Of a DNA stretch of 64,000 nucleotides, positions 1-64,000 are shown in pieces. The notes under the pieces were generated by a model that was given only the letters and a program-made list of their open reading frames with translations, was not told the origin of the DNA and searched no databases. Position 1 is the first letter of the stretch. Every line of letters starts with the position of its first letter. The position numbers and the translations under genes were made by a program. The stretch covers positions 1,013,607-1,077,606 of the forward strand of contig QPGO01000005.1 of NCBI GenBank assembly GCA_008632985.1. Direction: 5' to 3'. Source of the DNA: Psammoneis japonica. Lineage: Eukaryota.

Positions 1-634
1 CCCCGCTGACGAAACTGCGAACGTGACTACAGCACCCTCGAAATCCGAACCACCTAAACGACGAGTACTAGGTCCTTCCCTACCGTCAGCAGCAGAAGCA
101 GCAGCCGCCGCGACGAACGATAGTAGCAGTGAAGATGAAGGACCGCTACCTATTGGACAAGCACGTCGCAAACAACCACAGGGACCTGTAATCCAAGCTG
201 CTCCTCAAGCCAGCGACAATGGGGAAGACCAAGCAAACAAGCGAGAAGAATGGATGATGGTTCCCGGTGAGCATCAATTCTTGCAGGGAATACAATCGAG
301 TGGTGTGTTGAAGAATCGATCCTTTGTCAACAAGAAAACAAGACACGAGGAACCGGAACAAGTTGTGGATCCTTCTGTCCAAGCCGAAATGGATGCCATT
401 CACGAGGCTCATGCCGCATCCCGTGGCCCATCATTGATGGACCAACACTTGCAGAACAAGAAGGAACAGCAACTCAAGGAACAAGCAGAAGGAAAGAAAA
501 AGAATTGGAAATGGAGCCGGCAGGATGACTTGGACAGTGATCGTCGAGTGGATAAGAATGCGTTGCGCATGATGATGGGTGGAGCGCAGACTGACTTGAC
601 AAATAAGTTCCAAGGAGGCTATGGAAGAGGCTAG
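1..634 (+). CDS. GPALPP1/DUF3752-like protein, 3' part (probably starts before the window)
   Basis: ORF 23..634 with GPSLP, REEWMMVP, GPSLMDQH and W.R..DL motifs resembling the DUF3752 C-terminus. Confidence 0.6.
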   Translation, partial: PADETANVTTAPSKSEPPKRRVLGPSLPSAAEAAAAATNDSSSEDEGPLPIGQARRKQPQGPVIQAAPQASDNGEDQANKREEWMMVPGEHQFLQGIQSSGVLKNRSFVNKKTRHEEPEQVVDPSVQAEMDAIHEAHAASRGPSLMDQHLQNKKEQQLKEQAEGKKKNWKWSRQDDLDSDRRVDKNALRMMMGGAQTDLTNKFQGGYGRG

Positions 635-781
635 CTAGCTGTGAATTTATACGCCTTTCCGATTTTTTACAAAGAGTGCCATATTCTGTGCTGCAACCAT
701 AATGATACGTGCGGCTCGGTTTGTTTGTCAAAAGTAATACACTCGCTACTCTAAATACGGAAGTAGGTACTTCTATTGTCC

Positions 782-900
782 GAAATTCCCCATCTTTGCG
801 GGTGCGCTGCTAAAGCAAGTTCTCCACGTAAGGGAAACAGTCAGTATAAAAAGCATATGATCGTTCCTAATGACAATTTTCTCATTCCTTGATCTCATAA
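782..900. repeat. Diverged ~120-bp direct repeat, copy 1 (copy 2 at 2400-2515)
   Basis: Shared blocks GAAATTCCC, GGGTGCGCTGCTAAAGCAAGTTCTCC, AGTATAAAA, TGATCGTTCCT, TTTTCTCATTC, ATCTCATAA in the same order. Confidence 0.85.
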
Positions 901-1981
901 AAAGACACATTGTTGCTTGTATGATTTTTTGAATGCTTGTTTTGATTCATAGTCTGCTTGACCAAGATAGATCAATAATTTTGCTAACAACAACGTAAGT
1001 TCTTAGGGTGTATCTTTTTCTTCGTCTTGAAGCTCGGGGGGAACACAAGAATGAGCAGCCACGCGTAGAGCGTAGAGGTGCGTCTTCACTTTGTACTCGT
1101 TGACACCTCGTCACCACAGATTATGGACTGACGACAATCCTAGATTGATAAGGTACAAGTCGTTCCCGTCCTCCTCTGTAGATCCGAAAGGCCACAAGAA
1201 ACAAAATTAAGACACCGCCTACATGGGAAAGATGGAGACGGAGAATGACATTGTTAGCTTGAAAATCCTCATACCGGCACTGTAAATGCATGATGCATCA
1301 GTGCTGCTTTACATGTAAACACACCTTTCTTTGGTACACATCATTAAGGGTTATCAGCATAACATTCCAGCTAGATTTACACCAGTTTTCGGTCCCCGAT
1401 CGAGGGAGTACTACTAACCGGCACTCGGCAAGGTCATGGACGTCAATACCCAACCCATTGAGCATAACCACTGTCATTATTCTTGATAGTATCAACTGTA
1501 GCTTGCTTGGTTCGGTCCAAAAGGGAGCGTAGGACACGCCACAGCCACGTTCCAATACAAGGAAGAAAATGTATTGAAACGAAATGGTGTCAATACCGAT
1601 GCGATTGTATCAGCCGTTGTTGCCTGTTCAAACTGTTGCCATGGACTAAACACTCTGTCTGTTTGTATTTGAAACGCATGTATCAATTAAAAGGAGTGAG
1701 ATATTGACATAAAGGAGCAATACAAATAAATCATGGCAGAGAGCGACAATGAGCATCAAATCGTGGTGTCAGTGCAAAATCCTTTTTTTATCTTGCAATT
1801 GGCTGCTTACCTTCAAATAAGCAACATAAGTTGTTTCCACATTATGATGGTGAAGACTAGTAGATAGTGTTGGAATTGTTGAAAGGTTCGGCAATAGTCT
1901 AATCTGCCGCTCCAATTCTCATTGTGTTTCCAGTTCGCGGTGTTTGGTGTTTTCAGTGCTTTTTTCAAAACCGTTATCATA

Positions 1982-2038
1982 GACCTCGCGAAAAAGCATT
2001 GGACCTCGCGAAAAAAGCGTTGGACCTCGCGAAAAAAG
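1982..2038. repeat. Three tandem ~20-bp units GACCTCGCGAAAAA(A)G
   Basis: Seen directly. Confidence 0.85.
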
Positions 2039-2399
2039 AAAAATTGTTTTAGTCAACGCGTGTAGTGTCGCTTGTTGTGTTGAGCTATGCTCCGGTTCTG
2101 ACAATATATGTGGGGCTTGCGGTTTCGTTGCCACGCAGTTTGATTCTAATGTTTTAATTCTGCTGCTAATTTTCTTTTTACCTTAGAAATTGGAGCATTG
2201 AGGCTGCGTTGGATACGCGAGACGCGAGACGGCGTTGGAGCTTGGAGCTGGCGACGTGTCATTCGTGGCGCTGTATAAATACAGTAGGCGGATTGGAGAA
2301 GGTAGGAGTGACAAATGTGTTCCAACATAATGCTTACGATAGATACAGAAGCAAGTATTGTCTCCTCAAACTTTGCGGCCTGCTTCATGGATTCGTTTA

Positions 2400-2515
2400 G
2401 AAATTCCCGGTCTTTTGGGTGCGCTGCTAAAGCAAGTTCTCCTCATTAGTTTTTAAAAAGTATAAAAGCAAATGATCGTTCCTGACGACACTTTTCTCAT
2501 TCTTGTATCTCATAA
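2400..2515. repeat. Diverged ~120-bp direct repeat, copy 2
   Basis: Matches 782-900. Confidence 0.85.
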
Positions 2516-2642
2516 TGAAACGCGGGGCTCAATGCTTTCGCTAGATACAAAAAGTTGTCGCACAGCCGTAAATCGATATTCTTATCCTTTCTTACGTCTC
2601 CTCCCCAAACTGCAAGGCAAATCATTCTTAGTAATCACCCGC

Positions 2643-3620
2643 TTAGTTACTTTCATTGCCATTGTTTACGACACTACTGCTTGCATGAGAAAGGGCGGGT
2701 CCCTTTCGCACCGTATGGTTCTGGCCATATCCGAAAAGCTCATTCTTGTACTTTGTATCATCGATTTCACCACTGTCGTTGACAAACTTGGCTCGAGCCA
2801 GGGCAAAGTAAGTTGCCATGGTTAAAAGCGAATCCGAACCGGCTTGATGTTCCGGTCCGATACGAGGGCACTTGAGATCATCCGCAAGCCTCTGCAACCC
2901 CCCAAAATGACCATCCAATAGACTCGTCATGAACTTGATATCATAGATAGTCGGGAAGAAGAGACGCAAGGTTTCAAAGAATGACTTTTCATCATCGGGT
3001 AGAGGAACCTTTACAGCGTTGGTATTGGTCAATAGCTTCAAAAGATAGCCATAATCGTACCCCGAGTGAAAAGACACCCACTTGACTCGTTCATCCAAAA
3101 CGCAACCGGAGACCATGAGCAGCTCTCCAAATAGTTCTGGGTCAATTCCACGAGTGACGTGATCTTCAAAGCTAATTCCCGAGTTGACCAACAAGTCGAT
3201 CGAGTCCTGCGCAAAGATATCCTCCTTGAGATTGAATTTGAAATTGAACTGCCAGCACGGACAGCCCTTTGCAAAGTTTCCCTCTTCGTCTGCAAAGCTC
3301 AAGCCCAACTGAATTATGGAAAGCAGGTCCACATTGCACTTGAGCGACATGTAGTGGTAATCTCTAGAGTACGTTTCTGATACAGGCCTCGCCACAACAC
3401 CGGGGAACTCGGTATCCATAGCCACATAAGGATGCGTCTCGATGAGCTCGCGAATATGGGCCATTTCTTCCTCCACGTTCTCGGCCCAGACATTTCGGAT
3501 TTCCAACTGCTCGCCTTTGTACTGAAACGTATGCTTAGCTATGGCGTTCGAATGAACCGATGGTGTGATGGGTTCAGACTCATCGTCCGAAGGAAGCGGA
3601 CTGGAAGAGCCCAGCGGCAT
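2643..3620 (-). CDS. CAF1: CCR4-NOT deadenylase subunit CAF1/POP2 (CNOT7/8)
   Basis: 325-aa intronless ORF with YVAMDTEFPG, CNVDLL.IIQLG, WQFNF.F, WVSFHSGYDYGYL and HQAGSDSLLT (DEDD nuclease motifs). Confidence 0.96.
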   Translation of the reverse strand: MPLGSSSPLPSDDESEPITPSVHSNAIAKHTFQYKGEQLEIRNVWAENVEEEMAHIRELIETHPYVAMDTEFPGVVARPVSETYSRDYHYMSLKCNVDLLSIIQLGLSFADEEGNFAKGCPCWQFNFKFNLKEDIFAQDSIDLLVNSGISFEDHVTRGIDPELFGELLMVSGCVLDERVKWVSFHSGYDYGYLLKLLTNTNAVKVPLPDDEKSFFETLRLFFPTIYDIKFMTSLLDGHFGGLQRLADDLKCPRIGPEHQAGSDSLLTMATYFALARAKFVNDSGEIDDTKYKNELFGYGQNHTVRKGPALSHASSSVVNNGNESN

Positions 3621-3909
3621 GGTGACAGCGACGGCACCGTCTTTTTGTGCTGGCTGTGTGCGTCTATGACTTTTTCATCCAGAACGAGGAGACGTCACTA
3701 TGACGTCACAATCGTTGGACATTTTGTTTTGCACAGACATTTTGGGAGGCATTTTGGAGTCATTCTCAATTTCCCGCCTTTTTCACCTCACCACACGCAC
3801 ATTGAACACATCGTATGGCACACAACTTGAAACTGGAACGCTCTGTCATCCCAATCCTGCTAGCTAGAGTGTGGATACCACATCTTACAACCACCTTGCT
3901 CCATTCACC

Positions 3910-5298
3910 ATGGCACTTTATCGAGTATCCGGAGTGGTAGCGCTCTTTGTGCTTTTGTTCGGTCTTGTGGTTTTTTGGTTGGATATATTTTCGGCCGCAC
4001 AGAATGATAGCTCGGGTGCAAAGATTGAAAGGACCAAGAGTAGCCCCCCCGTTTCTTCTTCAGATAATCTTAAATTGGGCGGCGCGAAGCTCGGGAGAAT
4101 CAAGCACGGAGCTTCGGTCCACCACATTGACAAGGCAGTGCATAAGGTGCACAAAAGACAGAGAAAGAGAGTGGTGCATGTTGATCTCGGAATTGACATT
4201 GTGAATTCCACGAAGGACGCCGACTTTGACTACTGGCCCGAGATTTCACCAGATTTGTATGAAAACTTGTCTCGAGCCTTTGAACCGTGGTCTTCCGAGT
4301 ATTCTTGGTGCGAAACTCGAGATGATTTTTACGATCAAGCTACTCCTGCTGGACTTCTCTTTGTCAAGTTACCCAAAGCGGCGTCGTCCACCTTGTCAGG
4401 CATTGTCTTGAGAATTGCGCATGGACAATATGAAGGAGAAACTAATGTATTATGCAAGACAGAACAAAGTCACGTTTTTTCGCGCAAATACCGAAACCGC
4501 AATCCTGCAAAATCGTTCTTGTTGGGCAATGTACGGGACGTTGTTTCTCGAGAAATAAGCCATTTGTCATATCATTTTGGAACTGAGAATCAAAATGCTA
4601 CAACCCTGTCGCAGTATGCGCTTCTGAAAGCCTTGTCCACTGGTCCTCATTTGGAGTGGTTTCGACGGGACCCGAGTGACTTGGGATTTCAGCTGGGATA
4701 TCTCAGCATGACAAGCATCGACGACGATTTTGCATCATCCATCAACAATTCCATACTGGCCAAGTATCAACCTATGATTCCCATTACCACAACAATGTCC
4801 ATGCTTCAGAGCCGAGTAGAACGAGTCATTCAAGAATACGACTTTATCACGGTAACGGAACGAATGGATGAGTCACTCGTAGCATTGCAGTTCCTGTTGG
4901 ACCTGGATCCACACGATCTGTTGTATTTGCCATCCAAAGTCTCGGGAGGATATTCCGCTCGTGGTGGGCATTGTGTTGCGGTCAAAAAGCTCGACGTATC
5001 ATCAAAGGTGGACTCGTATTTGCGTTCCGAGAGGTGGTACAGGAGAAACTTTGGAGATTATTTGCTGTACAAGGCAGTCAATGCTAGTTTGGATAAAACG
5101 ATTCAACGAATTGGTCAAGAACGATTTGACGTGGCGCTTCGACAATACCGACAACTACTCCGCAAAGCGCATGCCCAGTGCAGCGATAAAGCCGTTTTTC
5201 CGTGCTCCAAGAATGGAACCTTGCGACAAAGAAATGAAACGAATTGCTACGAGCGAGACTGGGGTTGCGGATACCCTTGTCTCGACCAAGTTAAATAA
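3910..5298 (+). CDS. Type II membrane sulfotransferase-like protein
   Basis: N-terminal TM segment; FVKLPKAASST resembles the 5'-PAPS-binding loop; YDFITVTERMDESLV; C-terminal CY..D.GCGYPC. Confidence 0.65.
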   Translation: MALYRVSGVVALFVLLFGLVVFWLDIFSAAQNDSSGAKIERTKSSPPVSSSDNLKLGGAKLGRIKHGASVHHIDKAVHKVHKRQRKRVVHVDLGIDIVNSTKDADFDYWPEISPDLYENLSRAFEPWSSEYSWCETRDDFYDQATPAGLLFVKLPKAASSTLSGIVLRIAHGQYEGETNVLCKTEQSHVFSRKYRNRNPAKSFLLGNVRDVVSREISHLSYHFGTENQNATTLSQYALLKALSTGPHLEWFRRDPSDLGFQLGYLSMTSIDDDFASSINNSILAKYQPMIPITTTMSMLQSRVERVIQEYDFITVTERMDESLVALQFLLDLDPHDLLYLPSKVSGGYSARGGHCVAVKKLDVSSKVDSYLRSERWYRRNFGDYLLYKAVNASLDKTIQRIGQERFDVALRQYRQLLRKAHAQCSDKAVFPCSKNGTLRQRNETNCYERDWGCGYPCLDQVK

Positions 5299-5579
5299 AG
5301 GATTCCTTGGCGTTAGAAGATCGAACAGAATAAGAACCTATCAAACGGGGAGTTGCAGAATTTGCAGAATTGTTTACGGGGTCCCTTTTATTAGTATTTC
5401 GGCAAAGGAAGCCTCCTGAGCATGCGCAGCGCCCTTTAATGTTGCACAGTAAGAAACAAATCGCGTCTTTCCACAGAGCATTCCCTTTTGCTACACAGCT
5501 AAGCAGTATCATAAGTCTGTCAAATATCAAAACACAGAATCTTCAAAAAAATGCAAAAGCCGTGTTTTACTCCGCTGCT

Positions 5580-6428
5580 TCAGGTAAGGTTAGGCGTCAT
5601 GGATAATGAATGTATGTCTTTCGCCTTTGCCAAGTCATTAAGAACGGCCTCCTCAGAGCTTTGGATGAAGAAATCAGCGTCAGCCATACTAAGCACCAAT
5701 GTCGGTTTTATGACCAGCACATTATTGCATGGTCCATCGATGCTCGTCAGAATTGCATATTTCTCCTTTCGGACAGTGCAAAGGAAGGAAGTCTCAACGG
5801 TGGCGGGTACAAGTGTCGTTTTATTCCGAACGAGTACAATACCAAGGAACAGTCCCGATCCTCTGACGTCGCCAATGATAACTAATGTATTGGCCCTCAA
5901 AAGGAGAAACCGACTCTTGAGGTACGTCCCTACCTTGGCCGCATTCTGCCGGAGATTCTCTGAATCCATGGCATCAAGCATAGCGAGGCCTGCAGCTGAA
6001 CAAACGGGATTTCCACCAAAGGCATTGAAGTTCTCTACACCCATGGATTCAAAAGCATCGGATATTTCGCGTGTTGTGATAACCGCCGCCATTGGCATTC
6101 CGTTTCAGAAAGACTTGCCTACCGCTAAAATGTCAGGCACTACAGGAGACTCCATGCTCTCATCAAAGGTATGCTGAAATGCCCAATGGCATTCGCCTAG
6201 ACGCCCAAACCCTGTTTGCACTTCATCAGCAATATGAACTCCTCCCACCTCCCGCACAGCTCCAACACTCGCCTCCAGATATCCTGTTGGCGGAAGAATG
6301 ACTCCGCCGACACTCATGCCACCCTTAACAATAAAAGCACCAATTTTCTCCAGTTTCTGTCTGTAATACTGGCGTCCCTTCTTTCCATATTCAGCGTAGT
6401 CAGCACTAGCGCATAACTGGTCCCGCAC
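5580..6428 (-). pseudogene. Class-III PLP aminotransferase (ETNPPL/PHYKPL/AGXT2-like) fragment with in-frame stop
   Basis: IADEVQTGFGRLG, PDIL..GK, FNAFGGNPV, GDVRGSGLFLG. In-frame TGA at 6105-6107 replaces the Gly of GK..GNG; N-terminal part not found. Confidence 0.85.
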
Positions 6429-7068
6429 TTGTCACGATCGGTACCTAACCTTTCTAACAGAACAAAACAAAGGGACGTTGTTAGAAACAACGCTGTGGAG
6501 AAGAGGATTGGCTGAAGCTCTTCTATGATTTATACCAGGTTCAGATCATGACCACATATGTACTCTAGTCTATAGCCCTACTTCAACACGAAGAAACTGA
6601 CGATGGGGCCAACAACAACAGGTTCGCATGCGGCTCAGAACCTGCTGCTTGCGCATTTTCGCGCGAGAATATCACTCCCAATCGTTCGTGAAACACTTGT
6701 TACACCTTGTTACGCCTTGCTACGCTTGTCCACGGATGGCTAAGTACTCAATTACACCCTGGTCTACACAGTGTCCCGTTTGTCCACAGGTGTCCAAAAA
6801 AATTCAAAGCAAAACGATGGAGAGTATAGCTCGAGGACCGAACCGGACCTCGCCTGCTCTCTAGAGTAGATAGAGAGCTCACGCGACGACTCCAAGCTCT
6901 AGCCCTACAGTAGTTGAAAGTTGCTGTTGCGGAGCAGAAGTATCGTTGCTGCTCTTGCTATGTTGCTTGTTGGTGCTGTTTCTGGCTAGAGATACGGCAC
7001 TCTACAACAACTGTAAAGTGTGAGTTGAAACGAGTGCATGAGGCCGGTATTTTGTTTAAAGCCTCAAG

Positions 7069-8251
7069 ATGGATCATCGCTCAATCAAACGACCAAGGTC
7101 ACAGGCGGCCGCGGCAGTTGGTAAGCAGGTATTTTCCAACTTCCACGTCGTTGAATGTGCTTACACGTCTCCTCGATTTTTCTTACGTCTTTTATATCGG
7201 TCGCTTCAATCTATAGAACCGGAGGAAAAGGGAGCTAAGCCTACCAAGCCCACAAAAACAAAAAAGAAGCTGAAAAAGTCAAAATCGGCAAAGACAAACA
7301 AGAACAGCAATGAAGAGAAAACGTCCTCGTCTGGAAGGGTATCGTAAGTATCGAGAGGGAATGACATAACTTGCTTAAAACTTTATTCTTTGGTTGCACT
7401 GATGTTTCATCTCCTCTTCACACCTTGTATCGGTATTCAGCATGGGAACGGCCGACGCCGACGGGCAAGCAATGGCTCAGGTGCTGAGTACGTTCAATCC
7501 CATGGAACGGGTTCGTTTTGAAGCTTTCAAACGGTCCACCTTTCGAGGCGATGCTATATCATCTTATGTTGCGCACTGCCTTGCTGCATCACATGAAAGA
7601 GCTTATGCTCGTGGGGAAAAGACTCGACAGCTCATGGGATCATCGACCTTGGGAATTGGCGGTGAAGCCCAGAATGCCATCAGCGCTTTGCCACGGCGAT
7701 GTCCGTATATCCGCGATGGGACCAGCAGCAATGGTCACAACAGTAGTGACACCAGCTCAGTATCTAATAGTGAGAATAGACGACAAAACGGTGGTCGACC
7801 AAAGCGCTCCCTTGAAGATATGGTTGCGCCTGGTCAATCTGAAGAGATCACTGTTGTTGTATCCACACTGGCGAAAGCATATGCACAGCGACTGGTGACG
7901 GCGGCGCGTCGAGTTGCATCTTCCAATGGACGAGAAAATGGAGCACTATCGTCAAGAGATATTTTGATTGCACACCAAGCTCGTGCCGCGGCTGGTTTGG
8001 ATCCAGGGTTCTTCTTGCAACCGGGGCATGCATCGACTACCAACGTGGTGGCTGGTAATTCTCAAGCCTCGGCGGCGGCTCTGGGTGTAGTCAACCGTTA
8101 CGAACTAGTGAGAAATGCCGCCCTTGCAGCGCAAGAGGAGTATGACCAACAGCTAGAACGAAAAGGGGACAAAGAATCGGGAAAACAAATTTGTAAAGAT
8201 TCCAAGGCGGCGGATGAGGAAACGAAAGAAATGGAAATCGAACAGACCTAA
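7069..8251 (+). CDS. TAF11: TFIID subunit TAF11-like histone-fold protein, 2 exons
   Basis: Intron 7344-7440 (GTAAGT..TTCAG) joins the frames; QVLSTFNPMERVRFEAFKRSTF and VVSTLAKAYAQRLV resemble the TAFII28 domain. Confidence 0.65.
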
Positions 8252-8539
8252 TATCTCCTAGTTTGCCAATGCTTGATATTGACGTACCGCTAAAGCCCTC
8301 ATCCATCACATGATAGAGATCATATGGTACGTAGACTAGTTGTAACAAGATCATTCGCTCGTGTCCGTCAACCGTCGCGGGGCGAACTCGAACCACTTAA
8401 TTATCGTTCCACAAGACGTTGGCACAGGACATACCCATTGCTGACTCTACAGAGTACTGTCATACCATGTCGTATCGACAAATTGGTGTGAGCTCCTCAA
8501 AGACACAGGCTGCTACCTAAAGTATTCTTTACTTTTACC

Positions 8540-10377
8540 AGCTGTTTGCAGACAATCAGGACACTCCAACACTTGTGGCAAGAACTGAAGGTGAACCTCA
8601 CACCAGATTGCAAAAGGTGTCAAGTGTCATTTTGTGCAACGCTGGAGTCTTGCTCTCTTTGTTGAGCAGCCTGTTGGAGGAGGCATGTTGACAAAAAGAA
8701 ATCAGCAGTCATCTTGAATTTGTGTCACTCCCAGAGCAGGCGCTCACAGCATGAATGGTGCATTTGATGCCTGCTTCCAGTGTCCTGCACATGGCTGATC
8801 CACACAAAGCATCCTTGGTGGTTTGTGCTTGACCAACTGGCTGGGATGAGAACAGCTGTGGCCACGGCTCTCTGTCACATCTCTCCCATGCCAACCAGAT
8901 GGATGCCCAGGTGTTTGTCTGATGCAATCATCTGCTTTTTGCTGTGAGTGCATGGCAGATGTCCCGCAGAGTGGCTTGTTTGCCTGCCAGTTTGTGGGCA
9001 TGCTCTGCACTTGACTTCTTCTCTGGGCAATCTGCTGGCCTTTCTGTGATGGAGAAGCCACTCTGAAGCTGTGCTGGCATCAGATCTGCCAAAGCCACCT
9101 GCACTCTCAGACAGTCTTTGTGTGACAGTCTCAATGGTGCTTTTGGCAATGATGACATCTTGGACCCCAGGTGGTTTGCTGAGCTTGTGAAAATCATCTT
9201 TTTCCAGCCAAACTTCTCAAACATGCTGTCTGTTTGCTTTGGTTTTCTCATCTGCATCATCCATGAGAGCACCCCAGCATCTTTTTGATGCTCAGAAATG
9301 TGCCTGACTGCTCCCTTGTTGGCTTTCCTCATGGCACCATTCCACCAAGCAAATGTTTTGGCATCTTCTCCCTCTGAGTGGACTTTTTGTTGCACTCAAG
9401 CAGCCGCTCCATTGACTGGGCAAGCATTTTGTGTTTGTCCATGCCCCAGTTGTTTGCACGCCTGTTGAACAAGGCCCTGATGTCCTTGGCTCCTTTTGCA
9501 TTGCAGTCCTGCCACAAAATCATTGCTGGCTGACACACTGCCAACCCACTCTGAGCTCTGCTTTTTTGCATCTCAGCCTGTGCAGCAACTCTGCCAATGT
9601 TGCAATGAAGCATTTCCCCATGGAGGCATTTGAAATGTTTTGTCATGGCAACAGCTTGAGCACTGGCTAGCATCAGCACCCTCGCACATCTTGCAAATGA
9701 TCCGCTCAGCTTGGTGTGACATTGGGGTCATCACATGATGGAAAAGTGACTCCATCTGAGCCTTTCCCACCCTTTGACTGCACTCCACCTTGTGAGGCAG
9801 TCTATCAACAACATCCTGACCATCTCTGCCCTCATCAGCATCATCATCTGTCACTTGCTTGGAGGCTGTTGGGGAAGTGGTGCTTTTCTGCTGGCTTTGG
9901 CATCAGCCTTGTCTTGTTTTTTTTTTTGTCAGCAGCATCAGGAGTGTTCTTGTTGATGAGCTGACAAATTTTCAGCTGCAACAGACCAGTTTCTGAGGAG
10001 GTTGGAAGTCTCTGTGCAGACTCTTGTTCAAACTGTTGGGCTGACAAGTCAGTGCCCTCACCAAAAGGGAGCTCCGTTGGGCTTGCGCTTCCTGTGCTGC
10101 TCCAAACACTTGCTTGGCAATCTCCAATGGCTGTAGATTGTCACAGCATCAATGAACTTGTGTGCAATGACAGGTGCCTGCTGATGCTGAGCGACACATC
10201 GTGCAAGCGCCAAATGACTCACTCCCCTCCAAGCTCCAAAGAGAGAAAGAAGATGGAAAACAAAAGTCTGGTGCCAAGAGAGTGATGACAGTGAAGAAGT
10301 TTTTCTCATGACGAGTCTCCCAGCAAGCCATGTCAGGGGCACAAAAGCGAAAAAAGGTTTGTGACCTCATTGTCATT
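8540..10377 (-). mobile_element. Unclassified degenerate repeat/pseudogene, depleted of both TpA and CpG
   Basis: Only ~3 TA in 1.8 kb by eye; broken minus-strand ORFs 10047-8928 with no Tyr; no family recognised. Confidence 0.45.
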
Positions 10378-10624
10378 CAGTCTTGGCACCAGAACCCCGG
10401 GGCTGAATCCCTGGTTTTTGAAAATGCGGGTTTGAACCCCAAAATGAAAACACGGGATTGAATCCCAGGTTTTTGTTCACGCAGCTCGCAGTGCTTTTTC
10501 TGCACAATTTTGCTGTTTCTTAGAACCCGATGTGACTTTGCTTCCCAGTTCTTGTGGAAAACAGATCACTTGATCCACTGTGTGGTTGCTGCTGCTTGCA
10601 ATGTTGGACAAAGAATTCAATGTT

Positions 10625-13377
10625 TTATGTGGTGTTGCTGCCCTGCTGTTCAATGAGACTTTTGATGTGATTTGCATTCTGTCTCTTCACCGCAATTGAT
10701 GGTGGTGTCCAATCAGTCTTGCGTTTGTTTGAAAACAGCTGAGTGTCTTCCCTGCCAAGCCCATGCAACAGCGCATCATGACAGTCAAGGAAACAGGTCT
10801 TCTTGCTGCTTGCACCTCGGTTGGCAGGGAAGTGCAATGGTTTCCCACACAGGTCGCAACTTGAGCACGAGTCCACCCCGCACCAAACACAGACCCTTGG
10901 ATGCTTGTGGCTGGTGGACACCGCATCAAAGTGACAACGCAAGTGCGGCGCACTGTGACACAGACGAGATTCATTTCCACCCTGCTGAGTGTGTTGGCAT
11001 TGTTCCAATGTCACAAAATTGCAAGTCATCATTGTTTGTTCTGAAGCCGCTCTTCGTTGATGGTTTTGTTGTGTTGCAACCCACATTGCAGAGTCACCAT
11101 GGCACAAACGTGCTTCAGGGTGACACTGCAGCATCTGTTTGAGAGTTGTTCTCAGAACTCCCAGCGACTCATTGGACTGTCGTCTTTCCAAGACAAGTCT
11201 AACCCACCCTCCGCCACTTCCAAATGCATGTCATGCGCAATGACGATGGCCATGGCCTTGCCGTGGTTCATGGCAGAATGCCAGCACTTCCAAGAGCAAT
11301 GGAACATCTTTGCATTTTTGATGCAATGATCCATTGAATCAATTCGTGAGCAAGTTGAAAGATGCAGATCATGGGCTTCATTCATCTTGATTGCCCAATG
11401 TTGCTTGCTCTCGTTTCTGCCTCTTTCCCGATGCCTCGCACATTTGTTACACTGGTTGAGGGCATTCACAGCAGCAATGTTGCACGACGAGGTTGATTGA
11501 AATGAGCAAAGCACACGTTGGCATCCCTCAGTGCTGCGTGTGGGTGCCACAGTCTTGACAGCAACAATCGGATGATTGAACCTTGCTGCTTTTGATCTTG
11601 CATCGGATGGTGTTTGTTTTTTCTGAAAGCACTTCCCTGGCACACCAGAAGGCAGCCGATCCCTTCGACGTGCAAATGCAGCCAAATGGCCATTTTCTCC
11701 AATCCAGTCTGAACTGCAGTCAGCATCAAAGCAGTTGTCACATGTCATGTGTGGCTTTCCTTGGAGTGTCTTCTTGGGTCTGGCATCATCACCCATTCTG
11801 CCAAAATCCACCATTTCGCCTGCTTGTTCCAAGATCACACGGATTTCCGTCGGGCCCATGGCACCCCATCCATCTGTCCTTGGGTGCAATTTGTGTCGGT
11901 GAACACAAGCCCGAGGTCGGATCCGGTGCACATCCGACAAGATCACTGTCTGACCACCCTTGGTGACGCCAGGCTTTCCAACTGTGCGACCGTCAATCCC
12001 GCTGCCAGCTTCACCATAACCAGCATGGCCCCAGGTGGTTTCGTCACCACAATGATCCAATTCTGCATGGTGTGTTGTCGCGTTGACATTGTGAACCATT
12101 GTCGCGTGTGTCATGTCATGCTTGTGGGCCGGGTTGCACCCAGCTTCTCCTCTTCTGGGGGATGTCATGTTGTTGCATGGCTTCAGCACTTGCTTCATTT
12201 GAAGCCAACGTGAATGACCAATTGACAAGGATGTGTCTGAGTCGCAGTCGGATCCATCAGCCATCCACCTGCGGTGAATGGCTCCGTCACTGCCACCCTT
12301 GACGCCATCTCGGACAATTGCTCCATCAAATCTGACAAGCTCATGGATGCTCACAAGTTTGAACTGGTGTCCATGCAAAGAGCACAGCTTCAACTCTCCT
12401 GCGGCGCACAAGTTTGAATGTGTTTCCACTTCGCTGCAGAATGACTTTCTGGGGTCTGAGTTGACACCCAACCGTGTGGTGCCACACATTGGCAGAATCA
12501 ATTGACAGAAAAACAAAGCATCCCAATTTTTCATCCACTCAGCTTTCATTCCCAATGATCGCAACACATCTGCGTCCAATGATCCTTTCCCAATGGCCGG
12601 AAATGGGTTGTCTTTTGATGCGCCCGATCCATTTGGCAGCGACAACATCAGATCTTTGTCATCATCAGCAACATCATCATTGGACATGGACCGATCCCAT
12701 CCCTGACAAAAGAACGCCGTCCATGGGAAATTCGTTTCCCTTCCAAATTCTCAGGTGCCGGTGCGGCGCCAGTTGGCAAGCTGTGATGAATGCACTCCTT
12801 CTCCCCTCTTGCCTCAAACTTGGGGCGGAATGTGTGTCTGCTCCACCCTCCGGGATTGTCCATGTCAGCAAACGGTGGCTCCCCCTTGTTTGCTTTTATT
12901 TCAGGCAGCTGCCACCCTTCAGGAGTGCCTGGAATGTTCAACTGTGCCGACGGGTCACGCTCACCATGGTGCAGCAGCAAGGCAGTGTGGTCGTTGTCAG
13001 CCACAGTCTGCTCGTCACTGTCTTGGTCCACAACATGCGAGATCTCAACCGTTCCAAATGGGCTTCAGCACGAGCTCCATCAATGTCATTGACATTCTCA
13101 TGCTCTTTGTCACTGTCACCACCATCTCCCGTCTCTGTCTCATCCTCAAGGACGTGCTCGGGGCTCACCAGTTGGTCCTCCATGGTTGCGGGACCAAAGT
13201 CTGTGGCCATCATGCACAGTGGCAGCCCTGGTTGTTGTGCTGCCATTCCACCAAACGCTTCATTGGCACTTTCAGAGGCGGCCATCTTCGTCACGACGTT
13301 GATGCTCCGATTCACTGAGCATGTTGCTTTGACGACAATGGCGGTGGCTGCGGTTGTTGGTTTTTTTTTGTAGTCAT
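10625..13377 (-). pseudogene. piggyBac-family DDD transposase, frameshifted and Tyr-eroded
   Basis: CGDETTW (1st D), TCDNCF (DN[YW]F), IDSMDH (3rd D region), SWKCWH, and C-terminal Cys-rich CVWC..CDLC...CFLDCH. Confidence 0.75.
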
Positions 13378-13584
13378 CGGCTTTTCAACATAGACAGGTA
13401 ACATTTCTGCAGTGCGGTGATGCGTCACTGCAAAAAACCCGGGATTCAGTCCCCGAACACCTGGGTTTCAAGCCCACTCTAACAACGACAACAAAATGCC
13501 AATGTAACTCCAACCACCAGACATGTGTTTGAAGGGCAAACAGTCATTGACATCCTGACTAAAACCTCTGAGTAATTGTCAATG

Positions 13585-14026
13585 GATTCGACAGTGTGCG
13601 ATGCCGATCTCACCCAGGACTAGCCCAAGGACTGCCTTGCCAAGAACCACTAAGAAGCAACTCGATGTTAGAGCACTTAGAAGTCTCACAGAGCAGAGTT
13701 TTTGGCAACACTCTGCTCCGCACTAGGGGGGTTGGGTAAACCCATGCCCTCCGCAGGGTCTCGAGTAAAACTCGAGGGCTCGATGATTGTTTCATCAGAC
13801 CACACTCCGGGCGCTTCCGAGCGAACGTAGTGGGGGGTGCCTTCGGCATATGCGACGTCGGTGCCCCGAACTAGCAGGATCTCAAACTTGGAATGGAAGA
13901 GAACGCCAGACGCCATTTGTTCGATTGCGCAGTTGGGCGTCGTCGAGAACATGGAACCGAAAGGAGCCGATCTAGACTTCAGCGATAGACTCCCACGGTC
14001 TTGTCGATGAAGGTGAGCACAAATCC
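13585..14026 (-). repeat. Split direct repeat B2 (3' terminus)
   Basis: Aligns end to end with 14282-14723. Confidence 0.95.
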
Positions 14027-14044
14027 AGGGAGTGGTGGGTGGGC

Positions 14045-14280
14045 AGCAAAAAACAGCTTTTCCAATGCTTTGGCATGGTCCAGTCACGTTGATCAGAGTT
14101 CCTGTCTCAACAAAGATGGAAAAGTGGGGAAATGGGATGCCGATGAGTTTGACCGGTCACAGAAACCGGTCATCTTGGCCCAGAGGTACCCTCCTCTGGA
14201 AGAGGCACATGTCGATGGACTGGCCAGATGAGAGGTCTTGCCTCGCACGGTTCGTCTCCATCTAAACTTGGGTGCGAAGA
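14045..14280 (-). repeat. Split direct repeat A2
   Basis: Aligns with 22907-23142, 5 differing sites. Confidence 0.95.
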
Positions 14281-14281
14281 T

Positions 14282-14723
14282 GATTTGACAGTGTGCGATG
14301 CCGATCTCACCCAGGACTAGCCCAAGGACTGCCTTGCAAGAACCACTGAGAAGTGACTCGACATTAGAGTGCTTAGAAGTCTCATAGAGTAGAGTTTTCA
14401 GCAACACTCTACTCCATGCTAGGGGGGTTGGGCAAACCCATGCCCTCCGCAGGGTCTCGAGCAAAACTCGAGGGCTCAATGATTGGTTCATCGGACCACA
14501 CTCCGGGCGCTTCCGAGCGAACGTAGTGGGGGGTGCCTTCGGCATTACGCGACGTCGGTGCCCCGAACTGGCAGGATCTCAAACTCGGAATGGAAGAGAA
14601 CGCCAGACGCCATTTGTTCGATTGCGCAGTTGGGCGTCGTCGAGAACATGGAACCGAAAGGAACCGATCTAGACTTTGGCGATAGACTCCCGCGGTCTTG
14701 TCGATGAAGGTGAGCACAAATCC
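14282..14723 (-). repeat. Split direct repeat B1
   Basis: Aligns with 13585-14026. Confidence 0.95.
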
Positions 14724-14806
14724 CCCCCGATGAGAACTCCCAGGTGGTGGCCACCACAGAGATTAGCTTGTGACAAACGCACCCTGAAGGCGCATCCGAG
14801 CTGGTT

Positions 14807-16310
14807 TCACATTTCATGAGTGCACCTTAAGAAGCAAGGGAGGAGGAGAGAGATGTCAGCGCAGTGTTGCCTCATCTTGTGAGTCGGCCTCATCCCTCCA
14901 GCTCGATCCTTCTTTTTCCACCGATTCACCATGTCAATGTCGTCCTCCGACACATTTCGAGCGATGGCTCTCAAATCCGACCCGCGTCGGAAGGACCTGC
15001 TCACATCGCACTTGTCCTCAATGTCCGAATGGGAGGTGATGTCTGCCCCAAAGAGGGAAGGGTGGTCGTCAAAAAGCTCCAACAGGGCGAGGTGAAGAAG
15101 CACATTTAGGTCATGAGTGGACAAGACCTTCCCAGTGTCATCCAATGTGGCTGGGCCTCGAGCTTGTCCTCTTGATGCCTGAAAGGTCACAACTGCCTGG
15201 ACCCACTGCCGGAGGCGAGCACCTGATCCCGTGACATTTGCACTGGAAGCAGGTGTTGGCGCTCCCCATGTTCTCCCTTGACTCGACCGAGAAGCGGAAT
15301 CACCACGCAGGATTGATGGAGAGGCAGGTGTTCTCACATGGCGCCCAAATCCACAAGTGAGCCTTCGGGGCCTCGGAGGGACAACGTGAAACTAGCCGCG
15401 AAGTGGAGGCCACCAGTCAAGCACCTGAGGCGATCCTCAGCTGCGGTGGCCCGGTTGAACTTCTCTTCGATCCGGGGCAAAAGATGTTGCATGATATGCG
15501 CCGAGATGGCCCTGTCTGGTCTCCAATCTTGGCCCACGCGCCTTTTGCAACCTGTCACAAACCTTTGGAACCAGAGGGAAGCGCAAGGGTCCTCGCAAAT
15601 GCGGAGATGTTGTTCACCCTCAAGGTCCGCAAGCGCCAAGGCTCGCCTGTTTGCAGAAGCCGAGGACCTCACCTGATTTGAGTGCGCAGTCCGCAGCTTC
15701 CCAACAGTGTCGAATTGAGTGTAGAAGTCAGAGCACTGACCCGGGGACGTCGAAGCCAAGACCATCTGCATCGCAACCTCACACCCACAGTGATCAAAGG
15801 GTGGCAGAGGTCCTGGCTCCAAGTGAGGACCTCGGAGCCCCAAACGCTCTGAGAGAGCTAAACCCCAGGCGACCTTGGACGCATTGTTCTCTGCCGTGGA
15901 GGTCTCCCTGCTCCAGAAAGCGTCCAGGTTAACCCGCCTGATGCAAGCCAAAGCCACCTGGTCACATGGTGAGGTAGAGAAGGGGTCTCTCCGGCACAAC
16001 TTGTGGAAGATGCACCCGTCGCACTCAAACACCACCATCAAATGGTCCCCGGTTCGCGCCCGTGTAAACTTGTCCTTGTCCTGCGGTTTCCGGAACCAGG
16101 TGTTGTCCTCGATCCGAGCGGCGTCCTCACCGGGAAGTTCCTCGCCGTTGTTTTGTTGGTCGGGCTGGAGGATCCCCCCCAGGTGGAACGTCACGTTTTT
16201 GCTTGAAGTGTGGCACCCGGGACACCACGCTTTTCGACACGCGGGCCAGCCCCCGACACTGTGAACAAAATTGACGCAGAAGATGCCCCTCGTCCACTTC
16301 AGCATCCTCC
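14807..16310 (-). pseudogene. Tyrosine recombinase of the YR retrotransposon (frameshifted)
   Basis: LSLRGPEG (catalytic R), SRSFRRGS (HxxR position), RW, MRQHC at the expected catalytic Tyr position; N-terminal CPGC and FECDGC. Confidence 0.8.
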
Positions 16311-19300
16311 ACACTCTGCGCAGCGCCCGGTCCATTGAGCACATTTTTGGGGTGCCTCGGAGCTGCCACGGACTGTGTGGGATGAAAGGAAAAGCAAGGC
16401 CTGTGAGCAGAGGTTCGAACATCTCACCGGGCCAGAAAGGCCCGGCCCCAGCCAGAACTCGAAACACCAAGTCGGCTGCCTTGTGCAATTGTTTTTGCCA
16501 CTCAGGGGTCATCAGGCGGGGACACACAAAGATGTGGAAAGAAGTCTGTCGCTTGAGTCGGGCAATCCGCAGTTCTTCGAGTGCATTCCTTGCTGCTGCC
16601 GGGGGCGGAGCCCAGACCCAGGTGCCAGAGCGAAAGGCAGGCACTTGAACTGCTTCGTAGGGTGGGCAGCACCACCCAGATGTGTCATGCCCTTTCTGAC
16701 ACCAATCAAGCGGGGAGAGTAGATTGGCTGTGGGAGATCCAGCCCAAGACTGAATCCACCCCAGGAGTGGAGGTGCTCGCTCAGTTGCCGGCAGGTGCAA
16801 GGGGACAAACGAGAGCATCTTGGCTCCATTCATCACCCCTTCCGAAAGGACCCCTCGAGAGACTCCGTCCGTGCCCTGGGCTGTCATGCGACTCCCCGAA
16901 ACATGAATCAAGTGGAACACAAACCCACACTTAGCCTCCAGGACTCTGAGCCGCACTGCTTGTTCCAGGAGTTTCGGGTTGGAAGAAGTTCCCTTGTAGA
17001 CGGCGATTTCCGAAACCGAATTGTCGGTGAAGAAATGCAACACAGCACGGTCGAGTTCCCCCACCTCGGCCAGTTCCTGGATGGAGTCCACTGTGTTGGT
17101 TAGTTCCTTCCAGTTTGACGAGTTCGACTGGTCGTCATCGCCCCAGACACCAATCCTGAAGACTGTCGCCCCGTCCTTCGTTTCTACTGAGGATCCAAGT
17201 CCCTCACCCGATGCGTTGGCAAACCCATGCAAGACCACCACGACCTTAGAGGACCTGATTACCCTGGTGGTTGGTTTTTCAGGTTCCAAGATCCACTGCA
17301 GAGCTTTCAGATCCGACAACAGACGCGGCACCACGCGAACGGACTCGGGGTGCCCCGCATCCTGGAGGGCCTCCCTGACTTTGTACGGTTCCATGCCGAG
17401 CTTGTCCGCTTCGTGCTGAATCCACACTGCATGTTCCTTGTCTGACATGGCCCATCCATTGGGCTTGCGGTTAGGTCGCCACCCATCCAGGGTCAAGTGG
17501 ATTCCTTTAAGGAATGGGGCAATGAAAGGGCAGGTCATGGCCGCGTGGACCAAATGTCCTCGTTTCCTCTCCAAATCCTTGAAATTGAACAGTGGGAGGG
17601 AGGAGGCGGCCAATGCGTCGCAGGGGCTCAATGGGTCTGTGATCATCGTCTTGCTCTTGTCCCACTTCGCTTGCGACAGGGATTGGGCAACGTCCCCATC
17701 CATTGCTCGAAAGATCGCTCCGGCCCAGGCCCCGGTTTCGTGCTGGGATGGCGGGCGCACCTTCCGGGCCGCGTTTTGGAGACCAAGACACTGGAGTCTC
17801 GAAGCCATTTGATGACCCACTTGCCAAGCCTCTTCTTCGCTCGATCCCATGCCCCGCAGATCATCGACGAAGGTCTTTATGTCGCCTGCGATGACCGCTT
17901 GACGGGAGTTCCACTTGACCACCAGGGGCTTCTTCACATCGTAATCGGGATCGCCCGGCAGATTGAATGGGATCTTGTCAAAGCCCATTGGGTTCCCCGG
18001 CCGTCCCGGGTCCCCCCGGGCCACCTCATCAGCCCAATGACAAGCGCGCACGGCCAGGTGAGGACTGGGTTTCATGCCCATGAATGAGCGGTTCCACCTC
18101 TCCAACCCCACAGGAGCCTGACCCGCCAAAGGTTTCGGCAAGTGGTCGCGAAGCGGGGTCAGGTCGATCCCGGCGTAAGGCCGAATGCGGGGGTCCACAA
18201 AGAAGTTGAGAAACACATCCCCCAGGTCCAAGTCAACAGAGAAGGTGGTTGGTGTCATGCAGCCGAGGACTGAGGATGCAGTCGGGAGGAAAAATGAAGG
18301 TGCCCACAGCGCGTCGTTTAGCCCCGACGAGGTGCCGTTGTAAACCATGCGAACATCTTCCACGACCTCTTCTATTCTTCCATCGCTTCTCAGCAGCAGA
18401 GACACCGCCTTGGGGACCCAAAAAAAAAAAACAGTTGGTGAGGCTGGACACTGGGCCCGCCTCAATGTAACCGTGATCCCGGACCTTCTGAAGTTTTGTT
18501 GCCATCCGCTGGATCTCATTGGACGTGCCGCGGATGCGTTGCCGCCGGCGATTCCGAGGGAGGGTGGTCTGGACGAAGATCGGAATGCCGTCACGGGCCC
18601 CCTCCCGCTGCTCGGGAGAGGGCCAGCCAGAAGAAAAGCGAGGACCCCCGGTCCCAACTCCACCAAGAACTCCCCAGAGCTTGAATCAAGACGTCAGCCC
18701 CCAAGTTGGCGTCCAACAAAAGGGAGGGGAGAGGTGGGTCCCAGTGCAAACCCCCCTGTAGACTCCCAACAGAGTCCCCAAACCGTCGACAAAGGTGTGC
18801 CAGGCGGGTCATCCACCCTGGGCCGTGACACCGATGCAGGAAACCCAATGGCGACCGGGTCAAGCGTCGCCGCCACCACCGGTGGGCCAGCCCGCGAAGG
18901 GCCGGAAGCACGGTTCAAACACAGGAAACAAGAGTGTGATGCGCTTGTCCCAAAGGCGATGAGGGGGGGCGACCGAATCCCCTTTTGCTGCCTTGGCGGC
19001 AATCAGGGACAAATCGATCCAGTCGTGCGACAAGTGCCGACCCAGGCGCGGCAACCATGCAGCCCGAGGACCAGATGCCGGAAGCTCAGGAGGCCGCGCA
19101 GGTGGGGCTGGCTGGACCTCCGGCGGCAACTCTGGGCTGGAGTGTTGTAAAATGAAACTGTCCGTCACCGCATGGAGGAGGTTTGACGGAACCATCTGAG
19201 TGAGGCCTTCACCCCCCAATCGGTCCCGAACAGCTTGAGACCGAAACCGAGTGGGAAAATCCCACCCTGCAAGGAGTTCATCTCCAGTGAAAGCACGAAG

Positions 19301-19523
19301 AGTCCACCCCGTGGGTGACCGGTGGGACTGGCAAAGAACCTTCGCCCCAAATGGTGGGGGTGCAGCAAATCGCACTCACGGCACACCGTTTCTCCCGGCT
19401 CTGATGGGCCAACCTGCCCCTCGCATTTGCAATCGATGATGTGGCCGATGGTCCGCCGCAACCCGTGATCGAGTTGTGGCAACGCGCCCCCGATGCAGCA
19501 GAACGTTGTTCGGAAAAGTCACG

Positions 19524-19970
19524 TGAAGTGTGCATGCAGACAAAAGGTCATTTTTGTCATGCCCTTTGTGACATTTAAAGGCTGTAACACGTCGCCGTGA
19601 TACATTGGCTCTTGTTGGCAGCTGCACATTGCACTCCTCCCCATGTGTCACGCGTCCACACGGCTCTTTACTAACGTGTGCTGACACTGCACGGTTTTGG
19701 CAGAACAGTGTGGGCACGTGCGAAGGAACACACAGAACTGCACAGAGTTTTACGCGTTCGACAGTGATCAACGTTGCTGCAGACAACTCCCACTCAGGGT
19801 TTCGAACCCCTGGCCTCCTGCCCAGTGGTTGCGATGTGCCACTCCGCTGTGAATTCACAACGAAGTGTGCATGCAGACAAAAGGTTGTTTTTGTCACGCC
19901 CTTTGTGACATTTAAAGGCTGTAACACGTCGCCGTGATGCATTGACTCTTGTTGGCAGCTGTGTGTTGCA
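19524..19970 (-). mobile_element. 447-bp non-autonomous mini-LTR element (TRIM-like)
   Basis: 110-bp direct repeats 19524-19633 and 19861-19970; TG...CA ends; 4-bp TSD CACG (19520-19523, 19971-19974); polypurine tract GGGGAGGAG (minus strand, 19634-19642) next to the 3' LTR. Confidence 0.85.
19790..19855 (-). promoter_or_regulatory. tRNA-like Pol III A-box/B-box cassette inside the TRIM
   Basis: Minus strand CAGCGGAGTGG (19849-19839; TAGCNNAGTGG if TA is restored), then GGTTCGAAACC (19808-19798) ~30 bp later within a CAGGG/CCCTG hairpin. Confidence 0.55.
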
Positions 19971-20419
19971 CACGCCTCCAACCGCCGAATGAGCAATGGC
20001 CGAATGAGGGAGATGCTGGAGCCCCTTCAACGCTCGTCTCGACGTCCCCCCGACCGGGACCATGCACATCGGGCACGTGGTCCCCACTCGCGAAACTCTT
20101 TCCAAAACACTGGGAGGGCCCGAAACCAGTGCCAAATCTGCGCTCTCCAATGCATGAGGCACCCCAGAGAAAGGGATCCGCTGAAGAGAAGCTCCGTCTT
20201 GCGACTCAAAAAGCGCAATGAGGACCGACTCCAAGGGAGACGGGTCAGAATCAATCGAGCAAAGGACAACTCAGGCCACTCAGCACAGCGGAGGGCCAAG
20301 AGCCAAATGGGGGGACCCCCAGAGATGACCAAGCATGTCCCGCGAAAAGCAAAGGATTTGCGGCCGTGAATGACGTGCCCCACATTTTCATTCACCTGTG
20401 GTGCGCCCCCCCCCTGGCC

Positions 20420-22889
20420 TCATTTCTTTGTCTCCAGAGCCTTCAGATGACGGTTCACCTCTTTCAGCTCCACTTTTAACTTGTTCACCTCTTGGTGTGC
20501 CGCATCGGCTTGTGCCTGCGCCAACTTCGCTTCCGTCCCCGCACTCTTGGCCTTGTCGGTGAGGGTCACAACCGCGGCCTGCAAAGCTGTCACCACTTCA
20601 AATCCCGAATTGGTCGCGAGGAACTTGACATGCTCAGACGCCATCGAGGGGTGGTCCTTGAAGTTGTGCGCTGTGCATTCGGCCATTGCGTCCTGGGACC
20701 TGAACACCGCCCAAAGAATTTGACTGCACACCGCATCGGGATCCGTCCCAGCGATCGAAGTGAAAACCCCCGACCGAACCTGGTTGAGGTCATCGAAGAT
20801 GCGGTGTGCGAGTTTCGACGTTAAAGACCAAGCCTGTTTCTGAGAAAACTTGCTCAACTGCACAAGATTTTCGCAGGTCTCGTCCATGAACTGCATCAGG
20901 GCCCGTGCGAATGCCACGGACTTGGCAGAGCGTCTCGAACAACCTGGCTCTCAAAAGAACCGCTCGGGATCCTCTGGGAGATGTCATTTAGTGTGTTGTG
21001 TTCGATCGTGACGATCTTCTCCATGACAAAGTGTTCAGTGCCAGTGGACCCAGTCGTCCAATGGTCATGGGATGACACCTTGTCCAGGAAAGAGGGGTGT
21101 GGCCCGGGTGACTGAGCTCCTTTCGCTGACCCCGAGTCAAGGATCCTCGGCATGCTGCATTGGAAACTGGCGAGAGTTCGCACATCCTCCTCCACACTGA
21201 TCTTCAAGTCCATCCGTTTGGACAACCCAGCAAGGAAGTAATGCAACGCGGCCGCCTCGGTGCCCGTAATTTGGTCCAACAACAAATTGGCATCCGCAAG
21301 ACAGCCATGCGCTCTGGAGGAAAAATGCTGGACCATCCAGGCCTCGCACTCTGAAAATGACGAAACGCCTGCACCCGAGAATTTGATGGCTGAAGATTCC
21401 GATTTGGACTTCAGCTCATTGACCGCTTGGCTGAGGTCTCGGATTTGACGATCGAGTGTCCCAGAGGGCGAGACACCCGCTCCACTCACCCCGCTGCCGA
21501 AGCTGGCGACTCCTCCACCCAACGTAGCGGCGATCTCCAACCTCTGCACTTTTGCCACTAGTTGGTTGCAGACTCTTAGGGTCCCCGCCCTCAGAGAGTC
21601 CAGGTCGCGTTTAGGAGTGAGGCTGGAGAGCTGGGCCTGGACCCTTTGAAGAGCTGCAGTAAAACTTGACGCCAACCTGTTGGACCCGGCCCGAGCGCTG
21701 CTTTCCAAGCGGGCCATTTCAGTAGAAAAATCCCGAGGTTGAGCCAAACTCAGTGTCGACAGGTTGGCGAGCGTCCCCCAGATAGTTGGGGCTTCCACTC
21801 GCTGGTCGAGCTCCGCCGGAGGGGTGCCAAGAGTGGCACTGAGCTGTTCCAACTTCCAACTCAGCACATCAAGCACCAAGTCCGAGTCTTTGAACCTGGA
21901 GTGGGCTTTGTTTCCCAAGTCGACCAGAACTTGTCCCGTCTCCGACAAGTTTTGTTCGACCGACTGCACCACACGAGCTGGGGCCGCCGGGCTCTTCTTT
22001 GCTGCAAGAAATTGGGACGGGGCAGTGGCAATCGCCCGTTGGCAAGGGGAGAAGTGGCCAAACTGTGACCCCGGAAACAAATCGCTCCCAGGATCCTTGG
22101 TTTTCACTGGGGTTTTGTAGGCCGCAGCCTCCTTGCACTGCTTGAGAGACTCGCCAAACTGGTCCTCCGTCGGGAAGCGCGACTCACTGTTTCCCAGAGC
22201 TGGGAACTTCTGACGCCACCCCGCCAAGGTGTCCAACGCTGACTCCCACTTGACCAACACATCAGCAGAGACAAATGAGCCGTCAAGAGTGGGTTGGCAG
22301 AAAGCTGCATCCGGCGTCTTCAAGATGGACACCATGCCGTTCGGAGGCACTTGTTTCTTGGATCCCTTGTGTTTCACTTTGCAATCCGAGGCTTTCTTGA
22401 AACAAAATGTCGCACCACTCCCAATTGCACCAAGGCACCAGGTGGCATCGGTGCCCTCCATCCAGACGACACGAAAACGAGGAGCATCAGACGAAGGAGA
22501 CGTGCCTTCCTCCTTTGACGTGAACGCCCCTCGAGTTGCTCCCTCATCTCCCGGAGCAAAAAAGTCCACGCGCAGTGCGTGGGCCTGCACTCCGTCGGCT
22601 CGCGAAAGAAGGACATCAAAAGCCGAATCCGGGTTGGGGGAGTTGACCTCCCCCAACTCCGCGAGCTCAATGTCCGAGTGCCCAGCGTCGGTCATTCCAA
22701 GGTCCAAGCCCCCAAGGGAGGGGTTTGGGCCCTCAGTGCCCCCTGATGACCCACCCCAGAGGGTGGGGCCCGAGAAGCGGGCGACGGAGGAGAACGCGAC
22801 GAGAACGGAGAGACAACATCTGACTTGAGAGTGCGGGCAATGTTGACGAAGGCCTCGTCATCGACGCCGGAAGCAAAGAAGTCAGACAT
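20420..22889 (-). pseudogene. gag-like ORF1 of the YR retrotransposon (frameshifted)
   Basis: First frame after repeat A1; WCLGAIG...FC.K...CKVKH putative Zn motif; HNFKDHPSMASEHVKFL followed by a coiled coil. Confidence 0.75.
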
Positions 22890-22906
22890 GTTCGAGCGAG
22901 AGAGGG

Positions 22907-23142
22907 AGCAAAAAACAGCTTTTCCAATGCTTTGGTGTGGTCCAGTCACATTGATCAGAGTTCCTGTCTCAACAAAGATGGAAAAGTGGGGAAACAGGAT
23001 GCCGATGAGTTTGACCGGTCACAGAAACCGGTCATCTTGGCCCAGAGGTACCCTCCTCTGGAAGAGGCACATGTCGATGGACTAGCCAGATGAGAGGTCT
23101 TGCCTCGCACGGTTCGTCTCCATCTAAACTTGGGTACGAAGA
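22907..23142 (-). repeat. Split direct repeat A1 (5' terminus)
   Basis: Aligns with 14045-14280. Confidence 0.95.
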
Positions 23143-23361
23143 GGTTGTTGGATCTTTCCGTTCAACGGCTAACGGCTAGTGGAAAACCCGGGACTGAATC
23201 CCGGGTTTTTCGGGGCGCCCAGACCATACATCATAAACGATAGTGCGAAATTCGATGCCGACGTGGCACGTGGCGCGCCTCATAATTTTCATGAAGAAAA
23301 CCGCCGCAGACAATGAACCGCCGCTGGAGGAGAGAGCGATCCCAAAGGAAATCGAGATATC

Positions 23362-25097
23362 ATGTCTAATCTATGGGGTGAACTAATACCTATTTGGCCG
23401 AGGGTGTTTCTCGATCTCTTGGCATTGGCGTTTGAGGGATGCTGTTTGTACTTGACGTTTTCCAAGAACTTGGGCAATGATACAGCGGGATATGGATTTG
23501 CTTTCTTGCTTGCTGCCCTTCTTTTAACGGTGATAACATCTGGATCATTCACAAATCGATGGACCTTGACACTTCCTCTTATTCCGTTCTTGGTGGCACA
23601 ACTGATGCTGGTATGGATCGACTCAATGAACGACATGAGCGAAGGGAAACCTTTGGGTGTTCTTAGAATTGGTATTTGCGCATTTTCTGTGCTTGCCTTC
23701 TTGATGGGGGCCTTGCTCTCTTTGTTGTTCCCAGCAGTACAACTTCCAAAAGCTGATGGTCCGTACAATATGGGTGTTGTTGACTTGCATTTACCAGTAG
23801 ACAATGCCAAGCTTGGAAATGTGATTGCTCGCATAGTGTACCCCACCACTCAGAAACGACCAAAAGGCATTCCTTATTTGAATCCAAGCACTGCGATTGA
23901 ATTTTGCAAGGCAACAATGGAAATGGGCGCGCCGGATCACCTCAAGAAGCTCAGTTTTATGCTCCACAACTACAGACTGATTAACTTACCTTTGATTCGA
24001 AATGCAACGCCAATGGAAAAGCAGTTCCCGATTTGTATCTTTTCGCATGGCTTGGGTGGAACAAATTATATCTATTCATATCAAATCATGTCCCTTGTAT
24101 CTCATGGTTATATCGTTTTGAGTTTGGACCATACGGATGCAAGCGCCCCTATCGTCCAACGAAAGGATGGAACTCTCCTGTGGAGAGATGATACCGTCGG
24201 GAAGCTGCCGGAAATAGAATACGTTCGTAAGTGAGAAGTGGATTGATTGCACATTAGTTGTACTCGTCAGAGGATTGCTCAAACTCTCGCAACCTTTATC
24301 TGAAACAGGAAAACGAAGATCTCAAACGGATTTGCGAGTAGATGAAATGCTCGCTGCGGCAGTTGCCTTGCGAGGACTCAACAAGCGCAATATTCCAGAG
24401 CTTGAATCGTTGGGGGTTTCCTTTGTTGACAAGATGAATGTCGATAATGTTATCTTTATGGGACACTCATTTGGGGGGGCAACAGCAGTGTCCGCCGCAT
24501 GCCGACTACCGGTAGAGCTGAATGACGGAAAGGCTTCATTTACAATCGTGGCTCATGAGCCGGCCATGGATTGGGCTCCCGATAATGCACGAAAAGCACT
24601 ATTTCCGCCCCACAAGCTAAGGGATTCCTTCCATGAGTATAATGGTGGCACGGGTGGCTATCTGGAAGAAGAGGAAGATGAACCGGTCGATTTCAATGCA
24701 CCGGCGCCTAAAACCCCACTCGACAAGGTCAACATGCTATTTCTGTATTCTGATGAGTGGGCAAAACAGGTAGGTTGTGTTGGCTGTCACGTTCCTCTCG
24801 GCTATTCGAATTCAACTGATGCGTTCGCTGGGCCCCTTTTGTTCCATGTAGAATTGGGGTGGATCTCATTTAATCCAATGCATGCATCGCCGTGGACAAT
24901 TAATGCATACGCATTGTGAAGTCGGAATCATTGCAAAATCTAAGCACAATGAGTTTAGCGATATCAACATGCTCACGCCTCTGTGGCTGGCACGCAGTGA
25001 GGGATTGACTGGGCCGCGTAACCCTGTAGACACTGCTCATGAAATAGCGGCAAGGACACAATCCTTTTTACAAACAGTCTTCAGCGCGAAGGAGTAG
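23362..25097 (+). CDS. PAF-acetylhydrolase-like alpha/beta hydrolase with N-terminal TM helices, 3 exons
   Basis: FSHGLGG, SHGYIVLSLDHTD, GHSFGGAT, H..FSD; introns 24227-24308 and 24770-24851 restore the frame. Confidence 0.85.
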
Positions 25098-26085
25098 CCA
25101 CCATTTTAGAGAGTCGGTCTGCGCTATCTGCTCTCCCTCTCTTCAGAGAGACCACTGTAGAATAATTAGATAAGAAGGAAACCCACCTGTCTTGCGTGTC
25201 TGGCTGCCGACCTTGGCAACACTACTACTCTAGCTAGAGAGCTCTACAGGGTAGAGGACTCGGAAGTGGTCTATTAAATACCGATATTCAAGAACTGACT
25301 CGTGATGGATAGGCCAGGTACCGGTATTTTTTGGATGAAGCCTCTACTAGCTATAGTTATGGTGATTGGCGATAACGAGATGTACTAAGGACAAGGACCT
25401 ATTTGACCGAAAAGCTACATCAATAAAATAGTTCTATACATTTATTCTAGACGCCACGGAATCTTTTCCTTAGTTCATTGCCATAGAGAGGAGCCGCTAT
25501 CCTTCCTGGCGCATAAACAAAGCCATTCCGTGACGCCAATACTTACCTTATTATTTCCATTCTTCCACAATTCGTTCTCCGCGTCCGAAATAAGTAAGGG
25601 TTTGGTTCATTGACTACCGCGGGTCTTGAGCAAATACAGAGTCGTCGTTTCGCATTGAAGCACCAATCATGCCTGGTACACATTTTGTTTCGGAAAACAT
25701 AAGTCGCGGGGCGGGACCCACTGTTACTTGAACCTTGGTACTTCAACAAAGACTGACTGCCGCGCATCGTTTCAAGTCGGGTGGTCGAACCGGGGTATAA
25801 AGGGTGTATTTCTATGTTGACAAAATGAAGAGAAAAAGCAACGTCAGTAAGCATGTCTCGAACGAAAAGAAAAATAGGGACAAAATTGACTTACGTTGGG
25901 GGTGCATTCGAATGTAACGTAACACAACGAATGTACCCCATGGTATTGTGAATCGCACGACAAACTCGTGCAAAGTTGGCGAGTCTTTGATGCGCACAAA
26001 AGCGGTATTGTACCATGAACTGGAATCGACAGATGCCCCCATGCATGCTCGATTTTCCAGGGTACAAAACAAGCAGTCAATAAGT

Positions 26086-27396
26086 CTAGCGGCGACTCAT
26101 GATCCTTGCGGATCTACGCACAACACGCCCAGTGTTAGACGAAAGAAAGACACTGCCAGCGGCTTGACGGAGCCTAGGCGAGCGTCTTAATGGGACAGTG
26201 TGGGCTTGCTTTTCTTTGTTTCTCACAAGCACAGCATCGGGAACAACATCCTCCTCTGCCACTGGATTGTTGTCAGCAGCCATATCCTGGACGTCGAAAG
26301 TATCGTCAGGCTCCTCAGCTACAACTCCAAGAACGACTCCCTCGTCATCGTGTGCAGCAATCGCAGGATCGTCCACAGCAGGTTCCTCAACGTCAGCAAT
26401 GGGAACACCCACCTCCGCATCGACTGTAGCGTCGTCAACAGCCACCGCAGGAGCCACATCCTGAACGTCGAATGTATCGTCAGGCTCGTCGGCTACAGTT
26501 CCAAGAACAACTTCCTCGTCGTGTGCAGCAATTGCAGGATCGTCCGTGGGGTCAACAACAGCAGGTTCCTCAACATCAGCAACGGGAACGCCCACCTCCA
26601 CATCGATTGGAGCGTCGTCAATAGCCACAGCAGGCTCGTTCAAGGCATCCTCAGCACCAGGAACTACTTCCTCCACCGCGGTAGGATTGTTGTCCATAGC
26701 ATTAGCCGGTTCAATCGCCGCTTGAGTCCGTACCCATCCACGCCAGTGATCATATGGTGGGTGCGATTGACACTCACGAATGTATTGGTTCTGTTTCCCT
26801 TCAAACTCAAGCAGAGCTGCAGTCAACCTCTGACCATCCAACAAAGGTATCACACGAGTGTATCGAGGGGTCCGAAGTACTCGTCGAGCAGCCACGCCGG
26901 TTGGGACTGGAGGGGCGTCACCACGGTAAACGTCTCGAAGCATCATTCGGTCCGGTCTCCATCTGATCCGACCGCGACCAAATAGTTTGCGCTTCAAAAG
27001 CAGCAGCCATGGGAACACAAACCGCAAGGGGACATATATGGCATGGTACATGGTCCATACAATCAATGCAACCGCGAGAGTAGCCACAACAGCATCGCAC
27101 GCTCGATCCCAAAGAAGAGTGGTAAGGTCGTCGATTTCCATAATCCGGTAGTACAAGAAATAGACCTTATTACCAATCAACTTCAACGAGGAGTGTATGA
27201 ATATCCCAGCATACAAGGCGAGGAGAGCTTTCCAGATCGCAACGACAACGGGCACGAGAGCGTGAATCGTGCAGCGAATCTTGTCCCACGCTTCCGAAAG
27301 GAAACCGCCAACGATTCGGCCGCGGTTCTGCTTACCGTGAAATAAGCGTAGCACGAGATTGATAAATTGAATGAGTAGTGCAATGTATGCAATCAT
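26086..27396 (-). CDS. Hypothetical membrane protein with acidic internal repeats and LRRSPRL/RRSAR tail
   Basis: 436-aa ORF; hydrophobic N-terminus; duplicated VEEPAV..DPAIAAHD..VVLG..EPDDTFDVQD units. Confidence 0.55.
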   Translation of the reverse strand: MIAYIALLIQFINLVLRLFHGKQNRGRIVGGFLSEAWDKIRCTIHALVPVVVAIWKALLALYAGIFIHSSLKLIGNKVYFLYYRIMEIDDLTTLLWDRACDAVVATLAVALIVWTMYHAIYVPLRFVFPWLLLLKRKLFGRGRIRWRPDRMMLRDVYRGDAPPVPTGVAARRVLRTPRYTRVIPLLDGQRLTAALLEFEGKQNQYIRECQSHPPYDHWRGWVRTQAAIEPANAMDNNPTAVEEVVPGAEDALNEPAVAIDDAPIDVEVGVPVADVEEPAVVDPTDDPAIAAHDEEVVLGTVADEPDDTFDVQDVAPAVAVDDATVDAEVGVPIADVEEPAVDDPAIAAHDDEGVVLGVVAEEPDDTFDVQDMAADNNPVAEEDVVPDAVLVRNKEKQAHTVPLRRSPRLRQAAGSVFLSSNTGRVVRRSARIMSRR

Positions 27397-29519
27397 AATG
27401 GGGGTAGTAGTATCAATAAAGATAGATTGGTATCAGAGTGTTTCAATGCAATCAAAACTTGAAATGTGTGACGGTGAGCGTGACGGTCGCTCGTTGTTGC
27501 GGTTTCAGGTTGGCCCATTCGTGAATGCGTAGAAACTGTACCAGAGAAGCCCGTAGAAAATCCGACGCAGTCTCTCACGATTTTCGAATTTCGCTGGATG
27601 TTGGCACGTTTGCATTCGGTTAGTCGTAGGCTTCTTGGTAGGAACAATCAGAGACCGAGACTGACGATGGATGTATTCATAATGAATATTATCTATTTTA
27701 GAGCCATTCTCTATAATGATATTCCGTGTTACTTCGACAGAGCCCATTGTACTTCTACGCTTCAAACATTCGAACGCACTTTACAACGGTCGTCAGTCAA
27801 AAAGTAGCCTGCAGCTTATCGTGCTTGCTCTGCGGCACGTCAGGCCTCAAATTTGTTGAACAACCCTCTTGACGAGAAATGGTGAGCTGATAAGACTGCC
27901 CACTCTCTGTCCCCAACATTGAGGAATAGCCTCGATCCGGCCCACAATGATGTCGGTTGTGATAAATTCGAACGCGTCAACTCCGTTCATATTGAAGGCT
28001 TGTTGCCGAGACTTGTACCCATTTCACCGTTTTCATCGTAGCCACAGCGCCAATGGAGCGTGCGGCGTGTATCAAAACAATATAAATTCACTTTTGAAAC
28101 AAACGAGCAAGGAGGATGCTTCAATACGCCCTAATCCCACCACGTACAATACTTGGCATGCCTTCCTCCGCATGAGCTTAACAATACTCACAGTAAATAA
28201 AACTACCATGCACCCAGGAATATTCAAAGAAGAGATGATCATATTGTGATAGTATTCGCTTGCACGAAACTCCAACCGGCCTCTAACTGGAGCGCAAGTG
28301 TCGGTTTCCGCCAGATGACCCATTGAGAATTCAAACAGCGCCACATTGATAGAATCACTTTTATCCATGCTCAAACTCAGCAAAGTCGGAATGATGAATC
28401 CAAAGGTATTAAGCTTCATTGTTTCAACAAGCTCGTATTGAACAAAGCCTAGTCAGTCAACTGATCTCTCCCTCCTATTGCAAATGGATGTGAAAAGCTC
28501 CCGGAGCAAGGCTAGAAGAACAAATCGAGTCCACACAGCGGCTGGGAAGAAAAAGGAGGTTGCGCCACGTGGTACAATGCAGAGAAGACTGCTCGTATTT
28601 TGTATGATAAATCGCCCTTGTATTGTCGGAAGTTGTAAGTTGTGACCAATAAATGGGGAGGCCGCCATTTCGTTCGGCAAGCAGTGCTCGTCGTACCGTA
28701 ATGTCAATCACACTGGAGCCCATGTCCCCTCTACCGTACTTGCGAAGCGGGGTCAGTCTCGAGACAACATGTTTTTGATATGATGATTTCACAGCATTCT
28801 CTTCTTCGTAAGCAACGGGTAGCAATCAAGGGTGTGATAGGTACCATTTGATAGCAGATAAAAAAATACAGACCCCTGTGCTGCTAAACTCCGGAAGCTA
28901 GCAAAGAATGGTTGGAGTTTTACCATCAATGGTACGAACGATCGAAAACTGGCGTCATATATCACATAACGTTCAGTGAGGAATTTGTCGGGATGAGTTT
29001 TTCAAAGAAAGAACAACAGCTTCCTCTTGCCACTGACTTGTCCATCCGTCTATCCGTCAGCACCTTGTACAATTACCTGCCATTCTCTGGCAACTTTGGT
29101 TGCGGAAGCTCCTCTGACGCAGCAACAATTGCGGCTCTTTGTACGCTTTTGACGACATTGTTGCGCGTTCGGGGCTCTGGAGAAGCCCAACGAATCATCA
29201 CGGAAACATCACTCAAAGACTTGGACGAGCTTGTGAGAAGGAGGCTCCCGACAAATGCAAGGGCAGGTCAAGAATCAGGGCCAACAGCAACTGGGTGGCA
29301 GCCATGTCCTTCAGCATGGGCGGGTGAAGCGGCGATGTGAGTGATGTGTACCACGGTTCAACGCAGCCACCGCCGCCCATCGCCGCAATCGAAATCGCGG
29401 TGAAAAAATGAGGATGACGTCGCGATTTTTGGCGGGAGGAATGTCCGTCCTTCGCCACTGTGCCGTCGGTCAATCCAGATTGCGCTGACAGAACATAGGA
29501 AAACGCCAAATGCTTTTAG

Positions 29520-32470
29520 CAGGATGCATTGTTCCATGGACACACACTCTCTGGCATGGCAAGAATGAGTTGTTTGCACCCCCCTTGGAGCTGAGGCTGT
29601 CATCCCATGGCAAGACCAATGCCTGCATTGCCCAATGTGGGTTCCACCAGAGTCATTTCGCACAGTTCAGTGTCGCCACACTTTTTAGCTTCAACAACAA
29701 TGGAATGGGAAATGTGACCCTTGAAGCAATTGGTGGGGTTCTTGGAGACTCCAAAAGCTTGGCAACAATTTCAGCATTGCAATGTGGCATGTTTCTGACA
29801 GCTTCAGTCTTGCAAAGTTTTGTGGGTTGGCACACTGCACAACTGCTTGAGAAATGGCAGTCTCATCCAAGCCCTTTTCATTTTGTTTCCATCTGTTTTG
29901 CACTCAGGATAAATTGCAAAGGAGGAGCAGATGTGCCACTCTTGCACAAGAGCTGCATTGGACCAGCAGTTTCCAATGGCATGTTTCTTCTCATTCTCTT
30001 CCTCTGAAGTCTGCTGTGTGCTTCAACTCACTTGCATGTTTGCTTGAGCGATGTGCTTTTGTTTTTAACCAGAGTTGACTGCAGGTCTTTTGCATGTCTT
30101 GCTGGAAACCACACAGCCATTTTTAGCCTGAAAACAAAAGATTCTGAGTGCCCACTTGTTTGACTGGTGCAAGTTGTCAAAGCAGAGCATTGCTGCAAGC
30201 ACTGAATTGTCCCTCAAAAGTGGCAGCACAAGCCCAATGAGCACTCCCAAGAATGATGCTGAGGAGCAAGCTCTGCTCACTGGTGATGACCAAAATGACC
30301 CAACACATGTTGCACAAAAATTGAGTTTTCCATTGTGAGTTTCTTTGCACTCGTGCACACATTGCATCATGTGGAAATGCAGCCCTCATCTTTGGGCTTG
30401 AAAGGTGAGTGTTGTCATGGGTGTGGAAGCAGCTGAGTTGTTGGGAGTTGAGAGCTGTGCCACACACTTTCACAGAAACTTCCAAAGATTTTCCTCTGCA
30501 TCAACATGCCAGAGCGGTTGAGTCAGGTGTAGAAAGCTGCTGGGTGGCAACTTTCATGATGCACTCCACTCGTCAATCTCAAATCTTGACACCAGATTTG
30601 CTCTTGTCCAGTTGCAACAAGATTTCCCTGCACACCCATTGGGTGCCTCTGAATGTGTGGGTGTCCCATGTGAGTTGGTTGTCAACTTTGAAGGTGACCC
30701 TGCAACCATGTCTTCTGCCACATCAGAGATGGAGGCAACTGGCAGACCTGAGAACAAGGTCTTTTTCCTTGTAGAAGCTGCAAATGTCATCTTGTTGTGG
30801 GCAGATGCTCCATTTCATCCTCCCAAAAATGAGCACTCCTGTCGCCCCCATTTTTGCACATGTGGCCAAGGAAGTCTTCTTCATGCAAGATGCTGAATGC
30901 CCCCCCAGTGACTTGCCATTGTCATTCTTTTGTTGTTTTTTCAAGGAACAACAGAGCTGATGTCCTCAGGGACTTGGCAGAACTTTCTCTTCATGCAGGT
31001 GCTGTTGGGCAGCCCAAATGCAGTGTTGACTGTGATGTTCCTCTTCCTGGTGACAATGTGGCATGGAGAGTTCCTGGTCAGGGAATCCCAAAAAACATTG
31101 ATTTTTGCATCTGTCACACTGTGCATCATTTTTTGTTGGCCATCAAATGTGTTGCCTGCACTGCTCATTCAAGGAGAAATTTTAGAGTCATGTGCAGGCA
31201 CCCTCACTTTGAGTGTGGGAGCAGTGTCAGACAGCCAACACCCACACCTGGGCGCTGCTCAAATTGGCACTGAGTGATTTTGTCAATGACAACATTTTTC
31301 TCCCTGCTGGCTGGTTGTTGTGCACAGATGAGAGCTTTTGAGCATCTGTGCCATTTGAGGCTAAAGCCCCAATGTTGGCTTTGTGTGCCATGAAAGCAAA
31401 TGATGGAACAGCAAGCAGCTGGGAGGGCAGCAGAGCAAGGGTTTTGTTGAGCACTAAATGTTGTGTCAAATCCCTCACTGCTCTCTTGCCAGATCTGGCA
31501 ATTGTCTTGCTTGCTCACAATCAAAGCATCTGCAACTCACAGAAAAATTGTGCTCTCAAGGAGATTGTGAAAAAAGCAGATCAAGTGCACTTTGCAGCCC
31601 TTTTGCATGATGCAGTCCATTTCTTGGGCTGCTCATTGCACTTCTTCAGGTCTGAGTCTGCGAGCTCTTGCAGCCCATGTCCTCCCAAATGCAACTCACA
31701 AAATTCACAATGCCCACAGCTTTTTCTTCAGCCTGATTTGCAAAAATGCACTCATCCAAGATCTGGCACTTGACCTTCTTTCCTGAGAGTCACTTGCCTG
31801 CTTTTGTGACATTTCGCTGGCTTTCTCCAAAAATGTCTGTTGCATGTTTGCCGCCATTTGTTTGTGCCACAAATCTGTCTCCCAAGAGCTTGGTCAACTC
31901 TTGCATGATGCCCACACCTCTCAAACTGAGTCAGGCAATGTGCGGTTGTCAGCAGAAGAAATGGTTTGATGTCTGGGACTGCACACTTTGCTGTGCTCAA
32001 CTTCAAGCAAGTCTACAAACCCGTGCCAGTGGCTTCCTTCTTCCGCCACCAGATCTTGTGTTGTCTTCCTCTTGTTGCTCTGCTTTTTGTCCCACATCAT
32101 TTTGGGCAATGCACTCTTTTTTTGTTTGTCAGCCAGAGACTTGTGTGAGCGAGTGTGCACACCAGCCAAGGAGCCCCGTGCAACTCTTCGCGCGCAGCTT
32201 CTGAGCACTCACCAAAAAAATGGCTGGGTGGCAAATTGATGGGAAAGCTCTAAAATGTGACACTCATGATCATGTCAGTGTGGTCTTACCTGGGCTCCAT
32301 GCCCCAACCTTGCTGTGTGCCATCAAGAGCTCCTGCGTGTGCTGAAGGAAGAGGAGCGAAAGCAGAGGAGTGTGGTGCGCTGCTGTGCCGCAGGAGAGGG
32401 GGGCGGCTGTGGAGGTTGGCAGAGGCGGCAAAGAAATCTTGGAGTTCCAGGTTGCGAAACTGAATGGTGG
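29520..32470. mobile_element. Unclassified TpA/CpG-depleted degenerate block
   Basis: Near-absence of TA, excess of TG/CA, many short Cys/His-rich ORFs; no family recognised. Confidence 0.45.
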
Positions 32471-32807
32471 TGTTGCAATCCCAGAAACATCTTGCCCGCA
32501 AGTACAACCCGACATGATGTTCGCCGTCGCCCTCGTCATCTTTTGGCTCACCGCACTCCCAAATAATGGGAGGTGCATGATGCACGGCATGCATGGTCTC
32601 GCCGGTCCGCATCTTTCTATACCAAAAATATAAGTGCCGAATAAATTGAATGATGCGGATCTTATGACGTGTCTTGCGAAGGTTGGATGCGTCGAAGATG
32701 TCACAGATCGACTCCTGGTCCATGGCGGATGGCGGCGGCGACTTCATCGTTTACAGTATCACGCTGATCGTCTATTGATTGGCATAGAAGTCTTCTAGCT
32801 GGTAAAG

Positions 32808-35800
32808 ATGCGATTCATAAGTTTAGCTAGTGTGGCATGGGTTGCTACTCCTGTCGCTGTGGCGTTTATGATGCCGCAGCACGCCCGCAGCAATGCCAAA
32901 AACATCGTCGCCTCTCGAAGTCACGCTCTCTACATGGCAGACAAGAAGAGCCGCCGCGAGCTAAATATTGAACAGCTCCAGCTTGAAATTGACAAATCAC
33001 TCGCAGAACGGGAAGAGCTTCGCCAGCAGCTGGAGCAAGACATTCGTGAGTTTCAGGATCAGTACCTACGCGAGAAGAAGCGGATTGAAAATGTGGATGC
33101 AAGCATCGTTGACAAAACGAAGCGCCTCCAGAACATACAAGCCGGTGGGGGAGGCTTGTTGGAAAGCCTCGAAGGTATTGGTGATTTGGAAACTTTGGCT
33201 CCAGTGGCTGCTGCTCCCGTTGCGCTCGCTGCGGTTGTTGCGGGACGGACGGTTTTGGTGCGGAGGCGTGAAAAAGCAAGACAGCAAGAGATTGCACGTG
33301 CAAGAGAACGGCAACGGCTTCTCGAGGAGGCACAAGAAAAAGAGAGGCTAGAGGCTGAAGCCAAGAAGAAACAGCTCACCAGATCGCGATTCTTAAAAGC
33401 CGTGGTAAGTAGTTTCAGTGGGTATGACTCTTGTTCAACCAGTCGCTTCCACGGTTGCTTAACCGATTTCTTCCCTTTCGCTCTATCCATTCAGCCGGTA
33501 GTTTCGGGTATCCTTGGGCTAGGATATCTCGCCTCAACATTTACTGGAGGGATTGATATTGACAGTATTCCGTTTGGTACTAGTACTCCTCAGGAAAAGG
33601 TAGTATTGCCGGAGACACCGATGCCTGAGACCACCTTGCTGGGTAGTGAAAAGACGGCGCCTACTGACGAATCCACAGCATTTCCAGACATCGGGATCGA
33701 CACGCAAGAAAAAGAAGAAGAAAGTTTAGATGTTCTGGACAAGCCTGATGGTGATTCGGATGAAAAAATAGAGATCTCGGGGACTGTCTCTAAAGCTCTC
33801 GAGAACGTGAAAATTCCAACTGATACGTCGGGTGTCCAAGATGCCGTTTCCGGCGCACTGAGTAGCATGAAAGAGTTACAAATGCCAGATGTCGGCGACT
33901 CCATAGTGGATACTTTGGAGGAAGTCCCCACACCTGTACTCATTGCTGTAGGCGCTTCAGCCACGCTGGCGGCTATCGCTTCTGCTGTTTTTAGTCTCAC
34001 TAAGGATGACTCGGATTCGACCAAGTCGAAACCTAAGCGCGCTTCTCCTCAATCGCTCGATAAAACGGCATTTGATGCCAGACCAACCACGGAGTCGACA
34101 AAGGCACCAAAATCCAGCGCTCCAAAAGTCAAGACGTCGCTTGGTGTTCCGCCGCCAGCAGCATCACCGCCCAAGAGCTCGACTACGGCTAAGGATGGGG
34201 CAACAGCAAGCAATCGGAAGCTTCCTTCTTTGTCGGCCAAGAAGCTCGAACCACCGAAAGTGGACACTGACGAGCCAGAGCCATCTAAGGCTACGCCCAA
34301 GACCGAAGTCGTGAAGTCCTCTCCGTCGGCAGCCTCTGGCAAGCAACAAGAAAGTGGCAAATCGCAATCTAAGACTGGACCTTCCGATGCTAAAGTGACC
34401 AATCCGGATGCTCCTACCCACGATCCTTCCGAATCTACTGGCTCTGGCGCAGCAACTACACCGACAGCGGCGAAGGCCGATATAAACAAAATAAAGTCTA
34501 CGACTGCATCTCCCGCGGTTGCTTCGCGGCAAAAGGGAAGCACAGAACCTGCTGCCCCAGAAAAAGAAAAGGCCGGTGCGGTCGACAAATCGAAATCCTC
34601 CACTGATGCCAGACCAAATACCTCCCCTAAAAAGCCCGAAACAGCCGTACCGGTAAAGCGTACAGCAGAAACGGAAACAACCGCAACGCAGGCGAGTAAT
34701 ACAGACAGAACGACGCAATCAAAAGAGGTGAAGGATGATGGAAAACTGAAAGGTATCAATGCTTCCTATCTTGATTCACTTTCGAAGACAGAACGGGAAC
34801 TCGGTGGCAAGACGTCGCCTCAAGAAGCAGGCGTTGCGACTTCACCACCTACTAAAAGGGCCGAAGCTACACTAAATGGTGCCTCCTTGAAAGATTCAAT
34901 CATCAAAGAAGTGACGTCCACGAATACGCAACTAGAGCCTGCTAAAGCTTCTGAAGCAAAGACAAAGGATGTGGATGCAACCAACCCATCCCAAGCAACT
35001 GAAAAAGAGGCTTCCATTTCGTCGAAACATCCACCTTCGCGTTCTAGTCGCCTGGCACCGCAGAAAGAGCCAGAAGCCAAGACTACCACCCCGAAATCAG
35101 TTGGCAAGCAGTCATCTAAGAGTTCTCCCAAGAATGTCCCTGGGCAGAAAGAAGAGGCCACGCTGTCAAAGGCTGTTTCATCAACAAAAGCGGACTATGA
35201 TAAAGAGGGGAAAGCCACGGAAAAGAGTATGGTAAGCCCCACTTCTGTATCGACCGCAAAAGAAATGACAAAGCCAGATATTCCCAAAGCAACAAATACA
35301 GTAGCTGCTGAGGCAATGAAACCCCCGGCTTCTCGGTCTGACCCGACGACTCAACCACAGAATAAGGAATACGAAACCACGACAGTCCCTCAGGAGTCAG
35401 ACGACGAACGAGAGACATCTTCCGAGACAGCTAGAATGTCATCTCGAATCCCTCCATCTCAACGTGCTTCTCCAAAGGGCTTTGGTTCGTCGGCTACTTT
35501 ATCCAAGACAGACGCTGGCGCGAAAGAAGGAAAGTCGAAAACAAAGGCGGCAGATGAAAAATATCCGTCAGCTTCAAGAAGAGACACCCTGTCAACAGCA
35601 TCAACGGAAGTCCTCAAGAAATCGAGTATAGCCGTAGAGAGCCGATCTAACGAAATCGAGAAAACGCCATCCAGCACAACGTCGAGTGCACCACCCCCCT
35701 CTTTGAAATCTAAAGCGACGAAACCTGATCTTCGTACGAGTGAAGTAACAAGTGAGGAAAAAGCCGTGACTTCCGCCAAGAAGTTGGACGCTGAGCAGAC

Positions 35801-38192
35801 GACAGCTTCTGAGACAGCTAGAATATCGTCTCGAATTCCTCCATCTCAACTTACTTCTCCACAGGGCTTTGGTTCATCCGCGTCTTCTTCAAAGACGGAG
35901 GCTAAAGCGAAAGAGGGGAGCTCACAAACAAAGGTGGCAGATGTGAGATCTACGTCAGCTTTGGGAAAAGACACGAAATCAATAAACGAAGCCGTCGCTA
36001 AATCGGGCGTAGTTGGAGAGAGCCAATCTAAAGTTAACCAATTGCCGCCCAGCTCAACGATAGGTGTGCCATCCGCCACCTTTGAAGCAAAAACGACGAA
36101 ACCTGATATTGGCAAATTAACAAGCGAGGAAGAAGCCACGACTTCCACTCAGCAGTCGGACGCTGAGCAGACGACAGCTTCTGAGACAGCTAGAATATCG
36201 TCTCGAATTCCTCCATCTCAACTTACTTCTCCACGGGGCTTTGGTTCACCCACGTCTTCTTCCAAGACGGAGTTTAAAGTGAAAGAGGCGAGCACACAAA
36301 CAACGGTGGCAGATGGGAAATCTCCATCAGCTTCGGGAAAAGACACGAAATCAAATGAAGCCGTCGCTAAATCGGGCGTAGTTGGAGAGAGCCAATCAAA
36401 AGTTAACCAATCGCCGTCCAGCTCAACGATAGGTGTGCCATCCGCCACCTCTGATGTTCGCAAAGTAACAAGCGAGGAAGAAGCCACGACTTCCACTCAG
36501 CAGTCTGACGCTGAGCAGACGGCACCTTCCGAGACAGCTAGAATATCGTCTCGAATTCCTCCATCTCAACTTACTTCTCCACGGGGCTTTGGTTCACCCA
36601 CGTCTTCTTCCAAGACAAAGTCTAAAATGAAAAGTGCGAGCACACAAACACCGGTGGCAGATGGGAGTTCTCCGTCACCTTCGGGAAAAGACACGAAGTC
36701 AAATGAAGCGGTCGCTAAATCGGGCGTCGCTGGAGAAAGCCCATCCAAAACTGACCAATCGCCGTCCAGCACAATGCTAGGTGTGCCTCCCGCCGCCTCT
36801 AAATCAAAAAAGACGAAACCCGATCTTCGCAAAGTAACAAGTAAGGAAGAAGCTGCGACTTCCACCAAGAATTCGGACAATGAGCAGGCGATATCTTCCG
36901 AGACAGCTAGAGTATCATCTCGAATTCCTCTATCTCAGCGTACTTCTCCGCAGGGCTTTGGTCAACGAGCTCCTTTCTCTGAGCCAGGCGCTAAAGCGAT
37001 AGAAGAGAGGTCGCAAAGGAAGTCGGCGGATGAAAGATCTTCGTCTGCTTCACGAAAGCCCATTTTGACAACATCGTCAAAGCAAGGCGCGACTAGATCG
37101 GGCGTTGCCGCGAAGAGCCAATCCAAAGTGGACACATCGTCGCCCAGCACAACTCTGGGTGTGCCACGCCTCACTTCTAAAGCGAAGAAAAAACCGACGA
37201 AACCTGATTTTCCGACAGCATCAAGCGCGGGAATTGATGACACATTAAAAGCCCCTGCTTCTCAGTCTGCCGCTTCGACGCCGGAGAAAGAGCAGGACGC
37301 CAAGCCTGCCGCCCAGAAGTTAGGCGACGATTCGACGACACCTTCCGTGACTGCTAGAATGTCATCTCGAATTCCTCCTTCTCAACGTGCTCCGTCACAG
37401 GGCTTTGGCACGCCCGCTCCTTCTTCCAAGACTAATATTAAATGGAAAGTGGAGATCGCTGAAACAAAGTTGGTAGATGAAAAATCTCCACCACCTTCAG
37501 ACAAAGATGCAGTCAAAGAGAGCCAGTCAAAAGTGAAGGAGTCGACACTCAGTCAAACACTAGATAGCCCACCCCCCGGATCGACGTCGACAAAAGGAAC
37601 AGTTCAACCCAGTATCGCCAAAGGAACAGTGAGTCCTGAAGCCGTGGAGACATCAAACGACTCGGCGTCTCGAAGCAGCCCGCCGACGCCGCAGAAAGAC
37701 ACGATGAAGTCAGTTGGCGATCCGACGCAACCGTCCCAGACTGCAAGACCGTCGTCTCGAATCCCTCCCTCGAGACGCACAGCGCCACAAGGCTTTGGTA
37801 AGCCTGTCTCGTCATTCAAGATTAAGGATAAGGCTGTACCAATGAACAAGGCAGCAAGGGAACTCAGCAACTCTCCCATTTCCAACATCGAAGGTACAGA
37901 TTTGCCCGCTTCGAAGAACAGAGAGGCCGGCACAACGGATGAAGGCAAAGACTCCGCAAAGGCTGACATCGCTCAGGGTGGTAATTCATCGGACGCATCA
38001 ACAAGGCCCGTAACTGAGAAGCCAGATAACTCCCAAATACCGCCTTACATGCGTCCGGACTTTGGAAAACGTCGTCCTCCTTTGAAGAAGGACAGACTCG
38101 GAAACCGTGAAGATGTACGTGCCAACGATGACGAGAATACAAGTACGGACTCTGGGCCGACAGACGATTCCAGCAAACGCTTTGGGTTTTAA
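32808..38192 (+). CDS. Large predicted plastid-targeted protein with coiled coil, hydrophobic segments and a disordered S/T/K/P-rich repeat tail
   Basis: Signal peptide ending AVA-FMMP; probable in-frame 90-nt intron 33405-33494; seven TAR.SSRIP.S....P/S.GFG repeats. Confidence 0.8.
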   Translation: MRFISLASVAWVATPVAVAFMMPQHARSNAKNIVASRSHALYMADKKSRRELNIEQLQLEIDKSLAEREELRQQLEQDIREFQDQYLREKKRIENVDASIVDKTKRLQNIQAGGGGLLESLEGIGDLETLAPVAAAPVALAAVVAGRTVLVRRREKARQQEIARARERQRLLEEAQEKERLEAEAKKKQLTRSRFLKAVVSSFSGYDSCSTSRFHGCLTDFFPFALSIQPVVSGILGLGYLASTFTGGIDIDSIPFGTSTPQEKVVLPETPMPETTLLGSEKTAPTDESTAFPDIGIDTQEKEEESLDVLDKPDGDSDEKIEISGTVSKALENVKIPTDTSGVQDAVSGALSSMKELQMPDVGDSIVDTLEEVPTPVLIAVGASATLAAIASAVFSLTKDDSDSTKSKPKRASPQSLDKTAFDARPTTESTKAPKSSAPKVKTSLGVPPPAASPPKSSTTAKDGATASNRKLPSLSAKKLEPPKVDTDEPEPSKATPKTEVVKSSPSAASGKQQESGKSQSKTGPSDAKVTNPDAPTHDPSESTGSGAATTPTAAKADINKIKSTTASPAVASRQKGSTEPAAPEKEKAGAVDKSKSSTDARPNTSPKKPETAVPVKRTAETETTATQASNTDRTTQSKEVKDDGKLKGINASYLDSLSKTERELGGKTSPQEAGVATSPPTKRAEATLNGASLKDSIIKEVTSTNTQLEPAKASEAKTKDVDATNPSQATEKEASISSKHPPSRSSRLAPQKEPEAKTTTPKSVGKQSSKSSPKNVPGQKEEATLSKAVSSTKADYDKEGKATEKSMVSPTSVSTAKEMTKPDIPKATNTVAAEAMKPPASRSDPTTQPQNKEYETTTVPQESDDERETSSETARMSSRIPPSQRASPKGFGSSATLSKTDAGAKEGKSKTKAADEKYPSASRRDTLSTASTEVLKKSSIAVESRSNEIEKTPSSTTSSAPPPSLKSKATKPDLRTSEVTSEEKAVTSAKKLDAEQTTASETARISSRIPPSQLTSPQGFGSSASSSKTEAKAKEGSSQTKVADVRSTSALGKDTKSINEAVAKSGVVGESQSKVNQLPPSSTIGVPSATFEAKTTKPDIGKLTSEEEATTSTQQSDAEQTTASETARISSRIPPSQLTSPRGFGSPTSSSKTEFKVKEASTQTTVADGKSPSASGKDTKSNEAVAKSGVVGESQSKVNQSPSSSTIGVPSATSDVRKVTSEEEATTSTQQSDAEQTAPSETARISSRIPPSQLTSPRGFGSPTSSSKTKSKMKSASTQTPVADGSSPSPSGKDTKSNEAVAKSGVAGESPSKTDQSPSSTMLGVPPAASKSKKTKPDLRKVTSKEEAATSTKNSDNEQAISSETARVSSRIPLSQRTSPQGFGQRAPFSEPGAKAIEERSQRKSADERSSSASRKPILTTSSKQGATRSGVAAKSQSKVDTSSPSTTLGVPRLTSKAKKKPTKPDFPTASSAGIDDTLKAPASQSAASTPEKEQDAKPAAQKLGDDSTTPSVTARMSSRIPPSQRAPSQGFGTPAPSSKTNIKWKVEIAETKLVDEKSPPPSDKDAVKESQSKVKESTLSQTLDSPPPGSTSTKGTVQPSIAKGTVSPEAVETSNDSASRSSPPTPQKDTMKSVGDPTQPSQTARPSSRIPPSRRTAPQGFGKPVSSFKIKDKAVPMNKAARELSNSPISNIEGTDLPASKNREAGTTDEGKDSAKADIAQGGNSSDASTRPVTEKPDNSQIPPYMRPDFGKRRPPLKKDRLGNREDVRANDDENTSTDSGPTDDSSKRFGF

Positions 38193-39007
38193 ATGGGCTG
38201 ATGCTGTTCCAGGCTGTTATGGTTATGCTACTGCTTTTACCTACAGAGCTAATCTTGTGGACGTGCACCCTTTTGTTGTAATGCTTTGGCGGATTTTTGG
38301 ATTCGAATAGAGTCGGATTTGGATTTGAACGACTGTGCCAGCCTTTAAAAGTGTATCTTGCGGATATCAGCAAAAGCGATGAGGACGCAGGAGTTTTTAT
38401 TCCCGACCTGCACAGTAAGCGGCGTGAATGTCTAACCCGTTATAGCTCGTGTCCGTGGTCCACAGTCCACAGTGCACCATTGCTTTTGACAGCATCAAAT
38501 CCAACGTCACTCCGAGACTGAAGGACTATACCGAGTGCTGCTTCGGCTACGGCTTCTTGTTGCTGGTTTTATTGTACCGGTGCTAAATAGTGTTGTTGTA
38601 TCCGCGTGATACCTGGTTATGTCCCGGATGGATTTTCGACGACTTGATTTTCGGCGGGAAAAGAAGGCGTCACGACTCGAACGACTAAAAATGTCTTTTT
38701 GAATTGGTAGACATTTTTGTGACCCCTATGAGATATCATTGAAAATACTTCATACCTTAATTTTAAATATACATTATTGAGACCTTCGATTCTAAATATT
38801 CTTTTGCGAAACAATTTGAAAAGCCATTGTACAGTTTCGCTGATACTGAAGCGCGAATGTGTCTCCGTCGTTGTTGGAAGCAGGTCTTGCGTTTCGAACG
38901 CGGCGCAAACACTTTCAACTTCTTGTGTCTTTGTTTCTCATGACGATCAACCCATCATTGTGTTGTTGTAGCGAAGTAGCGACGCCCTTTCAACAGCAGA
39001 AGAAGCC

Positions 39008-42000
39008 ATGACTGTCAAAAGCAGAGTCGTCGCTTCCCCCCGTGGTGACATTGTAAACCAGAACGGTAGCAGCAACCGTCGTCATCAGCAATCTCGACCT
39101 CCGCAGAGCGTACAGTATGTTAACACGACCGTGAAGCCGAGCTTTGGAACTGCTCAGAATGCAGACGAGCCGCTATTATCACCGCCACCACGCCATAAGA
39201 GCATGAGACTTCGCAGTGACTCTCTAGATTCGACGAGTGGTGCGTTTGCTCCGCTGCCCGGCTCGATAGTTTCTCCTTCTAAGGAGATGCCGAGTATTTC
39301 TCCCACGAAAAACACCCCCAACAAGAAGCTCGTTTCTCCTGAAAACGTCCCAGCGTCGTCAACGAAACGCAGAAAGAAGAGATCGACGCCCCCAAAGGTT
39401 GTGGATATGACTCCCTCTCCAGAAAAGCTTATTGGAATGGACTTGGGAGACATGGCTTCTCTGGCTATGGCGTCTGTAAGTGAGAATGATTTGATGTTGG
39501 ACAAAAATGCATTTGGAGTCAACCACAAATCATCATCCCCCTTGGTTGATAAGCGGCGTGTTAATCCGCTTGTATCTCAGACTACCAATGCGCATCCGCC
39601 ACGGGCGCCGCCACCGCCGAAATTGGCTGAACGTGAGTCAAGTGGGTTGCTCAGCGAAGGAGATAAGTACTTCAATGATAACTTGGACCCGTTGGGTGGA
39701 TTGCCATCCGAGGTGTCGCCCATGACCTTTATGCAGCAAAAAGCATTGGGCAAGCCCCCTCGAGAAGATTCTCTTCAGTACTCGGATGCCAATATGGATT
39801 CAGCTCTGTCGTCGCTACGGACGATTCAGAGTACCGGGATGCCTCCAATGCCAGGACCGATGCCTACTACTTCAATGAGTCGGGAAGTCTCTCTGTTTGG
39901 AACCAAGTTTCTGGAGGATTTGGAGTTGCCCAAGAGTGGCTATGGTGCTATCCAGACTGCTCCTGTTGACCGAAAGCAACAGCAACAAGCTGATATTGCA
40001 CGCTTCTCCTCCATGGTGCTTCAAGAATCAACCGATATCACCGCCAACCCTACACCACCAGTTGTGACCCCACCCACGCCACAATCGGTTCAAAATATTG
40101 GCTCAATTATGCCGTCGATTAAGGATTTGTCATATGATTCATCTACTAATGACAACAAGGACGAGTCATGGGAGCTGTCGGAGGTGGAGGATACGGTACA
40201 CGAAGACGATGAGGCAAGTGACGAAGGCAATTTTTGGTCCCTGATTTGTTGGAGTCGCATCAAAAAATTTCTTGACCCGCTTCCATGGGTAGAGGCAGTT
40301 CCTGTGACAAACGAGGAAGGGGCTATGTATTACGTCGAACCAACCAGCCTTGCGAGTCGTATGGCGAGATACTTCCTCTTTACCCCCGAAGACCCCGAGT
40401 TCACGTCGCTGCAGCAATTCGTGTGGGCATTGATTTTAGGAATCGTTATGGGGGTCTACACGGCCTTGTGGAAGAATATCATTGAATTTTGTGTGGAGTT
40501 CATGTGGAAGACTGTTCCGGAGCGACTGTACATGATGGGATTCTTTACCGACTTGGATGGGCGTTTCCCTCTTCCGCACTACGTTTGGCTTTGCCCATCT
40601 ATCCTTGGCGGGGTAAGTCTTGTTTTGCATTGGCGGGTTGTTATTTTGTCCGTTCAAATTGATCCATCTTATATTCTACTCTCTTGCTGGTATCACGTTG
40701 CAGATTCTGTCGTACATCTTTGTCATTTTACCGAAGCCTATTCCGGGGCAAAACGAATGGATCAAATCACTGCATTCAAGGGGAGTTCAGGACTCGGATA
40801 CCTTTGTCAATCTCTTTGTTTTGTCGACTGCCGGAATGGCGTCCGGACTATCATTGGGTCCCGAGCTTCCCCTTATTTTAACTGGTGGCATGATTGGTTC
40901 CTACTTGGGTGTCGTGACGCGACAGTCAATCTTGTCTGCAAGAGCCATGAACTTGACGTCCGCATCGGCAGCAGTAGCTGGCTTTTTCGGATTTCCCATG
41001 GCGGGAGCACTCTTTGTGCTGGAAGTACCCCATCGAATGGGCTTGCAGTACTTTGAAGCGCTATCACCCGCCACTATTGCGTCTATTGTCGCTGTTCTGG
41101 TGAACCGCATGATTCTGCAGAATGATGTCACTGGCTACTACAACTACCCATTTCTTGCCACAGCGTTGCCCAGCCATATCTTTTACATTGCCATTGTGTA
41201 TGGCCTCGTTGGTGCTATTGTTGGAGTGATTTACTGCGATGCCGTCAAGAAACTCAAAGTCATGGTGCATGATTGGTTTCATATCACACATGACGACGAG
41301 ATCGAGCAGGAGGAGGACGAGGAGGAAAACAAAAAGGTCGATATTGTCGGAGACGTTGAGAATGGAAACGCTGGGCTCGATGATGACTCCTTTCATAAGA
41401 CGAATGAAGCTAACGACGAAGGCACGCCCTTGATGCGTTCGAACTCGATTACTACTCAAAAGGCCGGGAACAAGAGCTTGAGTCTCTCGGAAAGGATGTG
41501 GAAAACGTCCAGCAGACTATTACGAATGTGTGGCATTGGACATGAACCAACTCGAGCTGCCGTAGCTGGGACACTGGCCGGTTTCTTCACTGGTGTTACG
41601 AGTATGTTTGTCCCGCATGTCCTCTTTTGGGGAGAAGCCCAGCTTCAGACCCTCATCGACAAGGGCAGAACACCGCTTCCCGTGTTTGGAGAAGAAGGGG
41701 AACCAACCGCTGACCTCATTGCCTTTGGCTATTGTTTGATTGATTCCCAAGATGCTGCTGCGATTGAGGCAGGTTTCAGCGTCGGCTGTGCGGCTTTGAT
41801 TTCAGTTGCAAAAATCATCGTTGTCGGCCTTAGCTTGGGTACTGGCATTGTTGGAGGACACTTTTGGGGGCCACTCTTTGTCGGATGTGCGGCTAGCCAC
41901 CTCTTTACAGATGTTGTCAGAATGTTGTCGCATTGGACTGGCTTGGGCATGCGTCTTGCAGATTTTCCCTGTGTCGCGATCCTTTGCATCATGGGAAGCA

Positions 42001-43097
42001 GCCATGTAGTGACATTTCGTGCGCACATGGCCATTATGCTTATATTGACCTTGACCATTAGCGCCTTTTACCCCGATCAGAATATCAACGGTGTAACGGC
42101 GGGAGACTACTCTGCTGTTTTTCCTTTGTTGGTGGTGTCGTGTTTTGTTTCTGTTATGGCTACGCGAGGTGCTGTCTTTTACAAGGAGCAGCGTTGCCGG
42201 GGTGACATTATGGCTGCCCCCGAAGTATTGTGTGAGCCTGGTAAAGAGGGCACGCCAATGGTGGTGGGTTACGGTGAATCCGTTGGCAGTGAGCAATCGG
42301 GAGACAACGACGAAGCTTTTAGCTATTATTCATCATCGCAGGACGAGAACAATCCTTCCTCACTCGTACGACCGTTAGATACACGACCCGGTGATTCGAT
42401 GCAGAGTTCTCCAGAACAGAAAGGAAGAGATCACCCGCTTACTCAAGATGACATTGAACGGGCATTTGCAAAAACGCAGGAGGAAGAGTTGGCCGCATCT
42501 AGGCAACGCTTGGAAGAAAGTAAAGAGCGCCGTCCTTCAAACGACATTCATTTGGACAGTTCGGATACGGAAGATCGAAAACTGCCGTCGCAACGCGAGA
42601 GTAGCGCAGATTTCGGCGAGGATGGGGACAAGCTTTCGGAGATCCTTTCGCGACCATTGGACAAACCCAAGAACAAGTCTATTGGTCGGCATCGTCGCGT
42701 CCGGTCGACCACAGACATTGATCCTTCTCTACCAGCACCGGTGTTCAAGGTACCGGGACACCGCCGCAGTGGAAGTATGAGCAGTACCGGCCGCCGCTCT
42801 CGTAGCAACTCCATGAGTAGCCGAAAGAGTGGTTCAGAAGAGCGATTGACTCGTGTTTCTAGTTTTGGTGAATTGAAGGAGTTTCATCCTTCTTTGTTCG
42901 ACGGAGCACGCCAACGAGCTGCATCTGTCAATCGCCCACCATCTCTTCCGAAAACGGGTCGGCATAGTCGAAAGAATTCAGAGTCCTCGACCTTTAGTGA
43001 TGTCGGAAGTATCTCTGGTGTGGCGTTGAGCAACGACGACATTGAGCGGTCCTCCATGGGACCTAGTAGTAGTCGGCGTGCACAAGACGCTGCGTGA
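39008..43097 (+). CDS. CLC-family chloride channel/transporter with long disordered termini, 2 exons
   Basis: GLSLGPELP (GxExP), AGFFGFPMAGALFVLE, GGHFWGPLFVG; intron 40613-40703 joins the two ORFs in frame. Confidence 0.85.
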
Positions 43098-43279
43098 CTA
43101 CATTAGACTATTTATAGTTTGGCGTATCGCGAGCGTTGACTGCTATCACATAACGTTATCTCTAAATTTGCTTTCTCGTGCGTGTTTATTCTCTAACTAG
43201 TCCCAGGAGGCTCGCAAATTTCGCATCTTTCTTTTCTACTCTCTAGAGAGCATGTAGCTAGCTGCTTCAAAATTGAGAT

Positions 43280-46200
43280 GCCTCAAACAACCCCCCAGTG
43301 GCTTTGTGGTCGACATTCTTTTGTTGCTCCGCCAGTTCGGCAGAACACTTGTTACTCCCTAACAACAAGCGAAGACGACGACGAATCCATGCAAAAGGTG
43401 CAGGCGATCAGCGGCACAACAGTTCAGCACATTTCGATGACAAGCCTTGTGACATGCCGGGATGAACACCCCAGCGTGGCACATCTGAAAGAAACAGAGC
43501 AGTGTGGTGCAAAACCAGAAACAATGACATCAAAGTGCACAACAAGCAACAACAAAGCAAGTGCTGTGACAACAAAAGCCTTGTGACATGCTGCAGTGAA
43601 CACCTTGGCATGGTCCTCCCCACTCGCATCTGAAAGAAAAAGAGTGGGTGTGGCCCAAAACCAGAAACAATGACATCAAAGCACGTGACAAGCACAACAA
43701 CAATTCAAGTGCTGCAAATGTCATTGTGGTCCATTGGTGCACATGTGGGATGTCTCACATGCAATTTAAAAATTGCTGTGCCAGCATTGTGTTTTTGAAC
43801 TTTCCATCCACAGATGCATCTCGCTCCTTCCACAGCCTTGTTGCTCTGCTTTGGAAAACATCCTGTTGGGACCACAGAAGTGGCTGTGGTTTTAAAGAAA
43901 GAAGAAGAGGCGCACACCTTGCTCCAGTGCTTTTGGCATTGCTCTGCTGTTCATGCAAAAGCTGCAGCTGACAGGAACATGTGCATTGTTGGGAGTTGGG
44001 AGTGTTCTCTGTGTGGACCCAAGACTGCATGTGGAACCCTGGTCATCATGAAAGCCCAGCAGGTTTCGGCTTTTCAAGTGGGCAATGGCAAGACAAGTTT
44101 TGCTGCACAAGAGCAGCAAAGAACTTGTTGGTGGTGGATGTGCTTGTCTCACCCTGTTGCAAGCTGCACCAGTTGTGGGGGAAAAATGCAGGTTGGTGGG
44201 TTCTTGATTCTTGCAGCCAATTTTCAGCCCTTTTCCAACCAAGTCAACCACAGCTCACTTGTTCTCAAAAACTGCCCATGTGATCACAGCCCAAAATTGC
44301 AAGCAGTTTTGCCAAGAGTTGTTGCTGGAGCCAGTTGCTTGTGACATGATTTGGGACATGGGTGTTTGGCATGAGAACAACAGCGTGGTTGTCATGCGAG
44401 CGATGTGTTTTCATCCCAGGTGAGAAACGCGCGTGCGGAGGTGAGACGTTTCATCTGTCCCTTTTCCGTCGCCGTGCTTTTTGTGCGAGCAAATCTGACT
44501 GGACTTTCCCCCAATTTTTCGTTTCTTCTTTCCACAGACATGTTTATTTTGAAAAGCCAGCCGTTATTCTCATTGGTTGAAGGGTGCACACAAGAAAAGA
44601 GCTGTCTCGAAAGCGGCATTTTTTGGAGTGAAACTGACAGCTGTCTGCTCATTGTTGTCATTCTGGTGCATTTGAGAGACCATTCCACTGTTTCTTTCAC
44701 CGAATCTGACCACTTTGAAAGAATGTGCGCATTGTTCATTGTGTGAAGAGCTCACACCAAAAAAGAACGGCATTCTAACTCTGTCATTTGCATGAGAAAA
44801 ATCGGGGGAACTGACTTCGCACGTGATTTTTTTGCGCGATCGGCCATTTCAAAGATCGACTGATTTGTCGACCTGTGTGGGATGCTTGAGTGAACAAAAC
44901 AATGGGGTTGAAATGGTGGCATCAAAGTTCAATGTGTGTCCAGTCATTGTGTGATTTGACATGCCTGAGTGGAGTTAAAGATGAAACATTGACAAAATTT
45001 CACCGCTCAAAATGACCGGTTCTATCTTAGAATAAAATAAAATGGCTGCAACACTGAGATGTCGCTGATGGCATTGTTCTGCTTTACAACAATGAAACTG
45101 TCACACTTGCATCTGAGATTCTTTATCCTCACACACCCTCAAAACTGAACACATGACGATTCTCTTGTCGGCAGCGAAATCTGATGTTGTCGCGCGACCC
45201 AAAAGCGTCGTCCACAACGACTCAAAGTGCGGACGATGCATCACAAGAATCACAGCAACGTGTCATAGAAACATTCTTCGTTGTCAGCATCCGGTGTCAA
45301 GCAGATGGAGCAGCACGTTGATGAGAATCCCACTTCGCAAGCTGAGGAAGAGAGAAAGAGGCATCAAAAATGTCATGAGTCAAAAGGCCATCCACAAGGC
45401 ACAACAAAAAACAAAGATCAAATTTTCAACCACACCATCGCATTGAGCGTTGTCTCATTGACCTGTCTCGGCATTCTCACCTTCTCAGTCACAACATCCG
45501 TTGGTGCAAGAATGGACGAGTTCATGGCGACGGCATGGTGCCATTTTCGGTTTGCGCGAATTGTGGTTTGTGGTTCGAGACATGGAAAAACACATTTTTG
45601 CTGTCATGGAGCTCGTTTTTTACTAAGATTTTTGGTGCCAAATGTACGTCTCATGTAGAAACACGTAGAAAACCTCATGATGTGTCCAAAAGTTTCTCAC
45701 CCAGGATGAAAACACATCGAGCCAGCATTGGCTTGGTTTTCTCTTGATTTTTGCTCATTCTCTCCCAGCAGAGTCTCCTCAACAAGCAGCAAGCTGCCAA
45801 TTGTGTGTGGCAAACAAGGGTGCAACATGAGGAATGCTGTTGTGGTTGCTTTTGTTGATGATCCAGTGGGGCTGACAGCAGGGCGGTGCAATGGCAACGG
45901 TCTTCTCTCTCGGCAGGCTGGGTCTTTCCCTTGTGGCTGGAGCAGCACGCTTCTCTGCAGCTGGAGCCACAAGGAGGGCAATCATGGAGGCCACAATGAT
46001 GTTTCCATCAATTGGGAGGAAGTTCTTGTCCTTCCCTCTTCCACCATGATCTCAAAATAATTTTGGCACAGCTGCACACGCAGTTTTTTTCTGTTTTTGT
46101 TTTTGTGAACAAAAAGGGCTTTTTTGTCTCGGCTGATCCTTGCTCTCTCTCTCTGACGAGTCGTCCAGCAAGACAGCAAAAGACAGTCAACTGAGCGTTG

Positions 46201-46350
46201 TGGCTTTTGTCTTTGATGTCTGCCATTGCTCGATCGTTGCAGCTTCGCTTTTTGCTTCTCAACTTTTTTTGCCTCGGTGCGCTTCGCGTCGCTCGACACT
46301 GACCGACCGAACAGCGAGCTTAGCTTGCTGTGCTTGGATTGACGAGGTTT
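43280..46350. mobile_element. Unclassified TpA-depleted degenerate block with a ~134-bp tandem duplication (43442-43703)
   Basis: TA depletion, fragmented ORFs, duplicated GCCTTGTGACATG...AAAACCAGAAACAATGACATCAAAG. Confidence 0.45.
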
Positions 46351-46462
46351 GTCTGTCCTACTAACTACTCGCTCAGTGACGTGTTGTTTCGTTTGCGCGC
46401 GTGAAAACGCGCACCTTGCGTGCACCGCTCACTTTTCTTTTTTTTGTTGTTGACTTGCCACC

Positions 46463-47476
46463 ATGACCGACAGCCGTCCAACTACTACTGATACAACAGA
46501 TGTGGACTTTAGTGCACTGCTACCAAAGACGCAGGTTCACGACATGGTGAAGGAATGGATCGATGATGACATGCCCTCGTTTGATGTTGGTGGATTAGTT
46601 GTCGGCACAAGCATTCACAAGGCACAGCTCTACATGAAATCACCGGGAATCTTTGCCGGTAAACCCTTTTTTGATGCAGTCTTTGAATGTCTGGGCGGGG
46701 ATTGTCAAGTGAAATGGAATGAAGAGTACAGAGAAGGAGCGTTTATTGATGCGTCTGGTACAAACAAGGTGTGCTTGGCCACTGTCACGGGGCCTGCAAA
46801 TCTTGTTTTACGAGGAGAACGGACGGCATTAAACACACTGAGTCGATGTTCTGGTATTGCCACCATTTCCAACGAAGCCGTATCAATAGCAAGGTCATTG
46901 GGTTGGAAGGGACATGTCGCTGGAACACGCAAAACGACACCAGGATTTCGTCTCGCTGAAAAGTACGCGCTACTCGTGGGAGGTGCCGCGACGCACCGAC
47001 TCGATCTCAGTCAAATGGTCATGCTCAAGGATAATCACATTAATGCAGTCGGTGGGTCAATAACGGGGGCTGTTCAACTAGCGAAAAGAGCGGCAGGTTT
47101 CTCTCAAAAGGTTGAAGTGGAATGCCAAGGCCTGGATCAGGCCATGGAGGCGGCACAAGCTGGTGCCGATGTAAGTTGCGTCAGGCTTGCCCTAGTTTCA
47201 CGTGTAGCTGTCCTGTGTTCTCGACCTCACACAACATGGACATCATTTTTATGTTCTTCCTAGGTTATCATGTTGGACAACTATGACGACAATACGGCGC
47301 AACTGCACGCTGACGCAAAAGCAATCAAGACCAAGTATCCTCATGTAGTTATTGAAGCCAGTGGCGGTATTACTGTCGAAACCATGCCAAACTATCTTGG
47401 AGAGCATGTGGATGTCATTTCGAGAAGCTTTATCCAAGGATATCCGGCCGTGGACTTTAGCTTGAAAATTGAGTGA
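46463..47476 (+). CDS. nadC: Quinolinate phosphoribosyltransferase, 2 exons
   Basis: GERTALN, GTRKTTPG, HRLDLS, LKDNH, EVEC, MLDN, EASGGI; intron 47171-47263. Confidence 0.96.
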
Positions 47477-47999
47477 ATCATAATTGCGCTCGATGGTACT
47501 GCTAGACTAATATGGAGCGAACTGCATTAGCTATTGTACTTGCTCTGGGGAGCTCTCTAGAGACTGTAGACTGACAGTTCAAGGTTGGCTCTTAACAATT
47601 CAAACATAGTTATGATAAGGAGCGACCTGTATAAGGAATGTCGAACAATCTGACTGTAGCGCAGATTTTCCTATCGAGCGAACCTATTCACAGCGACAAG
47701 TCCAACCATTATACGCAGGCATTGCGGACTCGAAATTCAATGGCAAGCGTACAATAGCTAACTTAGTAGCAGCCATAGTACTGTAACGCGCTTCTCAAAC
47801 CAATTCTTCTACTACTGTAGACTTAGCACAGTTTCCCTCAATCTATGATATGGAATACCTACGATACAGCAATACGCCCTATCCCTGTCAGTATATAACT
47901 GATGTAGAAAGTTAGTAGTAACCATAGCAGTATCCTAAGCATGTCTAAGTAGCAATTCTTCTCTAGCTATCCTGAATCAACCTTCCTTCAGGTTCTATC

Positions 48000-48374
48000 C
48001 TACTTTTCCCAAAAGAACTTCATCTTCTTTCCGGCAGCAGGCTTCTTCTTGGTATCCTCCTCCACGTAGGTATCATCAAAGCTAAAGTGCTGTTGTTTCA
48101 TGCTGTGCACTTCAAACTTTTGGCTGTCCGCATCCTTGTATTTTTGCTTGAGATGCGCCTTGTCAATTCCATGGGTACGGCGTTCTCGAAGAATCGCTTG
48201 CTGCGTCTCCCATTGCTCATCCACATCGTGTTCTCCAGAGCCGTGTCCGTGAAAGGGCTTGAAATCGAGCCAACCCATTTGCAAAGCAGTCGACGAGGAA
48301 GGCTGAGGACGGGGTGCAAAGGCACTGGCAGATGCCATGAGAGTAGTAGCACTGAGAATGAGGTGGAGCTTCAT
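48000..48374 (-). CDS. Small plastid-targeted hypothetical protein
   Basis: 124 aa; signal peptide followed by the canonical ASAFAP motif and an S/T-rich transit peptide. Confidence 0.8.
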   Translation of the reverse strand: MKLHLILSATTLMASASAFAPRPQPSSSTALQMGWLDFKPFHGHGSGEHDVDEQWETQQAILRERRTHGIDKAHLKQKYKDADSQKFEVHSMKQQHFSFDDTYVEEDTKKKPAAGKKMKFFWEK

Positions 48375-49149
48375 CGTGATTGGCGGGACGGCTTGATTGA
48401 CATCGACATTGTGACAGCGAGAAGCCGGGAAAGATCGTGTTGATGCCGATTTGACACCGGCAATCTGCTTTGCTTCGGCTCATGAGAATTCTGATGTCAC
48501 GATTTCAACTCGATATTCATATGATACATTGATGAATAATAATCATATTAAATATCCCAACCGAAATAACCGTTAAATACTATCAAAAAGTTTGGAATTA
48601 TCGAAGTTAATATACTTTTAAAAAGATATAAAAATTCGGTATTAGAAGACGGTATCAAGTCTCGTACAAAGAATTTAAAATCGGAGTCGCGAGTGACGAG
48701 GACCACAAAATTTCGAGCCACTTTTTGCGAGAGGTAATTGGTGCTTTCAGATCATCCTCATTTTTTTATTGATAAGGTCCTTGCGCTTTGCTGTCAATTG
48801 TATTGGTATTGACAAGGACGTATCGATTGATCCTTGTCTGAAATTGACTGCTCTTCCGTGTGCATTGTGCAAAGGGGCAAAAATTTGCGCCTTGAAGAAA
48901 ATCCGTGCGAGAAAAAGTTAGTCATCGGCATTTGATTTTTCTGGTACAAAAACCACGCAGTTTTCTACGCGTATCTGAAATCAACATATTCAGATCGTTA
49001 TATATACATCTTATTGACCCGCCACGTTGAACGTGAAATCAATCTCAAATCGAGTGATTTCGACTGGTGTCCAGGTCATTTTTTCTTTTCGTCTTACGAC
49101 TATCGCAGTCGTTGTCACTTTTCTTTCTCATTACTAACTAACAAGAGCA

Positions 49150-52100
49150 ATGTGCAAGGAAACAAGTCAGTCGTCGGTGGGCCGAGACAAGTCCTTATCC
49201 TCCAACGACCTTCACAAGGACAGTAGCAACAAAGACGGAAGTTTCTTTTACGAGAATGCCGATGCCGTCGCCACAGTAAAAGAAAACTTGGCATCTGTAA
49301 ACCAACCGCAGGCGCTCGAAAAGAACGTTTCCAACTTGAAGAAGCTCGGAGGTATCGATGGATTGCTAAACATGTTGGGCTCCAACGCGGACTCGGGCAT
49401 TTCGTCTGTTTCGGTCGATGCCCGCCTGAATCTGTTTGGAGGAAACTCATTGCCGTCATCTCCTCGTGCTTCGTTCTGGCAACTCTTTGTCGATACCTTT
49501 GACGATGCGACGCTGCAGATTCTCATTGTGGCTGCCATTGTGTCGTTGGCAGTTGGTATCTACGACGACCCTACGACTGGTTATGTTGAAGGACTCGCCA
49601 TTTTGGTGGCAGTCTTGCTGGTATCGATTGTGACGGCTATGAATGACTACTCCAAGGAATCTCAGTTTCGGGAACTATCCGCCGCCAACGATGATGTGGA
49701 TGTGCTGGTGATTCGTGACGGCGTAGTTCAACAAGTGTCTGTAAACGATATTGTGGTGGGAGATGTCGTTTGCGTTGAAGCTGGAGACCAGATTCCCTGT
49801 GACGGTGTGTTGTTGACAAGTGATGGGCTGCAGGTGGATGAATCTGCTCTTACCGGTGAACCTGATGATGTTCCAAAGTCGCTCGCGCATGATCCTTTTG
49901 TATTAAGTGGGTGTACCGCTTCAGCCGGGTCGGCGCAGTTTCTCGCAATCGCTGTTGGGAAAGACTCGCAATGGGGAATTATCAAGAGTCATTTGGAGCA
50001 TGAGCAGGACCAAACGCCGCTTCAAGAGAAACTGGACGACATGGCAAACATGATTGGATACGTTGGAATGGCAGCCGCCGGAGCGACCTTTTGCGCCATG
50101 ATGTTTATCAAGCTACATGTCCAGCCAAGCTATCTCGATGACATTTCTGTTTTTGCCCATGCGCTCGATGCCTTTATTATTGGTGTCACCATTGTCGTTG
50201 TTGCGGTTCCTGAGGGATTGCCTCTGGCGGTTACAATTAGTTTGGCCTACTCTACCAAGAAAATGATGCAGGACCAAAACTTGATTCGACACTTGGCCGC
50301 ATGCGAAACCATGGGAAATGCCACCAACATTTGCTCCGACAAGACGGGAACGCTCACGGAGAACCGCATGACGGTCGTTCGTGGTATGCTGGCCAATCGG
50401 CGAAAGGACGACTTTAGGTACAAGGCCGATATCTCCAACAAATCTTTGCAAGTCATTCTCGAGGGGATTGCCTGCTGCTCCACTGCTCGTATTGTACAAG
50501 ACACCGATTCACCAGATGGCCGTCCGGTTACAATTGGAAACAAAACAGAGGCGGCTCTCTTGCTCCTAGCTCAATCCGAATGGGGGAACTTTGATGACAC
50601 GCAAAAGCGTCGCTCGGCTGCTCGTTTTGGAAAGCAGGGCGGGTCACGGCTATTTCCTTTTTCCAGCGCCCGGAAGCGCATGTCGGTGCTTGTGGTAAAT
50701 GGGCCATCTGACAATGCATCTATCGCGATGACTCCTCAACGAATGACGCGCAGTGCCACGAGAAGAATGAAGAGTACTAACTGGACTCTCTATCATAAAG
50801 GGGCTGCAGAAGCCTTGGTGAAGGATTGTACTACCTATCTTGACGTGGATGGGACCGAGAAGGTAATGACGTCTACAAAGAGGCAAGAATTCGAAGCTTT
50901 AATATCAGAGTATGCATCAGAAGCACTCCGTTGCGTCGCGCTCTGCCATCGCAACAGCATTCAAGACATCGTTGATCCCACTACTGCTACTCTTGGCGAG
51001 TGTTCCACACTTTTGGAGAAAGAATTATGCCTTGATGGCATTGTAGGCATTGCCGATCCACTCAGAGGTGATGTCGTCGATGCTGTTTCAACGTGCCAGC
51101 GGGCTGGTATATTTGTGCGAATGGTGACGGGTGATAACCTAGATACCGCAAAGGCCATTGCCAAGCAAGCTGGAATTTTAACAGAAGGTGGCCTCTGCAT
51201 GGCGGGCGAAGAATTTCGGAAACTTACGCCGTCGCAGCTGGACGAGATCTTGCCACGTCTTCAGGTATTGGCTCGATCAAGTCCCGAGGATAAGCACATT
51301 CTTGTTCAGCGGTTGAATGGTGGGCTTATGCCAGAAACAGAGCAACAGTGGCTGGAGGCGCATCCAGGCAAGAACTTTGCTAAACACAAGGACTTGCTTT
51401 TACCGGGGTACAGAGATGAATGGGTTCGAAGTCACTGTGTCGGGGAGGTTGTTGGCGTTACGGGCGATGGTACCAATGACGGCCCTGCTCTCAAAGCTGC
51501 AGACGTCGGTTTGTCCATGGGTCTAACAGGAACTGACGTTGCCAAAAAAGCGAGCGACATCATTATAATGGACGACAAGTTTTCATCGATTGTCAAGTAC
51601 GTCGCTTGGGGATTGCAGCTCTGAATTTTCTTTACATTGCGCGAGTACTCACAAGACATGTCTCTATCTTTCTCTCTCCTTCCTTGCTTTTCTAGGGCTG
51701 TCTTATGGGGGCGCTCTGTTTTCGACAATATCCGAAAATTCCTTCAGTTTCAGTTGACTGTCAATGTTGTTGCACTCACGATCACTTTCCTTTCAGCGGT
51801 GGCGGGCTACAAGCCTCCACTAAATGCGATCATGATGCTTTGGGTGAACCTCATCATGGACACAATGGGCGCCCTTGCACTCGGAACAGAGCCGCCGGCG
51901 AAGGAACTACTCGATCGTCACCCGTACAAGCGTAATTCGAGCCTCGTCAGTCTTCAAATGTGGCGGAACATACTCATCCAAGCAACTTTTCAGCTAGGAT
52001 TGCTGGTGTTTATGTTAAACAAAGGTCCACGCATTTTCAAGTGTGAAGATGGCAGTACTCATCACTTCACATTGATATTCAACGCCTTTGTGTTTTGCCA

Positions 52101-52539
52101 AGTTTTCAACGAATTCAACGCGAGAGAAATCGGCGACCATTTCAACCCATTCCGGAAACTTCACAACAGCCCCATGTTCCTTGTGGTGATTGTGTTCACG
52201 GTTGTATCCCAGTGGGCCATTGTTCAGTATGGCGGTGACTTTACTCAAACCTATCCTTTAACTTGGAATGAGTGGAAGGCAACAACTCTGCTAGGCTCGT
52301 TGTCTATTCCGTTTGGCTTTGTGATGCGTCTATTTCCGATTGCCTCGGTCAGTGACGGTTTACAGCCACGAAAGACAGGCTCTCTATTCTTTGGATCTTT
52401 TACTGTTATTCTTATCCCCGTAATCTTGGGCATTGTTTACGAGCTTTTTCTTGAAGCTGAGGAATTTTACGAGCACAAGGATGTTCGGCACGAAATCCCG
52501 TACCACATTGAAAGTGTGCACGAGCATCACTCCTTTTAG
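49150..52539 (+). CDS. P-type IIB Ca2+-transporting ATPase, 2 exons
   Basis: DESALTGE, VPEGLPLAV, CSDKTGTLT, KGAAE, MVTGDN, TGDGTNDGPAL, FQLTVN; intron 51597-51695. Confidence 0.95.
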
Positions 52540-52644
52540 TTCATTAGACCAATAGTTTTTATGTACAAGTTTTCCTTCTAGAATATAGAGTGAACTACAA
52601 TCGTCAATTCTCTTTAGCAGCTGGAGAAACGCCTACCGTACTCT

Positions 52645-54120
52645 CTAGGCAAGCTTTGGCGAGATCTTCTCTTCTACCATGTGCCCATCAAATTCATGGA
52701 TGTGGATAAAAAGCTTCGCGTGAGGTTTATCAATGTCTGGAGGAACGGTCTTTTTCTTGTTTCTTCTTTTATGCAGAGGCAAGCGACTACAGGGGGTGTC
52801 TTTTTGGGCGGAAAGAAACGGCTCGGGGGCTTTGCGACATTCCTTGTATTTCATGCATGATGGATTCTTCGTTTTGTTGTAGCCGTAGTTCTTCACAATA
52901 GATTCGCTCTGAGGGCGACTTCGATTGCTCGCCGCTCTTGTTGGAAGCAATTCAGACGAGGTTCTCCTACCTCGACTACCGTCATGTGCTAGAATGTTCT
53001 TTTTTGATTCGATTCGATTCTTCGATACTCCAAGAACTTCAACTTCTTGGCGTTTTGATGCCGCATTCGAAAAACAAACGAGGTTTGCAATGGACGGGCC
53101 AGCACAGCCGCCCCCATCACCAATGTGCATTTCACGATGAGCACGCGGCAAATGCACCATTTTTTTGCGTTCAGCCACCCGGTCTCCTGAATATTCTGTG
53201 CTATTGCTCGCTGACATAACAATCTGTTCGTTTTTCGTGTTTCTGCTGGATTTTTTTCTTCCTCGGAATGATGCGATCGGCAAGTAGAAACCTTTCTTAC
53301 TACAGGAAGAGCGCTTCTGGAGTGACACCTCTGTTCCGTCGTCCTCGCAAGTTATAACGGCGGGTTCCTTTCGTTTACTTCTTGGCAAGACAGACTTCCA
53401 CTTGATTCCAGATTGGTTAGCTCGACCGTTCCATTTGTTAAAGCGTGGATCGCGTCCTTCAGTTAAGTTCGACGAGTGTTCTTTTCTCGTTGGTTTGTCG
53501 TCATCAATCTCGCTTTCTCGCCCCATCGTTATTTCTTCGGATGGTGAATTGTTTCCTTCTTCATCGTTCGTTACGTCGCTTTGTTGGTCGGCGTTATCCC
53601 TCTCGCTTCTTGAATAATGAAATCGACCATCGCTTGAAGGGTTGCGTTCTTCAATGCCGACGAAATCTACGCGAGGAGTCTTGTCATTATGGAACAATCT
53701 AAATGGTGATTTTTTCTTTTCCTTGGTCGATGAAGGGTCTGCTCCTTGTAAACGTAATAATCGGGTGGCGGCGGCAAACATCGGAGAGGATCTATCTTCT
53801 TTACATGATACGACATCTCTGCAGCTTCTTACATGATGAATCGAACCATCACTTGAAGAGTTGCCGGGCGCTGTCTCGATGGATTCTCCTCGAGAATCTG
53901 AATAACTTTGACTTACAGGAACGTCTTTGTCATCGGAGAAGGTGCCGTAAACGCCCAACAAGTACTCTTCCTCTCCGTTTTCATCGTTGCTGCTGGTACC
54001 GTCAAAGGAGAATGTATCGAAAGGATGAAATCCATGGGGATCTGTAGGTAAGTCCTCTGATGGCTCATCTAACACATATGCCCAGAAAGTATCACCCCAG
54101 ATTGCTTCATCTGACGCCAT
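52645..54120 (-). CDS. Hypothetical low-complexity protein
   Basis: 491-aa ATG-initiated ORF; no recognisable domain. Confidence 0.6.
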   Translation of the reverse strand: MASDEAIWGDTFWAYVLDEPSEDLPTDPHGFHPFDTFSFDGTSSNDENGEEEYLLGVYGTFSDDKDVPVSQSYSDSRGESIETAPGNSSSDGSIHHVRSCRDVVSCKEDRSSPMFAAATRLLRLQGADPSSTKEKKKSPFRLFHNDKTPRVDFVGIEERNPSSDGRFHYSRSERDNADQQSDVTNDEEGNNSPSEEITMGRESEIDDDKPTRKEHSSNLTEGRDPRFNKWNGRANQSGIKWKSVLPRSKRKEPAVITCEDDGTEVSLQKRSSCSKKGFYLPIASFRGRKKSSRNTKNEQIVMSASNSTEYSGDRVAERKKMVHLPRAHREMHIGDGGGCAGPSIANLVCFSNAASKRQEVEVLGVSKNRIESKKNILAHDGSRGRRTSSELLPTRAASNRSRPQSESIVKNYGYNKTKNPSCMKYKECRKAPEPFLSAQKDTPCSRLPLHKRRNKKKTVPPDIDKPHAKLFIHIHEFDGHMVEEKISPKLA

Positions 54121-54879
54121 CGTCGAAAATCTCCAACAAAAAAAAAAAAAAAGTGACGATAGGGATAGGATGTAGCAGGCAGCCGTTGTAACGGTCGTGA
54201 AAACCGTTGAAAAGTCAATGTTGTATGCAAATAGAGATTCCTAACGCATGACCAACCCTAAGTAATTGTCTTATCCTAACGCTTAAGGGGGACCGCCGAC
54301 CTATTTTTTCCGCGTTTATCCTAAAATTAGCAATGTGTTTGAATACCATTATTTCACCATTATTAATTTTAAATACAAGAATTGTTCGATCGCCCACGAA
54401 AACGAGAACATCAGGCACAGCGATCGAAGCACGACGATGACGGCAATTACGCTATCTCTCAAAATTGGCCCAGTGGCACGAGGGACGAAAGCATATAAAT
54501 CAATCTGAACTATATGACGATAATAAAACCAATGAGTATCCCTCGTGAGGTGATACTTTGCAACTCACCGCTCGTCGCGAACATCATCATTGTCGCTCGT
54601 GCTTTTGTCGTGTTATTTTCTGTCGCGACCCGTCAAAAACGCGTAAAAACCCGGAAAAGACGTGCGAAAAAAATAAGCCGACGGCCCGCCTCAACATACA
54701 GCAGGGCTGTACATGTCATTACGACTAGTGCAAAAAGGAGTGCGTAGAAAGCAAGCTAAATGAAATTCAGCAACATGAGGAGTCTCGCCGAAAATGCATC
54801 GTCACTTTTTCAAAAGAACCGCGTCTTTTACAAGGCCTGTCTGCACGAAAAAACCAGATCTAATTTTTAAGTGCTGTCA

Positions 54880-57680
54880 CTCCATTGCCAGCTGTGCCGG
54901 AGCCAGCCAACCCACACTTCCAGTGCACCAAACTGGTGCGGCAGAAGAGGAGCAAGGGCTGGCCGGTCGGGGCGTCACCTGGTGGTGACACCATTCCAAA
55001 ATGACAGCAATGTGCCTCACTGCATGCACCACACGGGGGGGGCCAGAATGTGGTCATGCCGTCCTCGCTCAAAGATCCCCACAGAAGCAGGTTTGTTTGA
55101 AGAAGATGTGAGGAGTGCAGGCATTTTGGCTGATGCTGCTGAGCTCCATTGGAGTCGAAGACTTCGCTGTCACAAATTTTCCTCCTTTTCCACAAATGGG
55201 TCAACACAGGCCACATCAACAATCTGCTCTTTCCTCTCTTCAACAATTTCAAGATCTCCTGCCTCCCGCCACACTCTTCTTCCCAAAAGGAAGTGCCCAC
55301 CTGACACACAACTTCTGATTCCTTCCTTGCTGTGTGATGATGTGAGGCAGTGATTTGGTCAGAGTTTGTTCCTTGAAAAGGTGCTTCTCCAACATTTTTT
55401 TGTGAAAGGCACAGCACCTGATCAGCTTTCTTTGTGAAGTGCTCCAATGTCAAAAACTGCCCACTCAGGAGCTGCCCCAGAGGAGCTCCCCTCCAACAGT
55501 GTGCCTTGACCCAAAAATGCTTTCGTTTGCAAGAGTTTGCTTTGGCAGATGGCTCTTCTGATGGAAAAAAGTTGCCAATCACTTTCCTTTGTGAGAGCAT
55601 TCCTTGGTGGGGAGCTCTTCTTGCACTTCTCTAGAATCTGCCTCGGCAAGGATCTCGTCTGATGGCACAAAACAGCGGCTGTGTTCTTTTCTCCACATGA
55701 GTCTGTCTTGGTGTTGAGCCCCTCAGATGGCTGGAACAAGCTTTGACATGCCTTCGCATGCCTCACTTTGTGTTTGGTCATGCTTTTGATGGCATCGGCT
55801 TTGCCAATTTGGTTGCCGGCAAGAGGACCTTCTGCCCCCGGGTGATGAGCCACATGATCTTCTGGACTCAGCAGTTTGGTCACATCTTCAAAAGGAACTT
55901 TGCAGTTGCTGATGCAGCATTTTTTGCTTGCAGGAAATGATCTCTCATTCACCTTCTGTTTGTGATTCTTTTTCAAGAACAACTTTGATTTGGTTGATGC
56001 ACTTTGCTTGACTTGAAGGTTCCTCCTCTTTCTGAGCTTCGTTGCATCTTGATTGCACCCCATCAGCAGCATCCTTGACCATGCAGACATGCTGTCAAGT
56101 TTCTCTGGAGGCAAAAAAAGCACTGTCAGAAGCCAGTGGATTTTGCTGAACAGTGCGCTGTTTTCTCAAAGGAACCTTGTGAGCTCAAAAACCTGGGTGA
56201 TGATCACGATCATGTGGGATGTCTTTTGCCTCTGGAGGTGGTGCAGTGATCTTGAATTGCCTTCTCTGCCGTTCATTCCAGCAAGACTGCAGAAATCCCT
56301 GAAGAATGATTTTGGCCCACCACACAATTGGCAGGAGTGAGAAGGCATGAATTCTTTTGGCTCATTGTTCTCATCCTTCAAGATGGTGTCACACCAACAG
56401 CATTCACTTGATGACATGGTCACATTTCTTTGATGACGTCTTTGCAGGTTGCTGCTTGTGACTGAAAACATGAGGTTTTTCTTGCGTGGATTTCTCTTCC
56501 CTTGACTGTTGGGGTGTGCATCGCACGGATCAACACCTGCTTGCCATTGAACGCATCATCAGTTGTGGTGCAAATGGTGTGACAATTCATGTCTCACAAA
56601 ACGCTGCTCTTGCTTCTTGATCTCTTCTCTGATCCGCACGCAGGCAATTCGATCCCCCCCCCCCCTGACAAATCTTTGGATTCGGGATTGGCAATCCGCA
56701 CGAACACATTTTCACGCTGGCAAGCAAAACTGGAGACGTGAAGATGTCTGCTGACACCACATCTTTCTGTCAAACTCCAGTGAGTGGAGTCAATCTTGCC
56801 ACACGCGGATTCCAGTCTAATCTTTTCCATTCACGCAGGCAATTCGATCCCCCCCCCCCCCCCCCTGACAAATCTTTGGATTCGGGATTGGCAATCCACA
56901 CAAATGCATTTTCGTGCTGGCAGGCAAAACCAGAGATGTGAAGACATCTGCCAATGCAATGTCTTTCTGTCAAACTCTAGAGTGAGTGGAGTCGATCTTG
57001 CCACACGCGGATTCCAGTCTGCTGCAATCTTTTCCATTCTGGCTAGAGACCCACTCTTCCTTTGCTTGTGATGCTGTTGGATTTTTTTGTTGATGTCACA
57101 GACCTGCAAAATGGGCATGATCAAGCTGGGCTTGCTCACAACGAGAAAAAGTCAGTTGCCATTCCTGCTGTTTTTGTTTCGGTTCTGAGCGTCAGTCATG
57201 GGAACAATGAGCACATCTGTGTCGATGTCAACAGTTGCATCATCGTCGACTCAGTCCTCAAAGGAGGATTCCCTGGTCTGTGATTGAATGTCTGATGTGT
57301 CATCACTGTTCAGGTCATTTCGGGTGGTCTTCAAAGCCGTTTGAAGGACACTCGCTTTGATGGCAATTTGTCATGTCCTTCAGCAGCGCCGGGATCACTG
57401 AGAATTCCTTCAGTTTTTCGTGAACAATTTCCAAGTCTTCCGATTCGCAGCTGTCAGCCAGCTGATCCGATTTGTGTGCAAAAAAGTGTTCGTTGATGCA
57501 CCAACTCATGCTCCCAAAATGAGTCTCCAAGCTTTCTGAGTTTCACACAGGTCATTTCCAACACGGGCATCAGCGATTTTGAGTGGGTTTGTGCTGGCAA
57601 TCTGCGGTGCCTGTGTCAGTTTTCATCCGCAGGTGCACACGCTGTGATGGCGAAAACTGTTGCCTCGCGCATTGACTGCA
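54880..57680. mobile_element. Unclassified TpA-depleted degenerate block
   Basis: TA depletion; Tyr-less minus-strand ORF fragments; internal ~200-bp tandem duplication. Confidence 0.45.
56637..57038. repeat. Two tandem ~200-bp units (56637-56831, 56832-57038)
   Basis: Both begin CACGCAGGCAATTCGAT-polyC-TGACAAATCTTTGGATTCGGGATTGGCAATCC. Confidence 0.9.
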
Positions 57681-58365
57681 GATTCAACGGACAGATTTAA
57701 AATTTTGCGCTACATGGTCCGTTGGAGCTCATCAGAGCTCACGAAATCTTCGTAATGCGTTGGCTCACACTCAGATCGCGCACCGTGTGCCAAAACATGT
57801 GGGCATTTGAATTCACGTGAAAGTGTACATGGTATCCTACCAGCGTTAACTCGCGGTAGTTGATCGTGTCGATATTCGGTTGTGAGTGACGAGACAGATG
57901 CAATGACCCAAATTTTCATCTGTCCTTTACAAGACCACGTGAAGGAAATTCACAATGACCGATTCAGGAAATCAACTATGACTACTCATAAATAGATTAG
58001 CGACCCCAACTCTCAATCTGAACCCCAGGACACCTTTAAGTTACTTAAGCCTATTGACGTAAATGACCGAGGTTCACAACTTTCGCAAGTCTTCTTCGCC
58101 TAAATGACTATTACCAAGTACTACGAATGAAACGTGTGTAAATGACGAATTGTTTGGGGGTTAGCGGTCGAGGCTCGCTCACAGTCATAAAAAATTCATG
58201 CACAGAAAATAAACTTTTATTAGGCATTGAATAATTACATGTTTTTGCGAACACCAAGTGAATGACTGTGCGCAACCTCCCTTCGAGTTTGCGTTTACAC
58301 ACCATGTGAAAGAAAACAAACAATCGGCATATATCTGAATCGCAATCTGTCGAAACGTCGATCTC

Positions 58366-60722
58366 ATGCACAGCACAATTGATCTACGGGAGGTCATTAC
58401 AAGCAGCAAGATGATGCCTTCATCACCAAAGCAACATGAGGCGAGTCGCCACAATACGGGTCAGCCGGATGCAGGTGATTCTTCCTCCGGTTCTGACGCC
58501 TCTCCTAGCAGGAAGCGACGAAAAGTGACGCACGATGAAAAGTTTCAAGCGATGTTTGAGCGACTTTACGAATACAAAAAGAAGCACGGTGACTGTCTGG
58601 TAAGTAGAGCGGAATGCGCTGTTTTCACCATATCGCGGATCGCGGTTTCGTGTCGTCTCGTGTCGTCATGTCATCTACAACGCATAACGAGGAAAAGCTG
58701 ATCAAATGAATTTCTTTCACTGCCACGATATGATTAGGTCCCGTATCGCTGGGCAGAAAATCCCCAGCTAGGGAAATGGGTCAATAGCCAGCGCTTATTG
58801 AACGACCAGCAGAAGCTCTCCATCGATAGAGTACGTCAGCTTGACTCCATTGGGTTTGTGTGGAGAGTGAAACAACGTTTGTTGTGGGACGAGATGTTCA
58901 ATCGTTTGCTTGCCTTTAAGGAAAAGCACGGACACTTGATGGTTCCTCAGCGATACAAGGAGGACGTGAGTTTTTTTGTTTGTTTGTTCTTGTTGTCTAC
59001 ACCACTCCATTACAAAAACAACAGCTTCGCAGTAGTCTCTAGCCTCACCCTATTTTTCTTCAGCCTCAATTGGGCAGATGGGTGGATACGCAACGTGAGA
59101 ACAAAGACCGACGCTTGACACCAGAGCACAAGAAGCGTCTGGACGACATTGGGTTTGTTTGGTCAGCCCTGAAAGAGTCATGGGACGAGATGTATGGCCG
59201 CCTTGTACGTTATGATACTTTTACGTGGGTAAACTTCTATGGCTCAGTTCATTTACTAACCGTATGGCTTTCTGCTTTGTTTTGGTGACAAAGTGCAAAT
59301 ACAAGGAAGAGCATGGTGACACGATGGTGACGCAACGCTACAGCGCTGATCCTAAATTAGGTAATTGGGTCAAGTCCATGACCGTGGACGCGATTTAGCC
59401 TGAAACACTCACTCATATACACGCTTGCTTCTTTGCTTTTTCTAGGGAAATGGGTGAAGAACCAGCGTCTACGCAGAGACTGTTTGTCAGATGAACGTGT
59501 CGCTCGTTTAGAAGAAATTGGATTTGTATGGTGCGTCCAGAAAAAGCAGCAACGAGATAACTGGGACAGCATGTACAATGCACTGAAGAAATACAAGGAG
59601 CAGCACGGAAATTGTCTAGTTCCAATCGGTTACGAGGGTAACCCCCAACTAGCTGAGTGGGTCCACTCTCACCGACAAAGCCAGGGAAGATTGACTGCGC
59701 ATCAAGTCAAGCGACTAAATGCCATCGATTTTGAGTGGGCTATCCCCGCACAACGTGACGTGGCCCAGGTTGTTTGGAACTGCATGTATGATAAACTTGC
59801 AGAATACAAGCGAAGACATGGCACTTGTGATGTTCCATCGACCACAAGCCGTGAAGATTATGCAGCATTGGCTCTATGGATCCAGACACAACGAGCTGCC
59901 AAGTTATTTGGTGGAATTTCGCCTCAGCAAATAGAACGACTGAATAATATTGGCTTTTCCTGGCAGAGCAGTCAAGACTATCTTTGGAACAACCGTCAGG
60001 TGCAGCCTCTACAACCACCTAACCCTGCAATGCAGGCTGCCATTATGCCTGGAATGTCTAATCTACCCCAAAGTCAATCTTCGGCTTGGGCCTCTGGATG
60101 GGAATCACTTTCGAATTCTGCCATTAACTCCCTGCCCGTATCCTCGGCGAGAACCGGCGGACTTGTGACGGGTTCAGCTTCACGAGCTGCTTCTGCGGAT
60201 CTCTTACCTGGAGGGACACAACTAAAGAATGCTTGTCCATGGGAGTTTCAGCCCTCGCTAGCATCCAGGGCTCCTCAGGTCAACATGCCGTCTTCTTTGC
60301 CCTTTCCTTTTCTGGGTAGAAATAGCACTGATGACCGTGTGTTTCCACGAAGGGCTGCTCAGGACAACGTTCTACTTCGCAACCTGTTAGAAAGGCAGCA
60401 GCAACAACGGCAACAACAGCCCCAACCACTGACACCACAAGCAACGTCTAATCCCAGCAACAGAACAGAGTCGTTAACTGCAGTTGCGAGGCAGCCGATA
60501 AATCCGCTACCTTCTCAGACAGCGCTGCAGAATGTGGGAACTTCCTCCCAGGCAACGCTTCAAAACCTTGCCACGCTGAACTCTCGGCCTTCCGCTCCAA
60601 CAAACGATCTATCTAGTCTATCAACTGCCGCTCTACTGGCTTTGCGAGCTCAAAGGTCCCAGGCGCAACGGTCCGAGCCACCTGGAAAACCATCAGGTCC
60701 TACCGAAGGTTCGAAACCGTGA
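58366..60722 (+). CDS. Helicase-associated (HA) domain repeat protein, multi-exon
   Basis: Repeated W..M...L..YK..HG.C.VP....L..WV..QR....L..IGF.W units split by short GT-AG introns; start codon and some splice sites uncertain. Confidence 0.85.
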
Positions 60723-61308
60723 CGTATTGTGGTAAGTGGTACCGGTAGCAACTACCAACCGGGGGTAAAACATGGGATTAATAGAAGCTTTACTTACTTG
60801 AATTAGGATTTCGCAGGTCTCATCACTGCCTGTGTACCGTTTTGCATCCATTTGCGCCTTTTCCGTCCAAAGCCATCGAGCGGAGACAGGCATGGGGCCT
60901 AGCTACCAAACAAAACGCCCCTCCGCCAAAATTCTAGGAAATTGACCTCACTATCACTACCTGTCGAGCAACTATCAAATGACAGTGTCACTCTACTCTA
61001 ATAGCACTGTAGTTGTACTGTAGGGATGATCGTTTGATCGACGAGAGGAATGAAACGTGACTCTCGAAGCATACGCGACATGGCGTATTCAATCCTCTAG
61101 AGTATGGGAATAGCCTACCGGTACGCTAGAGGCGGGCGGATAAAGTACGAAACACTGAAGGCTAATCAAATCTAAATTTCAGCTAACTGGGCTCTCCATG
61201 AATAATAGTTCGTGTTTCTCTCGTTTCGGCTTGCCCATACTTTTCGTTCCCCACTCCCCCCACACACATAATCCCGTGACCCACTTGCTCATACACACAG
61301 TTCCTAGA

Positions 61309-62495
61309 TTACTCTTCGTCGTCCTCGGCTACAGCCTCTTCCACGCCCGATCCTTCAATTTGCTTGGGGGAATCTTCTTCCTCCTCGTCATCGACGTTCC
61401 ACTGCATGAGAAGCGTGACTTCGGCAACACACCACGACGCGGTAAAGGGGGCAACGTAGTAGATCCAGTACCAACTTCCAGCCACCTCATCGCAACGATC
61501 ACCATTAGCCATGCAGGTGACCATGGATGGACCGAAAGTACGAGCCGGGTTGACGCCGCAACCAGTGAACTGTGATTAAAATGAAACACGGGGATAGCGA
61601 CGGCGTCAGCATGCACACCGCAAAGAACAAGCTCAACAATAACAGACTTCGAATACACCAACATCTCCACTTACCGGAATGAGACAAATGTGTACGATAA
61701 CGAGCGAGAAACCAATCGGAATAGGAGGAAAGAACGAATCCGCAACTCCACGCTTGTCCGTCGCCGTTTGCGAGATCACAAAATAGAAAAAGAAGGATCC
61801 GAGAAACTCCAAAAAGAAGCCTTGGTACATGAAGGACATTGATGCGCTCGGTAAGTTAGTTCACTTCTTGGAACTGTGGACGAAGAAGACAATGACTCAC
61901 ACATGAGACGACTCACCATTTCCTGTGTTCACGGCGCTATCGAGCGCGTTCGCGCCGAGGTCAAAAGGAGGGCGGTTGTAAGTTTCGCCTCCATCTTCGA
62001 CGAAATCTCCCAGCTGACTTGTGCAACCCCAGACGAGAGAGGCACCTAACAAGGCACCTAGGAACTGGGCCAGCCAGTAGCACAACATCTTCTTGAAAGA
62101 CATTTCACGCTGGAAGACCATCATCAAACTTACGCCCGGGTTCTTAAAAAACAAAAAAGTAATCAAAATGAAATCAAACCTGTTGGCAAAAAACGAAAAA
62201 TGCTCATAATTAATTTTGTTATACATACCATGTGGCCTCCAGTGATGTGCCCAATCGCGTAGACAAGCGTCAGGATACCGATGCCGAAACAGAGGGCAAT
62301 GGGAAGGACACGAGCCACATCCTCGTTAAGACCTTGACCGACGAGCTTGGTTCCAGTAGAGACCGCACTCAAACAGCCAATCCATACAAACATGGAAGTC
62401 GCCAAGAACTCCACGAGCGTATCGCGAATCAAGCGCTTACGATTGGATGTGTCATCCGGCGATCCTTCTTTGAAGAGCCTGAGAATAGTCGACAT
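61309..62495 (-). CDS. Aquaporin (MIP family), 4 exons
   Basis: EFLAT, GHITGGHM|NPG, AQFLGA, FLEFLGSF, GCGVNPARTFGPS, WIYYVAP. Confidence 0.92.
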
Positions 62496-63303
62496 GGTGG
62501 ATCTTGTTGTGGTTGATGGTGAGACTTGTTGGTTGTTTACCCGTGAAAATTTGTGTGTAGTGAGTGAGTGACCGTACAACTATCGCGGTGTCACTCGAAG
62601 CAGGTGCGCAGTGTTCTTTATTGAGTTCGCAACAAACACCTTTGTGTAGAATTATACTGGATCCTGTACTGCCTGGAGTGTACTTTCGGAAAGAAAGATC
62701 CAAGATTCGGGATTGCCTAAATTGTACGTGGCAGATATTTTTTTCGCATTTTCGATGTCACACCAATATAACGGCTTTCTTACTCGTGCTACTTTTTTGC
62801 CCTAAATGATTTTATGATTTTAATACAGATATTAGAATGAATTTAATTAAAAAATACATACAAGATTTCCTTCTTTCGCGCGCTTTTTAGTCTTGCTTTC
62901 CACAACATTTTTGAGATCATGGTATGACCTACGTATCGGGCAGTATGAATACCGGTACCGTACTCATACACCGTGACGTGATGCGCACTGAGCACATACA
63001 ACAAAGGATGAGGTCCGGTCATACATTGAAAGTTTAAGTATTGATCGTCCGAGAGCAAGACACCGCAGCACAGACCTAATTGGGAGCAGGAGCAAGAGGA
63101 GGTATGGGGAACCGGCGTCATCACATGTAGCCACTAGCCACACTTTCAGCTTGCCATGATGGGGCTGCTCAAACCGGCCAAAAGCAAGATGCGTCGCTAG
63201 AGACTCTCTCTAGAGAGAGCACTTGTACGCTGTACTCTGAATCAACGCTACGCACAAAAGCTCTCGCTCTGAGATAGTTAAAACAGTTGTTGAAACATAA
63301 TTA

Positions 63304-63940
63304 CTACTTTATCTCCATAGTCATCTTAATGTTCATACCGGCAAGCTCGTTTGCAAGATATCGATACACATAGGGTAAAACAATTGGCTCGACGCTGTCA
63401 TCATTGCCACCCTCTCTCGTTACGGCATTCTTGCACTTGGCATTACGACAATACAAACGCAGTCGCGCTTTGTGTGTGGCCTCCGCCACAGTTTGACCTG
63501 CAGACAGGACTGAGCTTCGTTCGGTGGTTGGGGAAAGCAAGTCACCGCAACGACTGCAAGCATAAGTCACGTGCTTGTCACTGCAATTCAAAAGCCGGTC
63601 ATGTAGCAAGAAGGCCGTTCCGTGACTGAGCAGTGAATCACGTTCCATCTCACCCAAACGGATACCACCGCCTTTCTTCCGGCCCTTGATGGGCTGCCGA
63701 GTCAAAGGATTCACCTGACCCGTCGCTCGGACCTGATACTTGTCGGATACCATGTGTCGGAGGCGTTGATAAAACACAACTCCGATATACAAATCAGCGT
63801 GCATCAAGCAGCCAGACACCCCGCTATAAAGCGGTTCGCTTCCATAATAGTTGTAACCTGCAGCCTGTAGCTGCTCTCCGAAATGATCAATTGCTAACTT
63901 GTCCCCCGACTCGTGGAACGAAAACGGTGTAGCATCCTTG
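63304..63940 (-). CDS. RPA2: RNA polymerase I second-largest subunit, last exon (gene continues beyond the window)
   Basis: YQRLRHMVSDKYQVR, QPIKGRKKGGGIRLGEMERDSLLSHG, LHDRL, Zn ribbon, PYVYRYLANEL. Confidence 0.92.
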
Positions 63941-64000
63941 GAAGAAAGGATTAATGAGAAGACTGTTAGCAGATGTACACATAACAGCAACAGCTATGAA

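Follow-up and report, generated by a model that had tools for sequence, protein, structure and literature searches.

Sharply bounded loss of TpA in repeat blocks of a diatom-like genome points to T:A to C:G mutation in place

Results and Discussion

TpA-poor blocks in the window

The window, i.e. the whole 64-kb stretch of DNA analyzed, carries diatom-like (stramenopile) genes and five sharply bounded blocks, A to E, which are poor in the dinucleotide TpA (Table 1). The observed/expected ratio (o/e) of TpA was 0.03-0.19 in these blocks as against 0.63 elsewhere, and about 37% of the window is affected. Scored by 1-kb windows, TpA stood at 2-3 per kb (o/e 0.03-0.05) across 9001-13000, while most other windows held 32-76 per kb (o/e 0.47-0.99). 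An earlier note on this DNA had reported that TpA nearly vanishes past ~8540, with about ten TA seen by eye, and that the same texture returns at ~29.5-32.5, 43.3-46.3 and 54.9-57.7 kb; we counted nine TpA in the first stretch, and the other three are blocks C, D and E (o/e 0.03-0.10). The longest runs without TpA measured 1132 bp (8536-9668), 1186 bp (55632-56818) and 931 bp (22118-23049), and given the background rate of 0.0427 TpA per position a run of 1132 bp has a probability of ~1e-21.

Table 1. Features of the window, with TpA content of the blocks and of the clusters that pass the Bigelowiella natans thresholds
Feature	Position	Strand	TpA (count; o/e)	Remarks
Block A	8537-13371		9; 0.03	nearly TpA-free repeat block
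P0012	11155-12750	-		open frame (translation), 532 aa, inside block A
Spacer between blocks A and B	13372-13583		6	212 bp; TpA at 13391, 13399, 13480, 13505, 13560, 13573
Block B (element B)	13584-23142	-	86; 0.19 (counted over 13372-23142, including the spacer)	retrotransposon, 9.6 kb, split direct repeats; partly depleted (o/e 0.18-0.19)
Repeat X, copy 1	13585-14026	-		93% identical to copy 2
Repeat Y, copy 1	14042-14280	-		96.7% identical to copy 2
Repeat X, copy 2	14282-14723	-		pairs with copy 1
Polymerase region	14775-19342	-		matched by tblastx at all 80 related loci
P0010	15337-18693	-		1119 aa, longest open frame of polymerase region; predicted reverse transcriptase + RNase H type fold
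P0011	20899-22857	-		upstream open frame, 653 aa; Tyr 0.3%
Repeat Y, copy 2	22904-23142	-		one terminus of element B
Block C	29142-32503		16; 0.07	CpG o/e 0.29
Block D	43360-46321		20; 0.10	CpG o/e 0.59
Block E	54868-57698		5; 0.03	CpG o/e 0.42
Background	window outside blocks		1720; 0.63
Cluster (block A)	9001-13000		0.03-0.05	CpA+TpG 1.68-1.86
Cluster (block C)	29001-32000		0.04-0.15	CpA+TpG 1.54-1.86
Cluster (block D)	43001-46000		0.06-0.36	CpA+TpG 1.56-1.62
Cluster (block E)	55001-58000		0.02-0.23	CpA+TpG 1.52-1.62

The blocks start and stop abruptly, within tens of bases. At the left edge of block A, 18 TpA lie in 8314-8536 and the next one occurs only at 9668. The TpA-bearing spacer that separates block A from block B is flanking DNA that was there before element B inserted; the empty-site joint, in which 13583 is fused directly to 23143, was present in two contigs of the public run X1. 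Modified bases cause transition-like miscalls on nanopore platforms, and neither the assembly nor run X1 has its platform on record, so that the blocks might be an artefact of sequencing or assembly in which modified TpA of heterochromatin is systematically misread as TG or CA. However, an X1 contig of 1451 bp (k-mer depth 66.5) spans the left boundary of block A with 0 mismatches over 8476-9925, which noisy reads would not give, albeit run X1 may be the window's own source sample and is not fully independent. Moreover, copies of near-identical repeats disagree with one another, with TG facing CA or with TA kept in one copy only, whereas a miscall set by context would have made them match, and the same signature in B. 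natans comes from Illumina data (Mettrop et al., bioRxiv 10.64898/2026.01.13.699255, 2026). The TpA depletion is not a consensus error, and we regard an artefact as extremely improbable.

Along with the loss of TpA, TpG and CpA were equally elevated in the blocks (TpG o/e 1.30-1.72 against a background of 1.13; CpA 1.20-1.83 against 1.11), CpG was low too (0.29-0.76 against 1.00) and ApT was hardly shifted. In blocks A, C, D and E the combined loss of TA and CG lay within 36 dinucleotides of the combined gain of TG and CA; in block A the balance was TA -176, CG -182, TG +188 and CA +198. About half of the rise in TpG and CpA can be put down to the CpG loss, which is probably a distinct process of 5-methylcytosine deamination; this explains that part of the texture but cannot remove TpA. 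Surviving TpA were uneven by context, CTAA, CTAG and TTAA being 2-2.5x over-represented and ATAC standing at 0.05x, and 7 of the 12 TpA common to both copies of the repeats of block B are TAG/CTA, which means that more than the dinucleotide itself governs the loss. The CpG loss in the blocks had not been weighed by the earlier note.

Block A exists in multiple copies and once held coding sequence. It is matched by many diverged X1 contigs, with a summed depth well above the 54 of the single-copy flank, and it probably consists of two units: CpG o/e was 0.07 in 9001-10000 against 0.41-0.55 in 10001-13000, and the summed depth about 150-330 before 10.5 kb against 640-970 after it. The open frame P0012 is a relic of coding sequence; its 532-aa length was matched by none of 300 first-order Markov simulations, and its composition is 0.2% Tyr, 4.5% Cys and 5.8% His, while family and fold searches with it gave no match. 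Block C gave no family match and no open frame longer than chance, a family search and open-frame test of block D identified no origin, and overall the searches with blocks A, C, D and E gave no identifiable relatives. Block B is the one proven mobile element among the five, and the label 'transposon-restricted', which had been attached to the signature, fits block B but goes beyond the evidence for block A, which is unclassified, and for blocks C, D and E.

Element B, a retrotransposon

The longest open frame of the polymerase region of element B, P0010, was modelled with AlphaFold at a mean pLDDT of 66, high over residues 110-800, with the C-terminal 300 residues modelled poorly. The best Foldseek matches of this model were the reverse transcriptases of CaMV, MMLV, Ty3 and HIV (E 5e-13 to 1e-10, probability 1.00, 500-660 aligned columns). 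P0010 carries an FVDD motif, and weak RVT_1 matches were found in its homologues. Element B is a retrotransposon with a predicted reverse-transcriptase fold. Its family counts more than 6900 relatives and has no Pfam model covering it. Over 20085-22902, tblastx matched 2-32 of the related loci, and P0011 may have a gag-like role, as its position in the element suggests.

With DIRS/Ngaro/PAT-type elements, element B shares the terminal layout Y...X-Y-X on the coding strand, with split direct repeats instead of plain LTRs. It resembles them further in combining reverse transcriptase with RNase H in its predicted fold and in having yielded neither an integrase nor a protease domain. It differs from them in that a tyrosine recombinase was not detected, the search being by Pfam and the C-terminus of P0010 poorly modelled; integrase, protease and recombinase had no Pfam match in any of 75 frames.

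Direction of the change

Eighty related metagenome loci had a median TpA o/e of 0.59 and a minimum of 0.34, against 0.18 for block B, and the family, judged by these sequences, is not natively TpA-poor. Polarization was by outgroup proteins (117 homologues), with no same-genome copies in the alignment. P0010 has 0.6% Tyr, while its homologues have a mean of 2.37% and a minimum of 1.0% (n=117). At the six columns with at least 60% Tyr in the homologues, P0010 has Tyr twice, His twice and Cys twice; 17 of 18 other residue classes were conserved at 64-100%, and Ile, represented by two columns, was changed in both. The replacement of Tyr by His or Cys in the transposon protein, as had been claimed from the sequence, was borne out at 5 of the 13 columns with at least 40% Tyr (Tyr at four, Phe at three, another residue at one), and the His/Cys share of 0.38 in this test of 13 columns only lies above that of all 117 homologues (mean 0.04, maximum 0.19). 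Counted per 100 codons in the three phases, TpA was 0.63/0.71/0.89 in the P0010 element as compared with 2.35/4.50/4.91 in those 46 relatives whose open frames reach 900 aa or more; the loss is blind to coding and runs through all three codon phases.

These data bear upon the possibility that the blocks are foreign DNA, e.g. of a virus, whose native composition avoids TpA and CpG under selection by nucleases or UpA-directed RNA decay, and that no host mutation is involved. Joint suppression of UpA and CpG with an excess of UpG/CpA is familiar in RNA viruses and mRNAs, and the lack of identifiable relatives of blocks A, C, D and E would suit such an origin. But an o/e of 0.03 is far below the lowest of the block B relatives, a change of conserved Tyr to His or Cys would not be tolerable under selection on a working element, coding and non-coding parts are depleted alike, and the repeats have diverged in place by TpA-type change. 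The evidence points to mutation in place, and native composition is very improbable.

Repeat copies and strand symmetry

The three repeat pairs of block B differ by 32 events, of which 10 are TA<>TG/CA, 9 are TG<>CA doubles, 9 are CG<>TG/CA and 4 are other changes. That paired repeats differ as TA against TG/CA, as the earlier note had it, was thus seen in these pairs, and also in the form of TG against CA at one site. In the tandem duplication of block E (200 bp) the 15 substitutions include six TG<>CA doubles and six of CpG type, while only 1 of the 16 substitutions in the tandem pair of block D is of TpA type. When the three pairs of block B and the tandem pairs of D and E were taken together and compared with three duplications outside the blocks, TpA-type changes made up 26/63 events inside and 17/252 outside (odds ratio 9.7, p 2e-10), although the TG<>CA doubles (n=16) can derive from ancestral CpG and some may belong to the CpG process. 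The remaining events inside the blocks were 18/63 of CpG type and 19/63 other changes. Going by these differences between copies, the TpA-type changes arose after integration.

TG and CA occurred in blocks A to E in counts of 550/509, 701/749, 386/338, 303/296 and 298/267, and a runs test on their interleaving gave z of -0.94 to +1.09, i.e. no strand runs or bias. Both strands are hit, because TG and CA are randomly interleaved. This matters for the alternative that the changes were made before integration, either by an ADAR-like activity on element RNA or by a deaminase on single-stranded cDNA, and that mutated copies were then inserted, as happens with APOBEC3 and retroviruses. Pre-edited insertions would explain without any targeting why the block boundaries are element ends. 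However, if a single strand had been edited, either TG or CA should outnumber the other when read along the coding strand, or the two should come in long stretches of one kind, and neither was found. The repeat copies of LTR and DIRS-type elements are expected to be identical after each retrotransposition, whereas those within one element here differ by TpA-type changes in both directions. ADAR and APOBEC3 do resemble the present case as sources of deaminase-driven transition clusters in mobile elements, and ADAR prefers A after U, but they act on RNA or single-stranded cDNA with strand bias, in place of the symmetric, post-integration pattern seen here; to our knowledge, ADAR is confined to animals. 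The preference of ADAR for a 5' U is noted in the Discussion of the B. natans preprint, in which the mutations arise in integrated single-copy DNA (bioRxiv 10.64898/2026.01.13.699255). We consider editing before integration very improbable.

Comparison with known systems

The earlier note knew of no description of such a process, and this is now outdated. TpA->TpG/CpA hypermutation has been measured in mutation-accumulation lines of Bigelowiella natans, in integrated NCLDV and virophage DNA (Mettrop et al., bioRxiv 10.64898/2026.01.13.699255, 2026). As that preprint reports, two integrated viral regions took up 231 of the 302 new mutations, and all but one of these (230 of 231) were A->G or T->C changes, each of them on TpA; the genome (callable 85 Mb, 90% of the total) held 124 TpA-poor, CpA+TpG-rich clusters, and the TpA-poor genes were enriched for reverse-transcriptase and DDE domains. 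With its definition of a cluster (three or more 1-kb windows in a row, each having TpA o/e <=0.43 together with CpA+TpG o/e >=1.52), four clusters were found in the window, in blocks A, C, D and E (Table 1). Block B passes the TpA threshold but its 1-kb CpA+TpG values of 1.15-1.50 fall below 1.52.

The two cases are alike in the change of TpA to TpG or CpA by strand, in its sharply local occurrence and, as far as block B goes, in its target, integrated non-host-like DNA. They differ in that B. natans is a chlorarachniophyte while the genes of the window are diatom-like, and in that the target there is a virus while the best-defined target here is a retrotransposon. TpA o/e in the NCLDV region is given as 0.45, whereas the depletion here, at 0.03-0.10, is near saturation. 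In extent, the affected 37% or so of the window stands against the 124 clusters of that genome. CpG, which the main text of the preprint never mentions, is co-depleted in the blocks. New mutations were measured there, while ours are long-term sequence differences, so the comparison is a loose one when almost no other mutation type (230/231) is set against 18/63 CpG-type and 19/63 other changes.

Fungal RIP likewise makes permanent, dinucleotide-specific transitions in repeated DNA, on both strands and within repeat bounds, and disables transposons. It changes CpA to TpA, however, thereby creating TpA, lowering GC and making stops, whereas here TpA is destroyed, GC goes up and no stops are possible. 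RIP would raise TpA/ApT and lower (CpA+TpG)/(ApC+GpT); with TpA o/e at 0.03-0.19 and CpA and TpG at 1.2-1.8, i.e. the opposite direction, a RIP signature was rejected. RIP also differs from the B. natans process, which according to the preprint hits a single-copy region in vegetative growth. In dinoflagellates, a SAR lineage, 5-hydroxymethyluracil marks transposons (PMC11572971); this enzyme-made modification of T is tied to transposon silencing and would give T->C if mispaired with G, but it is described there as an epigenetic mark, with no mutation signature reported.

Proposed mechanism and significance

The earlier note had proposed T:A->C:G change at TpA on both strands of repeat DNA, and on this the Tyr polarization, the codon phases, the repeat differences, the mass balance, the strand symmetry and the relatives all agree. 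We think it very likely that the blocks were rewritten in place after integration, the T:A pair of TpA becoming C:G, with host-directed editing as the likeliest cause. The data show the signature and its direction, its timing after integration, its action on both strands and its confinement to bounded blocks, whereas an enzymatic cause, the choice of targets and a defence role are inferences from them. On this view all five blocks are repeated or mobile DNA that has integrated; one is a retrotransposon, and the rest have decayed too far to be recognized. A hit on one strand would read TpG and one on the opposite strand CpA, because TpA is its own reverse complement; the sites would be hit independently of one another, and TpG and CpA would therefore be interleaved at random. 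The process would track element boundaries and run near saturation, removing Tyr codons, TAA and TAG stops and TA-containing signals while creating no new stop codons. A second process would act on the same units, namely CpG->TpG/CpA decay, presumably through methylation of cytosine in the silenced repeats.

Spontaneous adenine deamination is slow and has no TpA specificity, which counts against a passive bias of mutation or repair in heterochromatin, e.g. an unrepaired TpA lesion in compacted, methylated repeats, with no dedicated enzyme. The CpG decay indicates that the same units are probably methylated and silent, so that chromatin state would suffice for targeting. Yet other transitions were rare in the block repeat pairs (9/63 events), and in B. 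natans the rate of ~1000x baseline, seen in 11 of 15 lines only, suggests a regulated activity (bioRxiv 10.64898/2026.01.13.699255). There is little chance that such a passive bias accounts for the blocks. The likeliest reading remains host-directed editing aimed at silenced or foreign chromatin, possibly as a defence. A DNA adenine deaminase would be the leading guess for its chemistry, and the sequence would fit a modified T mispairing with G just as well.

Before 2026 no eukaryotic process was known to destroy TpA selectively, and one has been reported so far only in the preprint on one unrelated chlorarachniophyte strain. Because the genes of the window are diatom-like, the blocks add a second lineage for TpA hypermutation, with a transposon target, near saturation and CpG decay alongside. 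The process is thus not peculiar to one alga or to giant-virus inserts, and the blocks link it with the control of transposons as well as with the methylation-related decay of CpG that the same units show. More tentatively, and with doubt prevailing, one may think of an old, SAR-wide arm of defence (at least Rhizaria and stramenopiles), in which one dedicated deaminase of DNA adenine, or a thymine modifier, is recruited by silent chromatin and works in diatoms together with cytosine methylation. Were this true, every pyrimidine-purine step of a silenced diatom transposon would be driven towards TG/CA, in a RIP-like manner but in the opposite direction; Tyr codons, TATA-like and AATAAA-like signals and TA target sites would be erased and GC raised, and TpA editing would never create stop codons. 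Diatoms are a group with genetic tools, and a comparison of genomes that bear the signature with others that lack it could lead to the enzyme. TpA-poor blocks also defeat homology-based annotation of repeats and genes; a Pfam search of 174 frames gave no match, and the blocks hold spurious long open frames because TAA and TAG are gone.

Five sharply bounded blocks are depleted of TpA

The 1861 TpA dinucleotides of the window were found to be very unevenly distributed. In 1-kb windows we observed only 2-3 TpA per kb (observed/expected, o/e, 0.03-0.05) over 9001-13000 and further drops at 29-32 kb, 43-46 kb and 55-58 kb, against 32-76 TpA per kb in most other windows. Block limits were set from the gaps between successive TpA, which gave five blocks, A to E, all with sharp edges (see the table); at the background TpA rate a 1132-bp TpA-free run has a probability of about 1e-21. 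An earlier note, made by eye, had described a near-loss of TpA after about 8540, with 'about ten TA', and the same texture at the three further positions; block A indeed holds nine, the other drops are where they were said to be, and the signal is real and strong. The 212-base spacer between blocks A and B retains six TpA and, therefore, the depletion tracks units and not the neighbourhood.

CpA o/e was raised to 1.20-1.83 in the blocks as compared to 1.11 in the background, and TpG to 1.30-1.72 as compared to 1.13, the two increasing about equally, while CpG was lowered to 0.29-0.76 from a background of 1.00. ApT was nearly unchanged, which rules out 6mA at ApT as the cause. In blocks A, C, D and E the joint deficit of TpA and CpG equals the joint surplus of TpG and CpA within 36 dinucleotides, as illustrated by block A (TpA -176, CpG -182, TpG +188, CpA +198).

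TpA-poor blocks of the window, the remaining background, and the polymerase frame of the block B element
Feature	Position	Strand	TpA	TpA o/e	Remark
Block A	8537-13371		9	0.03	
Block B	13584-23142		86	about 0.19	
Block C	29142-32503		16	0.07	
Block D	43360-46321		20	0.10	
Block E	54868-57698		5	0.03	
Background	remaining 40 kb of window		1720	0.63	
P0010	15337-18693	minus			1119-aa frame with FVDD motif

The retrotransposon of block B and its relatives

Self-comparison placed repeats X of block B at 13585-14026 and 14282-14723 and repeats Y at 14042-14280 and 22904-23142, in the order X Y X ... Y; read on the minus strand, this arrangement corresponds to the split direct repeats of DIRS/Ngaro/PAT-type retrotransposons. 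Contigs of the public sequencing run X1 link 13583 straight to 23143 and thus represent an empty site for this element (element B). Its polymerase frame, P0010, had 117 homologues in a set of 5.8 billion proteins (E down to 1e-222), the named ones among them coming only from the diatom Cylindrotheca fusiformis and one MMETSP transcript, and 6921 hits at E<=0.001 in a representative library. A model of P0010 built from 32 sequences had a mean pLDDT of 66, with high values for residues 110-800, and resembles the RNase H-bearing reverse transcriptases of CaMV, MMLV, Ty3 and HIV (E 5e-13 to 1e-10). Two homologues gave weak RVT_1 hits and no Pfam model covers the family, which is recognized as one of putative reverse transcriptases by its predicted fold only. 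The polymerase alignment found no match in IMG/VR and only chance-level hits in a profile search of PDB sequences; the 653-aa upstream frame P0011 had no usable match in the ESM Atlas, and Rfam, tRNA (ARAGORN) and tandem-repeat (TRF) scans returned nothing from 8-24 kb.

Related loci align in translation over 14775-19342 and parts of 20085-22902. When we compared the best 80 of the 478 relatives confirmed in metagenome contigs, TpA o/e was above that of block B in 80/80 (median 0.59, minimum 0.34, vs 0.18); judged from these sequences, the element B family is not natively TpA-poor. In each of the three codon phases TpA occurred 4-6 times less often than in 46 relatives with long ORFs, and the loss appears to be blind to coding.

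The polymerase region (14775-19342, minus strand) belongs to a very large family with many representatives among metagenome contigs some 8 kb long; one distant member of the family, P0130, bears a C-5 DNA methyltransferase domain. Four related loci (L071, L076, L040 and L079) showed a lowish TpA o/e of 0.34-0.40 with CpA/TpG raised to 1.25-1.34, L071 and L076 coming from a microbial-mat metagenome; these give a weak hint of the same process in other organisms.

Direction and timing of the changes

A change of Tyr to His corresponds to TAY to CAY, and that of Tyr to Cys to TAY to TGY. The earlier note had seen His and Cys in place of Tyr in transposon protein, and P0010 agrees: Tyr makes up 0.6% of its residues as compared to a mean of 2.37% and a minimum of 1.0% in the 117 homologues. 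At the six columns with Tyr in at least 60% of homologues P0010 has Tyr in two, His in two and Cys in two; among other residue classes in the same column test 17/18 are 64-100% conserved, Ile, with only two columns, having both changed. A looser 40% rule gave 13 Tyr columns, where P0010 has Tyr in four, His or Cys in five, Phe in three and another residue in one; the His/Cys share at consensus-Tyr columns in the 117 homologues treated alike averages 0.04 and reaches 0.19 at most.

Repeat copies of such elements are expected to be made identical at each transposition and, therefore, differences between them should postdate insertion. The three repeat pairs of block B differ by 32 substitution events, namely 10 of TA vs TG/CA, nine of TG vs CA at the same site, nine of CG vs TG/CA and four others. 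TA is retained now by one copy and now by the other, which implies that the copies were hit independently. Together with tandem duplications in blocks D and E, 26/63 events were of TpA type, while three duplications located outside blocks A to E gave 17/252 (odds ratio 9.7, p 2e-10). This agrees with the earlier observation that paired repeats differ as TA vs TG/CA. Among the run-contig differences listed, 12076-12077 and 12097-12098 also carry a TG/CA double change. In the 80 metagenome relatives we found only three repeat pairs, 99.3-99.8% identical and too young for a spectrum. The Tyr to His/Cys replacements, the blindness to coding, the relatives and the repeat pairs thus agree with the proposed T:A to C:G change at TpA on repeat DNA.

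We considered whether miscalling at modified bases could have produced the signal. Of the words sampled from 6500-16400, 62% are present in run X1, and one of its contigs (1451 bp, k-mer depth 66.5 against 54 for single-copy flank) equals 8476-9925 with 0 mismatches, spanning the left edge of block A; the platform of X1 is unrecorded and it may be the assembly's own source, hence it is not fully independent. The clean high-depth 31-mer contigs, and sites that read TG, CA or TA in different copies of near-identical repeats, speak against a miscall driven by base modification.

Mode of action and sequence context

TG and CA counts were near equal in every block and their order along the blocks was random (runs-test z -0.94 to +1.09), which implies that the strand affected was settled separately for each TpA and bears out the suggested action on both strands. 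Such a pattern would fit action on duplex DNA at TpA, a palindromic dinucleotide, and is at odds with processive editing, whether of a single exposed strand or of an RNA copy. Two further explanations were rejected: a UV thymine-adenine photoproduct gives mainly transversions and would not be limited to repeats, and GC-biased gene conversion is not expected to be limited to TpA, other transitions being rare in the repeat pairs of the blocks.

The 127 surviving TpA lie in ATAC and ATAT at 0.05 and 0.22 times the background share, and in CTAA, CTAG and TTAA at 2-2.5 times; of 12 TpA kept in both copies of the block B repeats, 7 are TAG/CTA. A flanking-base preference thus exists, albeit on small numbers. 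As to the chemically altered base, sequence alone fits both A and T. We infer a targeting rule, an enzyme and a role in defence.

All blocks combine the loss of TpA with CpG decay, of which the extent ranges from an o/e of 0.07 (9-10 kb) and 0.09 (30-32 kb) to 0.76 (block B), and CpG-type changes are also frequent outside the blocks (52/252). Since its degree varies between blocks and such changes are common outside them, we regard CpG decay as a distinct process, probably a methylation-driven one.

Nature of blocks A, C, D and E

No shared sequence was detected between the five blocks by self-comparison, nor any translated similarity by tblastx. Among 174 stop-to-stop frames (70 aa or longer) taken from the five blocks, Pfam recognised neither a transposon family nor a viral one; searches of 8, 99 and 75 frames gave six weak hits, all below curated cut-offs, the real hits in the 8-frame set being only in two flanking genes. 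Conversion of TA to TG or CA creates no stop codon (TAA, itself already a stop, is the only codon that yields TGA) and removes TAA and TAG, so long open frames in the blocks are not evidence of function. The length of P0012, a 532-aa open frame of block A, was reached in 0/300 composition-matched simulations, and block A was therefore once coding. Neither a family nor an ESM Atlas cluster, an IMG/VR viral relative or a fold was found for P0012, its single-sequence fold (pLDDT 31) being unusable. About 2650 contigs of a public run map on 7000-24500 at 80-99% identity, which makes both the A and the B family multi-copy. In blocks C, D and E there is no open frame beyond chance, and terminal inverted or direct repeats sought in A, C, D and E were not convincing. 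A mobile element as the target is shown for the block B retrotransposon only; block A is multi-copy and formerly coding, and C, D and E are without a recognisable family.

Comparison with Bigelowiella natans

The earlier note knew of no description of such a process, which is now outdated: TpA hypermutation has been reported in B. natans (Mettrop et al., bioRxiv 10.64898/2026.01.13.699255), the sole description found by full-text searches that covered few subscription journals. According to that preprint, 231/302 new nuclear mutations in 15 mutation-accumulation lines fell in integrated giant-virus and virophage regions, 230/231 of these being A to G or T to C, all on TpA, giving TpG or CpA by strand; the rate was near 6e-7 per site and generation, with only 11/15 lines affected. 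It further describes 124 genomic clusters of TpA-poor, CpA+TpG-rich windows and TpA-poor genes enriched for reverse-transcriptase and DDE domains, and proposes an ADAT2-like adenosine deaminase as the cause. Four clusters of our window pass the preprint's own thresholds, block B only that for TpA. The present case concerns a different eukaryotic lineage and a retrotransposon as defined target, with near-complete TpA erasure accompanied by CpG decay of the depleted units; neither 'diatom' nor 'CpG' occurs in the preprint's main text. The full-text searches, again covering few subscription journals, gave no report of such a process for diatoms. The process is thus not categorically new, its kind having been described in 2026; new are the lineage, the retrotransposon target, the near-complete TpA erasure and the CpG decay in the same units.

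Other features of the window

Within element B, 19264-20431 showed a summed X1 contig depth of about 30,000-40,000 as compared to 54 for single-copy flank, X1 and X2 depths being sums over contigs and not copy numbers. The high-copy core (about 19625-19861) is flanked by 100-bp repeats (19525-19624 and 19862-19961), and within blocks A and B appreciable cover by the RNA-like public run X2 is limited to this stretch (a 226-bp contig, 19629-19854, depth 162). ARAGORN, Rfam and TRF gave no hit in it. Since it carries a GGTTTCGAACCCC-like motif that recalls a tRNA T-arm, the stretch may represent a SINE-like insert of very high abundance. Several short tandem GGGTTTGAACCCC / GGGATTGAATCCC-like motifs, akin to that of this insert, were noticed at 10380-10470 in block A.

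Run X2 covers both flanking genes of blocks A and B, with zero cover over 8752-13423 and 14008-19263 and next to none over 19848-23351, which is not evidence of silence. An 82-bp GT...AG intron (24227-24308) is removed in an X2 contig, uniting the PAF-acetylhydrolase frames 23317-24234 and 24218-24919 as one gene; X2, listed as 'DNA?', therefore contains RNA-derived sequence.

The flanking genes are eukaryotic (TAFII28, CAF1, CLC channel, QRPTase, P-type ATPase, HA-domain protein and RPB2). The 828-aa ATPase frame had its best named matches in the diatoms Nitzschia, Pseudo-nitzschia, Odontella and Chaetoceros (63-68% identity), with no match above 72% identity in the protein collection. By this measure the window comes from a diatom or a near relative absent from that collection, and not from B. 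natans. A 1797-aa open frame (32799-38192, plus strand), for which no Pfam family was found, is a series of tandem units, each about 390 bp long and diverged to 70-78% identity; it has a strong A-over-T skew of 0.23-0.31 and probably encodes a repetitive secreted or cell-surface protein.

Follow-up and report, generated by a model that had tools for sequence, protein, structure and literature searches.

Transitions nearly confined to pyrimidine-purine dinucleotides in a Ngaro-like retrotransposon of the diatom Psammoneis japonica suggest in-place hypermutation at TA with slower CpG decay

The A and B repeats of a dead Ngaro-like retrotransposon in the diatom Psammoneis japonica have diverged almost exclusively by transitions located in pyrimidine-purine (YR) dinucleotides, and the dinucleotide TA is nearly absent from the element and from four other repeat blocks in its vicinity. 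These observations come from a window of 64,000 nucleotides (assembly GCA_008632985.1, contig QPGO01000005.1, forward strand), to which all coordinates below refer. They are probably explained by an in-place hypermutation targeted at TA, combined with a slower decay of CpG, both having affected the dead element together with other silenced repeats.

The whole element, a Ngaro-like tyrosine-recombinase retrotransposon of 9,559 bp, occupies 13584..23142 on the minus strand, as delimited by its repeat layout, an empty site and its GC content. On that strand the order is A - ORF1 - ORF2 - ORF3 - B - A - B, and the split direct repeats of the A1-[ORFs]-B1-A2-B2 type are found as A at 23142-22904, the ORFs, B at 14723-14282, A at 14280-14042 and B at 14026-13585. 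The empty site is provided by two contigs of run X1 that connect 13583 straight to 23143, two letters fitting either side, and the GC content of the element (0.56-0.59) is above that of its flanks (0.46-0.49). The repeat limits were set by self-BLAST and repeat finding, completed by alignment (global for B). The 3'-terminal copy B1 (13585..14026) and the internal copy B2 (14282..14723) are 93.2% identical over 443 columns; the internal copy A1 (14042..14280) and the 5'-terminal copy A2 (22904..23142) are 96.7% identical over 239 columns, all four lying on the minus strand.

The coding part is heavily decayed. The ORF3 remnant (14810..16320, minus strand) is now spread over two frames. Its alignment, its column counts and the fold of its relatives argue for a tyrosine recombinase rather than a DDE integrase: the model of the relatives' ORF3 (pLDDT 68) matches Cre (E 3.9e-5, TM 0.54 on target), XerH, lambda Int and Tn1549 Int, among 30 matches at E <= 1e-3, and the sequence of ORF3 gave no match in Pfam or among PDB sequences. 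The ORF2 remnant (16321..19339, minus strand) is broken into four frame segments (-1, -3, -1, -2; tblastn with 8 homologues), and every other copy of run X1 that covers 16308 (5 contigs) or 18910 (3 contigs) has one extra C at that place. It consists of an N-terminal domain followed by a reverse transcriptase with RNase H, as indicated by tblastn and by a model built for a relative's segment (pLDDT 83), which matches the reverse transcriptases of HERV-K, MMLV, CaMV and HIV-1 with E values of 7e-13 to 1e-10. The invariant DD lies within an FVDD motif in the window copy; Pfam RVT_1 stays below threshold on ORF2 (E 0.06-0.29) and PF00078 is present in one of 89 shorter homologues. The N-terminal domain, of about 500 aa, is conserved and has no family assignment, and Pfam searches with ORF2 of the window and of four relatives found no family. 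A methyltransferase domain is absent in Ngaro elements, which distinguishes them from DIRS1 and PAT. ORF1 (20896..22857, minus strand, 653 aa from stop to stop) can be called gag-like from its position, the relatives having an ORF1 of 756-807 aa in the same place; it has no Pfam match. Profile searches against PDB sequences with ORF2 and ORF3 returned nothing relevant, and tRNA and Rfam scans of 13000-23500 gave no match. The search among shorter proteins revealed no copy from the same genome, the best of its 89 matches being 63% identical.

The global alignment of B1 and B2 (441 aligned columns) contains 28 substitutions, of which 27 are transitions, and two one-base indels; the sole transversion is at 13790 (T/G). 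YR dinucleotides hold 26 of the 27 transitions, the exception being at 13966. They fall into three classes: TA versus TG/CA at seven sites (13652, 13689, 13694, 13715, 13737, 13766 and 13873), CA versus TG, with both bases changed, at six sites (13658-9, 13666-7, 13674-5, 13703-4, 13721-2 and 13980-1), and CG versus TG/CA at seven sites (13589, 13720, 13782, 13797, 13851, 13889 and 13995). A preliminary description, made by eye, had arrived at the same numbers for each class. It had also assigned all five differing sites of A1 and A2 to YR dinucleotides, and this is borne out by seven transition positions out of seven (14074-5, 14088, 14133-4, 14222 and 14274), to which a transversion at the repeat edge (14044) must be added. 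As a chance level, 44.8% of B positions fall in a YR dinucleotide. The binomial test of context bias called for by that description gave p = 2.8e-8 for the 25 of 26 transitions in the range 13591-14026 (the CG/TG site at 13589, outside this range, raises the count to 26 of 27), and p = 2.7e-6 when B was counted by site (19/20). The excess of transitions is itself extreme, 26 to 1 transversion in B against a 1:2 null (p = 7e-12). The restriction of the differences between repeat copies to a dinucleotide context is thus confirmed.

The TA state is kept now in one copy and now in the other, as had been noticed, with four sites in B1 and three in B2. The A and B repeats taken together contain nine TA-versus-TG/CA sites and eight CA-versus-TG sites, and the two strands are balanced, with five TA/TG and four TA/CA sites. 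No further preference for TAG/CTA was detected at the TA-versus-TG/CA sites (6/9 against a baseline of 0.51, p = 0.27). Covariation in a hairpin was considered separately as a sign of selection and rejected: the 13-bp stem at 13687-13722 pairs in both copies, but not beyond a null in which the same YR changes are relocated (P = 0.05-0.13 for the minimum free energy, 0.06-0.62 for compensatory pairs). The compensation is only apparent, since palindromic YR dinucleotides imitate compensatory change.

A fit to the class counts gives a hit probability per copy of about 0.55 for TA and about 0.08 for CG, with concordant values from two independent repeat pairs (0.53 and 0.59 for TA, 0.09 and 0.06 for CG). 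The per-site ratio of TA, CG and other changes, obtained by arithmetic from the fitted counts, is roughly 400 : 40 : 1. In B, eight TA are common to both copies. One homogeneous rate (p = 0.53) predicts about five; the rates therefore vary among sites. The preliminary description had rightly remarked that CA-versus-TG sites can derive from TA or from CG, and the model favours a TA origin for most of them, with log-likelihood gains of 10.95 in B and 4.61 in A, and of 4.72 and 1.45 in two further repeat pairs described below as D7 and D8, while a slower CG decay is also real.

These figures are best accommodated by the following scenario. After insertion, the resident DNA would have been struck by two context-specific transition processes. 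The faster one would convert TpA to TpG or CpA, that is A to G on either strand, with a probability of about 0.5-0.6 per TA per copy. A site hit in one copy would then be seen as TA versus TG/CA and a site hit in both copies on opposite strands as CA versus TG, and hits in both copies on the same strand would leave no difference to see. The slower process would convert CpG to TpG/CpA, at about 0.06-0.09 per copy, and may most simply correspond to the deamination of 5-methylcytosine in methylated transposon DNA; CpG methylation of transposons in diatoms is described in PMC9998398. The faster agent would most likely be an enzyme, a DNA adenine deaminase acting at 5'-TA-3', by analogy with the proposal made for Bigelowiella natans.

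Decay of methylated CpG alone offers a simpler account, in which CA-versus-TG sites are CG hit in both copies and TA-versus-TG/CA sites are background transitions. This process is real here, as the other copies of the element show below, the transposons of diatoms are CpG-methylated according to PMC9998398, and, the conserved half of B being dense in CpG, the variable zone may descend from a CpG-rich sequence. Taken alone it is nevertheless unlikely. About 80% of CpG would have to be hit per copy at the double sites, whereas 36 CpG, 28 of them in B and the other 8 in A, are unchanged in both copies; the log-likelihood is lower by 21.7 in total; and the single TA-class sites are about 20 times in excess of non-YR transitions (arithmetic from dinucleotide counts). 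It also leaves unexplained the near-disappearance of TA from the blocks and the loss of 16 of 20 tyrosines, which are considered in turn below.

The direction of change was determined from the ORF2 and ORF3 remnants of the very copy that bears the A and B repeats, tyrosine being encoded by TAY codons and histidine and cysteine by CAY and TGY. In ORF2, 38 of the 247 columns conserved at 80% or more differ in the window, many by non-transitions; the lineage is thus divergent, and residue-specific retention was used for this reason. The 20 columns with a tyrosine majority (11 in ORF2, 9 in ORF3) are now occupied by H (7 positions), C (5), Y (4), F (3) and W (1). A change from tyrosine to histidine or cysteine has occurred in 12 of these 20 columns, and the reverse in 1 of 23 histidine- or cysteine-majority columns (Fisher p = 1.1e-4). 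A recheck with 34 locus-derived homologues gave the same direction (Y kept in 3/14, H or C to Y in 0/8). Tyrosine is the least-kept residue, 4/20 against 64/94 for phenylalanine, lysine and asparagine (p = 1e-4), whose AT-rich codons lack TA and which served as control; all other residues are retained in 520 of 725 cases. The tyrosine fraction of the two long ORFs is 0.6% and 0.3%, compared with a median of 2.3% and a minimum of 1.35% in homologues. In ORF3 all nine tyrosine-majority positions are gone, including both tyrosines found in 8/8 relatives (columns 122 and 609), the one near the C-terminus being a cysteine in the window copy. Among 64 arginine-majority columns, three are now histidine and one glutamine, in the direction of a change from CG to TG/CA.

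The polarity of the coding part is therefore from TA to TG/CA, and the tyrosine columns, the composition and the class-count model together support the earlier reading of TA as the retained, ancestral state. The same state probably holds for the A and B sites themselves, which presumably were TA and changed after insertion. The opposite direction, against which the preliminary description had set its reading, would be that of a RIP-like cytosine deamination, C to T at CpA and CpG, with TA derived. Such a process would account for transitions confined to YR in repeated DNA, DNMT4, a relative of fungal RID, is reported in many diatoms (PMC9998398), and one unanimous row of run X1 does oppose TA in the window to CA in 7 contigs. 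RIP, however, raises TA and lowers GC, and the element departs from this in both respects, its TA standing at a mere 0.14 of expectation and its GC being raised; none of 47 glutamine or tryptophan columns has turned into a stop, histidine or cysteine to tyrosine is confined to the single column mentioned above, and a 348-bp coding tandem repeat, 91% identical, is untouched. We regard this alternative as extremely improbable. Even less credit can be given to selection in place of mutation, by which active elements would avoid UpA and CpG in their RNA in order to escape host nucleases. Both dinucleotides are known to be suppressed in RNA viruses and in cytoplasmic RNAs (PMC3829696), but the invariant tyrosines of the recombinase were lost in a frameshifted copy, differences exist between repeats belonging to one and the same insertion, and non-coding tandem repeats carry the same pattern.

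The composition of the window extends the signature beyond the repeats. In the element and the four other repeat blocks, TA is at 0.14 of expectation, compared with 0.63 elsewhere in the window. CG is at 0.61 inside and 1.00 outside, CA at 1.47 and 1.12, TG at 1.48 and 1.13, CA equalling TG within the blocks, and the remaining 12 dinucleotides are nearly alike on both sides. Counted per 500 bp, TA ranges from 0 to 8 inside and from 16 to 29 outside, with 15 and 9 in the two bins containing the B and A repeats, and steps are seen at about 8500 (27 to 5 per 500 bp) and at 23143. The first block (8501..13583), older, poor in TA and CG, is the insertion target of the element (TA 0.10, CG 0.46, CA 1.73 and TG 1.65 over 8501-14000). 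A second TA- and CG-poor block lies at 29001..32500 (TA 0.08, CG 0.30, CA 1.74, TG 1.69), followed by TA-poor blocks at 43001..46500 (TA 0.20, CG 0.67, CA 1.59, TG 1.51) and at 54501..58000 (TA 0.16, CG 0.59, CA 1.52, TG 1.51), the latter containing the D7 tandem pair. Pfam searches with 37 ORFs of the depleted blocks other than the element gave no credible family, with two weak matches far under threshold; 13 ORFs of the first block had no match.

In 69 related elements the median TA value is 0.62 and the minimum 0.40, compared with 0.14 for the element of the window. This interior value is lower than post-insertion loss from a family-typical start would give, so that part of the loss must be older than the insertion. 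The TA that survive favour the contexts CTAA, CTAG and TTAA. In the scenario retained above, both processes would have removed TA, and with age CG, from the four other blocks as well, stopping sharply at the block edges. Such a block-wise loss with sharp edges indicates that their target is silenced DNA, mobile or repeated, and not the whole genome.

Two more repeat pairs bear on when and where the changes arose. D7 consists of two 200-bp tandem units (56654..56980, plus strand; 56654-56780 compared with 56854-56980) with a difference pattern like that of A and B: 19 transitions and 1 transversion, 18 of the 19 transitions in YR, and six CA-versus-TG sites. D8, a direct repeat pair within the element (19525..19980; 19525-19643 and 19862-19980), resembles A and B more weakly, with 11 transitions and 2 transversions, 8 of the 11 transitions in YR, and three CA-versus-TG sites. 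The control coding tandem repeat at 36.1-36.8 kb, the 348-bp repeat already mentioned, has 18 transitions and 14 transversions, 7/18 of the transitions being in YR. As a second control, 11 pairs of related elements from metagenomes were compared, and 39-52% of transitions were in YR in the 8 pairs with at least 50 transitions. The YR pattern is neither a family trait nor generic divergence. That both strands are hit about equally and that the same pattern recurs in the unrelated tandem repeat at 56.6-57.0 kb point to changes in resident DNA. The strand balance and the D7 pattern thus support the initial view of independent hits sustained in place.

A contrary account would place the differences before insertion, either because the repeats are not homogenised at each cycle or because RNA or cDNA was edited by an ADAR-like or APOBEC-like activity. 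A single transcript could carry both B and both A copies, the Discussion of the B. natans preprint mentions a preference of ADAR-type enzymes for an edited A preceded by U, and two stem positions of the 13-bp hairpin change together. Editing of a single strand would nevertheless produce one direction, and the five TA/TG and four TA/CA sites do not show it. The pattern is shared by D7, outside any retroelement, and by blocks devoid of recognisable retroelement genes, and the hairpin covariation lies within its null over all four tests (P = 0.06 to 0.62). Moreover, A2 and B2 are given as identical repeats of A1 and B1 in PMC4157794. In most metagenome relatives the repeats are collapsed, either into a tandem dimer or into overlaps of 91-127 nt at the contig ends; in the three that have the repeat twice (L008, L015 and L054), identity between the copies is 100%, over 753, 672 and 456 bp, with the reserve that these are metagenome assemblies. 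An origin before insertion is therefore quite unlikely, and in-place hypermutation is retained.

Other copies of this multi-copy family were compared through 1,972 aligned contigs of run X1, polarity being read from 40 listed rows out of 2,155 variant rows; the high-copy segment 19659-19824 was left out, majority rule being unreliable under saturating mutation. Among the rows listed, none of which is on the A or B sites, 25 are inside the element with all other contigs unlike the window. Within these 25 unanimous rows, the other contigs have CG and the window TG or CA in 15 and the reverse is seen in 1, while the others have TA and the window CA or TG in 2, the reverse again occurring in 1 (18373, TA in the window and CA in the 7 contigs already cited). 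The change from CG to TG/CA is thus a real, second and slower process in this copy of the element.

The same comparison raises the question of an assembly or base-calling artefact, in which modified bases at the symmetric CG and TA sites of silenced DNA would be miscalled, 5mC becoming T and a modified A becoming G, with errors outlasting polishing in repeats alone. The window letter is missing from run X1 in all 25 rows listed, where the others mostly have CG, and run X1 contains 61% of the 31-mers of the element, so that this copy stands without independent confirmation by reads. At four places a C that is present in all or most of the other copies aligned there is missing from the window, and strand-dependent miscalls at palindromic sites would, on our reasoning, yield TG or CA at random. 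The host genes are intact all the same, with ORFs of 828, 826 and 1,797 aa, the sole in-frame stop of the Ca-ATPase falling in a GT-AG intron. A context common to B1 and B2 should lead to the same misreading in both. The TA and CG deficits vary by block (0.14/0.76, 0.10/0.46 and 0.08/0.30), as they would with age and unlike a fixed error rate. Misreading of a copy with family-typical TA would make unanimous TA rows far more numerous than CG rows, and the rows listed number 2 and 15; the same signature was moreover obtained from short reads in B. natans, according to the preprint. An artefact is for these reasons very unlikely.

In a more general perspective, the first report of a TpA-specific hypermutation in foreign DNA dates from April 2026 and concerns one alga and two viral insertions, and no report of TpA to TpG/CpA hypermutation was found for diatoms in the literature. 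The window carries the same footprint in a diatom, in another branch of the supergroup and in a major primary producer, where it affects a retrotransposon and other repeats and is far more advanced. If confirmed, a genome defence similar to RIP and opposite in direction would not be limited to one species. It can be tentatively suggested, at a little less than even chances, that diatoms, like B. natans, possess an enzymatic genome defence in which the adenine of 5'-TA-3' in silenced mobile DNA is deaminated in place, whichever strand it is on, at a rate hundreds-fold over background and about ten-fold over methyl-CpG decay, so that tyrosine codons and the stops TAA and TAG are erased. Such a system would be old and widespread in the SAR supergroup, its targets would be marked by their chromatin state, perhaps by the same 5mC that underlies the CG decay, and repeat pairs like A and B could serve as natural clocks. 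Several practical consequences can be drawn. With two of the three stop codons gone, hypermutated blocks fill up with long spurious ORFs (in 12.5 kb, 35 that run from stop to stop over at least 120 aa), and their proteins lose tyrosine and score under Pfam thresholds. Insertion dating by repeat divergence overestimates age many-fold unless YR sites are left out. The A and B pairs provide an internal gauge, for each insertion, of the relative rates of TA loss, CG loss and background change.

Among known systems, the element itself compares with the Ngaro elements (order DIRS) described for Cafeteria burkhardae (PMC8547959), with which it shares split direct repeats, RT/RNase H, a tyrosine recombinase and a GC content above that of the host. 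It differs by its length (9.6 kb, theirs being roughly 6-7 kb), by the N-terminal domain of about 500 aa, of no assigned family, in ORF2, and by the fact that none of its three ORFs reaches a Pfam threshold.

Among mutational processes, 5-methylcytosine deamination fits the CG-versus-TG/CA class, its 15:1 polarity among the rows listed and the CG deficit of the blocks, but it can neither remove TA and tyrosine codons nor make eight CA-versus-TG sites beside 36 intact CpG. In Escherichia coli, very-short-patch repair of T:G mismatches is biased towards C:G and converts CTAG to CCAG or CTGG, making CTAG scarce. CTAG is likewise opposed to CTGG at two sites here (13873 and 14222), but it is among the least depleted contexts, and there is no sign of such repair. 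ADAR/APOBEC editing in animals also produces deaminase-type transitions clustered in mobile elements; it acts on RNA or single-stranded cDNA and marks one strand, whereas both strands and repeats other than retroelements are affected here. The RIP of fungi has in common an in-place transition mutagenesis of repeated and mobile DNA, a dinucleotide context and the inactivation of elements. It makes TpA from CpA and lowers GC, however, whereas here TpA is destroyed and GC rises, and duplication alone is not sufficient, since the coding tandem repeat is spared.

The closest counterpart is the TpA to TpG/CpA hypermutation of B. natans (Mettrop et al., bioRxiv 2026, doi 10.64898/2026.01.13.699255). 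In the mutation-accumulation lines of this alga, two integrated viral regions acquired 231 mutations, 230 of them A to G/T to C changes according to the preprint, the AT to GC changes being all on TpA, at about 6e-7 versus 3.5e-10 per site per generation. The host is a chlorarachniophyte (Rhizaria) there and a diatom (Stramenopiles) here; the targets are giant-virus and virophage insertions in one case, a tyrosine-recombinase retrotransposon and repeats of no credible family in the other; and the evidence consists of new mutations observed in B. natans, of repeat pairs, codons and composition here. The signature described for B. natans does not include the slower CpG decay: specificity for TA alone is not seen in the window, where CG is also down (0.61 vs 1.00), which is read as the second process. 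The depletion is deeper here, with TA at 0.04-0.2 in 2-kb bins of the blocks and 0.45 in the NCLDV region of B. natans. The footprint thresholds of the preprint (Rho TpA of at most 0.43 together with a Rho of at least 1.52 for CpA+TpG in window runs) are passed in the four non-element blocks, and the Ngaro interior passes the one for TA alone (TA 0.11-0.16, CA/TG 1.24-1.55), CA/TG within the element (1.2-1.5) being mostly under 1.52. As far as the preprint describes them, the two systems have in common transitions in a YR/TpA context on both strands, a long-term depletion of TpA with a gain of CpA+TpG, and many affected ORFs devoid of annotation, the affected clusters of B. natans including reverse-transcriptase and transposase genes. 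They also share a confinement to blocks of foreign or silent DNA with the neighbouring genes spared, the genic remainder of the window keeping its TA at 0.63.

In the mobile element at 13584-23142 (minus strand), the differences between repeat copies are confined almost entirely to pyrimidine-purine (YR) dinucleotides. Repeat finding and self-BLAST delimit two pairs of direct repeats, B (B1, 13585-14026; B2, 14282-14723; 93.2% identity over 443 columns) and A (A1, 14042-14280; A2, 22904-23142; 96.7% over 239 columns). The alignment of B1 with B2 (441 columns) contains 28 substitutions, of which 27 are transitions and one a transversion, and 2 one-base indels. By class, 7 sites are TA-vs-TG/CA, 6 are CA-vs-TG and 7 are CG-vs-TG/CA, a single transition falling outside YR; the 5 sites separating A1 from A2 are all of YR class, with one further transversion at the edge. 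The preliminary description had reported these counts by eye, and the alignment reproduces them; the TA state, said there to be kept now in one B copy and now in the other, is held by B1 at four sites and by B2 at three. The context bias is borne out as well, since YR dinucleotides cover 44.8% of positions and receive 25 of 26 transitions (p = 2.8e-8). An apparent compensatory hairpin fell within a YR-aware null.

This pattern is special. The internal control, a coding tandem repeat whose units diverge with an ordinary spectrum, shows 18 transitions, 7 of them in YR, and 14 transversions. Among 11 metagenome pairs of related elements, the transition:transversion ratio is 0.3-2.7, and the eight pairs with at least 50 transitions have 39-52% of them in YR and few CA-vs-TG sites. 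At 56.65-56.98 kb, a tandem repeat of 200-bp units displays 19 transitions, 18 of them in YR, 1 transversion and six CA-vs-TG sites, and a further repeat pair within the element follows the A/B pattern more weakly. Each unit of the 200-bp repeat opens with a poly-C tract (56654-56670 and 56850-56866; 12 and 17 bases). The control repeat lies in an open frame of 1,797 aa (32799-38192) with six tandem units of 348-387 bp that are 60-93% identical; A strongly outnumbers T along the frame (skew 0.23-0.31), which matches no Pfam family.

The element carries three gene remnants on its minus strand, ORF1 to ORF3, none with a Pfam family above threshold. Database homologues number in the hundreds at 40-50% identity, the named hosts being the diatoms Cylindrotheca, Epithemia and Attheya, and the three-ORF set recurs in intact metagenome relatives. 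The central part of ORF2, modelled at pLDDT 83, has its fold matches among reverse transcriptases of retroviral type that carry RNase H (HERV-K, MMLV, CaMV, HIV-1; E 7e-13 to 1e-10), and the modelled ORF3 (pLDDT 68) has them in Cre, XerH and lambda integrase (best E 3.9e-5). These modelled folds, together with the three-ORF set, identify the element as an Ngaro-like tyrosine-recombinase retrotransposon. The repeat order, B-A-B ... A on the plus strand and A-[ORFs]-B-A-B on the minus strand, agrees in the latter orientation with the split-direct-repeat layout outlined for Ngaro in PMC8547959 and PMC4157794. The window copy is dead: ORF2 is broken into four frame segments, and at four places one extra C is present in all or most other copies aligned there from a public sequencing run (X1). 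A conserved N-terminal domain of ~500 aa (residues ~1-500; window 18407-19339; homologues P0003, P0005, P0013 and others) precedes the reverse transcriptase in all ORF2 relatives. It has no Pfam family, shows near-invariant H..VGG.T and R.LT..E...DLP motifs plus a W-rich stretch, and is relevant to the presence or absence of a methyltransferase-like domain in the family. Metagenome contigs of five relatives (L011, L014, L023, L028, L036) have exact terminal overlaps of 101-127 nt, and another, L079, contains an 8.1-kb tandem dimer (357-16589; 99.98% identity); these reflect either split direct repeats collapsed into a circular assembly path or real tandem or circular forms.

Two contigs of run X1 join 13583 directly to 23143, and this empty site bounds the insertion at 9,559 bp. 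A second joint, 13573 to 23178, can be observed beside it. A 13-nt core, GGGRYTGAATCCC, occurs within short palindromes at four places (5 matches over both strands, 0.2 expected), located at 10399-10466, 13441-13453 (minus) and 23190-23202 (plus). Two cores, inverted relative to each other, flank the insertion at ~130 bp on the left and ~48 bp on the right, and probably belong to an older host element around it, itself repeated, as shown by a summed X1 depth of ~400-700 in both end bins, flanks included, and by the second joint. Inside the retrotransposon, the X1 contigs reach a summed depth of 22,000-100,000 at 19312-19979, against 150-400 in the remainder. This segment contains the direct repeat pair of 119 nt and a T-arm-like motif, gives no match from ARAGORN or Rfam, and may represent a short repeat of very high copy number that the element captured or that was inserted into it; the frequent variants of the segment are again TA/CA, TA/TG, CG/CA and CA/TG.

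Dinucleotide profiles place the element among several sharply bounded blocks (8.5-23.1, 29-32.5, 43-46.5 and 54.5-58 kb). Relative to expectation, TA stands at 0.14 inside the blocks and 0.63 outside, CG at 0.61 and 1.00, and CA/TG at 1.47-1.48 and 1.12-1.13; the remaining twelve dinucleotides are nearly alike. TA per 500 bp drops from 16-29 to 0-8 at ~8500 and recovers at 23143, the element end, the bins with B and A repeats being intermediate (15 and 9). The deficit is not a family trait, since TA ranges over 0.40-0.71 (median 0.62) in the 69 related elements of at least 4 kb among 80 loci fetched. Surviving TA sites favor CTAA, CTAG and TTAA contexts, ATAT and ATAC being almost gone; rates differ among TA sites, and some TA loss in the element interior is probably older than this insertion. 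Because TA loss removes TAA and TAG stops, long open frames crowd both strands of the blocks and form a trap for gene callers; the 12.5 kb of 12000-24500 hold 35 stop-to-stop ORFs of at least 120 aa. One frame of 1,119 aa continues past the frameshift from ORF2 into ORF3, and another of 532 aa (11155-12750) has no family.

Whether TA is ancestral or derived, a question raised in the preliminary description, was addressed by four lines of evidence. Tyrosine is the sole amino acid with TA in its codons. At 20 columns where relatives have a Tyr majority (11 in ORF2, 9 in ORF3), the window copy reads Tyr 4, His 7, Cys 5, Trp 1 and Phe 3 times, against Tyr at one of 23 His/Cys-majority columns (Fisher p = 1.1e-4). 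Both ORF3 columns with Tyr in 8/8 relatives have lost it, one near the C-terminus, presumably in the region holding the catalytic tyrosine of recombinases. Retention is lowest for Tyr (4/20, versus 64/94 for Phe, Lys and Asn together and 520/725 for all others), which excludes an overall drift from AT to GC; none of the Gln or Trp columns was turned into a stop. A RIP-like direction, with TA derived, is contradicted by both composition and codons.

A two-class model, in which none, one or both copies are hit at each site, fits far better when CA-vs-TG sites derive from TA (delta logL 10.95 for B, 4.61 for A, 4.72 and 1.45 for the two other repeat pairs). The independent pairs B and A give per-copy hit probabilities of 0.53 and 0.59 for TA, and of 0.09 and 0.06 for CG. 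CpG decay alone is an unlikely account: it offers no route to the loss of TA or tyrosine, and would need ~80% of CpG to be hit at double sites next to 36 untouched CpG. At the 25 listed element positions where all other X1 contigs oppose the window, CG elsewhere faces TG/CA here 15 times (reverse 1) and TA elsewhere faces CA/TG here twice (reverse 1), unanimity being biased to slow processes, since under a fast one the other copies would disagree among themselves. Both strands are equally hit (5 TA/TG against 4 TA/CA sites in A and B; CA equals TG in blocks), which argues against editing of RNA or single-stranded cDNA. The same balance argues against differences already present at insertion, as do the recurrence of the pattern in a repeat outside any retroelement and the lack of differences between repeat copies in three relatives, although these are metagenome assemblies. 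The four lines, all indirect for the repeat sites, support the initial interpretation of an ancestral TA changed in place. An assembly artefact at modified bases would explain why window letters are missing from run X1 at the listed positions and why just 61% of 31-mers are shared with it; this is nevertheless very improbable, given that host genes are intact, that TA and CG deficits vary independently from block to block, and that few TA cases are among the positions listed.

The host is a diatom; the calcium ATPase encoded in the window shows 67-68% identity to the Nitzschia and Pseudo-nitzschia enzymes. This gene is not a pseudogene; its single short GT-AG intron (51598-51686) is by chance in frame and contains TGA.

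The simplest reading of the repeat differences is two in-place transition processes in silenced mobile DNA, a fast one converting TpA to TpG/CpA and a slower decay of CpG to TpG/CpA. The latter would follow from the methylation of diatom transposons at CpG, described in PMC9998398. Literature searches returned no report of the former in diatoms. In Bigelowiella natans, a preprint of April 2026 (10.64898/2026.01.13.699255) describes two integrated viral regions in which 230 of 231 new mutations were A->G/T->C, all AT->GC changes there falling on TpA, at ~6e-7 per site per generation versus 3.5e-10 elsewhere. TpA-depleted coding sequences of this organism are enriched in reverse-transcriptase and transposase domains, and the agent proposed by its authors is an ADAT2-like DNA adenine deaminase. 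The thresholds given in that preprint are passed by four of five blocks in the window, the Ngaro interior passing only the TpA threshold. Such hypermutation is known so far from this one preprint; its context matches the fast process proposed here, and what is new is the diatom host, the retrotransposon target and the CpG decay alongside.
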